From the IMG/VR virus record IMGVR_UViG_3300020008_000002, positions 1 through 59,882 of that record: DNA of 59,882 nucleotides, one strand, 5' to 3'. This document shows positions 1-59,882 of the stretch, piece after piece (within the stretch, counting starts at the first letter, position 1; every line of letters begins with the position of its first letter). The notes under the pieces are model-generated. The model searched no databases and was not told the DNA's origin. It was given only the letters and a program-made list of their open reading frames with translations. Origin of the DNA: a virus (Duplodnaviria > Caudoviricetes). The position numbers and the translations under genes are program-made.

Positions 1-131
1 ACACAATCGACATGATAACTACAGCGCTCGGCAAGAAGTTCCCAGAAGGGACAGCTGCTTATAATGAGGCTATCAAGAATATATCAGGCGGGAATAAGCA
101 AATGCTTGCTCTCCTTGAGACATCCGGACCG
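1..131. repeat. Terminal direct repeat (copy 1); assembly overlap of a circular or circularly permuted genome
   Basis: 1-131 equals 59752-59882 with one mismatch at position 5. Confidence 0.95.
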
Positions 132-3100
132 TCAATGAAGATATTCAGAGAAAATGTAGCCAACATCGCGAACTCCGTAAAGAGCGGAGGCAGCGCCATA
201 GCAGGATGGGCAGATGTACAGCAGAACTTCAATTTTCGGATGGACCAGGCAAAAGCTTCGGTCGGGGCCTTCGGAATCCAGGTTGGCACTGCGATAGCGC
301 CTCTCGCTACTCAGCTTGTTGGATTCTTCACAGATAAGGCGATGCCAGCAATATCAGCATTCAGCAATTGGTTTTTGACCTACGGAGTCCCATCATTGCA
401 ACGCTTCGGGGAAACAGCGACGAAGATATTTTCTGATATCGGGCATTATCTTAGATTATTTGATACCACCGGTATCGTTTATTCGATAAAACAGCTTGGA
501 GATACAATAGCAGGCATAATCCCTAATATCACCTCTAATAAAGCTGCGATGAAGGACCTGGCTAGTGTTTTTCTTAATCTCAGGGACGGAGTTAGCCAAC
601 TACTGGTGTCCGGCTTTGAGATTGTAGTAACCGTTCTAGATGGATTAAAGACCGCAGCTGGGTCCATTAATCTTGAGGTGATAATATCAGGAGTAGGAAG
701 GCTGGCGGGTGATATGTTAAAGTTGGTAGCAGCTATAATACGATTTGATCTATCCAATATAAGGATTGTGATCCCGGTCGTGAAAGATGCTCTCGGGTTG
801 CTAGGGAACGCAATAACCGGAGTTGTCTTACCAGCACTGGATGGACTGATCGTGGGACTTACCAAGGTATATGATTTTTTGGGCAAAAATTCAGCGATGG
901 CGTTTATTGCAAAGGGGGCAATAATAGGGTTTGGAGTAGCTCTCGCGGGGATTAAAATTGCAGAGATCGCTTACTGGATTCCGTTCGTTGCTGCCTTCTG
1001 GGCAGAGTGGGCAGCTGGAGCGTGGGCAGCAGCTGCCGGGACGATTTCCGCTACCTGGCCGATCCTGGCTATTGGCGCAGTAATAGGTGCGGTCGTTGCC
1101 GGTATTGTGCTCGCAGTACAGCATTGGGGCCAAATAATGGATTGGATATCTGGCAAGGCTGATCAGACAAGGATTGCAGTAGAGCAATCCCACGAGAAGA
1201 TGAAAATAGCGCAAGACCAGAAGACAGCTGATGGTGCTAAAGCGGCGATTAATAACATGGAGAAAGAGCGGCTTGGGGTGATACAGAAAATGAAAGAGAC
1301 AAACGACGAAGTAGAGAAAGGGCAACTCGCAAGCCAGGCAAAGCAGCTCACTAACCAAATTAATGCACAGAAAGGAAAGCTGCAAGTTGCTGAACAGGAT
1401 AAGAAGGCACAGATACAGAAGCAAAAAGAGTTACAAGCCGAGATGGATGAAGTGCAGAAGCCATGGTACACAAGATTATGGGACGATATTATGCATGGTT
1501 TTCAGGTTGCGTGGAACTGGATAGTTAATCTATTCGGAGGAATGGGAGCTTGGTTCGGAGGAGTCTTCAGTGCGGCATTCAATGCCATAGGTAGTTTTTT
1601 TGGCGGTATCGGCAAGTGGTTTGGCGACAGGTGGCACGATATAGAGAATGTATTTAGTGGAGTTGGCAAATGGTTTGAAGGTATAGGCAATGACATATGG
1701 AATGGAATAACCAAATTCTTTGGGGATATCGGAAAATGGTTTGCAGACAAATGGAATGATGCAATAGCGCCATTTAAACCAGGTCTTGATTATATATATC
1801 AGGTTTTTGAGACCATTAGCAATATCATACGGGCAGTTTTAGGAAAAATAGGACAGTGGTTTGTATCTGCTTGGGATTCAATCAAAGCAGTTTTTTTAGG
1901 AATCGGCAAGTGGTTTGGCGATAGATGGCATGATATCCAAAATGTATTTGGAGGAATTGGTAAATGGTTTGGGGATGTATTCCAAGGCGCATGGAAGTTT
2001 ATAACAACGATATTCGCACCTATTGGCAAATGGTTCGGAGACAGGTGGCATAATATACAGAATGTATTCGCAGGGATAGGTAAATGGTTCGGAGATATAT
2101 TTCAAGGAGCATGGAAATGGATTACAGACGTATTCTCACAAATAGGCAAATGGTTTGGGGATAGGAGGAAAGATGTTCAGAACATATTCGCTCCTGTAGG
2201 AAAATGGATTGGCGACGTTTTCCAGAGCGCCTGGAACGGTATGGTAAATGTCTTTAGTCCGATAGGCAAATGGTTTGGCGATAGATGGCATGATATTCAG
2301 AGCGCATGGAACAATGTTACTAAGTGGTTTAGCGATTTATGGGCTGGGGTAATGAATGGTGTTCATTCATTCGGCAAGAGCATCAATGACGGATTCAAAG
2401 GGATCATCAATTGGGTGGTTGATACTCTTAATGGAGGTGTTCACGCTTTCACTGATTTCCTTAATTTCTTTGGAGACGGGCTAAACAAGCTAGCAACGTC
2501 ACTTGGGGCAACCCCAGCAGTTAAATCGGTAACCAATAAGCCGATACCTCATCTAGCAAGCGGGACGGACAGTCACGAAGGGGGGCCAGCCGTTGTCGGA
2601 GAGCAAGGCCGGGAGCTAGTGTGGCTCCCAAAAGGAACAAAAGTAACACCCAACGTGCCAACAGAGCATCTTCTAAAGACAGGTGCGGTACCTGGTTATG
2701 CCAGTGGTACGGGCAACTGGATGGATAACGTGGTGTCATGGATAGGAGGTGGATCCAAGGCAATAATAGACAATCTTATAAGCGCACTCGGTCTTAAAGC
2801 TCCTGCGAAAAAAGGGATGGGGGACATTGCAGGTGAACTATTTAATCAAGTAAAGAATTGGGCAGTGACGTGGGTAACCGGCATTTTGCCGCAACCAGGA
2901 GGTGCGGCAGGCGGAGGCGTTGGCTTTACGGCCAATATTCCTGGAAATGTTGGATCTTGGATAGCAACTGCCATGGGATTAAAACATACTCCGCAGTCAT
3001 GGGCATCTGATCTTGGAACAATAGCCATGAAGGAGTCTGGCGGCAATCCAAATGCAATCAACCGAACAGACAGTAATGCACAAGCTGGGCATCCGTCTCA

Positions 3101-3518
3101 AGGCCTGTTTCAAACGATTCCATCGACATTCAATGCATATGCTCTTCCTGGCCATGGCAATATACTGAACCCGGTTGACAATGCCGCAGCTGCTATTGGG
3201 TATATATCAAGTAGGTATGGGGATGTATTTCATGTCCCGGGCATAGTTTCAATGAGTAAAGGGGGGCCGTACCAAGGGTATGCAGGTGGGACTGATAACG
3301 CGCCAGGTGGCATGGCAATTGTTGGCGAGCATGGACCTGAAATGGTGTATTTGCCGAAGGGATCCAGTGTGCTCCCCAATAGTCGCCTCGGGAATGCAAT
3401 GAGCCCGAATATTGTGATCAATCCTCCAGCGATCTATCTTGACGGCAGGTTGCTTGCTGGCGGGCTAATGCCTTATATTACCAGCGCCATAAGATACAGC
3501 ACAGGAGTAATACAATAA
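12..3518 (+). CDS. Tail tape measure protein, C-terminal part, with Trp/Phe repeats and a lytic transglycosylase (SLT) domain
   Basis: 11/22-aa GKWFGDRWHDIQNVF repeats; MKESGGNPNAIN...GLFQTIPSTF SLT motif; duplicated GG.A.VGE.G.E motif. Confidence 0.92.
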   Translation: MITTALGKKFPEGTAAYNEAIKNISGGNKQMLALLETSGPSMKIFRENVANIANSVKSGGSAIAGWADVQQNFNFRMDQAKASVGAFGIQVGTAIAPLATQLVGFFTDKAMPAISAFSNWFLTYGVPSLQRFGETATKIFSDIGHYLRLFDTTGIVYSIKQLGDTIAGIIPNITSNKAAMKDLASVFLNLRDGVSQLLVSGFEIVVTVLDGLKTAAGSINLEVIISGVGRLAGDMLKLVAAIIRFDLSNIRIVIPVVKDALGLLGNAITGVVLPALDGLIVGLTKVYDFLGKNSAMAFIAKGAIIGFGVALAGIKIAEIAYWIPFVAAFWAEWAAGAWAAAAGTISATWPILAIGAVIGAVVAGIVLAVQHWGQIMDWISGKADQTRIAVEQSHEKMKIAQDQKTADGAKAAINNMEKERLGVIQKMKETNDEVEKGQLASQAKQLTNQINAQKGKLQVAEQDKKAQIQKQKELQAEMDEVQKPWYTRLWDDIMHGFQVAWNWIVNLFGGMGAWFGGVFSAAFNAIGSFFGGIGKWFGDRWHDIENVFSGVGKWFEGIGNDIWNGITKFFGDIGKWFADKWNDAIAPFKPGLDYIYQVFETISNIIRAVLGKIGQWFVSAWDSIKAVFLGIGKWFGDRWHDIQNVFGGIGKWFGDVFQGAWKFITTIFAPIGKWFGDRWHNIQNVFAGIGKWFGDIFQGAWKWITDVFSQIGKWFGDRRKDVQNIFAPVGKWIGDVFQSAWNGMVNVFSPIGKWFGDRWHDIQSAWNNVTKWFSDLWAGVMNGVHSFGKSINDGFKGIINWVVDTLNGGVHAFTDFLNFFGDGLNKLATSLGATPAVKSVTNKPIPHLASGTDSHEGGPAVVGEQGRELVWLPKGTKVTPNVPTEHLLKTGAVPGYASGTGNWMDNVVSWIGGGSKAIIDNLISALGLKAPAKKGMGDIAGELFNQVKNWAVTWVTGILPQPGGAAGGGVGFTANIPGNVGSWIATAMGLKHTPQSWASDLGTIAMKESGGNPNAINRTDSNAQAGHPSQGLFQTIPSTFNAYALPGHGNILNPVDNAAAAIGYISSRYGDVFHVPGIVSMSKGGPYQGYAGGTDNAPGGMAIVGEHGPEMVYLPKGSSVLPNSRLGNAMSPNIVINPPAIYLDGRLLAGGLMPYITSAIRYSTGVIQ

Positions 3519-4939
3519 TGCCAATAGCACTAGTTCCAGCAATCTACTTCAACGCCAGGCAGTACGGGGCAAAAGGTGATGGGAGCACTGACGATACAAC
3601 TAGTATCCAGAACGCAATCAACGCCGCATCATCCGGTGGAATAGTGTTCTTCCCGGCTGGTACCTACAAGGTCTCATCCCCGATAAATATCAATCATCAG
3701 GGAATAAGATTATTTGGAACCGGACTAGGGAGCCTTATTTCTATCTCAGCGAGTTTTAGTGGCGCGAACGTGTTCAATATCACGTCTAATTTCTGTGCTA
3801 TAGAGAAATTATCCATACAAGGGACTAGTGGAACATATAGCTCAAATCCATCGGCGGACGCTATTCAGATAACGGGTGTTTCGTCCACATTTATCAATGA
3901 CCTCTATTTGCAAGCAGTGAACGGATGGTGCATTAATTCGACCTCGACGAGTGTCGCTAACTATAATACTCACTTTACTGAAGTCCGTAGCTATCAGTGT
4001 AAACAAGGCATCCATATGCTGGGCGTTACCGCGTCTAACTATGCGAGTGTGCATGTGTTAACAAATTGCTACATGTCGCAGATAGAAAACGGCGATTGCT
4101 ATTTTATTGAGGATTGTCAGGACGTACAAGGAACAAATATTCTTGGCGAAACAGCGGCCGGGAGCGGTAACTCCATTCATATAAAAGGTGCGTCTTCTGG
4201 CATTTACTTTAACAATGTGGATATTGGACCATATCCCGTGCCGTCCACTGGATCCGTTATTCTTATTGAGCAGAGCGCAAATGGTGTTCCCAATCAGATT
4301 GGATTCATGAACGGGATAGTCGAAGGGGGCCTAGCAGGTGTGGATATCTCTAATGGGACGAACATTGTCATGAAAGCATTGAATATATTCAACAACGGTA
4401 CATGGGGGGCACGCGGAACAGGAGGTGACAGCACGGTATATGAAAACTGCATCTTCAATGCTAATGGCTCAGCCGGTTCAAGCGGCCGCTACGATGTCCA
4501 GGTAGCGGCTGGCCACACTATATTTACCGGGTGCTACTTCAATACACCACAAGGGACAACGACTCAAAAGGTAAATAACGTCGTTAATGCTATCAGTGGT
4601 ACGACTCAATTCCTAAACTGTCAATTCTTCGGTACCGGGTTTAATTCAAGCAACATATTCAACGGAGGACCGAATCTAATTAGGGGTTGTGCAGGGTATA
4701 ACCCTGTGGGAGTTGTAACTCCGCCAACTGTTGGCGCAAGTCCATTAACTGTCGGGCCTTTTAACATCGATTATACCGTATATATAAAGGGTGGAACAGT
4801 ATCTGCAATCTCTGTAGGGGGTAACTCTACCGGACTTACCGTTGCGACTGGTGGCTTTGTGACCGTTAGAGTTCCTGCCGGGCTAAATCTCACAATTGCA
4901 TATAGTGCAGCGCCTACGTGGTCATGGTTTGGAGATTAA
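3518..4939 (+). CDS. Parallel beta-helix (pectate lyase-like) tail spike / depolymerase
   Basis: N-terminal YGAKGDGSTDDTTSIQNAINAA..GGIVFFPAGTY motif; Asn/Gly/Ile-rich beta-helix pattern. Confidence 0.8.
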   Translation: MPIALVPAIYFNARQYGAKGDGSTDDTTSIQNAINAASSGGIVFFPAGTYKVSSPININHQGIRLFGTGLGSLISISASFSGANVFNITSNFCAIEKLSIQGTSGTYSSNPSADAIQITGVSSTFINDLYLQAVNGWCINSTSTSVANYNTHFTEVRSYQCKQGIHMLGVTASNYASVHVLTNCYMSQIENGDCYFIEDCQDVQGTNILGETAAGSGNSIHIKGASSGIYFNNVDIGPYPVPSTGSVILIEQSANGVPNQIGFMNGIVEGGLAGVDISNGTNIVMKALNIFNNGTWGARGTGGDSTVYENCIFNANGSAGSSGRYDVQVAAGHTIFTGCYFNTPQGTTTQKVNNVVNAISGTTQFLNCQFFGTGFNSSNIFNGGPNLIRGCAGYNPVGVVTPPTVGASPLTVGPFNIDYTVYIKGGTVSAISVGGNSTGLTVATGGFVTVRVPAGLNLTIAYSAAPTWSWFGD

Positions 4940-4940
4940 T

Positions 4941-6941
4941 ATGAGCTATTCAAGTGTAATATTAGGAGATAATCCAGTTGCCTACTATCACTTAGATGAT
5001 AGTAGTGGAACTACAGCTGTCGATTCCACTGCCAATCATTATGACGCGAAACTGAGCGGGACATTTACGCTGTCTCAACCAGGGGCTTTTTCTGGTTCTA
5101 GTAGCATATTATTTGACGGTCTTACTGGCTTAATGTCAATACCAAGGGCACTTGACTACACAACATTCACTTCACTGTCGATTGAGTTCTGGTCGAATGC
5201 GTCCGGGTCCTGGCAACACGTGGTAGTGACAGCATCTGCTTCTACTGTAATTACGTATCTTAATGGGGTTGTGGTTACTCCGGTCACAGCAGGTGTTATA
5301 GAAGTTGGCGCTCTATTTGACTACGCCGGCAGCTTCTTCAGCTCAAATATTGATGAGTTTGCGATCTACAATTATGTACTTACCCCTTCACAAGTCAGCA
5401 ATCATTATAATGCAGCTAATGTATCGCCGAGCACCAGTTCCGGGTCTTTTTCAGTTTTTATTAGCGGCATGAGCTATCTTGTTATTGCGGGATCATTGCA
5501 GATAAGCAACACGATAGGAAAGAGATCAACCGCAGCATTTCTCTTATATACGGATACATCTGTACATTTTCAACAGTACCAGCAAGTTACAATATACGAC
5601 AATAACAATGTAATTGTATTCAGCGGTTATATAATAAGTCCTAAAGAGCAATACCCTGGCTTTAGCCCATATCTTATTCATACTATCCAGTGCGTTGATC
5701 AGCATTACTTGGCAGATAAAAGGGTTGTAGCTTCATCTTACGTTAACAAGACGTGTGGATTTATTGCACAAGACATCTTAACTAATGTATTATCGCAAGA
5801 GGGGGTCACAGCTGCTCAAATATATGATGGTCTGACTCCGAGCCCAACTCTCTATCCGAGTCCAACTCTCTATCCGTCTGGGAATGTGGGGCTACTGCCG
5901 AGCGTATCTTTCGTATATGCAACAGTTGCGCAGGCAATGGATGCCTTGGCATCTGCCGCATCTGCGTCAGGGGTATTTTACTATTGGCAGATAGATCTCA
6001 ATAAGCAGCTTTGGTTTGTACCATATACAACTGTGGTTAATAGCAACGTAGTAGATGGGACTCAAATAGATCAAGTGAATTCTGCTCCATATATAACTAG
6101 GCAGAATCCGTCATACCGTAATTCTCAGTATATAGTGGGAGGCACACAACAGACAGTTCTGCAAACAGAGGCTAGAAAGGGGGATAGCAACACAGTTGCG
6201 TGGGCGATGGGATTTGCACTATCGGCTCAACCAACAATAACAGTCAATGGCGTAGCGAAGACAGTTGGTATCAAACAGGTAAGTACAGGGAAGGATTTCT
6301 ATTGGGCGCAGAATGATCCTGTCGTCACGCAGGATAGCGGTGGTACTAAGTTGACGAGTAGTGACACTCTTCAAGTTGTATATTACGGACAGTATGCGGC
6401 CATAATTCAGTCCAATAATACCGCTCAGCAAAACTACCAGGCTTCACTTGACGGTTCTAGCGGTATTGTGGACCAGGTGATCGTTGACGCTACAGTATCA
6501 GATATAACGACAGGTCTCACTGAGGCGGCTAATCTCCTTAATCGCTACGGGACCCAATGTAGTCAGTTGGTTTTTACTACCAGGCAGACAGGATTTAGTC
6601 AGGGTCAGCTAATAACCGTGAATCTTCCGATGTATAACCTGAGCGGTGACCAGATGCTGATAGAAAGTGTAACAGCTGCCGATTCAGATATGATAAATAT
6701 CTGGTACACGATAACAGCGGTTGAAGGGCCATATGACACAACTTGGGTGGATTTCTTTAGTAAACTGCTAAAGAATGTACAACCAGCCAATTCGATTAAT
6801 GTAGGCGTACAGCAGACAACTAATATTCTTGTCCAGTTCACTGCGAGCATATCGCTGTCAGCGACTCTGAACGTCACAACGTATGCATGTCCGCTCCCGT
6901 CAACTTCATTGTTCCCATCAGCGTCACTATTTCCATGCTAG
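4941..6941 (+). CDS. Tail/baseplate hub protein with N-terminal LamG-like domain
   Basis: PVAYYHLDD...IDEFAIYNYVLT LamG-like motifs; LYPS repeats seen in siphovirus tail proteins; start moved to ATG 4941 after GGAG. Confidence 0.7.
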   Translation: MSYSSVILGDNPVAYYHLDDSSGTTAVDSTANHYDAKLSGTFTLSQPGAFSGSSSILFDGLTGLMSIPRALDYTTFTSLSIEFWSNASGSWQHVVVTASASTVITYLNGVVVTPVTAGVIEVGALFDYAGSFFSSNIDEFAIYNYVLTPSQVSNHYNAANVSPSTSSGSFSVFISGMSYLVIAGSLQISNTIGKRSTAAFLLYTDTSVHFQQYQQVTIYDNNNVIVFSGYIISPKEQYPGFSPYLIHTIQCVDQHYLADKRVVASSYVNKTCGFIAQDILTNVLSQEGVTAAQIYDGLTPSPTLYPSPTLYPSGNVGLLPSVSFVYATVAQAMDALASAASASGVFYYWQIDLNKQLWFVPYTTVVNSNVVDGTQIDQVNSAPYITRQNPSYRNSQYIVGGTQQTVLQTEARKGDSNTVAWAMGFALSAQPTITVNGVAKTVGIKQVSTGKDFYWAQNDPVVTQDSGGTKLTSSDTLQVVYYGQYAAIIQSNNTAQQNYQASLDGSSGIVDQVIVDATVSDITTGLTEAANLLNRYGTQCSQLVFTTRQTGFSQGQLITVNLPMYNLSGDQMLIESVTAADSDMINIWYTITAVEGPYDTTWVDFFSKLLKNVQPANSINVGVQQTTNILVQFTASISLSATLNVTTYACPLPSTSLFPSASLFPC

Positions 6942-6949
6942 GATAACAA

Positions 6950-7330
6950 ATGTCAGCAATAACAATAACCAATGTGGGCCACAACTTAATAAGAGATGGT
7001 CTTAAGGGTGCAAATAACCCAAAGATCACTTACGTGGCGCTTGGGACATCTTCGACTGCGCCTACCGTCAGCGATACCAAGCTCGGAGCAGAAGCGTTCA
7101 GAAAAGCAGTAACTTCATACACGAATGGTGCTAGCGTTGGGGAGGTGTTAATTAACCTCTATCTTTCATCTGGGGACGCCGTTGGGTTAGTAATTCAGGA
7201 AGTAGGATTCTACGGAGGTAATTCTGCTACAAGCGCAGCTAATAGCGGGATTCTTCTTGCACATGGTCAGTTCACCCATACACATCTTGCAACTGAGACG
7301 TTGCAATTTCAGTTAGATCTAATAGCATAA
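6950..7330 (+). CDS. Minor tail protein (collar/fibre-attachment type)
   Basis: ITYVALGTSSTAPTVSDTKLGAEAFRK...IQEVGFY pattern; tail context. Confidence 0.65.
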   Translation: MSAITITNVGHNLIRDGLKGANNPKITYVALGTSSTAPTVSDTKLGAEAFRKAVTSYTNGASVGEVLINLYLSSGDAVGLVIQEVGFYGGNSATSAANSGILLAHGQFTHTHLATETLQFQLDLIA

Positions 7331-7341
7331 GGGAATGACAT

Positions 7342-7737
7342 ATGCCAACATATACAGCAACCGGCCCGTTCGCAAACGGAGGAGCGCCAGGTATTCAATC
7401 GTCGTTTCTTAATAATATAGAAACGTTCTTGGCCGGATATAGTGATAGTCACATCTCAGTTGATGGAAATGGCAAGCTAACGGTAGTTAATGTCGCGCTG
7501 GCTGTCGGAGGAATTTCCAGGATAAAGACCTTTGGTCCTGTCGCATGCATTAACGGTAAGACGACTGTTGCCCATGGCCTAGGAGTAACTCCTGACTGGA
7601 TAGGAATAACGATCCTTGCGGCTGCATCGGGGTCAACCGCGTCAGCAGGTTATGACTCTAGCACAGTTACTTCTACAAATGTGGACATATGGGGTAATGG
7701 ATTGTTCAATGTATTTTGTATAGCGGTTAAGTTTTAG
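7342..7737 (+). CDS. Short tail fibre-like protein
   Basis: FLNNIE motif and VAHGLGVTP C-terminal motif; tail context. Confidence 0.55.
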   Translation: MPTYTATGPFANGGAPGIQSSFLNNIETFLAGYSDSHISVDGNGKLTVVNVALAVGGISRIKTFGPVACINGKTTVAHGLGVTPDWIGITILAAASGSTASAGYDSSTVTSTNVDIWGNGLFNVFCIAVKF

Positions 7738-7745
7738 GCAATAAC

Positions 7746-8078
7746 ATGACAACACCAGCTCAAACGCAACTTGCATCTCTTCAAGCAGCTCTTTCAGCTC
7801 TTGGGATATCGTCAACATTGTTGCCGACTCTAACTCTCCTTACAACGCAAATCAATGATTTACAGCAAGTAGTAAATCAACAAGGCGGGCAACATTTTTA
7901 CTCAGAGGCTTTTAGCGCCTCAGCAGGATTCGGCATAAACAACGATATGATCGTTGACTTAGCGAAATATCTGAATAATTTCGCCTTGTATTGTATTCAA
8001 CAAGCTCTTGCATTGCAGGCGACATATCCTCTTGCCACTGATATTCTGGCCAATATGCCACCGTTCGTTAATAGTTAA
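7746..8078 (+). CDS. Hypothetical protein
   Basis: ORF tightly packed in the tail operon. Confidence 0.55.
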   Translation: MTTPAQTQLASLQAALSALGISSTLLPTLTLLTTQINDLQQVVNQQGGQHFYSEAFSASAGFGINNDMIVDLAKYLNNFALYCIQQALALQATYPLATDILANMPPFVNS

Positions 8079-8088
8079 GGGAGCGATC

Positions 8089-8265
8089 ATGAGTACAGGT
8101 ATGTACATTCATCTTGCAATTTCGCTTGCAGTTCTGATCTTTTGTGTTATCATCTTTATGACGGGCGGCGAGAGCGGTCGGACTTCGGCTCTCTCGTTTG
8201 TTGGTATTATGGTTGGTTACTGGTTTGGCCTTTATACCCCTATCCCTAACGGATCAAAAGTGTGA
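8089..8265 (+). CDS. Small two-TM membrane protein (holin-like)
   Basis: GGGAG RBS before ATG 8089; two hydrophobic segments; ..GYWFG motif. Confidence 0.5.
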   Translation: MSTGMYIHLAISLAVLIFCVIIFMTGGESGRTSALSFVGIMVGYWFGLYTPIPNGSKV

Positions 8266-8402
8266 GCGCGCCTCCTCCTAGTGTTTCTGGCACTCTTCAA
8301 TCTGTGGCTACCTCCACAGGGCGCGGAACTAATATGCCGGTTCTAGGATTGAGTTCAGTAGTTTTAACTGTGCGACTATACAATCACTTGGAGATAAAAC
8401 CC

Positions 8403-9173
8403 ATGGCAGATTTTACTACGCTTAAATTGCAGGCTAATACAGGAACAACGCCTGCCGGTGAGGGGTCAGGCACAGCTACGTGGACCGACGTATTATTCGG
8501 TACTGGCGGCTATGAACTGAGAGCCGCTCTCGCATCTGGCTCTCAAACAACAGGTACCGCGTCAGCGTCTTGGCCGTCTGTTTTGAAGCCAGCCTCCGGC
8601 ACCACATTAATGGACAAAATGTACGCTTTCAGTGCAGATACCACAGGTCTTGCCGTCACTAACTATGATGGCACTACTGCTCACTACCTGCAATTTCGTA
8701 TAAATTGGGACAACACCGGCACGTACAACAGCGCTCCGCTAATCTCGGCTTGGAAGGACAATACTCTCCCAGCTGCTTCACCCGGCACGCAAAATAGCGC
8801 AACTACAGGTGGAGACGGCTCATCTATTATCAATGGTACTGCCGGTGAATCTGGGAGCTTTAGCTTGCTTAAAGCCAATGCTTACGGCTTTGGGTTAACT
8901 GCAGGTGGGGTACAGCAAACTCCGTCAGCTAATGCAGCTGGCACTGAGACAGTAAATGGGCATTCGGCAGCTGGTGCTGCCACCACAGCAAGTGCAGCTT
9001 GGCTGTCTACTTGGCAAGATCTCCAAGCTGCCACTGACTGGATTGCAAATGGCGCAACTCCGCAAGCGACTACGGCTGGTTTGTGGTACTTCTGCCTTAT
9101 TCTGCGCATAGCAGCTGGGATGACTGGTGGCACACTATTGCCCGTCATTGGTATCCAGTACACTTGGATATAA
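8403..9173 (+). CDS. Putative virion structural protein (Thr/Gly/Ala-rich)
   Basis: GGAG RBS before ATG 8403; composition and context. Confidence 0.55.
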   Translation: MADFTTLKLQANTGTTPAGEGSGTATWTDVLFGTGGYELRAALASGSQTTGTASASWPSVLKPASGTTLMDKMYAFSADTTGLAVTNYDGTTAHYLQFRINWDNTGTYNSAPLISAWKDNTLPAASPGTQNSATTGGDGSSIINGTAGESGSFSLLKANAYGFGLTAGGVQQTPSANAAGTETVNGHSAAGAATTASAAWLSTWQDLQAATDWIANGATPQATTAGLWYFCLILRIAAGMTGGTLLPVIGIQYTWI

Positions 9174-9236
9174 ATAAGAGCGTAACGAGGAAGGTACCCT
9201 CATCACGCTCATAGTAATATTGTACAACATGTATCA

Positions 9237-9461
9237 TCACAACTCATTTGTCAAGAGTGGAATGTCGATGTCGCTATCGATGCCTCCTTCGCCCGTTCCT
9301 ATAAGCCATGCCATGGCGCTGCCAGGATTCAAAGTTAAGCGAGAGACGGGAGTGGCAATCTTCGGCCAGTCAGCCTGAACTTTTGAAAGTTCAGACCACT
9401 GCTGTGAATGCTGATCTAGAGGTTTGCCGGTTCTGAATTTGATTTTTGTTGATTTTTTCAT
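9237..9461 (-). CDS. Moron-like 74-aa hypothetical protein, antisense to the late operon
   Basis: AGGAGG RBS; own TTGACA-17-TACAAT promoter at about 9476-9507. Confidence 0.6.
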   Translation of the reverse strand: MKKSTKIKFRTGKPLDQHSQQWSELSKVQADWPKIATPVSRLTLNPGSAMAWLIGTGEGGIDSDIDIPLLTNEL

Positions 9462-9516
9462 AAAATCCTCCTGATTGTATTGTAGCACATCCGAGCCTGT
9501 TTGTCAAGGAGGCACT

Positions 9517-10059
9517 ATGCTCAGAGAAAAACTAACAGGACTACGAGTCATTCTTGCAGGCGAATCATACTGGGAATGCAAAATGTCATCTGGAAAGATA
9601 TGGAGTGAATTGTCCGAAAAGTCAATAGAGCTACCGACCAAGAACGGCATGAAGCATTATCTCGTTCGTCGGATAGAATGGCTGGAAGATATTATTGGGT
9701 CAGGCGACATTAAAAATGTTAAAGAAATATACCTCCATACACCAGAAGGAGTCGCTGTTACTCATGTGGGAGACGAATATACCGGCTTCCAGTTTTCACG
9801 TGGGACTTCAGCTCTACTTACAGGCGAAAAACTAAAAAACCTACAGGTCATAGGAGCTGTTTCTGATAAAGGGACCGGTGACTGCACTTTTGCCCTTTGG
9901 GATTATCAGGTGATGAAACTCTATGTAGACACCTTGTGGGACAGAGAGCGTAAAGTGCAGTATCAAGGGCTCAACAACATACTGAACTTTAGAGCTTGGC
10001 GCGACGGTATTGTTGATATTGGCCGCCTAAATATTACTGCTATGGATGTACGTTTATGA
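9517..10059 (+). CDS. Hypothetical protein
   Basis: AGGAGG RBS before ATG 9517. Confidence 0.6.
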   Translation: MLREKLTGLRVILAGESYWECKMSSGKIWSELSEKSIELPTKNGMKHYLVRRIEWLEDIIGSGDIKNVKEIYLHTPEGVAVTHVGDEYTGFQFSRGTSALLTGEKLKNLQVIGAVSDKGTGDCTFALWDYQVMKLYVDTLWDRERKVQYQGLNNILNFRAWRDGIVDIGRLNITAMDVRL

Positions 10060-12986
10060 CAGCATTAACGGTATATCAGGTAGGCACAGCCTCATCTACG
10101 CTGTCTACCGCAGAAAACCTAATTACCACAGCAGGTGGCGCATCTAGCGCGCTACAGAATACTTCTACTGCAAATTCTGCAACCAATTGGGGTGAGGTAA
10201 CTTCCCAAGGCACTACAAACGCATGGGCCGCCACATCGACACAAGGAGCTCCTACAGGGAAAGGATGGCTGTGGGATGTAACTACGCTTGAAGGCCAAAC
10301 GATCGCCAGTGGAACATGGACATGGAACTTCAACATGGGCAACGGAGACGTGTCTCACACTACTACGGCTGATATTGTTGTTCGCTTCTACAAGCGAAGC
10401 TCAGGCGGAACTTACACTCTCATAGATACTGCCACCCAAAGCGCCCAAGGGATTACCTTTTCGACAAAGGCATTTACGGCTAGTACATCCGGCTCAGCTG
10501 CAATGGCATTCACCACTGGCGATAAGTTATACATTGATTTATGGTGCAAAATAACCAATGCGGGCAGTTCGACAACGGCAAAGCCAGGATGGCTAAAACC
10601 GAATAGTAATACAGCAGGATGGACAGGGGCTGATGTTGTAACTACTGGGTATAGTGCAACCTCATCCGGAGGAACTGTTACCGGATCAACAAAGGTGCGA
10701 GCTGTTGTTGCAACGAGCAACACAAAAAGCTCAGTCGTAAGAAACGTTGTTCGCACCATTAAAACAGTATCAACAGCAATAAGAGGAGCAGTTCGCACAT
10801 TAACAACCAAATCTATGCCGGTTAGGGCTGACGTGAGAACCCAAGTCACAAAGAGTAGTCCCCTGCGGATTGTAGCGCGAGGTGTTACAAAAGTTGCCCA
10901 GCTCAGAGACGTGGTGGCGACTAAGATTACTAAATCATCGGTTGTCAGATCGTTTATCAGGACTCTTAAATCAGTTAATTCACCTATCAGAACAGTGGCC
11001 AGGACAGCCGTCACTAAGTCCGCGCAATTAAGAGAAGTTGTTGACTCTAGATCAAGAAAATCTTCAGTGATAAGAGGAGTTGTTGCGACAAAAGTAACCA
11101 GGTCATCGGCGTTTAGAGTGGTTGCTAGAGGAGTTTCTGACGTCGCAAGAATAAGATATGCAATAGAATCAAGGATAATAAGGTCATCGGCAGTGAGGTA
11201 TGCAGCCCGCACGTTAAATACGGTAGCTGCAAGAGTTAGATCCGTAGTATCTACTAAGCATTCTTTGTCGTCTACAGAAAGAGTGGTTGTTCGCACGTTG
11301 GTAACTAAGAGTGTTATATTGCGAGCCTTGATAGCCACAAAGAAGACAGCCTCGTCTGTAATTAGGTGGGTAGTTAGATCAGGAAGAACGTTACCTGCTA
11401 CTATCAGAGGAGTAATTCGCACCCAAGTTACTAAGAGCGTGTCAATCCGGTCATCGATAGCTGCCAAGGCCACTAGGTCATTATCGACCAGAGTAGTTGC
11501 ACGCGGTATCACTCTTATAAGTAGGATAAGGGCGGTTATCAAGTCTCAACCCACAAAGTCCGTTGTCACAAGAATTGTAGTCAGGTCTCTAAAGTCAGTA
11601 GTAACTCCAGTTAGAGCAGTAGCAAAGACATTGGCATCAAAATATGCAGTGATGCGGCAGATAGTAGCATCAAAAGTGGCAAAGACGGGAGTTTTGCGGG
11701 CAGTAACGCGGACCGTAACTACTAAGACTTCAACCTCTAGAGTGATAGTAGCCACTATTAAAACTAAGTCTTCAGCTATTCGGTTAGTATCGCGCGGACG
11801 AACAGTGGCAAATACAATTCGTGGAATAATCAAGACGCTTGTGACAAAAACATCGGCTGCCAGACTCTCGGTCAGAACTTCCCTTACCAAGACTTCACAG
11901 ACAAGAACCGTCATCCGCACTCTTACCGCCAGATCTATCGTACTACGCGTTATAACCACCTCATCTGGAACTGCTGCCTCATTGTCCACCAAGTTGCGAT
12001 CTATGATTGGGACCCTGACTGCAGGATCGTCCCCTGCGAGAACAGTCATTAGAACACTTACTAGGCGCAGCGTAATATCAAGAACACTAGTCCGCACTCT
12101 TGTTATTGGTAAGTCAACGATTCGGCTAGTCACACGGTCACTGGCAACGAGGTCCGTTGCCATTCGGGCTATGGCCAGGACCTTGATTTCCAAGTCAGCT
12201 TTGATTCGGATTATGATTAGTACGCAACGAACCACTACCAGCGCCTTGCGTACCGTCTCAAGAACACTGGCTACTAAGCTAGTACCTGCCAGGATCCCAA
12301 TCAGGACGTTGGCCACTAAATCAGCTCAGGCCAGGACCTCCGTACGCTCGCTTAATACACGGACTATAATACTTCGAGTAATAACAACATCTAGTGGCAC
12401 TGCGGTATCATTATACACTAAGATACGATCAATCGTAAAATCTAGAGCAACGAGATATGCCCCCATAAGGTCGGTTTCTAGAACCGCAGTGACGAAGCAT
12501 ATAGGGATCAAAGCAGTAGCGAGAGGAATATCTCTCTACTCCTACGTCAGAGTAAGAGTGCTTGGCGCGATTAATACGTTGTATATGAGAGTGGAGATAA
12601 AAACACATCAGGTAGACACCAGTGCCATTAGACTAGTGCCTGCGACAAGAGTAAGCGGTCTGATGGCGATAAGGTCTCCGGTCCGCACATCTCATAGCAG
12701 ATCTATAGCCATGCGCCAGATGACTAGAACCAACAGGTTAGTAGCAAGTGTGCTTAGGTCTGTCGCAAGCCAAAAGAGTGCAAAGGCAATAATACTGCGT
12801 ATTATTGCCACGCAGCCTACTACGCTTGCGAAGCTAGTTTCAATACGTATAGTCACCGTGACAAATCCTATTACTCAGAACAGCACTTTTGTAGAGAGAT
12901 CTGGCAAGGCATCATTTATAGTCAGATCTGGCAAGGCATCATTTATAGTCAGATCTGGCAATGCATCATTTGCAGAAAGGAGATAA
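10056..12986 (+). CDS. 976-aa protein: beta-rich N-terminal domain plus a long, highly basic ~14-aa repeat region (putative fibre/virion protein)
   Basis: Repeats such as TKSSVVRNVVRTIK and TKSAQLREVVDSRS; Arg/Thr/Val/Ser/Ile-rich with very few Asp/Glu. Confidence 0.7.
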   Translation: MTALTVYQVGTASSTLSTAENLITTAGGASSALQNTSTANSATNWGEVTSQGTTNAWAATSTQGAPTGKGWLWDVTTLEGQTIASGTWTWNFNMGNGDVSHTTTADIVVRFYKRSSGGTYTLIDTATQSAQGITFSTKAFTASTSGSAAMAFTTGDKLYIDLWCKITNAGSSTTAKPGWLKPNSNTAGWTGADVVTTGYSATSSGGTVTGSTKVRAVVATSNTKSSVVRNVVRTIKTVSTAIRGAVRTLTTKSMPVRADVRTQVTKSSPLRIVARGVTKVAQLRDVVATKITKSSVVRSFIRTLKSVNSPIRTVARTAVTKSAQLREVVDSRSRKSSVIRGVVATKVTRSSAFRVVARGVSDVARIRYAIESRIIRSSAVRYAARTLNTVAARVRSVVSTKHSLSSTERVVVRTLVTKSVILRALIATKKTASSVIRWVVRSGRTLPATIRGVIRTQVTKSVSIRSSIAAKATRSLSTRVVARGITLISRIRAVIKSQPTKSVVTRIVVRSLKSVVTPVRAVAKTLASKYAVMRQIVASKVAKTGVLRAVTRTVTTKTSTSRVIVATIKTKSSAIRLVSRGRTVANTIRGIIKTLVTKTSAARLSVRTSLTKTSQTRTVIRTLTARSIVLRVITTSSGTAASLSTKLRSMIGTLTAGSSPARTVIRTLTRRSVISRTLVRTLVIGKSTIRLVTRSLATRSVAIRAMARTLISKSALIRIMISTQRTTTSALRTVSRTLATKLVPARIPIRTLATKSAQARTSVRSLNTRTIILRVITTSSGTAVSLYTKIRSIVKSRATRYAPIRSVSRTAVTKHIGIKAVARGISLYSYVRVRVLGAINTLYMRVEIKTHQVDTSAIRLVPATRVSGLMAIRSPVRTSHSRSIAMRQMTRTNRLVASVLRSVASQKSAKAIILRIIATQPTTLAKLVSIRIVTVTNPITQNSTFVERSGKASFIVRSGKASFIVRSGNASFAERR
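12897..12971 (+). repeat. 27-bp tandem repeat (about 2.8 copies) encoding RSGKASFIV
   Basis: agatctggcaaggcatcatttatagtc repeated. Confidence 0.85.
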
Positions 12987-12989
12987 GCA

Positions 12990-13316
12990 ATGGCTGATGA
13001 TTTTTCGCCGGTGTATTTCGGTGACACCTTGACTCCTCTGACGGTACAGGTAGTTGGTCCCGGAGGGGCTCCGATAACGTTGACGGGTTTAACAATTACT
13101 ATGAAAATGGAGTTTCTGAATGATCCAAACAACGTGAAGGAAGGAAGCGGCTCATGGGTAATAGATGATGCAGTTAACGGCAAGGCTCATTATAATTGGG
13201 CACCTGCAGATGTTGACACAATTGGCATATGGGTACTGTTTGTCAAAGTCACGGATGGAGGGGGAAAGTTTGTTCATCTCGATACGAAGGAATTTCAGAT
13301 ACTACCAGCACAATAG
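12990..13316 (+). CDS. BppU-like baseplate upper protein N-terminal domain
   Basis: GDTLTPLTVQV...DAVNGKAHYNWAPADVDTIG pattern. Confidence 0.65.
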   Translation: MADDFSPVYFGDTLTPLTVQVVGPGGAPITLTGLTITMKMEFLNDPNNVKEGSGSWVIDDAVNGKAHYNWAPADVDTIGIWVLFVKVTDGGGKFVHLDTKEFQILPAQ

Positions 13317-13325
13317 GAGATTAAC

Positions 13326-14321
13326 ATGCAATTCGATAAAGACGGATGGCTAGACATCGCCACAGAGGTAGATGTCACTCCCAATTCATTTGACCGCCAA
13401 GGGCAACTAATAAAGTACATCGTTCTGCATGGGACCGCAGGTGGCACATCTGCGGTAGATGTTGCAACTTACATGAAGTCAACGATAGGCGGAAACAATC
13501 CCGTCAGTACTCACTTCGTGATTGGTACCGATGGGGAAATAGCGCAATGTGTTCCGGTTAGCCTGGCTTCGTGGGGAAATGGAGAACTAGACCCTGGGCA
13601 CGTTACGTTTATCCCGTCGGGGTCAGTAAATCCTAATCTATACACAGTGTCCATAGAGCACTGTAAGCCTTCTGCCGACAATTCAGACCAACTGACCGAT
13701 GCTCAGGAGCAAGCCAGCCTGGCGCTATGTAAGTGTTTATGTGAGACTTATGGGGTAGCAAAACAGGCAGGCGACGCTAATTCTGGCATTATGACGCATG
13801 CGCAATTTGCACCGATTAATAGAGCTCGTTGCCCGGGACCTTACCCATGGGATGCTCTTTGGACCTATCTAGAAGGAACAGGAGGAGATACACCTATGAC
13901 GATTGATCTTACGAGCGCTTTGGCTGCAAGTTACTTTGAGGGATCTGCTTCGATTTGGAAGTGCAAGATTAACGGCCATCTAGTTGGTCATGCGATTCTT
14001 GATTTCTATCGCAAGTTCGGGGGTGATGCAGCTTGCGGCCTTACCTACCTTGGTCTCCCTATTACTGACGAACAAAGCGTTGTTGGATACCCGACATGTA
14101 CATACCAGAGATTTGAGCGCGGAGTATTAGTATACGATCCCGGCCACGTTTACGACAAACCGCCTCTATCAGGAAGCGTTTACTTAGCACATTTAACAGG
14201 CGGAGTAGGGCAAGACCCGAGGATAGCCTCGTTACAAGCTCAGCTCGATACTAATCTGCAAGCGAAGATGATTACCCAACTGAAGGGGAAAATCCAGTCG
14301 GCAGTAAAGGCGCTGCAATGA
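13326..14321 (+). CDS. Endolysin, N-acetylmuramoyl-L-alanine amidase (Amidase_2) with a C-terminal putative cell-wall-binding region
   Basis: IVLHGTAG, STHFVIG, SIEH, H...CPG zinc-amidase motifs; LGLPITDE...QRFERGVL repeat-like motif. Confidence 0.9.
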   Translation: MQFDKDGWLDIATEVDVTPNSFDRQGQLIKYIVLHGTAGGTSAVDVATYMKSTIGGNNPVSTHFVIGTDGEIAQCVPVSLASWGNGELDPGHVTFIPSGSVNPNLYTVSIEHCKPSADNSDQLTDAQEQASLALCKCLCETYGVAKQAGDANSGIMTHAQFAPINRARCPGPYPWDALWTYLEGTGGDTPMTIDLTSALAASYFEGSASIWKCKINGHLVGHAILDFYRKFGGDAACGLTYLGLPITDEQSVVGYPTCTYQRFERGVLVYDPGHVYDKPPLSGSVYLAHLTGGVGQDPRIASLQAQLDTNLQAKMITQLKGKIQSAVKALQ

Positions 14322-14367
14322 CTGGATAATAGCCTCGCGTCATAGCAAAAGCAAAGAGGCTAAAGAG

Positions 14368-14730
14368 ATGGATCCTACGGACTCGACAGCGATTCTCACA
14401 TTTAGGATAGATAGCATAGAGAAGCATCTATCACAGATAGAAAGCCAGATGGCGGGACTTGTTCCGCAAAGGGAAAATGACCTTCGCATTCAGTCAATTA
14501 AGGACATCGTGGGAGACGTTAGAACTGACGTGTCAACTATGAAAAATACCGACCTCGTAGCGATTAATAGGCACATATCAGATGTGGAAAAGCAGATTAG
14601 TGTTCAGGGGGAGTCTCAGAGGGAGAACCTCGACAAGTTCCAGATCAGATCGCTGACAATTGTAGCGTCATCTGTACTCACAATAGTAATTGCGTTCATT
14701 GTCAATTACTTCACTCACTTTATCAGGTGA
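14368..14730 (+). CDS. Coiled-coil protein with C-terminal TM (lysis-cassette, holin/XhlA-like)
   Basis: Follows the endolysin; heptad pattern plus one TM. Confidence 0.55.
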   Translation: MDPTDSTAILTFRIDSIEKHLSQIESQMAGLVPQRENDLRIQSIKDIVGDVRTDVSTMKNTDLVAINRHISDVEKQISVQGESQRENLDKFQIRSLTIVASSVLTIVIAFIVNYFTHFIR

Positions 14731-14734
14731 CAAG

Positions 14735-15364
14735 ATGAGCATGGGAACTCTAATGACGTACACTAAAAGAGCAGGGGCTTTCGGCATCATAATATTCATC
14801 TTATTGTGTCTGCTAGAAGCCCTGCCTCTTTTCCCTAACAATACCTTAGATTCGTTTCGCCTCGTCGGGCAACAAAGGTCTGTCGGACTCCGGATGATTA
14901 ACAATGCCTACATAGTCGCATATATGCCCCCTCAGTACAGAAATGACGCGACTGCTATAATTGCGCAAGACCTACCTGGTTGGGAGTTGGAGCAAAAGTC
15001 TCTAGAATCGTCAGCAGGTGGTCTTCCGCCTTCTCTTCAAGCAATTATTATACAATCTGATCAATCTTACTCAAATATAGATACAGCACTGCGGGCCATT
15101 ATAGCAAAACCGTCTGGTTTTAATCCGGTAGAGACAACTGTTTTACGTGCTAACGAAGGAGATTATTTTGACATCATTACGCAAGGTCTTCTGTTATTTC
15201 AACAACGGATTATAGACATGTCCCGCATTTTTTTTTCGATAGAGTTATCATTAGAGCTAATATTGCTCGCTATATGGATACGTCTAATACATGTATCAAA
15301 AAAAGCGATTGCTATAGAGCTATCGAAAATAAAGCAGGCAGAAGACAAAAAGCAAGGCCAGTAA
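14735..15364 (+). CDS. Two-TM membrane protein with an extracytoplasmic helical domain resembling a NarX/PilJ-type sensor
   Basis: TM - RLVGQQRSVGLRM (P-box-like) - helical region - TM. Confidence 0.45.
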   Translation: MSMGTLMTYTKRAGAFGIIIFILLCLLEALPLFPNNTLDSFRLVGQQRSVGLRMINNAYIVAYMPPQYRNDATAIIAQDLPGWELEQKSLESSAGGLPPSLQAIIIQSDQSYSNIDTALRAIIAKPSGFNPVETTVLRANEGDYFDIITQGLLLFQQRIIDMSRIFFSIELSLELILLAIWIRLIHVSKKAIAIELSKIKQAEDKKQGQ

Positions 15365-15384
15365 ATATACTTACTGGCCTTGCT
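15351..15384. terminator. Bidirectional terminator between convergent late and early genes
   Basis: agcaaggccagtaa / ttactggccttgct inverted repeat. Confidence 0.7.
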
Positions 15385-15400
15385 CTGTTTATTGTTGATA

Positions 15401-15604
15401 TTATTGCTGTCCTGCAAGCAACTCGTCAAGCGCTGCTCTGTGAATTCGATAGCACTTTCGCTTGCCACTGGCAGGCAATGCAACTGCAGAAAGAATTGAA
15501 CTTGTTATCCACCGACGAACGGTTGTAGCATCTACTCGCAGTGTCTCTGCAACTTCTCTGACGGTAAGCATTGCTGGCGCATCTGGCGCACTCTCATCTG
15601 GCAT
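15401..15604 (-). CDS. Excisionase-like HTH DNA-binding protein
   Basis: MLTVREVAETLRVDATTVRRWI...YRIHR; AGGAG RBS. Confidence 0.8.
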   Translation of the reverse strand: MPDESAPDAPAMLTVREVAETLRVDATTVRRWITSSILSAVALPASGKRKCYRIHRAALDELLAGQQ

Positions 15605-15695
15605 GATGATGGTCTCCTTTCTGTAAAGATTCGATTCTGTAAGGATTCGATGACTCAGTATATCTCCTTGCTGGCCATTCGTCAACTAATATTAC

Positions 15696-16139
15696 TTATG
15701 GGCCATATGGCAGACTCCGAACTATAATGTCAAAGTCCTGAGCGGCATCAGGATCAAATAAGTACGGTATTGGCTGTGACGATATTGGGTAGTAACAGCC
15801 GAATAGTACTCCGGCGTACCTAGATGGACATAGTACAATTTCATCTGGATAGTACCCGGTATGCCTTTCAAACGTGCTTACCGCGTCCTCTACTAACGAA
15901 GCAGTTTCCTCTGCAACACTTATGAGCTTCAGGCAGACTCTTAGATGCTCATCTATGTACAGTGGATTAATGGGCACCTCACTAGTATTGATTGGGGTGG
16001 CAATCCGAACCATTTGAGTATCTTTGTCTGATATGTCGGGCAACAAGTGTTTGCGAACGTGGTGCAGCCACGACTTGATAAGAGATCCAGGCCTCCTGGG
16101 GTCGTAATACCTAAAGAATAGTTCTTTTTCAATTTGCAT
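15696..16139 (-). CDS. Hypothetical protein
   Basis: ORF coupled to the upstream nuclease. Confidence 0.5.
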   Translation of the reverse strand: MQIEKELFFRYYDPRRPGSLIKSWLHHVRKHLLPDISDKDTQMVRIATPINTSEVPINPLYIDEHLRVCLKLISVAEETASLVEDAVSTFERHTGYYPDEIVLCPSRYAGVLFGCYYPISSQPIPYLFDPDAAQDFDIIVRSLPYGP

Positions 16140-16836
16140 AAGCAAAGCATCTAGTGCGCATTGGACACCTAACTGCGCAGCTATCAAAAACACTCTCACA
16201 GGTACGGGGAGGGACTATCCCTGATTCTACCCCTGCAACTATCTCTTTAGCTCTCTCTATAAATGGCAGTGCAGCCACCTCATCATACCCAAAACACCAG
16301 GTAAGTATTTCTTGAGTGTTTTTGTTCTCTACCATTATGATAGCTGTTTTTATCCCTAGTAGATGCATATATAGATTTGCTTGCATATATGCATCTCTCG
16401 GTGTCTTCCCTGATTCATTTAAAGTCGTACATTTATCGTCGTTGTACCCTTTTATCTCTACTACAATTTCCTCTCCCAGCATATTAACTATTGCGTCGGG
16501 TGTAAACTTTAGCATATACTGCTCGCTTACATGCTCAGTTTCCACTTCTATTGCGTTGAAATTATCCAGTATCAACCGTTGATACTTCTCGTGTATTGAC
16601 CAGCCGTTGAGGAAATAAGCATTTACCTTAGTTCCCATTGAAGGGGAACTGACTGCTTCTTTCGGGTAGAGAATGGACAAAACATAACGTCTGGGGCAGA
16701 ACGATTTTCCCGGCTTAAGGACGTCGCTGGCATGAGCATACCCTGACCGTATCGGACGGTCAGCTGCCCATTTATCGATCGCTTCTTTTATGCCGGCCTT
16801 AAACAGCCAAGCTAGAGCTTTCTGACTTGCCCCCAT
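16129..16836 (-). CDS. Cas4-like PD-(D/E)xK exonuclease
   Basis: CPRR N-terminal Cys; TPDAI..VVEIKG; Q...Y motif; C-terminal C..C..CP...C cluster. Confidence 0.75.
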   Translation of the reverse strand: MGASQKALAWLFKAGIKEAIDKWAADRPIRSGYAHASDVLKPGKSFCPRRYVLSILYPKEAVSSPSMGTKVNAYFLNGWSIHEKYQRLILDNFNAIEVETEHVSEQYMLKFTPDAIVNMLGEEIVVEIKGYNDDKCTTLNESGKTPRDAYMQANLYMHLLGIKTAIIMVENKNTQEILTWCFGYDEVAALPFIERAKEIVAGVESGIVPPRTCESVFDSCAVRCPMRTRCFAYAN

Positions 16837-16876
16837 TGAATTATCCTTTTCATGATGATTTGTCGCGACAAAATAA

Positions 16877-16908
16877 ATATAGCACTGATATCGATATCAG
16901 TGCTATAT
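16877..16908. repeat. Perfect 32-bp palindrome
   Basis: atatagcactgatatc-gatatcagtgctatat. Confidence 0.85.
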
Positions 16909-16918
16909 GGTAGGACCT

Positions 16919-17440
16919 TTAGCCAATCCAATAGTGGGATAGTCCTTTAACGGCTAGCGCGACACCAGATGCTACTGCATAATCACTAACTACTTTCTTC
17001 TTCATTAACTCCCAATTTTCCTCGCTTTGAATGATTTCTGCGGTAGAGAAATCATTCTCTACAATTGGCCTGGGAATCTTCAGATAGCTCAGTACCCATT
17101 CGAGAGAGTCCCATTCTCCTCTTTCTCCCCCATAAATTGACCCAAATGGCTTCTCTCCACCGGTTATCGAGCACAACGCCACAATATGCCATTCCTTGAA
17201 TATTGGAACTAAGATGCCCCTCGGCACATTAACAGATGTTCGGTGGATTGGAGCATTATGTATGCCCCAAGACTCTAACGACTGAGAAGAAGCATCTTCA
17301 ACAAAGCCGACAGAATGGTAATCAACGAGATCCTCAGACACTCCTCTCTCTTCAAAGAAATCATAGGCTTCCTGATGATCCGGCATATCTCTGGTTGCGA
17401 GGTCAACCAGTTGGCGTGCTCGTGTTTCCCAAAGGTTCAT
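16919..17440 (-). CDS. Hypothetical protein resembling a DnaG-type primase N-terminal catalytic fragment
   Basis: AYDFFEERGVS...VGF...GILVPIF pattern. Confidence 0.4.
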   Translation of the reverse strand: MNLWETRARQLVDLATRDMPDHQEAYDFFEERGVSEDLVDYHSVGFVEDASSQSLESWGIHNAPIHRTSVNVPRGILVPIFKEWHIVALCSITGGEKPFGSIYGGERGEWDSLEWVLSYLKIPRPIVENDFSTAEIIQSEENWELMKKKVVSDYAVASGVALAVKGLSHYWIG

Positions 17441-17451
17441 GGCAATTCTCC

Positions 17452-18318
17452 TTATTGTGCTCCGAATAATAACTGGCAACTAGAGTAATAGTGCTCCGCA
17501 AACAGGATAGGATCCACAACGTGTAAGCAGAGCAGAATTCTTGAGAACAATGTCCTAATCTCTGGTTCGGCATGTTCGCTGCACCGTTTCTTGATAGCTT
17601 CCATATATGTCCTGACATTCCCTGTCAGGACAAGAGAAGTTTCGCACTGATTACTAAGCACTGCTCTTGCCGCTTGATTTTTGTCTATGCGCCCTCTCTT
17701 GCCGGACGCATTTTTAGACGCACTGATGATTGATTTCTCAAGGTCAGCGTATCTTGCTCTTTCGAGATCTATATATCTATCGGACAGGTCTACCAGTGTT
17801 TGGCTGTCTTGAAACTCCGGGCGCTTTACCCAGCGTAATGTGTCCCATCCGCAATATCTTTGTGATTGGACGCTGACCGAGAAATGCCGGTGCCTTGTCA
17901 ATTCGCATAGCAAGCTGCGACTGATACCGTGTACATGAAATGTGTAGTGGGCGTGCTCTAACACACTTAAGTGCTCTTGGCTCACAATATTATCGATATA
18001 CTTCTGTGCATTCTCATTGCTTGTGTGACCCTTCCCGTGACTTAGGTAACAGCCCTGGCCAGCTGCTTTGCAAATTGCTGCCCCTGACACAATGATGCAC
18101 GGATCGTTCAAATATCCACGTCTATACTGAGATACAGGGAACTCGTCTAAGTACTCTTGGATACCGGATAAGTCGGTATCCGGCTTGCAGATAAGGGCGA
18201 CACTTGGGGCTACAAAGTACACTGCGCCTTTGTCGGTCATCCTTGCGAATGATTTAATTCGCGGAAACTGGGAGTCGATTCCCCCTATTTGGCTATAGAT
18301 TTCAGAAAAACTTGACAT
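17452..18318 (-). CDS. thyX: Flavin-dependent thymidylate synthase
   Basis: HLSVLEH and RHRHFSVSVQSQRY (RHRx7SxR) motifs. Confidence 0.93.
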   Translation of the reverse strand: MSSFSEIYSQIGGIDSQFPRIKSFARMTDKGAVYFVAPSVALICKPDTDLSGIQEYLDEFPVSQYRRGYLNDPCIIVSGAAICKAAGQGCYLSHGKGHTSNENAQKYIDNIVSQEHLSVLEHAHYTFHVHGISRSLLCELTRHRHFSVSVQSQRYCGWDTLRWVKRPEFQDSQTLVDLSDRYIDLERARYADLEKSIISASKNASGKRGRIDKNQAARAVLSNQCETSLVLTGNVRTYMEAIKKRCSEHAEPEIRTLFSRILLCLHVVDPILFAEHYYSSCQLLFGAQ

Positions 18319-18340
18319 CTCTTTGCTCCTGTGCTATGCT
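18312..18340 (+). promoter_or_regulatory. Sigma70-type promoter of the double-Gly peptide gene
   Basis: TTGACA-17-TATGCT with extended -10 TG; overlaps the thyX start codon on the other strand. Confidence 0.6.
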
Positions 18341-18398
18341 ATGGATGATTTCTTCCTCGACTGTCGAGGAAGAGCATTCCATAAAGGATATAAATCAA

Positions 18399-18617
18399 AT
18401 GATCGAAATTAATGATCAGGATCTCGAGCAGGTCCTCGGCGGATTCGCTGATACCAATGTTGCATTGAATCTCCAAAGCATCGTCACTGGACCAAACGTC
18501 GCGGTTCTTAATCGCGGAATTGTGCTCCAGAATTCCGGAGCAAATAGCCAGGCAGGCGAGAACAGCATTTTAGACAATAACGGAACTATCTCAAAAGTTG
18601 GGGGATTCTCCATTTAA
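18399..18617 (+). CDS. 72-aa peptide with double-glycine (bacteriocin-type) leader
   Basis: MIEINDQDLEQVLGG leader; AAGGA RBS; 57-aa Asn/Gln/Gly/Val-rich core. Confidence 0.7.
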   Translation: MIEINDQDLEQVLGGFADTNVALNLQSIVTGPNVAVLNRGIVLQNSGANSQAGENSILDNNGTISKVGGFSI

Positions 18618-19022
18618 TTGCCTCTTTTTCTTCTCCGAAGGAGCTTCCATGAAAACGGAAGCTCCTTCTTGCTGCATTAATTCACAAATTACACGACGAT
18701 GGCAACGGCCATAGTCCTTGCAGGCGCAAAGGACTATTAAGTTAAATCCAAGTCCAAGTCCCTTCCTCAATCTTTCAAGGCCAGCCTCTTGACTCTTGAG
18801 TTTAATATGCCCATGGGTCTTATAATTTGTGTTCCCGAGAGCTTGGATGTGAACATATCGGCCAGGGAACCGACTCGCAAGTACCGTTCCATTCCACTCG
18901 CGATGGTAGGCGCTGGCCCTAGGATTGAAGCGGACATCCACAATATATGATTGTGGATGATCCATCAGAATCTCTAGTTCAGTTGCAGCGCCAGGCTTCG
19001 CATATCCGAAAGGGATGAGCAT
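18591..19022 (-). CDS. DUF488-family protein
   Basis: IVDVRFNP...YVHIQALG...LCAC....CHRR. Confidence 0.8.
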   Translation of the reverse strand: MLIPFGYAKPGAATELEILMDHPQSYIVDVRFNPRASAYHREWNGTVLASRFPGRYVHIQALGNTNYKTHGHIKLKSQEAGLERLRKGLGLGFNLIVLCACKDYGRCHRRVICELMQQEGASVFMEAPSEKKKRQLNGESPNF

Positions 19023-19038
19023 ACTGTTCGCTCCTTGG

Positions 19039-19248
19039 CTAAGAGTGTAGGCACGACAGGCACTTCTTGTAATGCCCGTCTTTCTTTGTCCAATGGCGCG
19101 GACGCCCGCAATCGCACAACTTCTTATTCTCTTTGAAGATCTCGTATGCAGGAACCTCATATTGGTTCCCGTCTGCCGATCTGTTGTGCCTAGTTGCCTG
19201 ATACTGGTTAAACCCTGTCAGAGAATTAAATGCCTTGAAGAGTCCCAT
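19039..19248 (-). CDS. Small zinc-finger protein
   Basis: CDCG...CLSC; AAGGAG RBS. Confidence 0.55.
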   Translation of the reverse strand: MGLFKAFNSLTGFNQYQATRHNRSADGNQYEVPAYEIFKENKKLCDCGRPRHWTKKDGHYKKCLSCLHS

Positions 19249-19270
19249 GGTGATTGCTCTCCTTGCTGAC

Positions 19271-19615
19271 TTAGCCATAGCATATTAATCCGCGTACCGC
19301 ATATGGATGTCCGTCTTTGCGGATACAAGACGGACCGGTGTCAGGAGCTAGTACGTCAACTCTACTATCGCCGGTCACTTGCGCAACTGGCATTGAGACA
19401 ACGTAGATGTTCCCATATTCAGGAGCTGGAAGTCCGTCTATCGTTGACTCAATTATCGCTCGTCTGACCGGAATTCCTCCTGCCGTAGGAAAATTGCTCT
19501 TACCGTCATGATACTTAACTCTGGCAATACCTTCACTTTGAAGTTCGTGAGTGATATTACCTTCACTATCTGCGAATCTAATGATGTGCGGCGTAAGGTT
19601 TATGAACTTTGTCAT
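19271..19615 (-). CDS. Conserved-type phage hypothetical protein
   Basis: INLTPH...GLPAP....YVVS...R.DV.APDTG motif; AAGGAG RBS. Confidence 0.7.
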   Translation of the reverse strand: MTKFINLTPHIIRFADSEGNITHELQSEGIARVKYHDGKSNFPTAGGIPVRRAIIESTIDGLPAPEYGNIYVVSMPVAQVTGDSRVDVLAPDTGPSCIRKDGHPYAVRGLICYG

Positions 19616-19644
19616 GTTGCGTCTCCTTTTTAATTCCTACTCGC

Positions 19645-19673
19645 AGTATACGACATCGTTGACTCCTTGTCAA
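19645..19673 (-). promoter_or_regulatory. Conserved phage promoter, copy 1
   Basis: TTGACA-aggagtcaacgatgtcg-TATACT. Confidence 0.8.
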
Positions 19674-19752
19674 GGTATTGGACTACCAATTTTTTTTGGA
19701 AAAATAAAACTCGTTAAGTACGATATCTCAACGAGTTTTCAAGGAGGATAGA

Positions 19753-20835
19753 TTATTGATCAGCCCTGATTTTCTTTATAATTGAGTGTACACTTGAGAC
19801 CGGAATGCTTAGCTCACCTGCAATTGACCGGACTGTTCTGTTTGGCCCATCGGCTATGGCTGACCGAACAGCGATCTCTCGTTCAGACTGAATGGGGATA
19901 TTGAGAATGATCTTCCTGTCTGTCTTTTCCCGAACAGTCTGAACAAGACTGTTTAGGTCAACGTTGGACAAATCAACTGAACAAGACAGCTGTTCAGTGT
20001 TCGGATGTTCAGCTTGTTCAGTGTTCGGATGTTCAGCTTGTTCAGTGTTCGGATGTTCGGGCTGAACAAGGTCTGAACAAGGGCTGAACAAGACATCTGA
20101 ACAGGCTGAACAAGATTGCTGAACAGGCTGAACAAGGTCTGAACAAGGGCTGAACAAGACATCTGAACAGGCTGAACAAGATTGCTGAACAGGCTGAACA
20201 AGGTCTGAACAAGGTCTGAACAAGACAGCTGAACAGTCTGAACAAGATTGCTGAACAGGCTCGATTTCCTGAACACTTGTCTTGTTCAGACTGGACAACT
20301 GAACAAGACAAGTGGACAACTGGCTGATCAGTTCAGCTGTCGGATCTTGTTTTTGATCAGCTTCGTCCTGTTCGGCTCTTGGCAACGTTGCAACAAGGGC
20401 GAAAACTATAACAACTATCACAGATCGTGCCATAGAGAATGCGGGCACTGATAATCCTAAACTGCTCATCGCTTGATTCACGGTTTCGTTATTAATACCA
20501 TGTACGGTTATCGTGGTTGATACAATACATGCAACAAAACCAAGAAGCAACGCAACAGATGCGAGCCACACCTTCTTGTATGGCTCGTCTTTATACCTGC
20601 AATCGCGGAACCGGGCAAGAACACCGAAGAATAGACCGTCAACCGCACACGCTTGGACACTTGCCCAACCGATGTCGAACCAGCCGGTATTCGGAAGATC
20701 GAACTGACTAGTCAAAAACGCAATCGTTGCGGCTATAAAGCCAATCAGGAGAAAGAACAAAGAAAGCCGTTGAATTGCGGCTTCAAAGAATTCAATGGCA
20801 TAATCCATGCCTTTAATGATAGGATTATTGTTCAT
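19753..20835 (-). CDS. Multi-TM membrane protein with low-complexity repeat linker and C-terminal HTH (Spd/DUF2637-like architecture)
   Basis: About four N-terminal TM segments; repeat linker; RTVRSIAGELSIPVSSVHSIIKKI HTH. Confidence 0.7.
   Translation of the reverse strand: MNNNPIIKGMDYAIEFFEAAIQRLSLFFLLIGFIAATIAFLTSQFDLPNTGWFDIGWASVQACAVDGLFFGVLARFRDCRYKDEPYKKVWLASVALLLGFVACIVSTTITVHGINNETVNQAMSSLGLSVPAFSMARSVIVVIVFALVATLPRAEQDEADQKQDPTAELISQLSTCLVQLSSLNKTSVQEIEPVQQSCSDCSAVLFRPCSDLVQPVQQSCSACSDVLFSPCSDLVQPVQQSCSACSDVLFSPCSDLVQPEHPNTEQAEHPNTEQAEHPNTEQLSCSVDLSNVDLNSLVQTVREKTDRKIILNIPIQSEREIAVRSAIADGPNRTVRSIAGELSIPVSSVHSIIKKIRADQ
19991..20257. repeat. Bipolar array of CTGAACA/TGTTC motifs
   Basis: 24-bp unit x3 (19991-20060, TGTTC orientation), then 18 CTGAACA copies (20062-20257) in a 66-bp unit x3. 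Confidence 0.92.
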
Positions 20836-20854
20836 GGTGAATGTTCTCCCTATA

Positions 20855-22270
20855 CTATTCTAATGATGAAGATTCTTGCTCTTTATCATGTTTGTCGCAA
20901 TGGCGCTTGATATCAGCGTACTGATGACCATTTAGGTTCAGTTCTTTCTGTATCTCCTTGCGCCCCATACCTGTTGAGTATAGCTCGATAATTTGAGTTC
21001 CCAAGTCCCCGAGCCCAAAATCGTCTTTCTGCCGATGGAATCCGAGATTTGGGACGCCGGAACTTAAATTCTCTCGCTGAAAAGCCTGCAAATTTGCAAG
21101 ATTTGGCGAGTGTGCCCCGTGCGGACTATTTCGCACGCGTATCTTGACGCGCTTCTTTGATACAGATGGGCTAAAAAAGAAACATTCTCCTTTCCCTAAG
21201 CTTAATGTCTCTTCTTTAGAGATTCCACTCTTACGATATCTTTCTATATCATTAAGCTCCGTCTGCCTATGATAGATTTTAACGTCACTTTGTAAGGCCC
21301 TCTTGTCTATATCTCCTATCTTCTGGCAAACTGTAGTTAGCCCAAGGCCTCTCTTTCTGCCTTTGCGGACGAGATCGTTAAAGAATGCACTCTGCAATTG
21401 GTTAATCACGTCAGATCCGTAAAGTTCACTCTCGCTGACGTTTTGCGGGAGCCAAGTTGTCGCCTCTTCCAGGATCAATTCGCAAGGGATCCGAATGCCA
21501 TTATCGCGGGATTCTTGCCATAAGCGGAATCCATTGATCATCGCAACAAGGATATTTGCAGCTTCCTCGAACTCAAAACTCTGTAGATTTAGGATACACT
21601 GTTTTCCCGCCTCCAAGATATGAGACGCGAGAGTCTCAGATCCTTCAACATTTAACTCGCTACTCCCTATCCGCATTGGATTCGGGAAGAATCCCACCAG
21701 GGACTCATACTCATTCTCGGTGTCAGCCAGCAACAATGGCACTTTATAGCGGCCAAGCTCTTCGCAGAGCACGGCTACTGAATTGCTCTTGCCAGCACCT
21801 GAAACTCCACATATCAGTTTACGCGCCGATAGGATTTCGTTTATATCGACGACGATGCTATCACTCAGACGGATACCATCAGCAAACGATGGCTCGGCGG
21901 CGATTTGAAGAGGCTGAATCACCTCTTCTCTCACCTCTTCTATCTGCATTTTTGGCATGTATCTAATATCGAGCGTATGTTGCTTACGCAATGCACCTAC
22001 ATGATTAGATGGCCATGAGATGAATTGGCTGCTTAATTCATCTAAGCGTATAGCTTGGCTTCTAGCATTTAATTCTTGCCAAGGAGCAACACTTCCTGCT
22101 ATCTGAATAGACAGATAGCGACCGGTATACGCCAACGCACAGAGTCCAATAGTTCCGGCAGCTACATATGACATAATCGAGATGATAGGGAGCAATACGT
22201 AAAATACATACAATGAGAACGCAACTAGAACAATAGTGGATGCAACGGTTAGGGGAGTTTTGGCGTCCAT
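20855..22270 (-). CDS. Membrane-anchored HerA/FtsK/VirB4-like (DUF87-type) ATPase with C-terminal HTH
   Basis: N-terminal TMs; Walker A GVSGAGKS; Walker B LILEEA; RKGRKRGLG..VCQ; C-terminal GMGRKEIQKELNL. Confidence 0.8.
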   Translation of the reverse strand: MDAKTPLTVASTIVLVAFSLYVFYVLLPIISIMSYVAAGTIGLCALAYTGRYLSIQIAGSVAPWQELNARSQAIRLDELSSQFISWPSNHVGALRKQHTLDIRYMPKMQIEEVREEVIQPLQIAAEPSFADGIRLSDSIVVDINEILSARKLICGVSGAGKSNSVAVLCEELGRYKVPLLLADTENEYESLVGFFPNPMRIGSSELNVEGSETLASHILEAGKQCILNLQSFEFEEAANILVAMINGFRLWQESRDNGIRIPCELILEEATTWLPQNVSESELYGSDVINQLQSAFFNDLVRKGRKRGLGLTTVCQKIGDIDKRALQSDVKIYHRQTELNDIERYRKSGISKEETLSLGKGECFFFSPSVSKKRVKIRVRNSPHGAHSPNLANLQAFQRENLSSGVPNLGFHRQKDDFGLGDLGTQIIELYSTGMGRKEIQKELNLNGHQYADIKRHCDKHDKEQESSSLE

Positions 22271-22320
22271 TTGTGCTCCTTAATCGCCTCTGCTCCTCAA
22301 TGCTGGCAGAGGATTCGATG

Positions 22321-22614
22321 CTACAGATAAAATCTTGAATCTCCGAACTTGTCAATAACGAACTGAGTCTTTATCGCCCTAGCGCGAGCAGAACACTTAT
22401 CACACATGCTCCCTGATTTTGGGATGGAAATGCCGCATCTGCACACTGAGCGTCCTCTTTCATACATGGATTGAAGCTCTGCCTCTGAGGCTGCATAAAT
22501 CGAGTCTCCGAAAGAGTCAATCTGCTCCTGCCTCTTTGCAGCGCTGACAAGGCTAGACTCAAGATTGCTTTCATATCGAGACTTGTCGTTGGGGGACTTG
22601 GTAAAAAATCCCAT
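22321..22614 (-). CDS. Small zinc-finger protein
   Basis: CRCG...CDKC; GGAGG RBS. Confidence 0.55.
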   Translation of the reverse strand: MGFFTKSPNDKSRYESNLESSLVSAAKRQEQIDSFGDSIYAASEAELQSMYERGRSVCRCGISIPKSGSMCDKCSARARAIKTQFVIDKFGDSRFYL

Positions 22615-22700
22615 TATCTTCCTCCTCCTCCTCCTAGTTTACAGAATACGACTATACACATCAATACAAGTAGCAGCGTCAGTGTGTGAAGGTCAATCAT
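22614..22700 (-). CDS. 28-aa hydrophobic micro-protein (not in ORF track)
   Basis: MIDLHTLTLLLVLMCIVVFCKLGGGGGR; stop overlaps the next ATG. Confidence 0.45.
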   Translation of the reverse strand: MIDLHTLTLLLVLMCIVVFCKLGGGGGR

Positions 22701-22980
22701 GATGGTTATCTCTTTCTAGCTCATCGTGCGATAGCACTCAGTGCACAACGGAACGGGACGATATACGTCGTGATGAGAATGGATTAAACGGTATCTTGCT
22801 GTTGGGATTCGACAATTAGAACGTTTTCATCTCTATTGCCTCATTTGATTCCTTGCAGGGTGACGATATTTTCTCCTTGAACTCAATAGGAGATGTAAAG
22901 GAGTCTTGTTTTACATCCGTCACCTTCTTCTTTTTGCTGAAAAACATATGAATATCCTTTCTTTTAAAAACTCTACTTTC

Positions 22981-23009
22981 ATTATATCAAACTCTTGGTC
23001 CGATGTCAA
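22981..23009 (-). promoter_or_regulatory. Consensus sigma70 promoter for the ATPase/membrane-protein operon
   Basis: TTGACA-17-TATAAT on the minus strand. Confidence 0.75.
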
Positions 23010-23070
23010 GAGTTTGATGCCACAATCTTGGCAATATTTAGCAAATGGCAAAATTGGCCTTCCCAAAGCC

Positions 23071-23099
23071 TTGACTTTGCGGAAAGCTAATGCTATAAT
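23071..23099 (+). promoter_or_regulatory. Divergent sigma70 promoter for the HTH regulator
   Basis: TTGACT-17-TATAAT. Confidence 0.7.
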
Positions 23100-23145
23100 A
23101 GATAGTAATTGATCAACTGATTACCGATCTTTGAGGAGAGTCACC

Positions 23146-23967
23146 GTGAAAACCAAGAGAATCGCCCCTTTGGGATGCTATTCAGCGTCTCAAGCAGCAA
23201 CCAGATTAGGAATCCATATAGATACATTCTATAGGCAGATTAGAGAAAATAAGATTAATCTGTCAAAGATAGACAGCAAGAGAGAGAGCTTCTTTCTCAA
23301 GAAGGACGTTGACTCTATAGCTCGATATAAGGAGCTTGGCATCATTGCGGAGCTTCCTTGGGGGCCTGTCTTTAAAAGAGCTGACTGTGTCGAAGAATTG
23401 CAAGGCATCGTTGATTTATGCGTGCCGATTTATGGAGCTAGGGGCACTCCGACATTAGAGCATCGTGCTGGCCTCTGGAAGCGAAATCCTGATATCTACT
23501 ATGTGGCTATCCAGTCAGGAATCGTCGTTGGATACATCAGTCTCACATGGTTGCGAGAAGACCTGCGAAAAGCATTTATGCAGCCTTCTCGCGAGTCGAG
23601 ATCCGAAATCCTGTCCACCCTTAACAGCCCTGATACTATTCATCGATTTGTTCCTGGTCTCCAGATAGATCATCTATTCGTTTCAACATCAGTGCATCAT
23701 GGGCTCCCCTTGTTCGAGAAGCGGGATTGCGGCCGGATCCTGATCCGACACACCTTGGATGTGTTGATCTCCCTGGCTAAGCGCGACATGCCGGTCAGGA
23801 CCTTGATAGCCTGCTCGTCGCGAGGCGACGGTATCAGAGCAGCGAGAAAGCTTGGGATGCGAGAGATATCGTATGATGGGGATCCGGAACTTCGATTTGA
23901 GCTAGACATCGCATCTAGCAATAATAAATTCCTTCGTCCCTATCAAGACGCATTGAGAGTTAAATGA
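23146..23967 (+). CDS. Excisionase/MerR-like HTH fused to a GNAT-like domain (putative regulator)
   Basis: YSASQAATRLGIHIDTFYRQI HTH; IVVGYIS...GIRAARKLGM GNAT-like motifs; GAGGAG RBS before GTG. Confidence 0.65.
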   Translation: MKTKRIAPLGCYSASQAATRLGIHIDTFYRQIRENKINLSKIDSKRESFFLKKDVDSIARYKELGIIAELPWGPVFKRADCVEELQGIVDLCVPIYGARGTPTLEHRAGLWKRNPDIYYVAIQSGIVVGYISLTWLREDLRKAFMQPSRESRSEILSTLNSPDTIHRFVPGLQIDHLFVSTSVHHGLPLFEKRDCGRILIRHTLDVLISLAKRDMPVRTLIACSSRGDGIRAARKLGMREISYDGDPELRFELDIASSNNKFLRPYQDALRVK

Positions 23968-24356
23968 AAGAGATATTCAGAGCTACACTTCCAGTAGCCC
24001 CAACAACAAATCAGTCTTATAGGACGGGCAATGGCCGTTTCTATTGCTCATCCGAGGCAATAGCATTCAAGGATGAATGCTCCTATATCCTCGCCGACGC
24101 AGAGGTTGATCTTGACGCAATCGCTAAGTTAAAGGCCCAAAAGACAGGGCCCAAAACTTTGCTTCTCTGCGTAGAGTTCATATGGTACTTAAAGAGTATC
24201 ATTACTAGCGACGTAGACGGTAGGATAAAGGCGACTATGGATGTTATCTTTAATTATTATGGATTAAATGACAATGTAGTAAAGCGGCTAGTCGCGGAGA
24301 AAGAACTCGACAAAGACAATGTTCGATGCGTCGCTATTGTCAGCATCATGGAATAA
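23964..24356 (+). CDS. rusA: RusA-family Holliday junction resolvase
   Basis: LPVAPTTN..YR; SDVDGRIKATMD; LNDNVV. Confidence 0.75.
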   Translation: MKEIFRATLPVAPTTNQSYRTGNGRFYCSSEAIAFKDECSYILADAEVDLDAIAKLKAQKTGPKTLLLCVEFIWYLKSIITSDVDGRIKATMDVIFNYYGLNDNVVKRLVAEKELDKDNVRCVAIVSIME

Positions 24357-24362
24357 ATAAGC

Positions 24363-24406
24363 ATAAATAGAGAGTACTACCATTAAAAGTAGTACTCTCT
24401 ATTTAT
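24363..24406. terminator. Bidirectional terminator
   Basis: ataaatagagagtactac / gtagtactctctatttat. Confidence 0.7.
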
Positions 24407-24450
24407 TTCCCTAGAAGCACTGAGGAGCTTTTAACAAGTGCTCAGTATCT

Positions 24451-24714
24451 TCATACGCTGCTTTTTTCGGATGCAAGAAAAGCAGCGTATTCCTCCTTGC
24501 TCTTCGCGAGCGGATCAATCACTCTTGAAAACTCTTCAACCTCCTCACACTCAACGCCTAGTGCTTCACAAATTGATTGAAGAGTTTTCAAATGCATGCT
24601 GCCGCCGTGCTCAGCTCTGTAGATTGTATCAGTAGAAATCGGCGGCCTGCAAGCCGCCGCCAGCATGATCTGGGACATATTACGATCAAGGCGTAATTGT
24701 TTAATGCTAATCAT
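24451..24714 (-). CDS. XRE/Cro-like HTH regulator
   Basis: IKQLRLDRNMSQIMLAA...ISTDTIYRAEHG...ICEALGV. Confidence 0.85.
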   Translation of the reverse strand: MISIKQLRLDRNMSQIMLAAACRPPISTDTIYRAEHGGSMHLKTLQSICEALGVECEEVEEFSRVIDPLAKSKEEYAAFLASEKSSV

Positions 24715-25054
24715 TGATGTTTTCCTTTCTCCCGACGAGATGCCCTCTCTGCGCGTCGAGGCAGACTTTTGTCAGCTCCCATCCATCTGTGAGTTCTCTC
24801 TCTAGGAGAAATTGCTCGCAATCAGACAGGATCCAAAAACCTAATATGTCGCCTGTCCAGTACCCTTCATCGTCCATCACCACCACTCCATAGCGAAGCC
24901 CTCCACCTGCCTTTTGTCTCGCATCCATCCCTTTGCCTAAAACTACATCCATCTCCCCTGGATTTACCTCTCGCCACATCTTTACCTTGCTTCCTCCTAG
25001 CACTACTTCTATTGTTCTCCCTTGAGCTATGAATGTCGCTTGATTAAGTTTCAT
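24707..25054 (-). CDS. Hypothetical protein (paralog B)
   Basis: MKLNQATFIAQGR...DCEQFL...LTDGWELT. Confidence 0.6.
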   Translation of the reverse strand: MKLNQATFIAQGRTIEVVLGGSKVKMWREVNPGEMDVVLGKGMDARQKAGGGLRYGVVVMDDEGYWTGDILGFWILSDCEQFLLERELTDGWELTKVCLDAQRGHLVGRKENIND

Positions 25055-25348
25055 TGAAACCCTCCTTCATTGTAGTTAAGACTGTCAACTCCCATCCATC
25101 TGTGAGCCCGCTCCCTATAAGGAATTGCTCGCAGTCAGGAAGGAGCCCGAAAACCGCCACGTCGCTTAGCCAGCCACCTTCAGCATCCATCGCTGCCACT
25201 ATATATCGGAGATCGCCGGACATCTCTTGCCCAAAGCTCTCTCTATATCCCCGGGGTTTACCTCGCGCCACATCTTTATCTTCCCTCCTCCGAATGGGGC
25301 TTCTATCATCCTGCCTTGAGCGATGAATGTCGCGTGTCTGAGCTTCAT
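25044..25348 (-). pseudogene. Frameshifted tandem paralog A of 24707-25054
   Basis: N-half MKLRHATFIAQGR...LGK in one frame; C-half ..EMSGDLRYIV...LTDGWELT in the -1 frame. Confidence 0.65.
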
Positions 25349-25830
25349 GAGCGTACTCCTTCTCTCAGTCTGACAATATCAGAGCACATCAGCTTAAGTT
25401 CATGCATAAAGTTCTTGTTCCCCTTTCTTATTCTCACTATTGCCTCGCACATCAGCTTGAGTTCATGATCATAATCTTTCATGCCGCCGTTCGCCCGATA
25501 TTTGTATTTAGCCAACGCGGCGGCCTCTATTTCTTCAATAGAGTACTCGTAGTGCGGGATAATAGCACTCAAAAAAAGATCTATCTTTTCGTAAGTTGGC
25601 AATTCGGATATCATCCCTCTTTGCCGGTCTATGCATACCGAGTAGTAGAGCACGTCTACTAACTCTGTTATCGGGGCCTCCGTATTGCTGAGTTCCACTA
25701 GCTCGGCGGCTAGTTTGTCCTCGAGAATGGGGATCTCTTGGATCTGATAGCTCCCTCTCATAATGCGGCCTATACTTCTCGCATAGGATACAATAGCTTC
25801 TATGAAATCGCTGGATAATTCGTTGTTCAT
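25345..25830 (-). CDS. Hypothetical protein with duplicated C-terminal HELKLMC motif
   Basis: GGAGG RBS; HELKLMCEAIVRIRKG / HELKLMCSDIVRLREG. Confidence 0.6.
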   Translation of the reverse strand: MNNELSSDFIEAIVSYARSIGRIMRGSYQIQEIPILEDKLAAELVELSNTEAPITELVDVLYYSVCIDRQRGMISELPTYEKIDLFLSAIIPHYEYSIEEIEAAALAKYKYRANGGMKDYDHELKLMCEAIVRIRKGNKNFMHELKLMCSDIVRLREGVRS

Positions 25831-25844
25831 CGGTGCCTCCTATG

Positions 25845-26555
25845 CTATGCTCGACCTGAAATCAGGTCTTTCATCGATGTTTTAGGATTAAGGCGAGTTG
25901 ATTCGCGCTGATGAAAGCCATACGGCTCTGGCTTCGAGAAAGGATTCTCAGATATCCATTGCTTTGCTTGCTCATTAGAGAATTGCGTCAGACCGGTTGG
26001 CATAGGCAAGTGATTTTTCTTACAAGTTCTTTCAATTACTTGCAGCTGAGCCTGCGAAACAGGAGCCTCTCTAACTTCTACTGGAGCTGAGGTAATCGTT
26101 GGTGCTGGCATTGCCAAGCCCTCTACCGGAGCTTGTGCAGCAACGGTCTCAGATAGATGAGTTTGAGCCCGTATAGGACTTGGCTGCGCCATGATTACTC
26201 TCTGCTCATATTGGGCTTGATTCGGCTGGCTTCGCACAATCTCATCGGCAGTCGCTATCGACTCGAAGGAACCGAACCCTGCAAACCCAAGGGCTCTGCC
26301 TAATGCGCTCGTTTCCGCGCACTCTATTGGGGTTGATCCGTCTGGCGTGTCTTTTGCTGCATTAATCTTTATCTCAGCTGTGCCGATGTACTGCTGACTC
26401 CCGTCAGTCCCGCACAAGATCGTTACCTTGCAAAACCAACGATCTGCCATCTGGAACTGCTCCACAGCAGTCATACTAAACCCCCCGGCTGCTTGTGCGA
26501 GCGATACTCGCTCTGCGACTGTGACATCCTCTTTTTCGCGAATTTTGATACCCAT
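25845..26555 (-). CDS. Single-strand annealing/recombination protein (Rad52/Sak-like)
   Basis: VTVAERV...PIECAETSALGRALGFAGFG...IATADE. Confidence 0.65.
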   Translation of the reverse strand: MGIKIREKEDVTVAERVSLAQAAGGFSMTAVEQFQMADRWFCKVTILCGTDGSQQYIGTAEIKINAAKDTPDGSTPIECAETSALGRALGFAGFGSFESIATADEIVRSQPNQAQYEQRVIMAQPSPIRAQTHLSETVAAQAPVEGLAMPAPTITSAPVEVREAPVSQAQLQVIERTCKKNHLPMPTGLTQFSNEQAKQWISENPFSKPEPYGFHQRESTRLNPKTSMKDLISGRA

Positions 26556-26603
26556 GACGTTTGTCTCCTTTGGATGATGGTTGTTTTTTATTTTTCTATC
26601 CGT

Positions 26604-26632
26604 AGTATACGACATCGTTGACTACTTGTCAA
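26604..26632 (-). promoter_or_regulatory. Conserved phage promoter, copy 2
   Basis: TTGACA-agtagtcaacgatgtcg-TATACT. Confidence 0.8.
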
Positions 26633-26787
26633 GGCTTTACGGGACCAATTTCTTAGTCCCGTAAAGCCCGTTAGCTTTGGGATGGGGTTGTTTTAAGCAT
26701 TGTTTGCAAACGATTGCTTGTAGAAAAGAAGAAAGATCAGAGCAATCCGCGATGTGAGGCACGACTTGCTCTGATCCTTTAATTGAC

Positions 26788-27108
26788 CTATTCCTCCCAA
26801 AACGAATCTAATTCCAAAGGATTGTAAGGATCTTCCCCAACGTAGTCTGAAGATTGCGCAAAGTCTTCAGGCTTAAGATGATACCGCTTAAGCCTACTTT
26901 CAGGGATAATAGTGATATTGCGCAATTCTGTCTGAGTCAACCCTTCTGGACCTCCCGCACAGATTTTTGTGCGGGCAATATCGTCAGCTTTGTCACGAGA
27001 CGCGACTGGTCCCGCGATGGCATACCACAGTGGGCTATCTACGCACGTGTAGCTGTTTCTCTGAATTTTTTCGCACGTATGGTACGAGACTGCGTAGTAG
27101 TTGGTCAT
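26788..27108 (-). CDS. Hypothetical protein
   Basis: AGGAG RBS. Confidence 0.6.
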   Translation of the reverse strand: MTNYYAVSYHTCEKIQRNSYTCVDSPLWYAIAGPVASRDKADDIARTKICAGGPEGLTQTELRNITIIPESRLKRYHLKPEDFAQSSDYVGEDPYNPLELDSFWEE

Positions 27109-27110
27109 GA

Positions 27111-27620
27111 TTATTCTCCTTTTGTTTCTCGCATTACTTTTGCAAACAATGCGAATTTACGATTCTCCTCTTTCATGACTCGCGCATGCTGCGTGATCCA
27201 TTTGAGGTAGGACGCAGGGACAGAGCCAAGCGTCTGTCCCGCATATTTACCAAATGTTAGTGTCTTTGAAGCGAAGTTACAGCTTGACGAGGATCCGTCA
27301 TCCTCCGCTTGCGACTCCGCTTCTTTCGCAGTGGCCGATGGCACTGTAGCATTGTCGCCAGGTGACAATGCTACAAAATTTGCGTTCATTGTGAGGAAAT
27401 GGCTCGAATAATCATACTTATAAAGCAGCTCCTCTATTTCGCAAGGATCCTTCGATGCAAGAGAGTCGCACAACTTACCGGATACAATCTCTCTAATAGA
27501 GCAGTTAAAAAGTTCACGCATCTTACTTACAAGAGTAAGATACTTATAATTGCGCGCTACAGTGCTGAGAGGCTGCTCTACTGCTTGATATAAGGGAATG
27601 ATCTCTCTGAATCGCTCCAA
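27111..27620 (-). CDS. Protein with C-terminal FGKY..YLKW (DUF3820-like) domain
   Basis: LTFGKYAGQTLGSVPASYLKWI; start codon uncertain. Confidence 0.55.
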   Translation of the reverse strand: MERFREIIPLYQAVEQPLSTVARNYKYLTLVSKMRELFNCSIREIVSGKLCDSLASKDPCEIEELLYKYDYSSHFLTMNANFVALSPGDNATVPSATAKEAESQAEDDGSSSSCNFASKTLTFGKYAGQTLGSVPASYLKWITQHARVMKEENRKFALFAKVMRETKGE

Positions 27621-27692
27621 CCGAGAAAAAAGAAATCTTTCCCTTTTTCTCTTAAGCTACCTAGTATCTCCCAATACTTCTCTTGCTCGTCT

Positions 27693-28280
27693 TTAAGGAT
27701 TTTTTTCCTCTGCAACCCAATTCTCTACTCTTTTTTCGCTAGGAGTTTTCTGCACCTCACTATCCCAATCCTTACGGGAATGAATCTCATAAAATCCATG
27801 CCCGCATCGCCCGGTCTCGTGAATCGCTGCATTTTTGCGGCACTTAATCTTAACCCGATATTCTACTGTGAAGGCATGGCTAGCATCACCCGATACAAAA
27901 CCACCAGTATGCTCGATTACCTCGAAAGAGGAATTGATCGAATATAGATTACCATTCCACATATTAACTAGCTCACATCCATCTATCTCGACGTTATGAG
28001 GATCAGATCTTTTAGCAGTGTTATCCGCTTTAATTGTCATATCAACCAGCTCGTACTCTACTTGACTCTCCTCTCCGTCGATCGGGTAGAACCGACGGAC
28101 GATCTCGCGAAGTTTATCCTCCTGCTTCACTGGCACTTTCCATGTCTTGGAATCAGGATTCCACTTTCTCCCTGGAATCTCTTTTATTGCCTGTACAAGT
28201 TCTGCATTATAAGGGGCCGCTACTGAGCAGTAGTCAGCAACTACACTGATAATTGCTTTTGCTCCGACTAAAGTTAACAT
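27693..28280 (-). CDS. Protein with N-terminal HARP-like domain
   Basis: PYNAELVQAIKEIPGRKWNPDSKTWKVP. Confidence 0.6.
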   Translation of the reverse strand: MLTLVGAKAIISVVADYCSVAAPYNAELVQAIKEIPGRKWNPDSKTWKVPVKQEDKLREIVRRFYPIDGEESQVEYELVDMTIKADNTAKRSDPHNVEIDGCELVNMWNGNLYSINSSFEVIEHTGGFVSGDASHAFTVEYRVKIKCRKNAAIHETGRCGHGFYEIHSRKDWDSEVQKTPSEKRVENWVAEEKNP

Positions 28281-28468
28281 GGTTGCTCTCCTTTGGATGA
28301 TGTCTTAGTGCGTATCTGGGCGTTAGCCTCATTGCTCTCTGTCTCCAGTTGGGATTGAATCAATCTGAGAATTACAGCGTTAAAACTTTTTTCCGATTCC
28401 GCTAACTTTGAAAGCTGCGCATAGAGCTTTTTTGGAAAGCGGATTGTTTGAGTGTAAGAGATTGCCAT
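28274..28468 (-). CDS. Arc/ribbon-helix-helix regulator
   Basis: TIRFPKKLYAQLSKLAES.KSFNAVILRLI; own TTGACA-17-TACAAT promoter at 28505-28533. Confidence 0.7.
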   Translation of the reverse strand: MAISYTQTIRFPKKLYAQLSKLAESEKSFNAVILRLIQSQLETESNEANAQIRTKTSSKGEQPC

Positions 28469-28606
28469 TTGGTTTGCCTCCCTCTTTGTGTTCGGTACAT
28501 TCGTATTGTACACCGATCAACTCGGTTTGTCAAGGGGTTTTGGCACCAATATTCTCCTCCCGTCAGACCCATGCTGCCCGTTTCTAGATTATGATATAAT
28601 GACTAT

Positions 28607-28733
28607 ATGGTGAATGTTCTCTTTGATCCGTACAGATCAAAGCCCGCGCTGAGAGTGCATGAGTCAACTCAGCGCGCGACTCCTTGGATGGCAATAAAGA
28701 AGGCTAACGCGTCAGTGGCGTTAGCCTTCTTTT
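28607..28733 (+). ncRNA. Candidate trans-acting antisense sRNA
   Basis: Extended -10 TGaTATAAT at 28592-28600; two hairpins plus a terminator at 28696-28733; 5' 15 nt complementary to the RBS/start of 19753-20835. Confidence 0.55.
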
Positions 28734-28965
28734 ACTGTTTATTATGCTTGAATCTTTCAAAGTACGACTTACCTGGTAACGCACGCTCTGCAACTGACTC
28801 CTCATTAAATCTCGCGAGAGATTTCTGCTCTTTTTCCAAGCGGTAGGCTGCAAGAACTGAGCTGCTGTGGGCCTCGCAGATACCGTGGGATCCATCTCCG
28901 AGTGGCTGACCGTTTTCTTTCATACACCAAGCACATTGCGCTATAATTCCAATGTTGTCGAGCAT
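28732..28965 (-). CDS. Small Cys/His protein
   Basis: CAWC...HGICEAH; GGAGGAG RBS. Confidence 0.55.
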   Translation of the reverse strand: MLDNIGIIAQCAWCMKENGQPLGDGSHGICEAHSSSVLAAYRLEKEQKSLARFNEESVAERALPGKSYFERFKHNKQ

Positions 28966-29182
28966 CTGTCTTTCTCCTCCGAGAAGCTCTTCGTCGTACA
29001 AAGAATCCGTTCTGCATGGCATGATTTGCCCGCACTGATCAGCACAAGAAGCAATCCAAATGGTGTCCGCATAAACCAACGATGTGCATTTACAGTAGAG
29101 AAACCTACTACCCGCAAAAAGCACTATCATATGGCAATATATATTGTCGCATTTTGGTATTTATGGTTTTTCTCCTGCCAAT

Positions 29183-29211
29183 AGTATACGCCGTCGTTGA
29201 CTACATGTCAA
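29183..29211 (-). promoter_or_regulatory. Conserved phage promoter, copy 3
   Basis: TTGACA-tgtagtcaacgacggcg-TATACT. Confidence 0.75.
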
Positions 29212-29275
29212 TCCCATTCGGCTACCAGTTTGAGGAATAGTGATCAATCTCATATAATTTGTCAAGGAGAGAAAT

Positions 29276-29869
29276 ATGCTTTCAGATAAAAAAATCATTC
29301 GCGCGCGGGAACGCGGCGACATCATTATTAGTCCTTTTAATCGCGACCATCTTGGCCCCAATTCATACGATTGTACGCTTGGCTTGTACTATTACGAGGA
29401 ATCTTTACAATTCCCCGACATCTTTATAGACAGTCAAGAGTCGATAAACAAGATGTGGCATCCACCGAGAGCTGCGGATACCGTAATGTATAATGGTGTG
29501 CCTTTTATTCCTATTGACTCAGGGGCGATTATATTAGCTCATACGGAGGAAGTCATAGGCGGACGCAATGGATATGTTGGGATGATGGGGAGCAAATCAA
29601 CCGTTGCTCGCCTAGGACTGTCTGTGTGTCGATGCGCAGGTGTTGGCGACGTTGGCTACATTAGCCGTTGGACCATGGAAATCTGCAATCACACGAAGTC
29701 CAGGCTTTGGCTTCCGATCGGCATGAAGATCTGCCAAATAAGCTTTCACTGTGTAGGCAAAACAACAATAGAATATTCTGGCAATTATCAGAAAGATATT
29801 TGGAAGCCGGAAAATATGCTTCCAAATATATCATCTATCATGGGAGGTAGCAATGGATACAGCAGCTGA
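29276..29869 (+). CDS. dcd: dCTP deaminase
   Basis: MLSDKKI; LGPNSYDCTLG; KSTVARLGL; GDVGY..WTMEI; GMKICQISF. Confidence 0.88.
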   Translation: MLSDKKIIRARERGDIIISPFNRDHLGPNSYDCTLGLYYYEESLQFPDIFIDSQESINKMWHPPRAADTVMYNGVPFIPIDSGAIILAHTEEVIGGRNGYVGMMGSKSTVARLGLSVCRCAGVGDVGYISRWTMEICNHTKSRLWLPIGMKICQISFHCVGKTTIEYSGNYQKDIWKPENMLPNISSIMGGSNGYSS

Positions 29870-30077
29870 CATTCTATGGCGTCTAAGGGGCAAAGAATAC
29901 GTCTCGAGATTTATCGGCGCTGACCATGACAAGGCTCATCTGGTGATAGAGGAAGATGTGGAGAAGTTAAACGCCATTGTCTCGCAATACAGACTGAAAG
30001 CCGTAAAGAGAGACGATGGCGATGAATGGTGTTTGATAGAGAATATCTTCGCGGACCTAGATCAACTACCACTCTAG
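29853..30077 (+). CDS. Hypothetical protein
   Basis: GGAGG RBS. Confidence 0.5.
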
Positions 30078-31058
30078 TGGCTTCATGCTATACTCTGTCA
30101 CCCGAGTTTCAAAGAAGTTCTTCTCTTTTGGCAGATCTATTGTTTCACTCATCCAAGGAAACGGATTGACCTTATGATATATCTCAGGCAGTCCGATCCT
30201 CGCCAGTCTGCGGTCTGCGATGTGGCAAATATAATCTGCCACATCGGTCAATGCCAGCGAAGGCAGATTGCTTGACTGGCTATGCTTTGCATAGGAAATC
30301 TCCAAATCAACCGCCTCCTCTATCATTGCGATGATGTTCTCTTGGAACGGCTTTGTCCAAACAAGGGGATTCTCTGCCTTAATGCCATTAATGAGATCTA
30401 TCCCAAAATTTAGATGAATCGTCTCGTCTCGAATAATGTACTGGAATTGTTGCCCTATACCTGTCATCAGATTACGGCGATGCAAGCTAAGGATCGATGC
30501 GAATCCACTATAGAAGAATATGCCTTCCATTGCGACGTAATAGCCGATAAGATTGCGAAGCAACTTGCGAATACCGTCATAAGAAGCTGTTGAGAAATTC
30601 GGATCTAGAATCTCAGACGTTATTTGCATCTGGAATTCGTCCTTAGCCTTTATCGTGTAGTCCGATTGGTACATTTCGAATATTTCAACACAATCAAGGC
30701 CTAGGCTCTCAACGATGTACATGAAGCAGTCAGTGTGCACTGCTTCCTCAAATGCCTGTCGTAGAAGGTACTGACGGCATTCTGCATTGGTTATATGCTT
30801 GAATATCGCCAGTACAATATTATTGCCAACTAGACTCTCTGCAGTTGAGAAAAAACCCAACGTCTTCTTGATAATCTTCCGCTCTGCCTCTGAGAGCGCC
30901 CCCTTGCCGCGCCATGTCTCGATATCCTTCCCCATGGGAACTTCGCTTGGGAGCCAATTGTTTGAGCATCCATTTAAGTAATGCTCCCTGGCCCATGGGT
31001 ATTTGAGTGGTATCAGCTGATTTACATCTACTGAACTCCCATTAATCAACTGTTTCAT
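30066..31058 (-). CDS. nrdB: Ribonucleotide reductase beta subunit, class Ic (R2c)-type
   Basis: W.P.E; [12 protein letters not shown]; EEAVHTDCF; EGIFFYSGF; RDETIH; [10 protein letters not shown]. Confidence 0.92.
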
Positions 31059-31179
31059 GTGGGTACTCCTCTATAGTGGGCAGGATGAGCATTACCCATC
31101 TCTGTCATACTGCTTCGATTCTTCCGTCAAATCGCTGTAATTGGCATTGTAGAGAGATTTTCGTCTCTCTACGCGAGCC

Positions 31180-33360
31180 TTATTGGCAAACTTCGCAAAC
31201 GGTTGATGTACACACATTTGCGCTTTCTGACTTGCTCTCCATCCAGCGAGGTTGGATCCCGAATTTATTAATATCGACCGTTGACTTCTCTATTTGCGTA
31301 GCGGCTTGCGCTCTTAGATAGTAAGTGGTCTTTAAGCCTTTCTTCCAGCAAAGAAAGTACATGTCATTTATCTTCTTGCCACTCGCCTCGCTAATGTACA
31401 AATTAAATGACTGCCCCTGATCAATCCACTTTTGGCGGCGGCTTGCGCACTCGATGAGAATGCGCGGATCAATCTCGAATGCCGTCTTGTAACAATCTTT
31501 GATCTCTACCGGTATCTCTGGTATATGTTGCACAGAACCGTCGTAGTACTTCAACTTCTCTAGCATCGAACGATCCCAGAGACCGATCTCTTTCAAATCA
31601 GCGATCAAGAATCGATTAACACTGGTAAAATCTCCGCTTAGATTGGACTTTACATACAAATTACGATATTGCGGCTCGATGGACTGACTACATCCTGCAA
31701 TGATAGAGATGGTCGCGGTAGGAGCAATGGCCGTGACATTGCTGTTGCGCATGCCTTGCACATATATCTTCTGGGATAATTTCCCCCATTCAAGCTTTTT
31801 TGACTGATCAACCGTCTCGATATTTGTATCTATAGGCATAATGCCGTAGTACCAATCAGAACCACGTATCGAGCTATAAGATCCGCGCTCCATCGCTAAG
31901 TCACTACTGGCCTCTATGGCACAATATGATAAAAGTTCCATCGACTCGTCTGCTACTCTGATTGCCTCTTGGCTGTTGTATGAAAGCCCCATCTTATAGA
32001 GCATATCCTGAAATCCCATAATCCCCAGCCCTATAGGTCTATGCTTCTTATTGGCATTTTCAGCCTCTGGAACCGGATAATAGTTAATGTCGATGACGTT
32101 ATCAAGCATCCGAACCGCTATTTGTACGGTTGATTTGAGCAAGTCTGCGTCAAGCTTGCCGTCTACCGTATGCCGACTGAGATTAACGCTACCGAGATTG
32201 CAAACTGCTATTTCGTCCTTACTTGTATTGAGCATTATCTCGGTGCACAAATTGCTGCTATGTATTGTTCCGCAATGCAGTTGGGGATTCCGATCATTAG
32301 ATGTGTCTTTAAAGGTCACCCAAGGGTGACCTGTCTCATAAACGCTCCCCAAATGATGTCTCCAGAGCGCTTTCGCAGATACTCTCTTGAAGAGCTTGAT
32401 TTCACCTTTGTCTGCCATCGCCTCATACTCTTTGTATCTATTTGCAAATCCGGATGAATAGAGATCATGCAGGTCTGGCACATCATTTGGACTGAACAGC
32501 GTCCAATCCTCGTCAGCCTCGACTCTGCGCATGAATTCATCTGAAATCCAACAAGCAGTATGCAGGTCGGGGCATCGTCGGCGCTCATCACCGGTGTTTT
32601 TGCAGAGATCAAGGAAGTCCTCGATATCCAAATGCCAATTCTCTAGATAGACGCAAACAGCTCCTTGCCGTTTGCCGCCTTGATTAACGGCTACCGCCGT
32701 GTCATTAACGATCTTTAGAAATGGAATCACCCCTTGGCTGTTCCCGTGCGTCCCCTCGATGACCTTGCCTAAAGAACGAATATTCGTCCAATCATTGCCT
32801 AGCCCACCCGCATACTTTGATAACAGAGCGTTATCTTTAATTGCGTCGAATATCTCTTCTAGACTGTCCCTTACCGTCGTAAGGAAGCAACTAGCACATT
32901 GCTGCTTTAATGTCCCTGCATCGAATAACGTCGGAGTTGCGGGCGAGTATAGCATGAGCGACATTACTTCGTAGAATTCTATCGCTCTGGCTTCCTTATC
33001 GTCCTCATTAATGGCCAGCGCCATTGCAATTCTCATCCAGAGACACTGAGGCGGTTCTATGACGACTGCGAGGTCGTTACGGAGTAGATAGCGATCGTAG
33101 AGCGTCTGCAAGCCCGGATAGTCGAACAGGAGATCTCTCTCTGGTCTTATTGCCTTGCCAAGCCGCGCAATATCAAAGATCCGCAAATCAGGGGTCATTC
33201 TTTTTGCAACAATGGATTTATCCATATAGATAGGGAGATACTGCTCGTACGACTCGAATTCGTCCGGCATGATCTCTTGAAGCAACAACCCCGCTGCTTC
33301 ATATGTCTTGTCGGGATAAAATTCTATTTGATCCCGTAATGAGTAAATCTCCGGTGTCAT
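31180..33360 (-). CDS. nrdA: Ribonucleotide reductase alpha subunit (class I)
   Basis: ATPTLF; SCFL; SSNLCTEI; VCNLGS; APTATIS; KTTYYLR; C-terminal CEVCQ. Confidence 0.95.
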
Positions 33361-33419
33361 GGTTGATCTCCTTTATTTTGAAGTGTATGTTGCCGATCTT
33401 CAAAAGGCAACCTGATAGT

Positions 33420-33448
33420 AGTATACGACATCGTTGACTACTTGTCAA
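33420..33448 (-). promoter_or_regulatory. Conserved phage promoter, copy 4 (nrdAB)
   Basis: TTGACA-agtagtcaacgatgtcg-TATACT. Confidence 0.8.
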
Positions 33449-33466
33449 GGGGCCAGGACCAATGGA

Positions 33467-33495
33467 TTGACATTGGCGATTGAGAATGCTATAAT
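33467..33495 (+). promoter_or_regulatory. Consensus promoter for tmk and the downstream mini-array
   Basis: TTGACA-17-TATAAT. Confidence 0.78.
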
Positions 33496-33521
33496 GAAGC
33501 ACAACATCCAAGGAGGAACTC

Positions 33522-34193
33522 ATGCTCATCACTTTTGAAGGCATCGATGGGTCCGGTAAATCGACCCAGACTAGGCTCTTGTATGAATATCTTCTGCCAA
33601 AGGTAGATTCACAAATTATCATAACCAGCGAGCCTTACAGTACCGCGGCAAGATCACTGCTTGACCAAAATGAGTTCTATTCCATCGATTCATCAGTAGC
33701 AAGATCGTTTGTCTATTTCGCGGACAGGGCAATCCATATAGAGGAGCTGATCAACCCGGCTCTCAAATCGGGCCATATTGTAATATGCGACCGATACATA
33801 GATAGCAGTATTGCATATCAAAGTGTTATAAGTGGTCTTTCTGTCGGCTTTATATACGAGTGCAACTCAGTTTGCTCGTATGGCATTGTCCCGAATCTTA
33901 CTCTCCTGCTTGACACTCCGACTGACGTGGCGTGTGCCCGAAAAATGCATGATGGTGAAGTGATGAACGAAGATACCGAGTTGACTTTATGTAAGATCAG
34001 GAGCTCCTATCTAGCTATTGCCCAGAAAGAACCAGATCGCATAAAGATAATTGATTCCAATCAATCTAGGTATGATGTTCACGATGAGATCGTTATGTTT
34101 GTAGATAGAGCACTAGATATCGACATCTGTATCAGATGCAGGTCTAGGCGACAGGTTGACCGAACTAAGCACTGTTTCCATTGCAGGGCCTAG
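33522..34193 (+). CDS. tmk: Thymidylate kinase
   Basis: ITFEGIDGSGKSTQ; ADRAIH; ICDRYIDSSIAYQ. Confidence 0.93.
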   Translation: MLITFEGIDGSGKSTQTRLLYEYLLPKVDSQIIITSEPYSTAARSLLDQNEFYSIDSSVARSFVYFADRAIHIEELINPALKSGHIVICDRYIDSSIAYQSVISGLSVGFIYECNSVCSYGIVPNLTLLLDTPTDVACARKMHDGEVMNEDTELTLCKIRSSYLAIAQKEPDRIKIIDSNQSRYDVHDEIVMFVDRALDIDICIRCRSRRQVDRTKHCFHCRA

Positions 34194-34205
34194 GAGCATA
34201 CATGA

Positions 34206-34323
34206 GTGGGGCGACAACCGTTTTCGCGACTTAGCGATTGAAACTACACTCTCATAGATACTGCCACCCAAAGAGCCACAAGGGATGTGATAACCGTTTT
34301 TCGCGACTTTTGCGATTGGAAAC
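34206..34323 (+). CRISPR. Cas-less mini-CRISPR array: repeat - spacer - degenerate repeat
   Basis: R1 GTGGGGCGACAACCGTTTTCGCGACTTAGCGATTGAAAC (34206-34244); R2 GTGATAACCGTTTTTCGCGACTTTTGCGATTGGAAAC (34287-34323); spacer of about 37-42 nt matching 10413-10453. Confidence 0.75.
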
Positions 34324-34339
34324 AAGTACCTCCTTTTTT

Positions 34340-34372
34340 AAAGTCGGTAGATTATTGTATCTACCGACTTTT
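34340..34372 (+). terminator. Intrinsic terminator after the mini-array
   Basis: aaagtcggtagat / atctaccgactttt. Confidence 0.75.
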
Positions 34373-34420
34373 AGTTCTCAACGAGTTATAGAAAATTGCC
34401 AAAATACCCAGTCAAACACC

Positions 34421-34449
34421 TTGACAAGTAGTCAACGATGGCGTATACT
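34421..34449 (+). promoter_or_regulatory. Conserved phage promoter, copy 5
   Basis: TTGACA-agtagtcaacgatggcg-TATACT. Confidence 0.82.
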
Positions 34450-34497
34450 ATGGCCAGATACAATTTTTGTACCTGATAAATTATCAAGGAGACCACC

Positions 34498-34797
34498 ATG
34501 ATTACTTCAAAGATAAGCTGCCAAGATGAGATCGTCAGATTCACCGACGATTGGGCAGAAGGCGATATAGAAATGATAATGAACAGCGACTACTGCTTCG
34601 AGCTGATAGGGAGCGACAAAGCAATGGAAGAACTAGATCTCAAGATTATCCACGAGCCGGAATCCGTTATTCTTTGGAGCGACGGCGGGAAGCCGTTCTG
34701 TTTCTCTAATGTCGATCTAGAGGATTTGATCAGCGACTATGCTAAGGACTATGGTCGGGCAGAGCGTGTTTCAGGCCTTAGTGGGATCTACTGCTAG
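34498..34797 (+). CDS. Acidic hypothetical early protein
   Basis: AGGAG RBS directly after promoter copy 5. Confidence 0.6.
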   Translation: MITSKISCQDEIVRFTDDWAEGDIEMIMNSDYCFELIGSDKAMEELDLKIIHEPESVILWSDGGKPFCFSNVDLEDLISDYAKDYGRAERVSGLSGIYC

Positions 34798-34819
34798 TAG
34801 ATTCCGAGAGGAGAACGTT

Positions 34820-35131
34820 ATGAAGTCCAAAAATATAACCATCACGTGCTACCAAGACGATAAAGAGGTTGCTATGAATATCGAGGCTTTTGTAGCGAAC
34901 GGCCTGGCTTTGCACCGAGACATAAGCGGCAAGCATTGCCGATGGTCGATAACATGCGTAAGTAGCTCAAACATCATATCTTACTTCAAAGCCTCAAAGT
35001 CAAAGGCTCTCGCTGTATTTGAGAGCATATACCCTCTCTTCGGGGAATGGAGTTCTGATGTCTTTTCTTGGGAAAACCGAGAAAAAATATATCAGATAAA
35101 CCAAAAGAGAATAGAAATTCTCGGAGAATAA
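34820..35131 (+). CDS. Hypothetical protein
   Basis: GAGGAG RBS. Confidence 0.55.
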   Translation: MKSKNITITCYQDDKEVAMNIEAFVANGLALHRDISGKHCRWSITCVSSSNIISYFKASKSKALAVFESIYPLFGEWSSDVFSWENREKIYQINQKRIEILGE

Positions 35132-35142
35132 GGAGAACAACC

Positions 35143-35418
35143 ATGAACGCTCAGATCAGATCAGGAATTGAAATTCTTGACGATATCATCGGACCGATTT
35201 GGATTCGGAGCATTGACGTGGAATCGCTCGATATTAGAGATTGCAATCAATGCATCTTGGGACAGCTTTACGGCTCGTATGAATGTGGAGTGGATTATCT
35301 ATTCCAAGGAAGCGAGCAGCGCGCCTCTGACCATGGCTTCATTGCTCCGTCGGACGGGATAGATCGACTTACACAGGAATGGAAGAATGTTATAGATAAA
35401 AAGTTGCACGAGATGTAG
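35143..35418 (+). CDS. Hypothetical phage protein
   Basis: AAGGAG RBS; W...ID...LDI..C.QCILGQLYG.Y pattern. Confidence 0.6.
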   Translation: MNAQIRSGIEILDDIIGPIWIRSIDVESLDIRDCNQCILGQLYGSYECGVDYLFQGSEQRASDHGFIAPSDGIDRLTQEWKNVIDKKLHEM

Positions 35419-35449
35419 ATTGCCGGATGCCCCTATCTAGCAATCTAAC

Positions 35450-35481
35450 AAAACCCGTTAGATAGCGTCTAACGGGTTTTT
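35450..35481 (+). terminator. Intrinsic terminator
   Basis: aaaacccgttaga / tctaacgggttttt. Confidence 0.75.
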
Positions 35482-35510
35482 ATTTTTGTCAAAATTGGTA
35501 GTCAAATACC

Positions 35511-35539
35511 TTGACAAATAGTTGACGATGGCGTATACT
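35511..35539 (+). promoter_or_regulatory. Conserved phage promoter, copy 6
   Basis: TTGACA-aatagttgacgatggcg-TATACT. Confidence 0.8.
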
Positions 35540-35589
35540 ATGGCCAGGTACAAAATTTGTACCTGGTAAATTATCGAAGGACCAAGACC

Positions 35590-35985
35590 ATGAGATTTGA
35601 ATTTGGAAAGCATAAAAACGAGCGCCTAGACGAGGTGCCTATAAAGTACCTCAATTGGTTGCTGTCACATAGGAATGTTCTTGCTGTACGAAACAGATGG
35701 ATCTTGGTCCACGTACAGAGCGAGATTAACGCTCGAAAGGAAACTACGATGACTAGACGCCGTATGATTGTGGAAGGCAAGACCTTCTATACAATCCAAG
35801 AGTCAGTTGGGAGTGGCAAGTGGAAGAGTACAGATATCTGCTTCACGATGGCCCCAGAACTTGCCCAATCATATTGCAGTGCTTCTACCGATGATGAGCG
35901 TGAATGCGTGCTCAGCATCTACCAATCGGAACTGTCGCGCAGATCTGGAGATCTTGCAAGATGGAACAGTTTTAATCCAAGATAA
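35590..35985 (+). CDS. Protein with N-terminal FGKH..YLNW (DUF3820-like) domain
   Basis: MRFEFGKHKNERLDEVPIKYLNWL. Confidence 0.6.
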   Translation: MRFEFGKHKNERLDEVPIKYLNWLLSHRNVLAVRNRWILVHVQSEINARKETTMTRRRMIVEGKTFYTIQESVGSGKWKSTDICFTMAPELAQSYCSASTDDERECVLSIYQSELSRRSGDLARWNSFNPR

Positions 35986-35996
35986 GGAGAACGACC

Positions 35997-36323
35997 ATGC
36001 TTAATTCAATGACCAGAACCGACGCCGTTTACATGAGCAGCGCTCGGGAGATATATCCTCCTGAGAATGTTGCCAAACAAACCGTGTACTTCAAGACTTC
36101 ACAATCGTATCGCGGAGTCATCCGCAGCGTGACTGTGGTAGGAACTGTTGACTATGAGACTTACGGCACGACAAACGTCCGTTTTGGGCACGTGAAAGTA
36201 CAAGGTAAGAAGTTTATGGTTGTAGAAGAAAGAAACTCTTGGTGGGCAGTATGTCTGTATGGCGACACAGGCTTTGGCGATTATCGTCCGATGTTGCGTC
36301 TCGAGCGCAATCTTATCAAGTAG
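35997..36323 (+). CDS. Hypothetical protein
   Basis: AAGGAG RBS. Confidence 0.55.
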   Translation: MLNSMTRTDAVYMSSAREIYPPENVAKQTVYFKTSQSYRGVIRSVTVVGTVDYETYGTTNVRFGHVKVQGKKFMVVEERNSWWAVCLYGDTGFGDYRPMLRLERNLIK

Positions 36324-36333
36324 GGAGATTAAT

Positions 36334-36570
36334 ATGTACGGCCATACCACAGATCGCATAATGGAATTGCATCATCTTTTTGCAGTGAGTCCGCACGGGC
36401 TGACTAAAGAGGAGATATTCGTGGCAATACCATCCTACAAGGCGAAGAATGAGTACGCGCGGAGTAAGATGTTGTTTAGGGATATCGGATTCTTACGCAA
36501 ACGCGGGCTTGAAATCATTTGGGACCGAAGCGCGGGCGCACAACGCTATCGTATAATGGAAGTCCGCTAA
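36334..36570 (+). CDS. Small winged-helix protein (resembles the N-terminus of PafB/WYL regulators)
   Basis: RIMEL...GLTKEEIF..IPSY......KMLFRDIGFLR..GLEI......YRI. Confidence 0.55.
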   Translation: MYGHTTDRIMELHHLFAVSPHGLTKEEIFVAIPSYKAKNEYARSKMLFRDIGFLRKRGLEIIWDRSAGAQRYRIMEVR

Positions 36571-36734
36571 AAATAAAGTCCCTTCCACTTCTACTGTAAT
36601 TGACCGAGGTCTTGCTTGGCGGCTCCCTCGGCCTGACGAACACTCATTCTGATCTGATTATATCACAGGGCACAACGCTCTGTCAAGGCGAAATTGTCGC
36701 GATTTAATTGGTCAGATGACAAGGATGCAATTTT

Positions 36735-39293
36735 ATGAATACGATTTCTTCACTTATCGATGCCGATGGGGTTGGGCGCTCCATCTCTGCATTAATCACG
36801 CCAGGATCCGTTTTTGAGATACGGATCCTCAACGGATATACCGATACGCCTAAGTACACTTCTACCTATGCTGGATACTTCAAGAATGACCAGCAAGGAA
36901 TTGCAAAGGCGATCGCGCAATTGAAATCATTCGGAGGCTTTGAATCGGCCTACGTTACGGCGCAGACGGTCGATGCGCGTCTCCTCAGTAGAGCCAACCA
37001 TAAGATCAAGAAGGTCGGAGCTGGGGCCACCACGTCGGATCGCGACATCTTATCCTATTCTAATCTTCTCATCGATTTTGATCCGGTGCGCCCTGCCAAG
37101 ACCTCATCGGATGATGAATCACATTCGCTAGCTATTGATCGTGCTTACGCCACTAAGAAGTTCCTGGCGAGTAATCATTTCCCTGATCCGATTGTAGCTG
37201 ATAGCGGAAACGGCGCTCACTTAATATATCGGGTCAGCCTCCCAAATGATGAAGAGGTATCCAAAGCGGATACCGGTCTGGTCTATAGATTCCTGCAATC
37301 TATCCACGAGCGATTCAACGGGAACGGCATTGATATCGATCTTAAAGTATTCAATCCGTCTCGCATCTGGAAGCTCTACGGGACACGCGCATGCAAAGGC
37401 GACCATTGCCCAGAGCTTGGCTGTCCCTGGCGGATGTCGTCAATCCTAGAGCTCCCAGAGGCCATTGTGGAGTTGGACCGTTCTCTGATAGAGGAGATCG
37501 CGAAGCCGATCCCTAAAGAGATCGCCAAGGCATCTGGCAGAGTCCCTGCATTCTCCAATGGCCATATGCCTGTCATGAAGGAAAAGATTGCTTTCCTTGA
37601 GGCTTTTGTTGCAAAGCACGGGATTAAGGTTCGATCGTCTGGCACATACAAGGACGGAGTCAGATATGTTCTGGAAGAATGCGCTTGGGATTCTAGTCAT
37701 AAGGCTCCCGACGCCTGCATTTATGCATATCAAAATGGATATGCAGCAACATGCTCTCATAACAGCTGCGCTGGTAAAGGCTGGAAAGACTTTAGAGCAG
37801 TCTTTGAGCCAGGTGTTAATGGGCAGGCTTCGCAACCGAAGCCTAATCAGACTAAGGAAAAGAAGGAGAAAGTCTCGCTTGATATGATAGCAGTGGACTT
37901 TGTGATGATGTACGGGAACGATTGGGGTTTTGAGCCGATATCAGGCACATGGTATCAATGGACCGGGAAGTTCTGGCAAGACATGCATGAGTCAGAAGGC
38001 CAGCGCAAATCTTGCGTTTCGCTTGACGGTATCGTGCGTGATTTAATGCTCAGTAGAGACATGCCGGTAAATAAGTCGGCAGACTTGGATTGTGTTGTAA
38101 GACTCGCGGCCATCGACTGCAAGCGCGTCTTCGCACAAAAGCCTGGCCTAGTTAATTTCTCCAATGGGACACTTGATACCAATTCAGATGAGCTTCGTGC
38201 CCATTCCAAGGCCGATGAAATAATCTATTGCTTGCCATATGATTATGACGAGCACGGTGAGTGGTACGAGATCATGCTGTTTCTGCAACAGATGTTTCCT
38301 GACAAGTATGCAAGCGTCGCCTTTATGTGCCATGTGGGGCTGGCTCTAATGCGAGACAACCGAGTCCATCAGGCAGGAGCTATAATCGGCGATCCGCGCA
38401 CCGGCAAGTCCACAGCGCTCGACCTGGCGCTCATGACATGCGGTCAAAAACCGCGATCCTATGCAGACAAATTCATCTTGGACCCCGACCTTGAAGGCAA
38501 GAGATGTAGATTTATCCATAATAAGAATCTCATCTGTTGCGCTGACGAGTTGCCATCAGCGGCTCTTCGCAACGAAGAGATCTTTAAGACAATGACAGCG
38601 CACGGTGGCGTTGGCATGCGAGGCATGTGCCGCGATGATGAGAAGGACAACGGTTGGAAGCCGAAGTTCCTGATGGCCATGAATGACCGTCCTGAATACA
38701 AGGACAATTCAGGGGCACTTAGAGAGCGTTTGGTGCCATTAATGGTTTCTTCTACAAGAGCACGAGATGCTCGCAACGTTAACATCATCGATGATTTCGC
38801 TCCTGAGCTTGGGGGATTTGCTGCTTCTTGTATCCGGATGGGGAAAGAAGCACTGAAGAGAGGATACTATCCTCTGTCTTGTAAAATGAAGCTTATCATC
38901 GGAGAGTTGGCCATCGCCAATAATACCTTGAAAGCATTTATTGAGGAGGAGTGCTTTTTAGGGGCCGATGAGGAGATCTTCTCTCAGGACCTTTACCAGG
39001 CCTATGAGGAGTTTTGCAGAATGACTGGCCATGAGAAGCTCGCATCCAATAAGATGACCAATCTCCTGTGCCAAATGAAGTACGGTATTGAAGCTCACGC
39101 TTCCAAGATGAACTCCTATACAGGCAAGAAGGGTCGGTACCTCACTGGCATCCGCAAGAGAAGCGCTCAAGATGTGCAGATAGCGCCGATCTCGCCCGAT
39201 GACAATAGCGACTTGCCTCTGGCTAGCATCCAGATTGACCCGATGTGCCAAGCTCTTTGGGTCGATGAGAGTAATGACAACGGCAGTTTCTGA
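36735..39293 (+). CDS. Primase-helicase (prim-pol domain + D5_N + SF3 helicase + C-terminal winged helix)
   Basis: IDFD and DSGNGAH primase motifs; VNFSNGTLD; GDPRTGKST Walker A; ADE; MAMND. Confidence 0.88.
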   Translation: MNTISSLIDADGVGRSISALITPGSVFEIRILNGYTDTPKYTSTYAGYFKNDQQGIAKAIAQLKSFGGFESAYVTAQTVDARLLSRANHKIKKVGAGATTSDRDILSYSNLLIDFDPVRPAKTSSDDESHSLAIDRAYATKKFLASNHFPDPIVADSGNGAHLIYRVSLPNDEEVSKADTGLVYRFLQSIHERFNGNGIDIDLKVFNPSRIWKLYGTRACKGDHCPELGCPWRMSSILELPEAIVELDRSLIEEIAKPIPKEIAKASGRVPAFSNGHMPVMKEKIAFLEAFVAKHGIKVRSSGTYKDGVRYVLEECAWDSSHKAPDACIYAYQNGYAATCSHNSCAGKGWKDFRAVFEPGVNGQASQPKPNQTKEKKEKVSLDMIAVDFVMMYGNDWGFEPISGTWYQWTGKFWQDMHESEGQRKSCVSLDGIVRDLMLSRDMPVNKSADLDCVVRLAAIDCKRVFAQKPGLVNFSNGTLDTNSDELRAHSKADEIIYCLPYDYDEHGEWYEIMLFLQQMFPDKYASVAFMCHVGLALMRDNRVHQAGAIIGDPRTGKSTALDLALMTCGQKPRSYADKFILDPDLEGKRCRFIHNKNLICCADELPSAALRNEEIFKTMTAHGGVGMRGMCRDDEKDNGWKPKFLMAMNDRPEYKDNSGALRERLVPLMVSSTRARDARNVNIIDDFAPELGGFAASCIRMGKEALKRGYYPLSCKMKLIIGELAIANNTLKAFIEEECFLGADEEIFSQDLYQAYEEFCRMTGHEKLASNKMTNLLCQMKYGIEAHASKMNSYTGKKGRYLTGIRKRSAQDVQIAPISPDDNSDLPLASIQIDPMCQALWVDESNDNGSF

Positions 39294-39310
39294 TCTCTAC
39301 ATGGCGATTC

Positions 39311-39343
39311 AAAGGTCCTGGTAGCGCTACCAGGACCTTTTTT
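39311..39343. terminator. Bidirectional terminator
   Basis: aaaggtcctggtag / ctaccaggaccttttt. Confidence 0.75.
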
Positions 39344-39515
39344 AAGAAGCAACAAGCATAAACCAAGAAACGATTGCTAAAATGCCAAGGGCGAGCCAAA
39401 GAAACCAGAATAGGTCCAAAGAGCGATATCCAGTATAACAAGCGCTGAAGCAAGTAATCGCGACAAAAAGGACCATTATGGCACTAGGATTAAGGCAACG
39501 TAGTAGAAAAGGCAT
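39342..39515 (-). CDS. 57-aa two-TM hydrophobic protein (not in ORF track)
   Basis: GAGGAG RBS; MPFLLRCLNPSAIMVLFVAITCFSACYTGYRSLDLFWFLWLALGILAIVSWFMLVAS. Confidence 0.55.
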   Translation of the reverse strand: MPFLLRCLNPSAIMVLFVAITCFSACYTGYRSLDLFWFLWLALGILAIVSWFMLVAS

Positions 39516-39548
39516 TTGTCGCTCCTCTATAACTAGTGAATCACGGCG

Positions 39549-39692
39549 CTAATCGGGCCACACATACGCGCAGATGAATGACGTGGCAGTTGTTGCCCAG
39601 GGCAAGGTAAGTGCGGTAGATGAATTCCTGCAAGAAGAACATATGGCCATAGTAGCTAGTGTAATAAATACTATAAAGAGGAACTGCTTCAT
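39549..39692 (-). CDS. 47-aa hydrophobic protein (not in ORF track)
   Basis: AAGGAG RBS; MKQFLFIVFITLATMAICSSCRNSSTALTLPWATTATSFICAYVWPD. Confidence 0.55.
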   Translation of the reverse strand: MKQFLFIVFITLATMAICSSCRNSSTALTLPWATTATSFICAYVWPD

Positions 39693-39907
39693 GTACCACT
39701 CCTTAAATCTACAGAGTCAGCGAGGACTTTGACTCGTTGACTCACCATAGCATTTTTAAAAGTCCCGTGTATTTGACCGTGACTTGTGGGCCTCTGACAT
39801 GGGAGTCCACGATGTAGCCCTCCCTGTCAGAGGCCCTAACCAATATTTTTTAAATAAATTGCGCATGATTTCTCATGCGCAATTCGTTGGCCTAAAGTCC
39901 TCGCGCT

Positions 39908-39936
39908 TGACAACTTCCTACGGATGAGCTATAATG
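39908..39936 (+). promoter_or_regulatory. Consensus sigma70 promoter of the Bro gene
   Basis: TTGACA-17-TATAAT. Confidence 0.75.
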
Positions 39937-40029
39937 AGAGAAGAAATGAAAAAGACTTCGTTGCGAGCGAAGTCTTGGACAACAAATAGGATGTACCAAC
40001 ATCCCAAGTATACTACAAGGAGACTAACC

Positions 40030-40611
40030 ATGTCAAACTCAGTCCCACAAATCTTTAGCTTCAACAATAACGACATCCGCACCGTTCTCATCAGTAACGA
40101 ACCTTGGTGGGTTGCCGCTGATGTCTGCTCCGCTCTTGATATAGTCGATGTTTCAAAATCAGTAACACGGCTGAACCCAAAGGGGGTGCTCGAAACTCGC
40201 ACCCTTACGAAGGGTGGTAGCCAAGTAATGACTATCATCAACGAACCTAATCTTTATCGGCTTGTACTTAGAAGCAACAAACCTATGGCCGAAGCATTTC
40301 AGGATTGGATAGTCGAAGAGGTGATCCCTTCAATTTACAAGACAGGGGTTTATCAAGTAAATAGCACTGCCAGTATCGATTTCCGCTCTATCGTTAGCGA
40401 CCCTGAGCTTCTCTCTACAACAATAGCTTCCTTAGAGGCCGATCAGGTATCCATCGGTGAAGATCTTGCATTGCTTAAGAGTTTAGAAGCCAGAATGTAC
40501 TCCGGTCACACAGCCCGTAGATCACCTAAATTAGATGTCACTGTCCCATCAATTGAATGTCACTTGAAGGACTTCATCGCCGAGAAATGCACAATTGATC
40601 CTTGTGCATAG
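40030..40611 (+). CDS. Bro-N (antirepressor-like) protein; the frame continues past the TAG to 40803
   Basis: IRTVLISNEPWWVAADVCSAL...INEPNLYRLVLRSNKPMAEAFQDWIVEEVIPSI; AAGGAG RBS before ATG 40030. Confidence 0.85.
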   Translation: MSNSVPQIFSFNNNDIRTVLISNEPWWVAADVCSALDIVDVSKSVTRLNPKGVLETRTLTKGGSQVMTIINEPNLYRLVLRSNKPMAEAFQDWIVEEVIPSIYKTGVYQVNSTASIDFRSIVSDPELLSTTIASLEADQVSIGEDLALLKSLEARMYSGHTARRSPKLDVTVPSIECHLKDFIAEKCTIDPCA

Positions 40612-40873
40612 GTCTTCTCGAAGGACTTCTACGACGCATATGCGGCATATTGTGTGACTGCGGGGATAGTTTGTGCAAAAACGAATAAAGTCATTGTGCT
40701 GTTGCGCAAAGCTCAACCTGGAATTGCGGCTCATAATGGCAAGATTAATCACCGAACAGGAAAGAAAGGTCGCTATCTCATAGGAATCAAAGTCCTTGAT
40801 TGATATAGCTAAATAGCCTTCTTTCCCCTCAAGAGCCATCGTTAATGTACGATGGCTCTTCTTTTTGGCCGAT

Positions 40874-41215
40874 GGCGACGGTACCTCAAAAAGTACCGTC
40901 GCCGGTCTAAAGCCAGGCCCCATGTGCCTTTACAGATTTGCCCGTAAAGTACCGTCGCCAGTACCGTCGCCGGTCTAAAGCCAGGTGTAGAGCCTCTTCC
41001 CGGCTTATGGCGACGGTGGCGACGGTTGATTTGCCTATATAAACATAAGGAGAAATCTCCAGTAATATTCCAGTAATATTGGCTATATATTTTTACTATA
41101 GAGCATATAGGTCGATTCAACCGTTGCCACCGTTGCCATGGCTGTCTCAAGCCAGGCCACATCTAGGTTTGTCGGTGGCGACGGTACCGGCGACGGTAGA
41201 AAAGGTACCGTCGCC
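40874..41215. repeat. Iteron-like ACCGTCGCC/GGCGACGGT array flanking an AT-rich core (candidate replication origin)
   Basis: About 11 direct and inverted copies; AT-rich 41030-41110; downstream of the primase-helicase. Confidence 0.7.
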
Positions 41216-41449
41216 AAGAGCCTAGTTTCCTTTGGTAGTTCCCGATTTTGGCCGGTTAAGCGCATGTACTGCCACGTGAATCAGACAAAGCGCTACCAGG
41301 CCCGCTTTTTTTGGCTACAGTAACCAGTTTAATGGATACTTTTCTCAGTGATTATCCAAAGTCTTGGCAAATAGGTAGCCCAATGGTATTGACGGCGAGG
41401 CTCAGATGTGTTACAATGTGATCAGTTGCACATCTGAAAGGAGAAAGAC

Positions 41450-41953
41450 ATGACATATCCGAATAAATCCGTCCATCACAAACCTGCGCATGTACATTGG
41501 AGGTGCTGCATGTGCGGGAAAGTATGGTTCGGGGCATGTTCTAAATCTAGATTCCTGCCTGCCAATGTCATTGTTTGTTCACGGTGTAATAGCAAGCTTT
41601 ATTCGCTTGTGTACGACGGAAGAGAAGATGTCAGTATTCCCGAGGCAAATCAGAAGGCATTGGAGAAAGCCATGGAGGCTAACTATGGAGCATTTTTAGA
41701 TCGTATTGCCCATGCTTTAGTGGAAGTCCATTCCTGGTTGAAGGAATGGTTGAAGGAATGGCAGAGGTGCCTAGAGGAACGCGAGAGCGCACTCCTTGAA
41801 GGGGAGAAAGAGCAGCGAGCCAAAGACCAAGACTCCGCCTTCCAGTTCCATCCAGACCATATCAAGATGCGAGGTCGAAGCCTCGAAGCATCCTATGCCG
41901 AAAAATTTGAATTGAAGGCAGGAGAAGACGAGTACAGCATGCCAGGCGATTGA
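41450..41953 (+). CDS. Zinc-ribbon protein
   Basis: CCMCG...CSRC; AAGGAG RBS; promoter TTGACG..TACAAT upstream. Confidence 0.6.
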   Translation: MTYPNKSVHHKPAHVHWRCCMCGKVWFGACSKSRFLPANVIVCSRCNSKLYSLVYDGREDVSIPEANQKALEKAMEANYGAFLDRIAHALVEVHSWLKEWLKEWQRCLEERESALLEGEKEQRAKDQDSAFQFHPDHIKMRGRSLEASYAEKFELKAGEDEYSMPGD

Positions 41954-41962
41954 GGTATTGAT

Positions 41963-42172
41963 ATGACACAGATACACAAATCCATTAGAATGGAGCCAGA
42001 ACTAGTATCTGAGATTAACGACATAGCAAAGAGTATTAAGAGATCTTTTAGCTACGTTGTTAACAGGATGCTAGAAGAGCAAATAAAATTCATTGTTCCT
42101 GTAGTAGAATATCGCGACATTATAAGTGTCGCACCGGAATGTGACGCGATATTGCGTCACAAGGAGAGATAA
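41963..42172 (+). CDS. Ribbon-helix-helix protein
   Basis: KSIRMEPELVSEINDIAKSIKRSFSYVVNRML. Confidence 0.7.
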   Translation: MTQIHKSIRMEPELVSEINDIAKSIKRSFSYVVNRMLEEQIKFIVPVVEYRDIISVAPECDAILRHKER

Positions 42173-42532
42173 ATGGAACATAAATCAAATTCAAATGTAG
42201 TCAGATATGTGTCCGAATGCACTGAGCTTTGGATGTGTGAGTGCGGTAGTTGGTTGCTCTCCATTGGGCATGAGGAATGTCTTGCTTGCCAGGAATGTAG
42301 AGCTCCTATGATAATGAAACGTAGGAAAGATTACAAGTCATCTGAGGATACTCTTATATATTCAGATGAGATGGGCGGATTGCTGGCGAGATTGGCCGGT
42401 CAAATGCGAGAGACATTGCCAGCGTACTTGCCTGACGATCTTCCCCCGCTTTGGGAGTTGTACGAGAAACTAATGTATGTATTCTACACATCGCGGCATG
42501 CAGATTGCTCATTTAGGATAAAGGAGAGATAG
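42173..42532 (+). CDS. Cys-rich hypothetical protein
   Basis: CECG...CQEC. Confidence 0.55.
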   Translation: MEHKSNSNVVRYVSECTELWMCECGSWLLSIGHEECLACQECRAPMIMKRRKDYKSSEDTLIYSDEMGGLLARLAGQMRETLPAYLPDDLPPLWELYEKLMYVFYTSRHADCSFRIKER

Positions 42533-43006
42533 ATGGACCAACATTCACCAATAGACCCATTCGTCAGTGACCTACAAGAGCATAAGATGCTAGTAACAAA
42601 TTATCTACAAAAGGTAATATCAGATCTTGTAGATCGCGCTATTCATCACGATGACTCAAAGCTTAGTGATGAGGAGTATCCAGAGTATTCAAGTGCATTC
42701 GGGGAATTCAAGCGTAACTCATTTGGATCTCCTGGCTACAAGAATGCATTCGCAAGCATCAGCAACGCATGGGAGCATCATTCGCAGTCTAATCGACACC
42801 ATCCTGAGTACTACCAGAACGGTATATGCGGAATGACGCTGACAGATATCATCGAGATGATATGCGATTGGAAAGGATCGTCTGAGAGAGAAGGGTCAAC
42901 GACATCTTTCGATGATGGGCTGGCTATACAAGTATTAAAGCTCGGGATTGACTCTCAGCTCCTACAGATTATTAAAAACTCTATTGCAGAGTTAGAGGAG
43001 AAATAG
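42533..43006 (+). CDS. HD-like (DUF5662-type) protein
   Basis: HDDSKLS.EE...HH..NRHHPE...EMICDW. Confidence 0.75.
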   Translation: MDQHSPIDPFVSDLQEHKMLVTNYLQKVISDLVDRAIHHDDSKLSDEEYPEYSSAFGEFKRNSFGSPGYKNAFASISNAWEHHSQSNRHHPEYYQNGICGMTLTDIIEMICDWKGSSEREGSTTSFDDGLAIQVLKLGIDSQLLQIIKNSIAELEEK

Positions 43007-43705
43007 ATGCCTAACGATTTAACGCTTTCTCAGTTCGCGAAGATCGCAGCTGACGAGTCATTGCTAGAAGAGGAATATTTCTTCATAGCAAGCGGCGTCA
43101 CTTATACCGATTGCTTGCGGCAGGCTGGCTATGAGCCAAAGCTGGAACTCCCTCGGATAGGGAAGGACGGGGACAATATAGAGCCTTATGTGATCAATGC
43201 TGACAAGATCTATGAGGTTGGCAATTTTACGAAGTTCTTGTCATGGGCCGGAGAGGAATCCCCCACGATGTTCCATGACACGTCTGGCAGACTGTTAGAC
43301 AAGCTCATAGATTGGGAAACGAACCATAGAAGTAAAGAGGTATGCCGCAAGGTGCAGGCTATCAAGTATCAAGGCGACATGGATGTGTTCATACACTATT
43401 GCCTGACCGCCATTGCTAGACGTACATTCGAGAGAAAGGTCGAGCTAGGCGTTAATGGTGCCGGGTTCCAGAATAAGGAAGTCGGCGTAATAATGCGCCC
43501 ATTAATTCTTATCGACAAACAAATCATGCCTAAGATCTATGAAGGTATTAATAAGGTCATCCGTGACAGCAAGGAGCTAGAACTAGATATTGCAGGGAGA
43601 GCTGAACTCTCATCGCTCATTGTTAGTGAGATAGCTCCCGTAATTCGTAAGGCATTTATGGAAAGCAAAAGACCCGACTTACTGGAAGGATTGCACAATG
43701 ATTAG
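43007..43705 (+). CDS. Hypothetical protein
   Basis: GAGGAG RBS; coupled ORF. Confidence 0.6.
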   Translation: MPNDLTLSQFAKIAADESLLEEEYFFIASGVTYTDCLRQAGYEPKLELPRIGKDGDNIEPYVINADKIYEVGNFTKFLSWAGEESPTMFHDTSGRLLDKLIDWETNHRSKEVCRKVQAIKYQGDMDVFIHYCLTAIARRTFERKVELGVNGAGFQNKEVGVIMRPLILIDKQIMPKIYEGINKVIRDSKELELDIAGRAELSSLIVSEIAPVIRKAFMESKRPDLLEGLHND

Positions 43706-44780
43706 CCAACCAACACAACTTAGCCTTTTTACTGAGATAACCGAAGTTACAGAGATACCAGAGGACTGTGAGGTTGTTCTGTCAGATACACTGGCGAATA
43801 TGTCTCTAGGTGATTTTGAGGATTATGCGACGAATCTTCATAGCGAGCTTGAAAAGACAGAGGCATTCGCGGATAGATTGAAGTCAGAGGCAATACGTCG
43901 AAGAGGGGAGCTTTACATGGCTTATAAAGCCAAGTGCGGACACGGCGAGTACATGAATTGGCTAGAGAAGATTGGGGTTTCTGCACGGAATGCACAGTAT
44001 TATGTTGATGTCATTGTCACTGTTCCTGAGTTACTCTCAAATGCGAACCGCGGTTCGCATTTGAGCTTCCGCACTTACCGCAAGATAGCAGGTTCGCCAG
44101 AACACAAGCAAATCTCCGCTAAAATAAGCTCCGGAGAACTGGCAGCAACCTCGAAGTCCATTGACGAGGAAATTAAGGCAGCCAAATCTCGCGAGGAATC
44201 CGCTCGCAAGAAGGCTCAGGAGGAAGGCATAGCCCGTGTCAAAGCAGAACAGCGTGCAAGCGATGCCACTGGCAAGTTTAACCAGCAACTTCTAGTCGAA
44301 CGCAAATTAGAAGCCGACATCGCCCAATTAAAGCTTAAACTTGAATCAACGCCGGCTCCAGTGATTATCGAAAAGATAGTTGAAGTCATTCCCGATGATG
44401 TCACCAAGAACCTAGCAGCTCTAAAGGATGAGTTGGCAAAGCGAGAGACGGATCTTGAGGCGCGGACTCGACAGCGAGATAATCTCAAAAGAGAGTTTAA
44501 CAAGCAAAAAGAGATCATAGACTCCAGGCGGCCTGAGCTGCCATCTCTGAGCAGAGACGGAGAAATTCGCGACAAATGGAGAATGGCCAGGGCGAGTCTT
44601 CTGGCGGGTCTCGCAAAGAGCCAAGAGTCATTCCCATCACCTGCAGAGGCTATCAAAGCATTCGACGACGTTGAGTGGTACTATGTGGAAGAAATGAAGC
44701 ACCGCTTAGGAAGATTCCTGTCAGACCTTCAAGTAATCGAGAATGCAAGAGGTAAAAAGGAGGATTGCGTAGATGAGTAA
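43698..44780 (+). CDS. Coiled-coil protein with DUF3102-like N-terminal motif
   Basis: KAKCGHGEYMNWLEKIGVSARNAQYY; long coiled coil. Confidence 0.6.
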   Translation: MISQPTQLSLFTEITEVTEIPEDCEVVLSDTLANMSLGDFEDYATNLHSELEKTEAFADRLKSEAIRRRGELYMAYKAKCGHGEYMNWLEKIGVSARNAQYYVDVIVTVPELLSNANRGSHLSFRTYRKIAGSPEHKQISAKISSGELAATSKSIDEEIKAAKSREESARKKAQEEGIARVKAEQRASDATGKFNQQLLVERKLEADIAQLKLKLESTPAPVIIEKIVEVIPDDVTKNLAALKDELAKRETDLEARTRQRDNLKREFNKQKEIIDSRRPELPSLSRDGEIRDKWRMARASLLAGLAKSQESFPSPAEAIKAFDDVEWYYVEEMKHRLGRFLSDLQVIENARGKKEDCVDE

Positions 44781-44887
44781 GAGTGAGCAGGGTTTCCCTG
44801 TTTTGTTATGGGTTCTTGTACTAGCGATCTTTGTATTTATAGCGGCTCTCGGTTTAATTACCGGGAAGCTATCGATAGGAGGATAAG

Positions 44888-45259
44888 ATGCGTAATCCTG
44901 ACGCATATCATGATAACTTCAAGCATCGTCGCAAAGAGTGCTTGAAACTAGCTAACTTCACATGCCAGCATTGCGGACTCAAGAGCGGTGACTCATATAT
45001 AAGCTACGGAGGCCAGCAACTGAAGGTCGTACTGCAAGCGGCCCATTTAAATCATGATCCTCTTAACGAGTACGCTGTTCTTATATGCTTGTGCAAGCAG
45101 TGCCACATGAGCTATGATATGCCTAAGCACCTAGAGAGCACTCGTAGTAGGATTCAGAAGAGGAAGAATAAGAAAGTCTTTGACCAGATACGGGCAGGAC
45201 AAATGGTTCTGCCCGGATTCCCAGAAATACCAGAGGAGATATCATGCGCAGTCTTATAA
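44888..45259 (+). CDS. HNH-type nuclease
   Basis: CQHCG...LQAAHLNHDP.N...LCKQCHMSYD. Confidence 0.75.
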   Translation: MRNPDAYHDNFKHRRKECLKLANFTCQHCGLKSGDSYISYGGQQLKVVLQAAHLNHDPLNEYAVLICLCKQCHMSYDMPKHLESTRSRIQKRKNKKVFDQIRAGQMVLPGFPEIPEEISCAVL

Positions 45260-45789
45260 TCTGCGTTTTGTTTATTGTAGCATTGTCAGGATGTGATATG
45301 CCGAAAACAACTGCTCCTAATAAATCCGTCACTAACGATATGCCTGCGGCACTACCAATCAAATACAACAATGTAGGCGATTCAGTAAAAGTGTACGACG
45401 CCGGTGATTCATGGCAGATAACACTTAATTCTGTTGCGATCGTTGATCCCGCCAAGATAAATGATCCCATCACTGACTATAGCGGCATGATAAGCAAGAA
45501 GCAGCATTATGCCTGCTTGACGATAACCGTAAAGAATCTAGGTACCGGTGCGCAGACTTTTAATGATTACGGGCTTCGGATACAAGATGAGACCGGAGAT
45601 CAAAATTTCCATTATGATCTCGGTGGCATTCCAGATTACGATAAGCAATTAAATGTCACACTCTCGCAGGGGCTTATAAATACCGGCAACCAGGATTGGG
45701 TAGTACCTGCGGATCTCAAGAAGATCATCCTGACCTACAAACCGGCTGATAAGAACAATCAGATTCTCTGGTCCATACCTCTACAGTAG
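45244..45789 (+). CDS. Lipoprotein, DUF4352-like
   Basis: LSGC lipobox; NVGD.V...ITLNSV...ITVKN.G pattern. Confidence 0.65.
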   Translation: MRSLIICVLFIVALSGCDMPKTTAPNKSVTNDMPAALPIKYNNVGDSVKVYDAGDSWQITLNSVAIVDPAKINDPITDYSGMISKKQHYACLTITVKNLGTGAQTFNDYGLRIQDETGDQNFHYDLGGIPDYDKQLNVTLSQGLINTGNQDWVVPADLKKIILTYKPADKNNQILWSIPLQ

Positions 45790-45794
45790 CAGTG

Positions 45795-46643
45795 CTAAGA
45801 CCAGGCCATGCGCGCGTCAGCCTGGTCATAGTTCATGATTAGGATCTCAGTTGACTTCTGACGAGTGCTACCGGGTTGCACCATCTCGGCATGCTTATAG
45901 GTATCCCACGTCACAATGCGCCACCGTGTCCCTGGATATAGTTCAGCTAATAGAGGGTGCGGATAGTAAGAAAGCGCAACCTTGGCTTTGGTGGCGTTTA
46001 GGAGTTCAGAGAGAACCTTGTGGTCATTTAGCCCAAAAATAGGTGCTCCTTTGTAATAACGTTCATGCCCGATATATGGAGGGTCACAGTAAAATACTAC
46101 ATTATCTCTCTGATAGCGGCAGATGATGTCGCTGAAGCTTTTGCACTCGATTTGCACACAGCGCATTCTCTCGGATGCCTCAGTAAACAGACCAGCTGCA
46201 TTATGCAATGATCGCGCATGATTCCTTCCTGCTTCTTTACTGTACCCCCAGTCGCCTTTAGTCTGCCCCAACTTTCCGCTTATACTGGACCTTAGCACAT
46301 AAAACCAGCGTGCTGCACGTTCTAGCGGGCAAAGTTCTTCGCCATTTCGGATACTCTCTACCCAATCTTCATATAATGAGCGCGAGTACGGCAATGAATC
46401 TATTAGGGATTGAAGCTCATTTGGGTGGTCGCGACATTGCATCCAGAAGTTAACCAAGTTGCCATCGTAGTCATTGTATGTTTCTAGGTGATTGTACTGC
46501 GGCTTTCTAAACAACACGTGCGCGCCGCCGCCAAAAACATCTACAAAGTGCTTATATGTTGGCGGAAGAGGTAAACAGTCCACTATCTTACTTGCACTAT
46601 GACATTTACCGCCAATCCAACAGACCGGTGATTTTGTGCTCAT
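45795..46643 (-). CDS. D12-class N6-adenine DNA methyltransferase (Dam-like)
   Basis: WIGGK; DVFGGG; YND; FYCDPPY. Confidence 0.9.
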   Translation of the reverse strand: MSTKSPVCWIGGKCHSASKIVDCLPLPPTYKHFVDVFGGGAHVLFRKPQYNHLETYNDYDGNLVNFWMQCRDHPNELQSLIDSLPYSRSLYEDWVESIRNGEELCPLERAARWFYVLRSSISGKLGQTKGDWGYSKEAGRNHARSLHNAAGLFTEASERMRCVQIECKSFSDIICRYQRDNVVFYCDPPYIGHERYYKGAPIFGLNDHKVLSELLNATKAKVALSYYPHPLLAELYPGTRWRIVTWDTYKHAEMVQPGSTRQKSTEILIMNYDQADARMAWS

Positions 46644-46799
46644 ATTTTGGATCCTTCTATAGAGGGAACAACACATATATGCAGTCTAGTGGATTGTACC
46701 CATCTGAGTCAAAGGGGGAAGGACTTTTGGATGTCAGCTTAGATGTGGTATAATAATAGAGGTACTCATTTTTGATATATCAGATCATCAGGAGGACAA

Positions 46800-47195
46800 A
46801 TGACCTTGAAGATATTGCCAGCCCTGGCAATGATGTTATTGCTATCTGCTTGTGCAGATAGCAATACGCAAACCTTTGCTGACGCTATTAATGTATCTAA
46901 TGTGTCGGGTAGGAATGTAAATCAGCAGCTTACGATATACTCCTTCTCTGTATCTAACAGAGATAGCCATTCGGTAGAAGGATCGCTGAACATCGAAGTT
47001 GACGATCAAAAGAAGCAGCCGGTAGGATTCTACAATGGATACGTTCCCAGCCTCGCGGTAGGGAAAAGTTCTACCGTCAAGATAAACAACGGTAGCAACG
47101 GAGGTGTGACGTATCACTATACACTTACCCATATTAACGCTCAAGCGCCGTCTGCGTCGGGCATTGGACTAATAAATCTAACTACCAATCCATAG
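46800..47195 (+). CDS. Lipoprotein
   Basis: LSAC lipobox; AGGAGG RBS; TGgTATAAT extended -10 upstream. Confidence 0.65.
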   Translation: MTLKILPALAMMLLLSACADSNTQTFADAINVSNVSGRNVNQQLTIYSFSVSNRDSHSVEGSLNIEVDDQKKQPVGFYNGYVPSLAVGKSSTVKINNGSNGGVTYHYTLTHINAQAPSASGIGLINLTTNP

Positions 47196-47204
47196 GAGGA
47201 TAAA

Positions 47205-47501
47205 ATGACAAACCGTACTCAAAAAGACCTAGACTTACAATTAAACTCAGGTCACGTCGGAGATACAATTGTTGTAGAGCCAGGTGTGTACGTTGTAGAA
47301 GAGATGGTGATATTCCCGGCCGGACGAGCATACATAGGGAGAGATGTAACTATAGTTAACGCATACGGGCATCCGACTCTAATATCCTTTGATCAGAGCC
47401 AATGTCCACCTGATCTTGCACTCTTTGGTGGATCACGATCCACCATGGAATCATTTCACTGGAAAGGCGGATTTCAGATAGTAGGAGTAAAAGACAAATG
47501 A
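47205..47501 (+). CDS. Hypothetical protein
   Basis: AGGAGG RBS. Confidence 0.55.
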   Translation: MTNRTQKDLDLQLNSGHVGDTIVVEPGVYVVEEMVIFPAGRAYIGRDVTIVNAYGHPTLISFDQSQCPPDLALFGGSRSTMESFHWKGGFQIVGVKDK

Positions 47502-47680
47502 TTCATGCAATTAGGCTATTAAGGGTTATAGTTGCGATATCCTTTGCCTTTGCCTCTGCCCTTACTATGGCCAGAGCGGGATTTCCCCTCTGGCTAGCCT
47601 CATTTTTAGCAGTAGTTCTCGGAGTGACCCTGGTGATATCAACAAACGAATTCTTTTCGTTTGCTAGGAGGAAGTCGTGA
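47498..47680 (+). CDS. Small two-TM protein
   Basis: Hydrophobic; coupled to the previous ORF. Confidence 0.5.
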   Translation: MIHAIRLLRVIVAISFAFASALTMARAGFPLWLASFLAVVLGVTLVISTNEFFSFARRKS

Positions 47681-48132
47681 TGAACAATCCAGCATGGCTA
47701 GAAATAGTCTTCAACGAGACAGGGAAGCAGCATACTCCGATTCTTAAGGAGTTTGAGTCTTACGGAGAAGTAGATGCGTTTATCGAGGGGCAGAGATCAA
47801 AGTTGTCGCGAACATTCAAGGTAGATGTATCGGTCAATGTTATCGACGGTAGATACTCGTTTGTAGGTGTTTACAAGACACAACACAATAGAGACTCAGC
47901 TAGATTATTTCTTGTACTGAGGCTACACGGGCAACTCGATGATACACATGAGAGTGAGAGACCCGACGGACAACACGATACTCCTTCGGATATAGAGAGC
48001 CAAGTAATGGAGAGAATAAGAGTTGCAGTAGACGATCTGGTAAAGCGTGGTTACAGTCATATCGATATACCATCGATATTTGCGAATGCTGCATATGGTA
48101 GGATGCTAGAGACCGGCGTAATCCGACGATAG
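47677..48132 (+). CDS. Hypothetical protein
   Basis: AGGAGG RBS. Confidence 0.55.
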   Translation: MMNNPAWLEIVFNETGKQHTPILKEFESYGEVDAFIEGQRSKLSRTFKVDVSVNVIDGRYSFVGVYKTQHNRDSARLFLVLRLHGQLDDTHESERPDGQHDTPSDIESQVMERIRVAVDDLVKRGYSHIDIPSIFANAAYGRMLETGVIRR

Positions 48133-48261
48133 TCCTATAGTATTGACATTTTTCAATTAATCGATTAAGCTTCAGCCAGGCACTGAAGCTTTTTATATTG
48201 CAATTTAAAGAGAGGTAGAGTATACATTTGTACTTCATGGAAGAGGTAGGAGAAACGTACA

Positions 48262-48474
48262 ATGAGCCAGTTCATGCAACAAGGGAAGTTAACATTGCCT
48301 CTTTACTCAGAAGACACTCAGGTAAATATGTCTGCCTATTACAAGGAAAGTGCCAGACGCGTCTCTATTTTGGAAGGAATTGGCATCATTGTCCTTGGCA
48401 TCGGCCTCGTTTTTCTATTTTCAGTCTTAGGCGTCCTTTTTTGGAAACTATTCTTGACAGTCCTACGTACGTGA
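48262..48474 (+). CDS. Small membrane protein
   Basis: AGGAG RBS; C-terminal TM. Confidence 0.5.
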   Translation: MSQFMQQGKLTLPLYSEDTQVNMSAYYKESARRVSILEGIGIIVLGIGLVFLFSVLGVLFWKLFLTVLRT

Positions 48475-48512
48475 TATAATAATCAACGAAAACACCAGGC
48501 ATCGAGGGAACT

Positions 48513-49058
48513 ATGAGAAATGACATTGAGTGGGATGAGATCCGCGCGGACTTTGAGGACGGCGTTTCAATACGATCATTGGAGCGTAAATACAGTGTGT
48601 CCAAAACGGCAATCATTAATAGACGGAACAAGGAACAGTGGACTGCGAAGCCTCGTGGCCCAAAAGAATACCATCCCAAAGAAGACACTAATGCGGACGT
48701 AAAAGCTGTAAAAGCTCTACAGCTTTACCTAGAGGAAGGCATGACTTATGACCAGATTGCGAAGACAATAGGATACTATGATAGGAGTGTTGCGCGCCGC
48801 GCGGTACGTAGAGAGATAGCAAAGGCTCTTCCCGAAGAGCGCAAGCTAGAGTTAATCGAGAACGATATCGTGATGAGCAACCAGCTACTAGCGAGGCTAT
48901 TCAAGACAGGTATGGACAAGACGGATAAGCACTGGATGTTCGCAGTTGACAGGTATGTGGCGTTGGTTAGGCATATCGCCTCGTTGCATGGGCTAGATGA
49001 CAAAGGCAATGAATTCGCCAACCAGATAATCATACAAGACATACCAGGGGAGGTGTAA
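48513..49058 (+). CDS. Terminase small subunit (putative)
   Basis: Two HTH-like motifs; immediately upstream of TerL. Confidence 0.7.
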   Translation: MRNDIEWDEIRADFEDGVSIRSLERKYSVSKTAIINRRNKEQWTAKPRGPKEYHPKEDTNADVKAVKALQLYLEEGMTYDQIAKTIGYYDRSVARRAVRREIAKALPEERKLELIENDIVMSNQLLARLFKTGMDKTDKHWMFAVDRYVALVRHIASLHGLDDKGNEFANQIIIQDIPGEV

Positions 49059-49060
49059 TC

Positions 49061-50407
49061 ATGGAAAAGGAGACAATCCGGATACAAGCACCCATCCTTC
49101 GTGGAGGAAACAAATCGTTAATGGGATGTAGAGATATAGAGGTTTGTTTAGATGGACCAGCCGGAACAGGCAAGACACTAGCATCGTTGTACAAAATACA
49201 TTGCTGTATGTGTAAGTATCCAAAGGCCAAAGCTCTCATTAGTCGTAAAACAAACACTGCCCTGTCTGGATCAGCAATGGCCACTTATCGCGAGGCCATC
49301 TTGAATTGCTATGGGCATCCGGCTCAAGCCAGGTACTTTGGTGGGAATAAGGTAAAGCCAGCTGCATTCGAGTATTGGAATGGGAGCCAGATAGTAGTGA
49401 ACGGGCTGGACAAGCCACACAAAATCAAGTCGTGGGAATTTGATATCGTGTATATTAACGAGTCAACTGAGTGCAGCGTGGAAGACATCGAGTTCGTGCG
49501 GTCTAGATTGCGTAACGGGATCATGCCATATCAACAGATAGTAATGGACTGCAATCCGGACGCCCCAACACACTGGCTTAATCAGAGAATGCTTGCAGGT
49601 ATAACCACTAGGTTAGTATCCAGGCATGAGGACAACCCGAGATTCTTTGATATATCTACTGGTAAATGGACAGAGGATGGCAATTTCTATATTGAGGAAG
49701 TATTAGGAGGCTTAACGGGAGTTAGACATGCAAGACTGAGATACGGACAATGGGCAGCCGCCGAGGGCACCGTTTATGAAGGATGCTGGGATAGATCTAC
49801 TAATGTCGTTAAAAATTTCAAGATCCCGCAAGATTGGGAGCGATATCTAGTAGTGGACTTTGGATATATACATCCTTTTGTATGTAAATGGTACGCGGTA
49901 GATCACGACGGGAGAATCTATTGCTATCGAGAAATATACATGACCAAGCGCTTAGTAGAGGATCACTCCGACCAGATAAAGAAGGTGTCTTTCTGGGGAG
50001 CAGAGAAAGGAGAACCGTATCCTCGCGCTATCATCTGTGACCATGACGCTGAGGACAGGGCTACACTTGAAAGACACCTTGGGCTTCATACAATACCAGC
50101 CCACAAGTCAGTGTCTGACGGGATTCAAGCAGTAGCATCTAGGCTTAGGAGGGCAGGAGACGGTCGCCCTCGCCTACTCTACTTAGACAATTGTTTAGTG
50201 GAGATAGATCCTGAGCTATCTGCAAACAAAAAACCAAAGTGTTCTATAGAGGAGTTTGATAGCTATATATGGGACACAAGACAAGGGGCAAGGCGCGGTG
50301 ACCAGCCTGTCAAGGAGTCAGATCATGGAATGGACTGTGATAGGTATATGGTCGCTTACAAAGACATTAAGCCGTCAAAAGTGACGTATAGCAATAGGAT
50401 ATTCTAA
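49061..50407 (+). CDS. terL: Terminase large subunit
   Basis: GPAGTGKT Walker A; YINES; DCNPD; VDFGY; DHGMDCDRY nuclease motif. Confidence 0.92.
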   Translation: MEKETIRIQAPILRGGNKSLMGCRDIEVCLDGPAGTGKTLASLYKIHCCMCKYPKAKALISRKTNTALSGSAMATYREAILNCYGHPAQARYFGGNKVKPAAFEYWNGSQIVVNGLDKPHKIKSWEFDIVYINESTECSVEDIEFVRSRLRNGIMPYQQIVMDCNPDAPTHWLNQRMLAGITTRLVSRHEDNPRFFDISTGKWTEDGNFYIEEVLGGLTGVRHARLRYGQWAAAEGTVYEGCWDRSTNVVKNFKIPQDWERYLVVDFGYIHPFVCKWYAVDHDGRIYCYREIYMTKRLVEDHSDQIKKVSFWGAEKGEPYPRAIICDHDAEDRATLERHLGLHTIPAHKSVSDGIQAVASRLRRAGDGRPRLLYLDNCLVEIDPELSANKKPKCSIEEFDSYIWDTRQGARRGDQPVKESDHGMDCDRYMVAYKDIKPSKVTYSNRIF

Positions 50408-51841
50408 ATGAACAATAATAACGGGCAGCCAACCTACGTCATAACTGACGCTGACAAGAAGCGCGCTGAGCTAATACACAAGGCATGGCAAGCATATGAC
50501 GGTGAAACCGAAGCACCATTGCAGAAGATGCCCGGAGAGCCGGATGATAACGTCTTAAGCAATCGCATGCGCCCGATCGTTGATAGAGGCGTAGACTTTC
50601 TATTCGGTAAAGAGATGGGAATAAGCGTAGAAGAGAATGCCCCTGACAATGTGCAAGAGTTCATAGACGAAATATGGGGCATTAGGGAAAAGCGCATTCC
50701 TTTGCTGCAAAAGCTGGCTATGAGTGGAGCTATCACTGGTCAAGCATTTATCAGAATAGTTCCTAATGCATCTAAACAATATAATTTAGTAGTCATAGAT
50801 CCATCTACCGTATATGCGCAGACAGAAACTCAGGACTGTGAAGATGTCTGCTTATTCTGCATTCAATACCAGTCAGAGCAAGGCGTACCCGGCTCGCCGA
50901 AGATTGTCTTTTACAGAGAAGAAATTAAACGAATAGATCCTGACGATGATGATACTGATCAATACACAGGAACAGACACCTCTTGGGAAATCAGCCACTG
51001 GTCCAAGATCGGAGAGAGAGGCAATTGGCAAATGGTAGACGCCCCCATCCAGTGGCCTTATCCATTCCCGCCTTTGTTCTCTTGCCAAAACCTACCTAGG
51101 CCACATTCGTATTGGGGAATACCAGACGTAACGCCAGATCTTATAGGAGTCAATAATGCGCTTAATTTGGTACAATCTTGTGCCAATAGAGTTATGAAGC
51201 TATTTGGAAGCCCGATTCTGTATGCGACAGGCGCTGGCGAGTCAATCATCGATATCAAGCCTGGTAAGATTATCGCGCTGCCGATGACTGAGAGTAAAAT
51301 AGTAGCAGTTCCGCTTGTTTCTGATATTCCAAGTGCCATTGCTTTTGCAGCTGATCTCCGATCTGACATTGATGAGCAGAGTAGCACACCAGGTGTCGCG
51401 ACCGGCCGTATCGCAACAATGCCAAGAGGCGCGCTGAGCGGTGTCGCGATAGAGTTGCTTTTTATGCCCTTACTAAAGAAGACTGAAAAGAAGAGGTGCA
51501 CTTACGGATCGCTAATAATCGATGTAACCAAAGCGCTGCTTAAGCTAAATCATATGGATGGAACTCTTGATCTTACTTTAGCATGGCAAGACCCATTGCC
51601 AAATGATGATCTTGGTGCTGTACAAGCAGCAATTGGTAAGCTACAGATAGGTGTTAGCCAAGCAACGCTTCAAGAAGAGCTTGGCTATGCGCCCGACGAA
51701 GAACTTGCCAAGAAGCAATCGCAACCTAATGCACCTACATCCTATCCGGAGTCTGCGCAGATAGATGTAACATCACAGGAAGTACAATCAAATGGCAATA
51801 TCAATCCGCCCATGGGACGGGTCAGCCAGCCGGTGGCCTGA
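50408..51841 (+). CDS. Portal protein (SPP1 gp6-like)
   Basis: Follows TerL; IVDRGVDFLFG; LSGVAI motifs. Confidence 0.85.
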   Translation: MNNNNGQPTYVITDADKKRAELIHKAWQAYDGETEAPLQKMPGEPDDNVLSNRMRPIVDRGVDFLFGKEMGISVEENAPDNVQEFIDEIWGIREKRIPLLQKLAMSGAITGQAFIRIVPNASKQYNLVVIDPSTVYAQTETQDCEDVCLFCIQYQSEQGVPGSPKIVFYREEIKRIDPDDDDTDQYTGTDTSWEISHWSKIGERGNWQMVDAPIQWPYPFPPLFSCQNLPRPHSYWGIPDVTPDLIGVNNALNLVQSCANRVMKLFGSPILYATGAGESIIDIKPGKIIALPMTESKIVAVPLVSDIPSAIAFAADLRSDIDEQSSTPGVATGRIATMPRGALSGVAIELLFMPLLKKTEKKRCTYGSLIIDVTKALLKLNHMDGTLDLTLAWQDPLPNDDLGAVQAAIGKLQIGVSQATLQEELGYAPDEELAKKQSQPNAPTSYPESAQIDVTSQEVQSNGNINPPMGRVSQPVA

Positions 51842-52109
51842 CGCCGCCGCCTATTGCGAGTCTTGTGCAATAGACGATAATGAACCAGGATCTGATAAGG
51901 TCCAGTCAAAGTGCAAGATCCCATACAAGGAGCCGAGCGGAGACATTAATCGCAATGCTCTTGGATCTGCATCGGCCGCTCTAGCAGGAGCACGAGGCGG
52001 AGTGCAAGCGTCTCCGGAAGCAAAGAAGTCAGCAGCACGTAAATTGTTACGCGCCTATGCCGAAGCGAAGATGGAACCTCCGCCTTCACTGAAGCGTATG
52101 TCATCATAA
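51792..52109 (+). CDS. Head-module hypothetical protein
   Basis: PWDGSASRW...CKIP.KEP.G.IN.NAL..A.AALAGARGG. Confidence 0.6.
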   Translation: MAISIRPWDGSASRWPDAAAYCESCAIDDNEPGSDKVQSKCKIPYKEPSGDINRNALGSASAALAGARGGVQASPEAKKSAARKLLRAYAEAKMEPPPSLKRMSS

Positions 52110-52118
52110 GGAGCAAAC

Positions 52119-52472
52119 ATGATCCACGCGTACTATAAAGGAGACTGGCAAGACGAGCCAGGCATTATAAAATATGACGATATAGGGTGCTATTTAGATG
52201 ATGTGCGTTACAATCTTATCGCCGCCAAGAATCGAGAGAACAGCGCAGGAGGATTAATTCAAGGGCTGTCAGTGTATAAGTTAGCTGGCCCATCTAACTT
52301 GGCCAGCGACATGAGCTACCTCCTTGTATTGTATCAAGGAGGTAGCTGGCAGGAAGTGTATGTAGAAGATTTTCCAAGTCTACTAACGGTTTATCCGATG
52401 GTTGAGTCATTTTACAACTCGATAGGAGAATTCTTATATGATCAAACAGATCAAGAAATGGCCAGAGGATGA
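52119..52472 (+). CDS. Hypothetical protein
   Basis: AAGGAG RBS. Confidence 0.55.
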   Translation: MIHAYYKGDWQDEPGIIKYDDIGCYLDDVRYNLIAAKNRENSAGGLIQGLSVYKLAGPSNLASDMSYLLVLYQGGSWQEVYVEDFPSLLTVYPMVESFYNSIGEFLYDQTDQEMARG

Positions 52473-52656
52473 TCTTCGCGCTATGCTCAAAAGAGTATCT
52501 TGCGGAGATCCGTTGATTAGTAGTCCTATAGCTAAAGATGACGACCCAGCCGTAATAGCCGACCTCATTGACGAGGTTGTTCATAGCCGGTCGAAACTCG
52601 AATATGTCAGGTCATTTTGCCAAGCCTGGCAAAATGACCTCAAATTCAAGGGCTAA
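52438..52656 (+). CDS. Hypothetical protein
   Basis: AGGAG RBS. Confidence 0.45.
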   Translation: MIKQIKKWPEDDLRAMLKRVSCGDPLISSPIAKDDDPAVIADLIDEVVHSRSKLEYVRSFCQAWQNDLKFKG

Positions 52657-52691
52657 ATCCCTTGACAAGCTAGAAATTTAGGGATACAATC

Positions 52692-53348
52692 ATGACAACT
52701 ACAGAAACCCCTTCCGTTGTGGCTGGCGAGACGCCGACCACAGCGCCGACCGAGACGGTCACTCCCGCTCCGACAGACGCGATGTCTGTACAGAGTACAT
52801 CTTTTACGCTTGAAGAGGCGTTAAAAAGAATTGCTGATCTTGAGCATTCTCAAAAGAATGCCGTTGAGGAAGTTGGGAGACACCGAAAGAAACTGTCAGC
52901 ATATGAGAAAGCTGAGCAAGAATCCAATGCAGTTAAAAAAGCGGCAGAGGAAGCGCAGCTCAGTGAAATAGAGCGGACAAAGAAACAACTAGCTGAACTT
53001 CAAGCCTCCCACCAAGTCTATTCTCAGCGCATGCAAGAAAAGATCGTGCAAAACGATATAGAAAAGCATGCTACGAAGCTAGGCATCATTGATCCAGAAG
53101 CAGCATTCAAATTATTGGATATGGCAGAGTTAGAGTTCAGCGAGTCAGGTGAACCTACCAACGCAAGCGATTTGCTTAAGAAACTACTAAAAAACAAACC
53201 GTATCTTGGTCCATCTGTTCCTGCGAACAATTCAGCGCCAAAAATACCCGCAATGAATCCAGGGCGCACATCTATCAGTCCTCCCGTCCCAGAGCAAGCT
53301 CCACCTAAATTTATGAGACTTGCGGATTACTATAATCAGAAGCGGTAA
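52692..53348 (+). CDS. Capsid scaffolding protein
   Basis: Coiled coil; LSE.ER motif; KNKPYL; precedes the capsid gene. Confidence 0.75.
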   Translation: MTTTETPSVVAGETPTTAPTETVTPAPTDAMSVQSTSFTLEEALKRIADLEHSQKNAVEEVGRHRKKLSAYEKAEQESNAVKKAAEEAQLSEIERTKKQLAELQASHQVYSQRMQEKIVQNDIEKHATKLGIIDPEAAFKLLDMAELEFSESGEPTNASDLLKKLLKNKPYLGPSVPANNSAPKIPAMNPGRTSISPPVPEQAPPKFMRLADYYNQKR

Positions 53349-53366
53349 TGTATATAGGAGGCCAAT

Positions 53367-54374
53367 ATGGCAATCTCTACCAGCGCGGTGTCTCTTGCAG
53401 ATTACGCTCTGCAAAGTAATAGCCCGCTTGTTCGCGCTATTACCTACTCGTTGATTCTTTACTCAAATGTCATTCAAGACGTACCTCTGATGACCAAGAG
53501 AAGCCTCGTGGCTAACGGAGCACGTTTTGAGGGCAATTTACCAACGGTTAACTGGGCACAGCTTAATGCGGAAGGCGTTACGACCAAAGGTACTCCTACC
53601 GCTTATCAAGAGCAGGTTTATCTAATTCGTAACTACATCGATGTTGACAAGATGTTGGTTGACGAAGAGAACGCAATCGTAGACCCACGCGCTGCTCAGT
53701 CAGAGGCATATCTGAAAGCACTGACATACGATATCAACTTCAAGTTCATTAATAACGATCATGTTACAGGTGACGCTAACTCATTTGTCGGTATCAGATC
53801 GCGAATTGATAACGGATCGACGTTCGGGGTTCGCTCTGAGAACAAAATCGATGCGGGAGGCACCGACCTAAGCCAGGCAGGAACTACGCAGGCAACCGCC
53901 AACAAGTTCCTTGAGCAACTTGATCAGCTGTTATGGTCAGTTGATTCCCCAGATGGCCAGGGAGTCATTCTTTACATGAATGAGGTAATGAAACGGCGGT
54001 TCGCGTTTGCAATGCGAACTATGGGCACAAGCGGTGGATTTGAGATCACTAAGGACCAGTTTGATAGAACAGTCACACAGTACAAAGGAGCAGTTATTCG
54101 CGATCCCGGATACAAGGCAGATCAAACCACGCGCATCATTACGAGCACCGAGACGAACACAGGTGCGAACGGTAGCTCTACGTTTACCAGCATCTATGCT
54201 GTAAACTATGACACCGAGCACTTCTTTGGATGGCAGTTTAGTGAACCAAACGTTCAAGACCTAGGATTGCTTAATAACGGAGTAATTTATAGAACATTGA
54301 TTGATTGGGCTGTTGGCTTTATGAACGCATCGACACGTTCATTAGGGCGTTTATACGACATTAAGATTGCATAA
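53367..54374 (+). CDS. Major capsid protein
   Basis: 335 aa after the scaffold; LPTVNWAQLNAE...IDVDK...FINND...SFVGI pattern. Confidence 0.82.
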   Translation: MAISTSAVSLADYALQSNSPLVRAITYSLILYSNVIQDVPLMTKRSLVANGARFEGNLPTVNWAQLNAEGVTTKGTPTAYQEQVYLIRNYIDVDKMLVDEENAIVDPRAAQSEAYLKALTYDINFKFINNDHVTGDANSFVGIRSRIDNGSTFGVRSENKIDAGGTDLSQAGTTQATANKFLEQLDQLLWSVDSPDGQGVILYMNEVMKRRFAFAMRTMGTSGGFEITKDQFDRTVTQYKGAVIRDPGYKADQTTRIITSTETNTGANGSSTFTSIYAVNYDTEHFFGWQFSEPNVQDLGLLNNGVIYRTLIDWAVGFMNASTRSLGRLYDIKIA

Positions 54375-54385
54375 GGAGAGCGCTC

Positions 54386-54784
54386 ATGCCGACAGATGCT
54401 AATATTGTACTTCAAGCAAGTCAGACGATCACTGCTTCTTATACCACGGCGGCTACAGCTGTAGTATTGCCTGGCGGAACACCGAGACGCGGAATCAATG
54501 CGCGCGTCCTCTATAGCGCCGCCAATCAGGCCAGTGGTTCCGGAGTGTTCACATTCAGCGTTGCGGTATCCTATGACGGAGGCACCACTTGGCTGGTGGA
54601 TTTTGTTGCGCCTCCGATCACACTGACAACAACTGCACAAGCCGGTGAGATATTCATTCCATTCTCAATTAGCCCGACCAGTGTTGCAAATGGCACTCAG
54701 ATCAAGCTGTACGCCACATTGTCAGGTACACCAACTACGCCTACCATTACCTATCAAGGTGATATTGCGGTAAGTCGCCCATAA
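54386..54784 (+). CDS. Head decoration / structural protein
   Basis: Thr-rich beta protein directly after the capsid gene. Confidence 0.55.
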   Translation: MPTDANIVLQASQTITASYTTAATAVVLPGGTPRRGINARVLYSAANQASGSGVFTFSVAVSYDGGTTWLVDFVAPPITLTTTAQAGEIFIPFSISPTSVANGTQIKLYATLSGTPTTPTITYQGDIAVSRP

Positions 54785-54802
54785 GCGCAGAGGAGCACTC
54801 AT

Positions 54803-55399
54803 ATGGCTGTACGCACCACAATGGCAACATTGATTACACGATTACGAGTGCTCATTAATGATCCCGCTTCTGCAACGCAAGTTTTTAGTGACCAGACAAT
54901 CCAAGATGTTATGGATGAGTCTCGTACCGATATTGTCAACCAGTCCCTAATACCAAAACCTACGTTTACCGGTTCAACTGTACAATACCTTAATTACTAC
55001 GCAGAACTAGGAGGATGGGAATCAGATTGGGTGACAAAGCAGTACCTTGTAAATGTCGTAAGCCCATCAATTGCGGAAGAGATAGCCGGGCATTGGGCAT
55101 TCTCCACAACTACGCTCCCTTCTGTATATATAACAGGGAAGGTGTTTGATGTCTATAGGGCAGCAGCTGACTTACTTGAGCGACAGGCAGCACAATGGTC
55201 TTTGAACTTCAGCTTCTCATCAGACGGGCAGTCTTTTCAGAGGGCACAGGTAGCGCCTGCTCTCTTGAATCTAGCTAAGTCTTATCGAATGAAGCAGAGA
55301 CCGAAGACGATGGGCCTCTATAGATCTGATCTGGCTGGTGACAGGGAGGATTTAGGTCTTGGTCCAACGGCCATTGATTACATAGGGAGCGGACAATGA
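54803..55399 (+). CDS. Head-tail adaptor
   Basis: RLRVLINDP....FSDQ.I...DVYRAAADLL. Confidence 0.65.
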   Translation: MAVRTTMATLITRLRVLINDPASATQVFSDQTIQDVMDESRTDIVNQSLIPKPTFTGSTVQYLNYYAELGGWESDWVTKQYLVNVVSPSIAEEIAGHWAFSTTTLPSVYITGKVFDVYRAAADLLERQAAQWSLNFSFSSDGQSFQRAQVAPALLNLAKSYRMKQRPKTMGLYRSDLAGDREDLGLGPTAIDYIGSGQ

Positions 55400-55758
55400 G
55401 TTTACTTTCGGCGAGTGACATAGCATCAATAACAGATACGGTGACAAGTAGCTTTGACGCACAGATAAATGTGCAGAGATCCACTGCTGTCATTGACGCC
55501 TTTGGGTCGCTGGAAAATACACTCTCAACGGTAGGAACGTTCATGGTTAATTTTTATCGTCCTAACGCTAGTCAGTTAGCTAAATATGCAGATGTAATCA
55601 AATCGCGAGAAGCGATTATGTTGAGATTTGCAAGAACTAACGACATTCGCGAGGGTGATATCATTAATTACAACGGCAAGTCATTTGTAGTGCAGAGTGT
55701 TGTAGGAGAGCCGAGTTACACGTTTGATAGCAATGCATTACTGGTGGTGATATCATGA
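55396..55758 (+). CDS. Head closure / stopper protein
   Basis: Synteny; DAFG...DIREGDII..NGK.F.V. Confidence 0.65.
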   Translation: MSLLSASDIASITDTVTSSFDAQINVQRSTAVIDAFGSLENTLSTVGTFMVNFYRPNASQLAKYADVIKSREAIMLRFARTNDIREGDIINYNGKSFVVQSVVGEPSYTFDSNALLVVIS

Positions 55759-56147
55759 TAAATAAGTGGGAAGACATAGCGGATGCTATTATTACTACTG
55801 CTAAGAAAGCAGTAGTAGATGTTGCTAATATCGGAGCGCAAAACGTACAAGACCAGATTGCGGCGAATAGCCAGGTTAGAACCGGATTTATGATGGGGAG
55901 TGTATATGCAAGTACTTCAGATGGGAGTGACTACTCAAACGGATCGGATGAGCGGAGTCTTCCGGAAGTGAAGCCAGAAAGCGACATGGAAGCAATAGTA
56001 GGAGTGGGAGCTAAATATGCCATATTCCCAAATTATGGGACAATGCACCAAGGGGCGAAACCTTTTTTTGAGCCAGCGATTCTTAAGACACAAGACGATC
56101 TTGATCAAGCCGTAGTACAAATCAAGATCGTGATTGAAAAGATATGA
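55755..56147 (+). CDS. HK97 gp10-like neck protein
   Basis: VRTGFM..S; YAIFPNYGT..Q.AKPFFEPA. Confidence 0.75.
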   Translation: MINKWEDIADAIITTAKKAVVDVANIGAQNVQDQIAANSQVRTGFMMGSVYASTSDGSDYSNGSDERSLPEVKPESDMEAIVGVGAKYAIFPNYGTMHQGAKPFFEPAILKTQDDLDQAVVQIKIVIEKI

Positions 56148-56581
56148 GTGCAATACATGAAGGACAACTGGCGATCGGGTTCCTGATCGCCACCCTGCAA
56201 GCAGATTCAACACTGATGATGCTGGCACCAGGCGGCATATGGAGATCTTTCGCTCCTGCCGGTACCGCCTATCCTGTTTGCATTGTAGCTTTTCAAGGCT
56301 CAGCTGACACACTGACGGCTAATAGTAGGCGCCTCATGGTCAGGTCGCTCTATCAGGTGAGAGCATCTGGTCTTGCCAATGACACATCTAACGTCTTTTC
56401 ACTTGCGTCACGGATAGATATTGTTTTAGGCGGAAATCAAGGTCTGCGGAATATAGGGTTGACAAGCGGATGGATACTTTCGTGCTATAGGGAATCTACG
56501 TTGCAGTTTGATGAGGATCTTTCCGGAACAAGCTTTACTCATCTTGGTGGTATTTATAGCGTAAATCTTCAACAGATGTAA
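56144..56581 (+). CDS. Tail terminator protein
   Basis: L.ADSTL..LAPGGI....AP.GT.YP pattern; synteny. Confidence 0.7.
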   Translation: MSAIHEGQLAIGFLIATLQADSTLMMLAPGGIWRSFAPAGTAYPVCIVAFQGSADTLTANSRRLMVRSLYQVRASGLANDTSNVFSLASRIDIVLGGNQGLRNIGLTSGWILSCYRESTLQFDEDLSGTSFTHLGGIYSVNLQQM

Positions 56582-56591
56582 GGAGACCAAC

Positions 56592-57863
56592 ATGTCTTTC
56601 AGCCCAGAAAGAGCATCAGTAAATCAAAGCTTACAGCTCGGTATCGAGACAACTCCGGGAACAGCGGTCCCCGCCAACAAGCGAGTGGACTGCTATATGT
56701 TTTCATTTACCATCAAGCCTTCACTTAAGTCTATGGCGGGCACAGGGCGCAAATTCCCAGTTGTCCAGCAAATTAACTCAGAATACACAGACGGCACATA
56801 TTCTGGGTCAATGGACTTTAATGGCCTCCTTTATCCGCTTGCCGGAGTTTATGGGGTTCAGACCGCAGCTGCACATGGCTCGAGTACCGTCGCAAAGGAT
56901 TGGGTTTTTGACGCCGTGCTCTCAGGGGCTAAGCAGCCGCAAACGCTTTCAATCGAGCAAGGCGAAAGCGCAACAAGAGCACAAAAGTTTGCGTACGGGC
57001 TGTTCACGAAGCTTGATTACAAAATAACTCATCAGGACGCAAGCGTTTCTGGCAACATCATCGGGCAATTGGTTTCTGATGGGATAACGATGACTGCTTC
57101 TCCGACTGCTGTTGCGCTCCAACCGATGACCGGACAGCAGACAAACATCTACCTTGATCCTACGTCTGCAAATCTGGGGATGACGCAGCTAACAAAGTTC
57201 ATAAGCGTCGAATTCGATTACGACAACCTTTACGGTCCGTTTTGGCCACTTAATAGATCGCAGTCGAGTTTCGCTTCCCATGTAGATCTGAAGCCTAACT
57301 GCTACGTTAAGATTATGGCAGAGGCGGATGCTACGGGCATGGCACTACTAAATAACATGCGAGTAGGGTCAACTCAGTATCTACGTGTGAATGTAACAGG
57401 ACCGGTCGTAGACAACAATCAAACGGTGAATCTTGGCGCCCCAAGTGCAGGAACGTTCACCCTGACATATAAAGGTCAGACGACATCGGGGCTTGCATTC
57501 AATGCTACTTCTGCTACTGTCCAGACTGCTTTTACAGGTTTGTCAACGGTAGGCGCAGGCAATGCGACCGTTACAGGATCCGCAGGCGGACCGTACATAA
57601 TCACATTTGCAGGGACTCTCGCATTGGACACTACCGCTATCACAGGATCAGGAGCTAGCTTGACCGGCGGCACTTTCACGATTACCCAGACGCAGATCTA
57701 CAACACAATGCAACACGATATGGCGATAAAAATAGGAACTCCTAGCGCTTGGCAGGATAACGCTGGTATATACGCTATTGAATGGCAGTGTGATGTCTTT
57801 GAAGATTCAGTCTGGGGACACTCAAATGTCGTAACAGTAACTAATAGTATTGCTACATTATAG
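56592..57863 (+). CDS. Major tail tube protein with an inserted accessory domain
   Basis: LGIETTPGTAV; inserted GTFTLTYKGQTT..LAFNA...VQTA..GL...GPY.ITF module. Confidence 0.75.
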   Translation: MSFSPERASVNQSLQLGIETTPGTAVPANKRVDCYMFSFTIKPSLKSMAGTGRKFPVVQQINSEYTDGTYSGSMDFNGLLYPLAGVYGVQTAAAHGSSTVAKDWVFDAVLSGAKQPQTLSIEQGESATRAQKFAYGLFTKLDYKITHQDASVSGNIIGQLVSDGITMTASPTAVALQPMTGQQTNIYLDPTSANLGMTQLTKFISVEFDYDNLYGPFWPLNRSQSSFASHVDLKPNCYVKIMAEADATGMALLNNMRVGSTQYLRVNVTGPVVDNNQTVNLGAPSAGTFTLTYKGQTTSGLAFNATSATVQTAFTGLSTVGAGNATVTGSAGGPYIITFAGTLALDTTAITGSGASLTGGTFTITQTQIYNTMQHDMAIKIGTPSAWQDNAGIYAIEWQCDVFEDSVWGHSNVVTVTNSIATL

Positions 57864-57871
57864 GAGATTTT

Positions 57872-58234
57872 ATGCCATTATCGTATGCCAAGGTACGACA
57901 GAACGAAGCCACCGTATCAATCGCAATTTATGGTGAAACACTCACAGTAGTTTACTATCCTTCTCAAGTAACGGATGATATATTCGTTAAGTTCGCTGGT
58001 TTTGATGGGATAAATTCAGCGAGCGCAGCCAAAGAAGCGCTCGCTGGCCTTAATGAGATGTTGTCGCAGCTGATCAAGAAGTGGGATTTCTATGAAGATG
58101 ACCAGATGGCAACTATGTGGCCAACAACGGTAGAAGGGTTGTCAAGGTTGGAACTGTCTCTAAAGATGCAGGTTATGTTCGCAATCATGAGTGATGTACG
58201 CCCAAACCCGTCAGCGCCGAAGACGAAGAATTGA
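57872..58234 (+). CDS. Tail assembly chaperone (gpG-like)
   Basis: Between tail tube and TMP; slippery C CCA AAC near the 3' end. Confidence 0.75.
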   Translation: MPLSYAKVRQNEATVSIAIYGETLTVVYYPSQVTDDIFVKFAGFDGINSASAAKEALAGLNEMLSQLIKKWDFYEDDQMATMWPTTVEGLSRLELSLKMQVMFAIMSDVRPNPSAPKTKN

Positions 58235-58440
58235 TCGCTCTAAGGCGCTATCTCGCAATGGACGGACGAATGGGATGGTGTCCTGACTGGTATCCGTTGT
58301 TTGTGGCTGCCGACAGGTGTCATTGCCCTCCTTGGGAACTGGCGGCACAGTCAGTTTGGTGGAGAGATAGGGCGTTGATAGCGAATTCCGCAGAGAATTA
58401 CGCAAGAGAGCAGAAAGAAAAAATGAGGGACAAAGGATAA
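58201..58440 (+). CDS. Tail assembly chaperone frameshift extension (gpGT-like)
   Basis: The -1 frame is open from the heptamer to TAA 58438-58440. Confidence 0.7.
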   Translation, partial: PKPVSAEDEELIALRRYLAMDGRMGWCPDWYPLFVAADRCHCPPWELAAQSVWWRDRALIANSAENYAREQKEKMRDKG

Positions 58441-59882
58441 TGGCAATTGTAGCATCGCAATTGACGGCAAAGATAGAAGTCACCGGTGTATCGCAGGCAA
58501 AATCTGATCTTCAGAGTATGGGGGCGAGTTCCCAAATTGCGCAAGATCAGCTAGATGCGCTTGCCACTGCGTCCGTCAATGTCGGAGCTGCGTTGGCTAA
58601 TAGGTTCGTCTCTGAGGTGAATAACGCGAAGACAGGTATGCAGACATTAGCGGTAGAAGCGGAGGCCGCTGGGCTAGATGTCACGAAGTTCACGACTCTC
58701 CAAGTTAAAGCTGCCGAGGTTGCTGCGCGTTATGGGCTTGCTCAGGCTCAGGCGGCGTCGGCTCAACAACGTGCCAATGAGGTAGCCATCAGCGGGACGG
58801 CATCTGCCGAGGAGATAGCGCTTGCACAAGAGAAAGCAGCGGTGGCGGCAACTAAAGTAGATGTCGCTGAGAATAATGCTGCGGTTGCTATTGGTAAAGT
58901 AGAGGCAGAGGCCACAAGACTGACGACTGCGATGAATGAGCAGGCAGACGCCTCGTCTAACAGCGCAACTCACACGGGCATATTCGGGAACGCGCTTAAT
59001 GCAGTGAAAGGAAGCTCAGGTGGGTTCTTTGCAGGTATAAAAAGCGCTGCTGGCGGGCTCCTGGAATTCGGGTCGAAAGTAGGGATGACTATTATGGGTG
59101 TGCAAGCGATGGGATCCATATTTATAGGTGCAGCTACTGCGTCCGGGAAGATGATAGGCGACTTCCAAGAGCAGCTGACGAAGCTGGTAACTACGGCCAA
59201 TGAATCAAAAAGCAACATAGCAATGGTCAGCAAGGGTATTATTGCTATGGCGGGGGAGACAGCGACTCCGGTCAAGGATCTCGGGGACGCAATGTATTGG
59301 GTAGAAAGTGCGGGTTATCACGGTGCAGACGGGCTGAACGTGCTGAAGATAGCAGCGCAAGGAGCCAAAGCGGAGAATGCTAACGTTACCGATGTCGTAA
59401 AGGTCGTTACCGCGGCAATGAATACATATAGAGGGAGCAATCTGGGCGCAGCTGAGACGATGAACACGATGATAGCTGCAGTGTCAAGTGGGTCTATGAC
59501 CTTACAAGGATTGTCAGGAGCCATAAGTAATGTTCTGCCTGTGTCTGCAAAATTTGGGATAGCAATGGGGGATACAGTGGCGGGACTCGCCACAATGACC
59601 ATGCAAGGTGACGATGCGTCGTCAGCTGCTACCCATCTCCGACAAGTAATACTCGCACTTGAGGCTCCCGCGTCCAAAGGGGCCTCATCACTGAAAGATA
59701 TCGGTCTATCTACGCAGCAAGTAGCCGACTCAATGCGCAAATCGTTGCCGGACACCATCGACATGATAACTACAGCGCTCGGCAAGAAGTTCCCAGAAGG
59801 GACAGCTGCTTATAATGAGGCTATCAAGAATATATCAGGCGGGAATAAGCAAATGCTTGCTCTCCTTGAGACATCCGGACCG
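58440..59882 (+). CDS. Tail tape measure protein, N-terminal part (continues across the junction; about 1609 aa in total)
   Basis: ATG at 58440 (MAIVASQLTAKIEV...) overlaps the preceding stop; Ala/Gly-rich TMP-like sequence; in frame with ATG 59763, which equals position 12; missing from the ORF track because it has no stop before the window end. Confidence 0.9.
   Translation, partial: MAIVASQLTAKIEVTGVSQAKSDLQSMGASSQIAQDQLDALATASVNVGAALANRFVSEVNNAKTGMQTLAVEAEAAGLDVTKFTTLQVKAAEVAARYGLAQAQAASAQQRANEVAISGTASAEEIALAQEKAAVAATKVDVAENNAAVAIGKVEAEATRLTTAMNEQADASSNSATHTGIFGNALNAVKGSSGGFFAGIKSAAGGLLEFGSKVGMTIMGVQAMGSIFIGAATASGKMIGDFQEQLTKLVTTANESKSNIAMVSKGIIAMAGETATPVKDLGDAMYWVESAGYHGADGLNVLKIAAQGAKAENANVTDVVKVVTAAMNTYRGSNLGAAETMNTMIAAVSSGSMTLQGLSGAISNVLPVSAKFGIAMGDTVAGLATMTMQGDDASSAATHLRQVILALEAPASKGASSLKDIGLSTQQVADSMRKSLPDTIDMITTALGKKFPEGTAAYNEAIKNISGGNKQMLALLETSGP
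59752..59882. repeat. Terminal direct repeat (copy 2)
   Basis: Matches 1-131; lies inside the tape measure reading frame. Confidence 0.95.

What the first reader, a model, noticed from the sequence alone, without database searches (positions are those of the whole stretch)
34206..34323. Cas-less mini-CRISPR array whose only spacer matches the phage's own cationic repeat gene
Seen in the sequence: a repeat ending in the canonical CRISPR 3' handle ATTGAAAC, with an internal TCGC..GCGA stem, then a spacer and a degenerate second repeat. The unit lies between tmk (consensus promoter at 33467) and a terminator (34340), so it should be transcribed. Spacer 34245-34273 (TACACTCTCATAGATACTGCCACCCAAAG) is identical to 10413-10441 in the 976-aa gene. 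The match continues with one mismatch and one indel to about 10453. No cas operon is present. The protospacer 5' flank is ACT, and the crRNA would be the same sense as the mRNA. Known precedent: viral mini-arrays and repeat-like RNAs can borrow or inhibit host Cas complexes. Inferred options: (a) host Cascade is directed at related phages with a functional PAM while this phage escapes; (b) non-cutting repression of the phage's own late gene; (c) an RNA decoy anti-CRISPR.
Basis: partly seen in the sequence, partly recalled or inferred. Interest (0 to 1): 0.92.

Follow-up and report, generated by a model that had tools for sequence, protein, structure and literature searches.

The report
Phage-borne type I-D mini-CRISPR array
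A soil phage carries a two-repeat, one-spacer CRISPR array copied from its likely host's type I-D system, and the spacer matches the phage's own tail-fibre-like gene at a site lacking the recognition motif, which makes it a clear new example of a known kind of virus-borne mini-array.

Summary
R1 (34208-34244), a 42-nt spacer (34245-34286) and a degenerate R2 (34287-34323) lie between tmk and a hairpin. The spacer copies 10413-10453 of the 976-aa gene, and the similarity stops at the repeat borders.

A model built from 11 cas-associated repeat variants hits only R1 and R2 in the window. That 37-nt repeat family occurs in 22 of 169 genomes of the class that includes a Ktedonobacter sp. MAG. It lies next to type I-D cas genes in G079 and in two soil contigs.

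Nine distinct spacers from these arrays match relatives of this phage. Six of the nine have GT at the -3 and -2 positions, which fits the published I-D PAM, GTN. The phage's own protospacer is flanked by ACT (Thr119), a position where three of 13 homologues have Val (GTN).

My best reading is a captured host repeat-spacer-repeat unit, co-transcribed with tmk. It is harmless to the carrier and may direct host Cascade against kin that keep the PAM. No such kin was found and there are no RNA data.

Cyanophage N-1 (type I-D-like repeats) and the archaeal viruses SPV1/SPV2 are direct precedents. This is a new member of a known kind, of moderate interest.

The parts
33467..33495 (+). Sigma-70-type promoter of the tmk and mini-array cassette (TTGACA-17-TATAAT)
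   Evidence: 12 of 12 consensus positions, with TG before the -10 box. Function is inferred.
33522..34193 (+). tmk (dTMP kinase) with a C-terminal CxxC...CxxC tail. Its stop codon lies 14 nt before R1.
   Evidence: TIGR00041, 132.4 bits against a cut-off of 83.25.
34208..34244 (+). Repeat R1 in the 37-nt register. The 3' 25 nt (34220-34244) carry the hairpin TCGC/GCGA and the 8-nt handle ATTGAAAC. The 5' 12 nt have diverged from the family.
   Evidence: 28.3 bits, E 1e-6, model positions 13-37; 24/25 to L069-type repeats; 24/25 to a unit in G079.
34245..34286 (+). Spacer of 42 nt, copied from the phage lineage's own 976-aa gene
   Evidence: 29 nt exact, then 1 mismatch and 1 extra base. Similarity ends at both repeat borders.
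34287..34323 (+). Degenerate terminal repeat R2. The stem is intact, the loop is 1 nt longer, and an extra G sits in the handle region.
   Evidence: (14.3 bits, E 0.018, model positions 1-37).
34340..34371 (.). Perfect 13-bp hairpin with T/A runs on both sides. It is terminator-like and possibly bidirectional.
   Evidence: I1; fold. The terminator scan did not call it.
10410..10453 (+). Self protospacer (10413-10453) with its 5' flank ACT (10410-12, codon Thr119), in the conserved N-terminal domain of the 976-aa gene
10056..12986 (+). 976-aa tail-module gene. It has an N-terminal domain of about 210 aa shared with other phage fibre-like proteins, then cationic repeats of about 14 aa.
   Evidence: 54 homologues of the N-domain, none above 50% identity; no Pfam match.

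Best explanation
This is a genuine repeat-spacer-repeat unit of CRISPR origin. It belongs to a 37-nt, type I-D-associated repeat family of soil Ktedonobacteria-class bacteria and is carried by a roughly 60-kb tailed phage of those bacteria.

Inferred history: a host acquired the spacer from this phage lineage's fibre-like gene at a GTN-flanked site (Val119). An ancestor of this phage captured the host's repeat-spacer-repeat unit into a moron-like slot downstream of tmk. The present phage has ACT (Thr119) at its own site, so it is not recognised.

Inferred mechanism: the unit is co-transcribed with tmk from a consensus promoter. Host Cas6 cuts at the hairpins of R1 and R2 and yields a crRNA that starts AUUGAAAC-UACACUC.... 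Host I-D Cascade loaded with this crRNA ignores the carrier, which has no PAM. It would destroy closely related phages that still have GTN at that site. This is heterotypic superinfection exclusion.

What is shown: the anatomy, family membership, the I-D association, the link between host group and phage group, the GTN preference, and the non-PAM self flank.

What is inferred: transcription, processing, loading into Cascade, the existence of susceptible kin, and the order of events.
For: (1) The duplication is bounded by the repeats. It is 29 nt exact and 41/42 overall, and the flanks are at chance level.

(2) A model built from 11 cas-associated repeat variants hits only R1 and R2 in the window. 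By my reading, R1 keeps 18 of the 20 invariant columns of the family alignment. All stem and handle positions are kept in R1, and the stem is kept in R2.

(3) The family core is present in 22 of 169 genomes of the class of G001 (a Ktedonobacter sp. MAG), with 0 hits for the reversed control pattern. It is also present in 13 soil-metagenome contigs with at least 9 copies each.

(4) The association with type I-D is direct. G079 has cas3', cas10d, csc2, csc1 and cas6 beside its 44-repeat array. Homologues lie beside the arrays in L064 and L076.

(5) The host and phage groups are linked. Nine distinct family spacers match relatives of this phage at 75% or more over their full length, for example 36/38, 34/37 and 32/35. 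The reversed and shuffled controls, run on the first 508 spacers (7 of the 9 hits), gave 0 hits at 70% or more. Three of the nine come from genomes of the class (G078, G079, G082). A 26.5-kb contig syntenic with the phage (MCP 79% identical) is binned in G090 of the same class.

(6) PAM: 6 of the 9 best protospacers have GT at -3/-2. For the first 7, 5 had GT, binomial P 1.8e-5. The published I-D PAM is GTN/GTH (passages of PMC10212523).

(7) The phage's own flank is ACT, which is codon 119. Among 13 aligned homologues that position is T in 6, V in 3, S in 2, A in 1 and poorly aligned in 1. GTN therefore occurs naturally at this site.

(8) The cassette has a 12/12 promoter and a hairpin at its end.

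(9) The array sequence is identical in runs of three studies.

(10) Precedent: SPV1/SPV2 mini-arrays target each other, and the carrier's orthologous locus is mutated. Cyanophage N-1 carries a Cas-less array with type I-D-like 37-bp repeats.
Against: No phage with a GTN-flanked copy of the protospacer was found. The 29-nt spacer core has 0 exact hits in IMG/VR. The N-domain has no close relative in IMG/VR and none above 50% identity among 5.8 billion proteins. None was found in G090 or in 18 related viral records. The target population is therefore hypothetical.

The two complete relatives (G170, G171) lack tmk, the RNR genes and the array, so conservation cannot be tested.

R2 has three single-base insertions and scores only 14.3 bits. 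R1's first 12 nt are diverged, and the 3' end of the spacer has a mismatch and an indel. This pattern also fits decay.

The host leader motif CCTCTCGCAAC is absent next to the array.

The spacer length of 42 nt is in the upper tail of the family. By my tally, 9 of 664 family spacers are 42 nt or longer.

In other type I systems, a crRNA that matches a PAM-mutated target can trigger primed adaptation (recalled, not tested for I-D). That would be a cost to the carrier.

No integrase was found among the ORFs I scanned, but only 30 ORFs were scanned. The time window for exclusion is therefore unclear.
Confidence: 0.5

Rival explanations
1. Neutral relic. A repeat-spacer-repeat piece of a host array that targeted this phage lineage was captured by illegitimate recombination and is decaying. 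It is transcribed only as the 3' UTR of tmk and has no role.
For: R2 carries three 1-nt insertions. The 3' end of the spacer has a mismatch and an indel that would frameshift the source gene, so these changes probably arose after capture. R1's 5' 12 nt match the family consensus at only about half of the positions. There is no leader motif. No relative carries the array, and no target kin was found.
Against: The changes avoid the parts needed to make a guide. In R1 the stem, the handle and the first 29 nt of the spacer are all intact. In R2 the stem is intact. The unit sits in a cassette with a consensus promoter and a closing hairpin. With a single genome, selection cannot be measured.
Confidence: 0.27
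2. RNA-based anti-CRISPR. The high-copy phage transcript soaks up host Cas6 and Cascade, either as a 'blank' guide whose only target lacks a PAM or as a captured regulatory mini-array that represses host cas genes.
For: Phage copies of host regulatory mini-arrays are described (passages of bioRxiv 10.1101/2023.03.03.530964). G079 has such an intergenic unit between a WYL/WCX regulator gene and the TIR-TPR/cas3' operon. Its first repeat is 24/25 identical to the phage's R1, closer than it is to G079's own canonical repeat. As in host regulatory units, the second repeat is degenerate.
Against: The phage spacer shows no similarity to the spacer of the G079 unit (my reading). A search for GTN plus at least 9 of 10 seed matches in 919,670 nt of host loci gave 2 hits against 1.7 expected by chance. 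The true host is not among those loci. A decoy or a repressor has no need for a 29-nt exact match to a phage structural gene. Solitary-repeat decoys (Racr, recalled) have no spacer.
Confidence: 0.15
3. Self-regulation. The crRNA guides Cascade to bind, without cutting, the phage's own 976-aa gene and tune late expression.
For: The only substantial match of the spacer anywhere is the phage's own gene.
Against: The self site has ACT where this family prefers GT at -3/-2, so Cascade should not open the DNA. The crRNA has the same sense as the mRNA, so it cannot pair with it. Known regulatory guides use partial matches at promoters, not a match of about 41 nt inside a coding region.
Confidence: 0.04
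4. Not CRISPR-derived. A chance duplication of 10413-10453 that happens to be flanked by a local direct repeat.
For: There are only two repeat copies, and they differ by indels.
Against: R1's 3' 25 nt are 24/25 identical to repeats of long, cas-adjacent arrays. A pattern taken from R1 retrieved 13 arrays of 9-72 copies. The family model hits only R1 and R2 in the window. The duplication ends at the repeat borders.
Confidence: 0.02

Closest known systems
Virus-borne mini-CRISPR arrays of the Sulfolobales viruses SPV1/SPV2 (Medvedeva et al. 2019, PMC6858448; passages read)
   Same: One or two spacers. No viral cas operon. Repeats resemble the host's. Spacers are drawn from the same virus lineage. 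The carrier's own orthologous locus is altered so that self-targeting is prevented. The proposed role is heterotypic superinfection exclusion.
   Different: Those are archaeal viruses, and their arrays are preceded by host-like leaders with promoters. Reciprocal targeting between co-occurring strains was seen. Here the carrier is a bacterial tailed phage with type I-D repeats. There is no leader motif, and the array is co-transcribed with tmk. Self-tolerance would rest on the flank (ACT, not GTN) while 29 nt stay identical. No targeted kin is known.
CRISPR array of Nostoc cyanophage N-1 (Chenard et al. 2016, PMC4916379; passages read)
   Same: A Cas-less array on a tailed phage. The 37-bp repeats belong to the host's type I-D ('DR5') kind and end in ATTGAAAC/G. 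The authors propose capture from a host and use against competing phages.
   Different: N-1 has five repeats, four spacers of unknown origin and an AT-rich leader, and its transcription was shown. Here there is one spacer of known origin (the phage's own gene), the likely host is a Chloroflexota-class bacterium rather than a cyanobacterium, and there are no expression data.
Regulatory mini-arrays in CRISPR-cas loci and their phage copies (Shmakov et al., bioRxiv 10.1101/2023.03.03.530964; passages read)
   Same: A two-repeat unit with a degenerate distal repeat. Type I-D loci are among those with such units. G079 has one whose first repeat is 24/25 identical to R1.
   Different: Regulatory spacers match cas promoters only partially, and phage copies share the spacer seed with the host unit. 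Here the spacer is a near-full copy of a phage gene, and no cas-locus target was found.
Solitary repeat units / RNA anti-CRISPRs
   Same: Phage-encoded RNA that mimics a host CRISPR repeat, without cas genes.
   Different: Racrs are repeats without a genuine spacer. This unit has a spacer bounded by two repeats.

Membership tests
CRISPR array (repeat-spacer-repeat of CRISPR origin) | Two or more direct repeats of CRISPR size flanking a spacer of CRISPR size | tested here: met
   R1 is 37 nt, the spacer 42 nt and R2 37 nt. By my tally, 9 of 664 family spacers are 42 nt or longer, so the length is rare but within range.
CRISPR array (repeat-spacer-repeat of CRISPR origin) | Repeats homologous to the repeats of cas-associated arrays | tested here: met
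   Family model: R1 28.3 bits (E 1e-6), R2 14.3 bits (E 0.018), and no other hit below E 0.28 in the window. Caveat: the arrays used for the model were found with patterns taken from R1, so R1's score is partly circular.
CRISPR array (repeat-spacer-repeat of CRISPR origin) | Spacer derived from a mobile element, with similarity ending at the repeat borders | tested here: met
   The match to 10413-10453 covers the spacer only, and flank similarity is at chance level.
Type I-D repeat family (Ktedonobacteria-class variant) | 37-nt repeat with a short hairpin followed by an 8-nt 5' handle ending in GAAAC | tested here: met
   Alignment A2. R1 has TCGC-loop-GCGA plus ATTGAAAC. The 8-nt handle and 29-nt 3' handle of I-D crRNAs are described in passages of PMC10212523.
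Type I-D repeat family (Ktedonobacteria-class variant) | Arrays of the family lie next to cas10d/csc2/csc1/cas3'/cas6 | tested here: met
   G079: TIGR03158, TIGR03174, TIGR03157 and TIGR03159 all score far above their cut-offs, and the cas6 model TIGR01877 only just clears its cut-off (60.6 against 58.65 bits). Homologues lie beside the arrays in L064 and L076. Not seen within 18 kb of the G001 array.
Type I-D repeat family (Ktedonobacteria-class variant) | GTN PAM 5' of protospacers | tested here: met
   6 of 9 distinct spacers' best protospacers have GT at -3/-2. 5 of the first 7 gave P 1.8e-5.
Virus-borne mini-CRISPR array (Medvedeva/Faure sense) | One or two spacers on a viral genome without cas effector or adaptation genes | tested here: met
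   The window is a complete viral record. tblastn with the I-D Cas proteins of G079 gave no hit in the window at E 1e-8. There is only a Cas4-like nuclease below the Cas4 cut-off. Only 30 phage ORFs were scanned against family libraries.
Virus-borne mini-CRISPR array (Medvedeva/Faure sense) | Host-like leader with a promoter upstream of the first repeat | tested here: not met
   R1 starts 14 nt after the tmk stop codon. The motif CCTCTCGCAAC, shared by three host leaders, is absent near the array. Transcription would come from the tmk promoter.
Virus-borne mini-CRISPR array (Medvedeva/Faure sense) | Spacer targets related viruses while the carrier's own locus is protected | tested here: inconclusive
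   The carrier's locus has a non-PAM flank. No related virus with the protospacer was found.
Regulatory mini-array (CreR/CreA-like) copied by a phage | Spacer seed plus PAM matches a cas promoter, or equals the spacer of the host unit | tested here: inconclusive
   2 seed hits against 1.7 expected in 919,670 nt of host loci. No similarity to the G079 unit's spacer. The true host locus is unknown.
Solitary repeat unit / Racr | Repeat-like RNA without a genuine spacer | tested here: not met
   A spacer of mobile-element origin lies between two repeats.

The most novel reading that the evidence does not exclude
The array is the host's own immune memory of this phage, stolen and turned around. A phage that escaped a host spacer by changing the PAM codon (Val GTN to Thr ACT, two transitions) captured that same repeat-spacer-repeat unit. 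It now makes every infected cell destroy kin that have not escaped. In effect, a CRISPR escape mutation plus the captured spacer becomes a kin-discrimination, or speciation, device in a bacterial phage. A similar variation at the PAM codon (GTC/GTG against ATC/ACG) is seen at a capsid-gene protospacer among this phage's relatives.
Probability: 0.3. Interest if true: 0.65.

Novelty: new member of a known kind. Interest (0 to 1): 0.5.

Why it matters
This is a clean, testable bacterial example of a virus using host CRISPR machinery. It has a single guide of known origin, an identified subtype (I-D) and PAM, and a carrier whose own target differs from a functional one only in the flanking codon. 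It assigns a whole group of uncultured soil phages of about 60 kb to Ktedonobacteria-class hosts through spacer matches. It extends Cas-less viral arrays to Chloroflexota. If the array is active, it would show that a PAM escape mutation plus capture of the matching spacer can set up exclusion between near-identical phages. That is the mechanism proposed for archaeal viruses to drive speciation. It does not reveal a new kind of system.

Tried and rejected
**Rfam.** A scan of 33000-35000 found nothing relevant, only a chance snoRNA hit at E 3.6. The window has no tRNAs.

**Searches for the repeat.**
- The exact R1 core had 0 hits in IMG/VR and 0 hits as a 20-mer in metagenomes.
- blastn of 33400-34500 against INPHARED phages found no match.

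**Host spacers against the window itself.**
- G001 and G079 spacers matched over at most 14 nt.
- The 450 metagenome spacers also matched over at most 14 nt.
- For all 664 spacers, the best ungapped match was 29/38, at the orthologous capsid-gene site with flank ATT. The reversed control reached a maximum of 0.69.
- No host spacer in hand targets this phage.

**Relatives.**
- tmk homologues in IMG/VR are only 29-36% identical and carry no repeat core.
- G170 and G171, both complete, share only structural genes with the window. They have no family repeat above control level.
- The model found nothing significant in 283,875 nt of relatives. The best hit, E 0.078, lies inside a tape-measure-like gene.
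- A repeat in G171 that looked CRISPR-like turned out to be an iteron cluster.
- None of the 59 metagenome contigs carrying repeats is related to the phage by tblastx.

**Microhomology between the protospacer flanks and the repeat ends.** This is at chance level.

**Expression.** No RNA holder was listed for this DNA, so expression is untested. Of the phage, runs X3 to X5 hold only short contigs.

**Tools and material I could not use.**
The contigs encoding the N-domain homologues P0003-P0056 therefore could not be inspected for GTN-flanked sites or arrays.
- Cluster look-up gave no organism names.
Table S10 and supplementary file 6 of the Shmakov preprint (viral mini-arrays; I-D mini-arrays) and the supplements of Medvedeva et al. 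may list comparable cases that I could not see.
- No structure or complex prediction was run, because none bears on the question.

Full report
**What the window is.** The window is a whole IMG/VR virus record of 59,882 bp that CheckV rates as complete. Its GC content is 46%. It encodes a large terminase, an SPP1-type portal, a major capsid protein, a D5-type primase-helicase and both RNR subunits. It also encodes dTMP kinase, thymidylate synthase and a DNA methyltransferase, and dCTP deaminase. It is a tailed phage.

**The observation.**
- The tmk stop codon is at 34191-34193.
- R1 follows 14 nt later. In the 37-nt register it spans 34208-34244 and ends in ...GTTTTCGCGACTTAGCGATTGAAAC.
- The next 42 nt (34245-34286) copy 10413-10453 of the 976-aa gene. 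The first 29 nt are exact, followed by one mismatch and one extra base.
- R2 (34287-34323) repeats R1 with three single-base insertions and a few substitutions.
- A perfect 13-bp hairpin follows at 34340-34371. The terminator scan did not call it.

The array-to-gene similarity does not extend into the flanks. In 3000 random windows, 70% scored at least as well as the upstream flank and 32% at least as well as the downstream flank. The duplicated segment is therefore exactly what lies between the repeats, as expected for a spacer made by CRISPR adaptation.

Contigs of 151 nt from runs of two other studies cover the array with no differences. The odd indels are real.

**Is R1 a CRISPR repeat?** Yes.
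- A degenerate pattern taken from R1 found 25 places in 185,579 species genomes. One of them is a 17-repeat array in a Ktedonobacter sp. MAG (G001).
- In that genome's class (169 genomes), a 25-nt R1 query with up to 3 mismatches hit G001. It also hit a single unit in G079 at 24/25.
- G079 also has a 44-repeat array with a sister repeat. It sits 3.7 kb from an operon with type I-D cas3', cas10d (in two ORFs), csc2, csc1 and cas6. All of these score above the NCBIfam cut-offs except the small C-terminal cas10d ORF (52.7 against 60 bits), and cas6 only just clears its cut-off.
- A looser pattern found 59 soil-metagenome contigs, 13 of them with 9-72 copies. Their consensus repeats are 37 nt. The closest ones equal R1's 3' 25 nt at 24/25.
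- Homologues of Cas6 (58-59% identical to G079's), Csc1, Csc2 and Cas3' lie beside the arrays in L064 and L076.
- The family core occurs in 22 of 169 genomes of the class, nine of them with two or more copies. The reversed control pattern had no hit. Two of these genomes, G077 and G124, are unpublished and enter only this count.
- A covariance model built from 11 repeat variants hits only R1 (28.3 bits, E 1e-6) and R2 (14.3 bits, E 0.018, full length) in the window, on both strands. R1's score is partly circular, because the arrays were found with R1-derived patterns. R2 does not fit those patterns, so its hit is less circular.

**Host link.** No family spacer matches the window itself beyond chance. 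The phage's relatives, however, are targeted.
- The capsid protein found 23 IMG/VR loci at 44-79% identity.
- It also found a 26.5-kb syntenic contig binned in G090 of the same class. That contig's GC is 45.5%, against about 53-54% for the host loci, so binning alone is weak evidence.
- I tested 664 family spacers against 449,843 nt of these relatives. Nine distinct spacers matched at 75% or more over their full length.
- Examples are G082 spacer 62 at 36/38 and 35/38, L072 spacer 12 at 34/37, L048 spacer 32 at 32/35, G078 spacer 23 at 30/35 and G079 spacer 42 at 29/37.
- Reversed and shuffled versions of the first 508 spacers gave no hit at 70% or more.
- Arrays of this family, including three anchored in genomes of the class, therefore remember this phage group.

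**PAM.**
- Six of the nine best protospacers carry GT at -3/-2 (GTT, GTA, GTA, GTT, GTG, GTG). The other three have ATG, AAG and ATC.
- For the first seven spacers, five had GT, binomial P 1.8e-5 at a rate of 1/16.
- This agrees with the GTN (Synechocystis) and GTH (Microcystis) PAMs described in the I-D review (passages).
- The phage's own protospacer is preceded by ACT, which is exactly codon 119 (Thr).
- In an alignment with 13 homologues of the N-terminal domain, that position is T in 6, V in 3, S in 2, A in 1 and poorly aligned in 1. Val, a GTN codon, is natural there.
- The capsid-gene protospacer of G082 spacer 62 shows the same pattern among relatives, with the flank codons GTC/GTG against ATC/ACG.

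**How it most likely works.**
- The cassette has a 12/12 consensus promoter and is closed by the hairpin. It lies between two divergent copies of the phage's standard promoter, at 33420-33448(-) and 34421-34449(+). It is therefore a self-contained, moron-like unit, and the array would be the 3' part of the tmk transcript.
- The parts needed to make one guide are the parts that are intact. These are R1's stem and 8-nt handle, the first 29 nt of the spacer, and R2's stem.
- R1's 5' 12 nt, R2's loop and handle region and the spacer's 3' end have drifted.
- A crRNA from this unit, loaded into host I-D Cascade, should ignore the carrier (ACT) and attack close kin with GTN.
- The extra base in the spacer would frameshift the source gene, so it probably arose after capture.

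**What is not shown.**
- Transcription, processing and loading are inferred.
- No kin phage with the protospacer exists in the collections I could search.
- No relative shares the tmk locus, so conservation cannot be assessed.
- The host leader motif is absent next to the array.
- A spacer of 42 nt or more is rare in the family, 9 of 664 by my tally.
- A decaying relic therefore remains a serious rival (0.27).
- An RNA anti-CRISPR role (0.15) is kept alive by the G079 intergenic unit. It lies between a WYL/WCX regulator gene and the TIR-TPR/cas3' operon, and its first repeat is 24/25 identical to R1. This is the kind of regulatory mini-array, sometimes copied by phages, that Shmakov et al. describe. 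However, the spacers are unrelated, and no seed-plus-PAM target was found in the host loci in hand (2 hits against 1.7 expected).
- Self-repression is unlikely, because the site has no PAM and the guide is the same sense as the mRNA.

**Comparison and novelty.**
- Cas-less arrays on phages are known. Cyanophage N-1 carries five 37-bp repeats of the type I-D kind, and mini-arrays with one or two spacers are known from archaeal viruses.
- Three things are new here: the host group (a Chloroflexota class with no phage-borne array in the papers my search listed), the identified origin of the single spacer, and the state of the self site (29 nt identical but PAM-less).
- I file it as a new member of a known kind, with interest 0.5.

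**Unpublished genomes.** Nothing beyond the count rests on G077 and G124.

Noticed in passing
L037 about 1440-1525 (- strand), which is G079:C2 about 19740-19821: A host intergenic mini-array. A repeat-like unit (GTTTTCGCGACTTAGCGATTGAAAT) is followed by a spacer of about 32 nt and a degenerate second repeat. It lies between a WYL/WCX regulator gene and a TIR-TPR gene that precedes type I-D cas3'. It resembles the regulatory mini-arrays described for I-D loci. Its first repeat is closer to the phage's R1 (24/25) than to G079's own array repeat.
   Followed up: partly
window 16129-16836 (-): The phage encodes a Cas4-like PD-(D/E)XK nuclease with one N-terminal and four C-terminal cysteines (phrog_1706, E 1e-23). 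It falls below the NCBIfam Cas4 cut-off (26 bits against 65) and has no Pfam hit. In I-D systems Cas4 selects GTN-flanked spacers. Whether this nuclease relates to the array is unknown.
   Followed up: partly
window 33420-33448 (-) and 34421-34449 (+): The tmk and mini-array cassette is bracketed by two divergent, near-identical copies of the phage's standard promoter (TTGACA-17-TATACT, with a palindrome over the -35 box). The cassette itself uses a different, perfect-consensus promoter. This looks like an inserted moron.
   Followed up: partly
L163, L116, L149, L150, L139, L132, L156, L130, L158; window 53970-54007: The capsid-gene protospacer of G082 spacer 62 (peptide LYMNEVMKRRFA) is conserved across the phage group. 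The codon in the PAM position alternates between GTC/GTG and ATC/ACG/ATT, as expected for PAM escape through Val-to-Ile or Val-to-Thr changes.
   Followed up: partly
L050, L055, L095, L091; L052, L065, L097; L057, L073; L081, L085, L068: Many soil-metagenome contigs carry solitary or two-copy degenerate units of the same repeat family outside long arrays. Several recur in near-identical contexts, for example downstream of a conserved promoter-like sequence. They may be regulatory units or array remnants.
   Followed up: no
window 34100-34193: The dTMP kinase has a C-terminal extension of about 25 residues with two CxxC motifs (a zinc-ribbon-like tail), encoded by a short direct DNA repeat (34127-34142 and 34172-34187).
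   Followed up: no
window 3-3518 and 58440-59882: ORFs run off both ends of the record in the same direction. One long gene, probably the tape measure, appears split by the record's ends, so the genome is probably circularly permuted or cut arbitrarily.
   Followed up: no
L143 15440-15550 (G171): A cluster of ATAAGAACTTTTTCTAATTG iterons in a related complete phage. At first it looked like a CRISPR-type repeat ending in ATTGAAA, but it is not one.
   Followed up: yes
L039 13254-16388 (-): In G079, cas10d is read as two ORFs (851 aa and 174 aa), which match the first 776 and the last 118 positions or so of the Csc3 model. It may be a frameshift, or a separately translated small-subunit-like C-terminus.
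   Followed up: no
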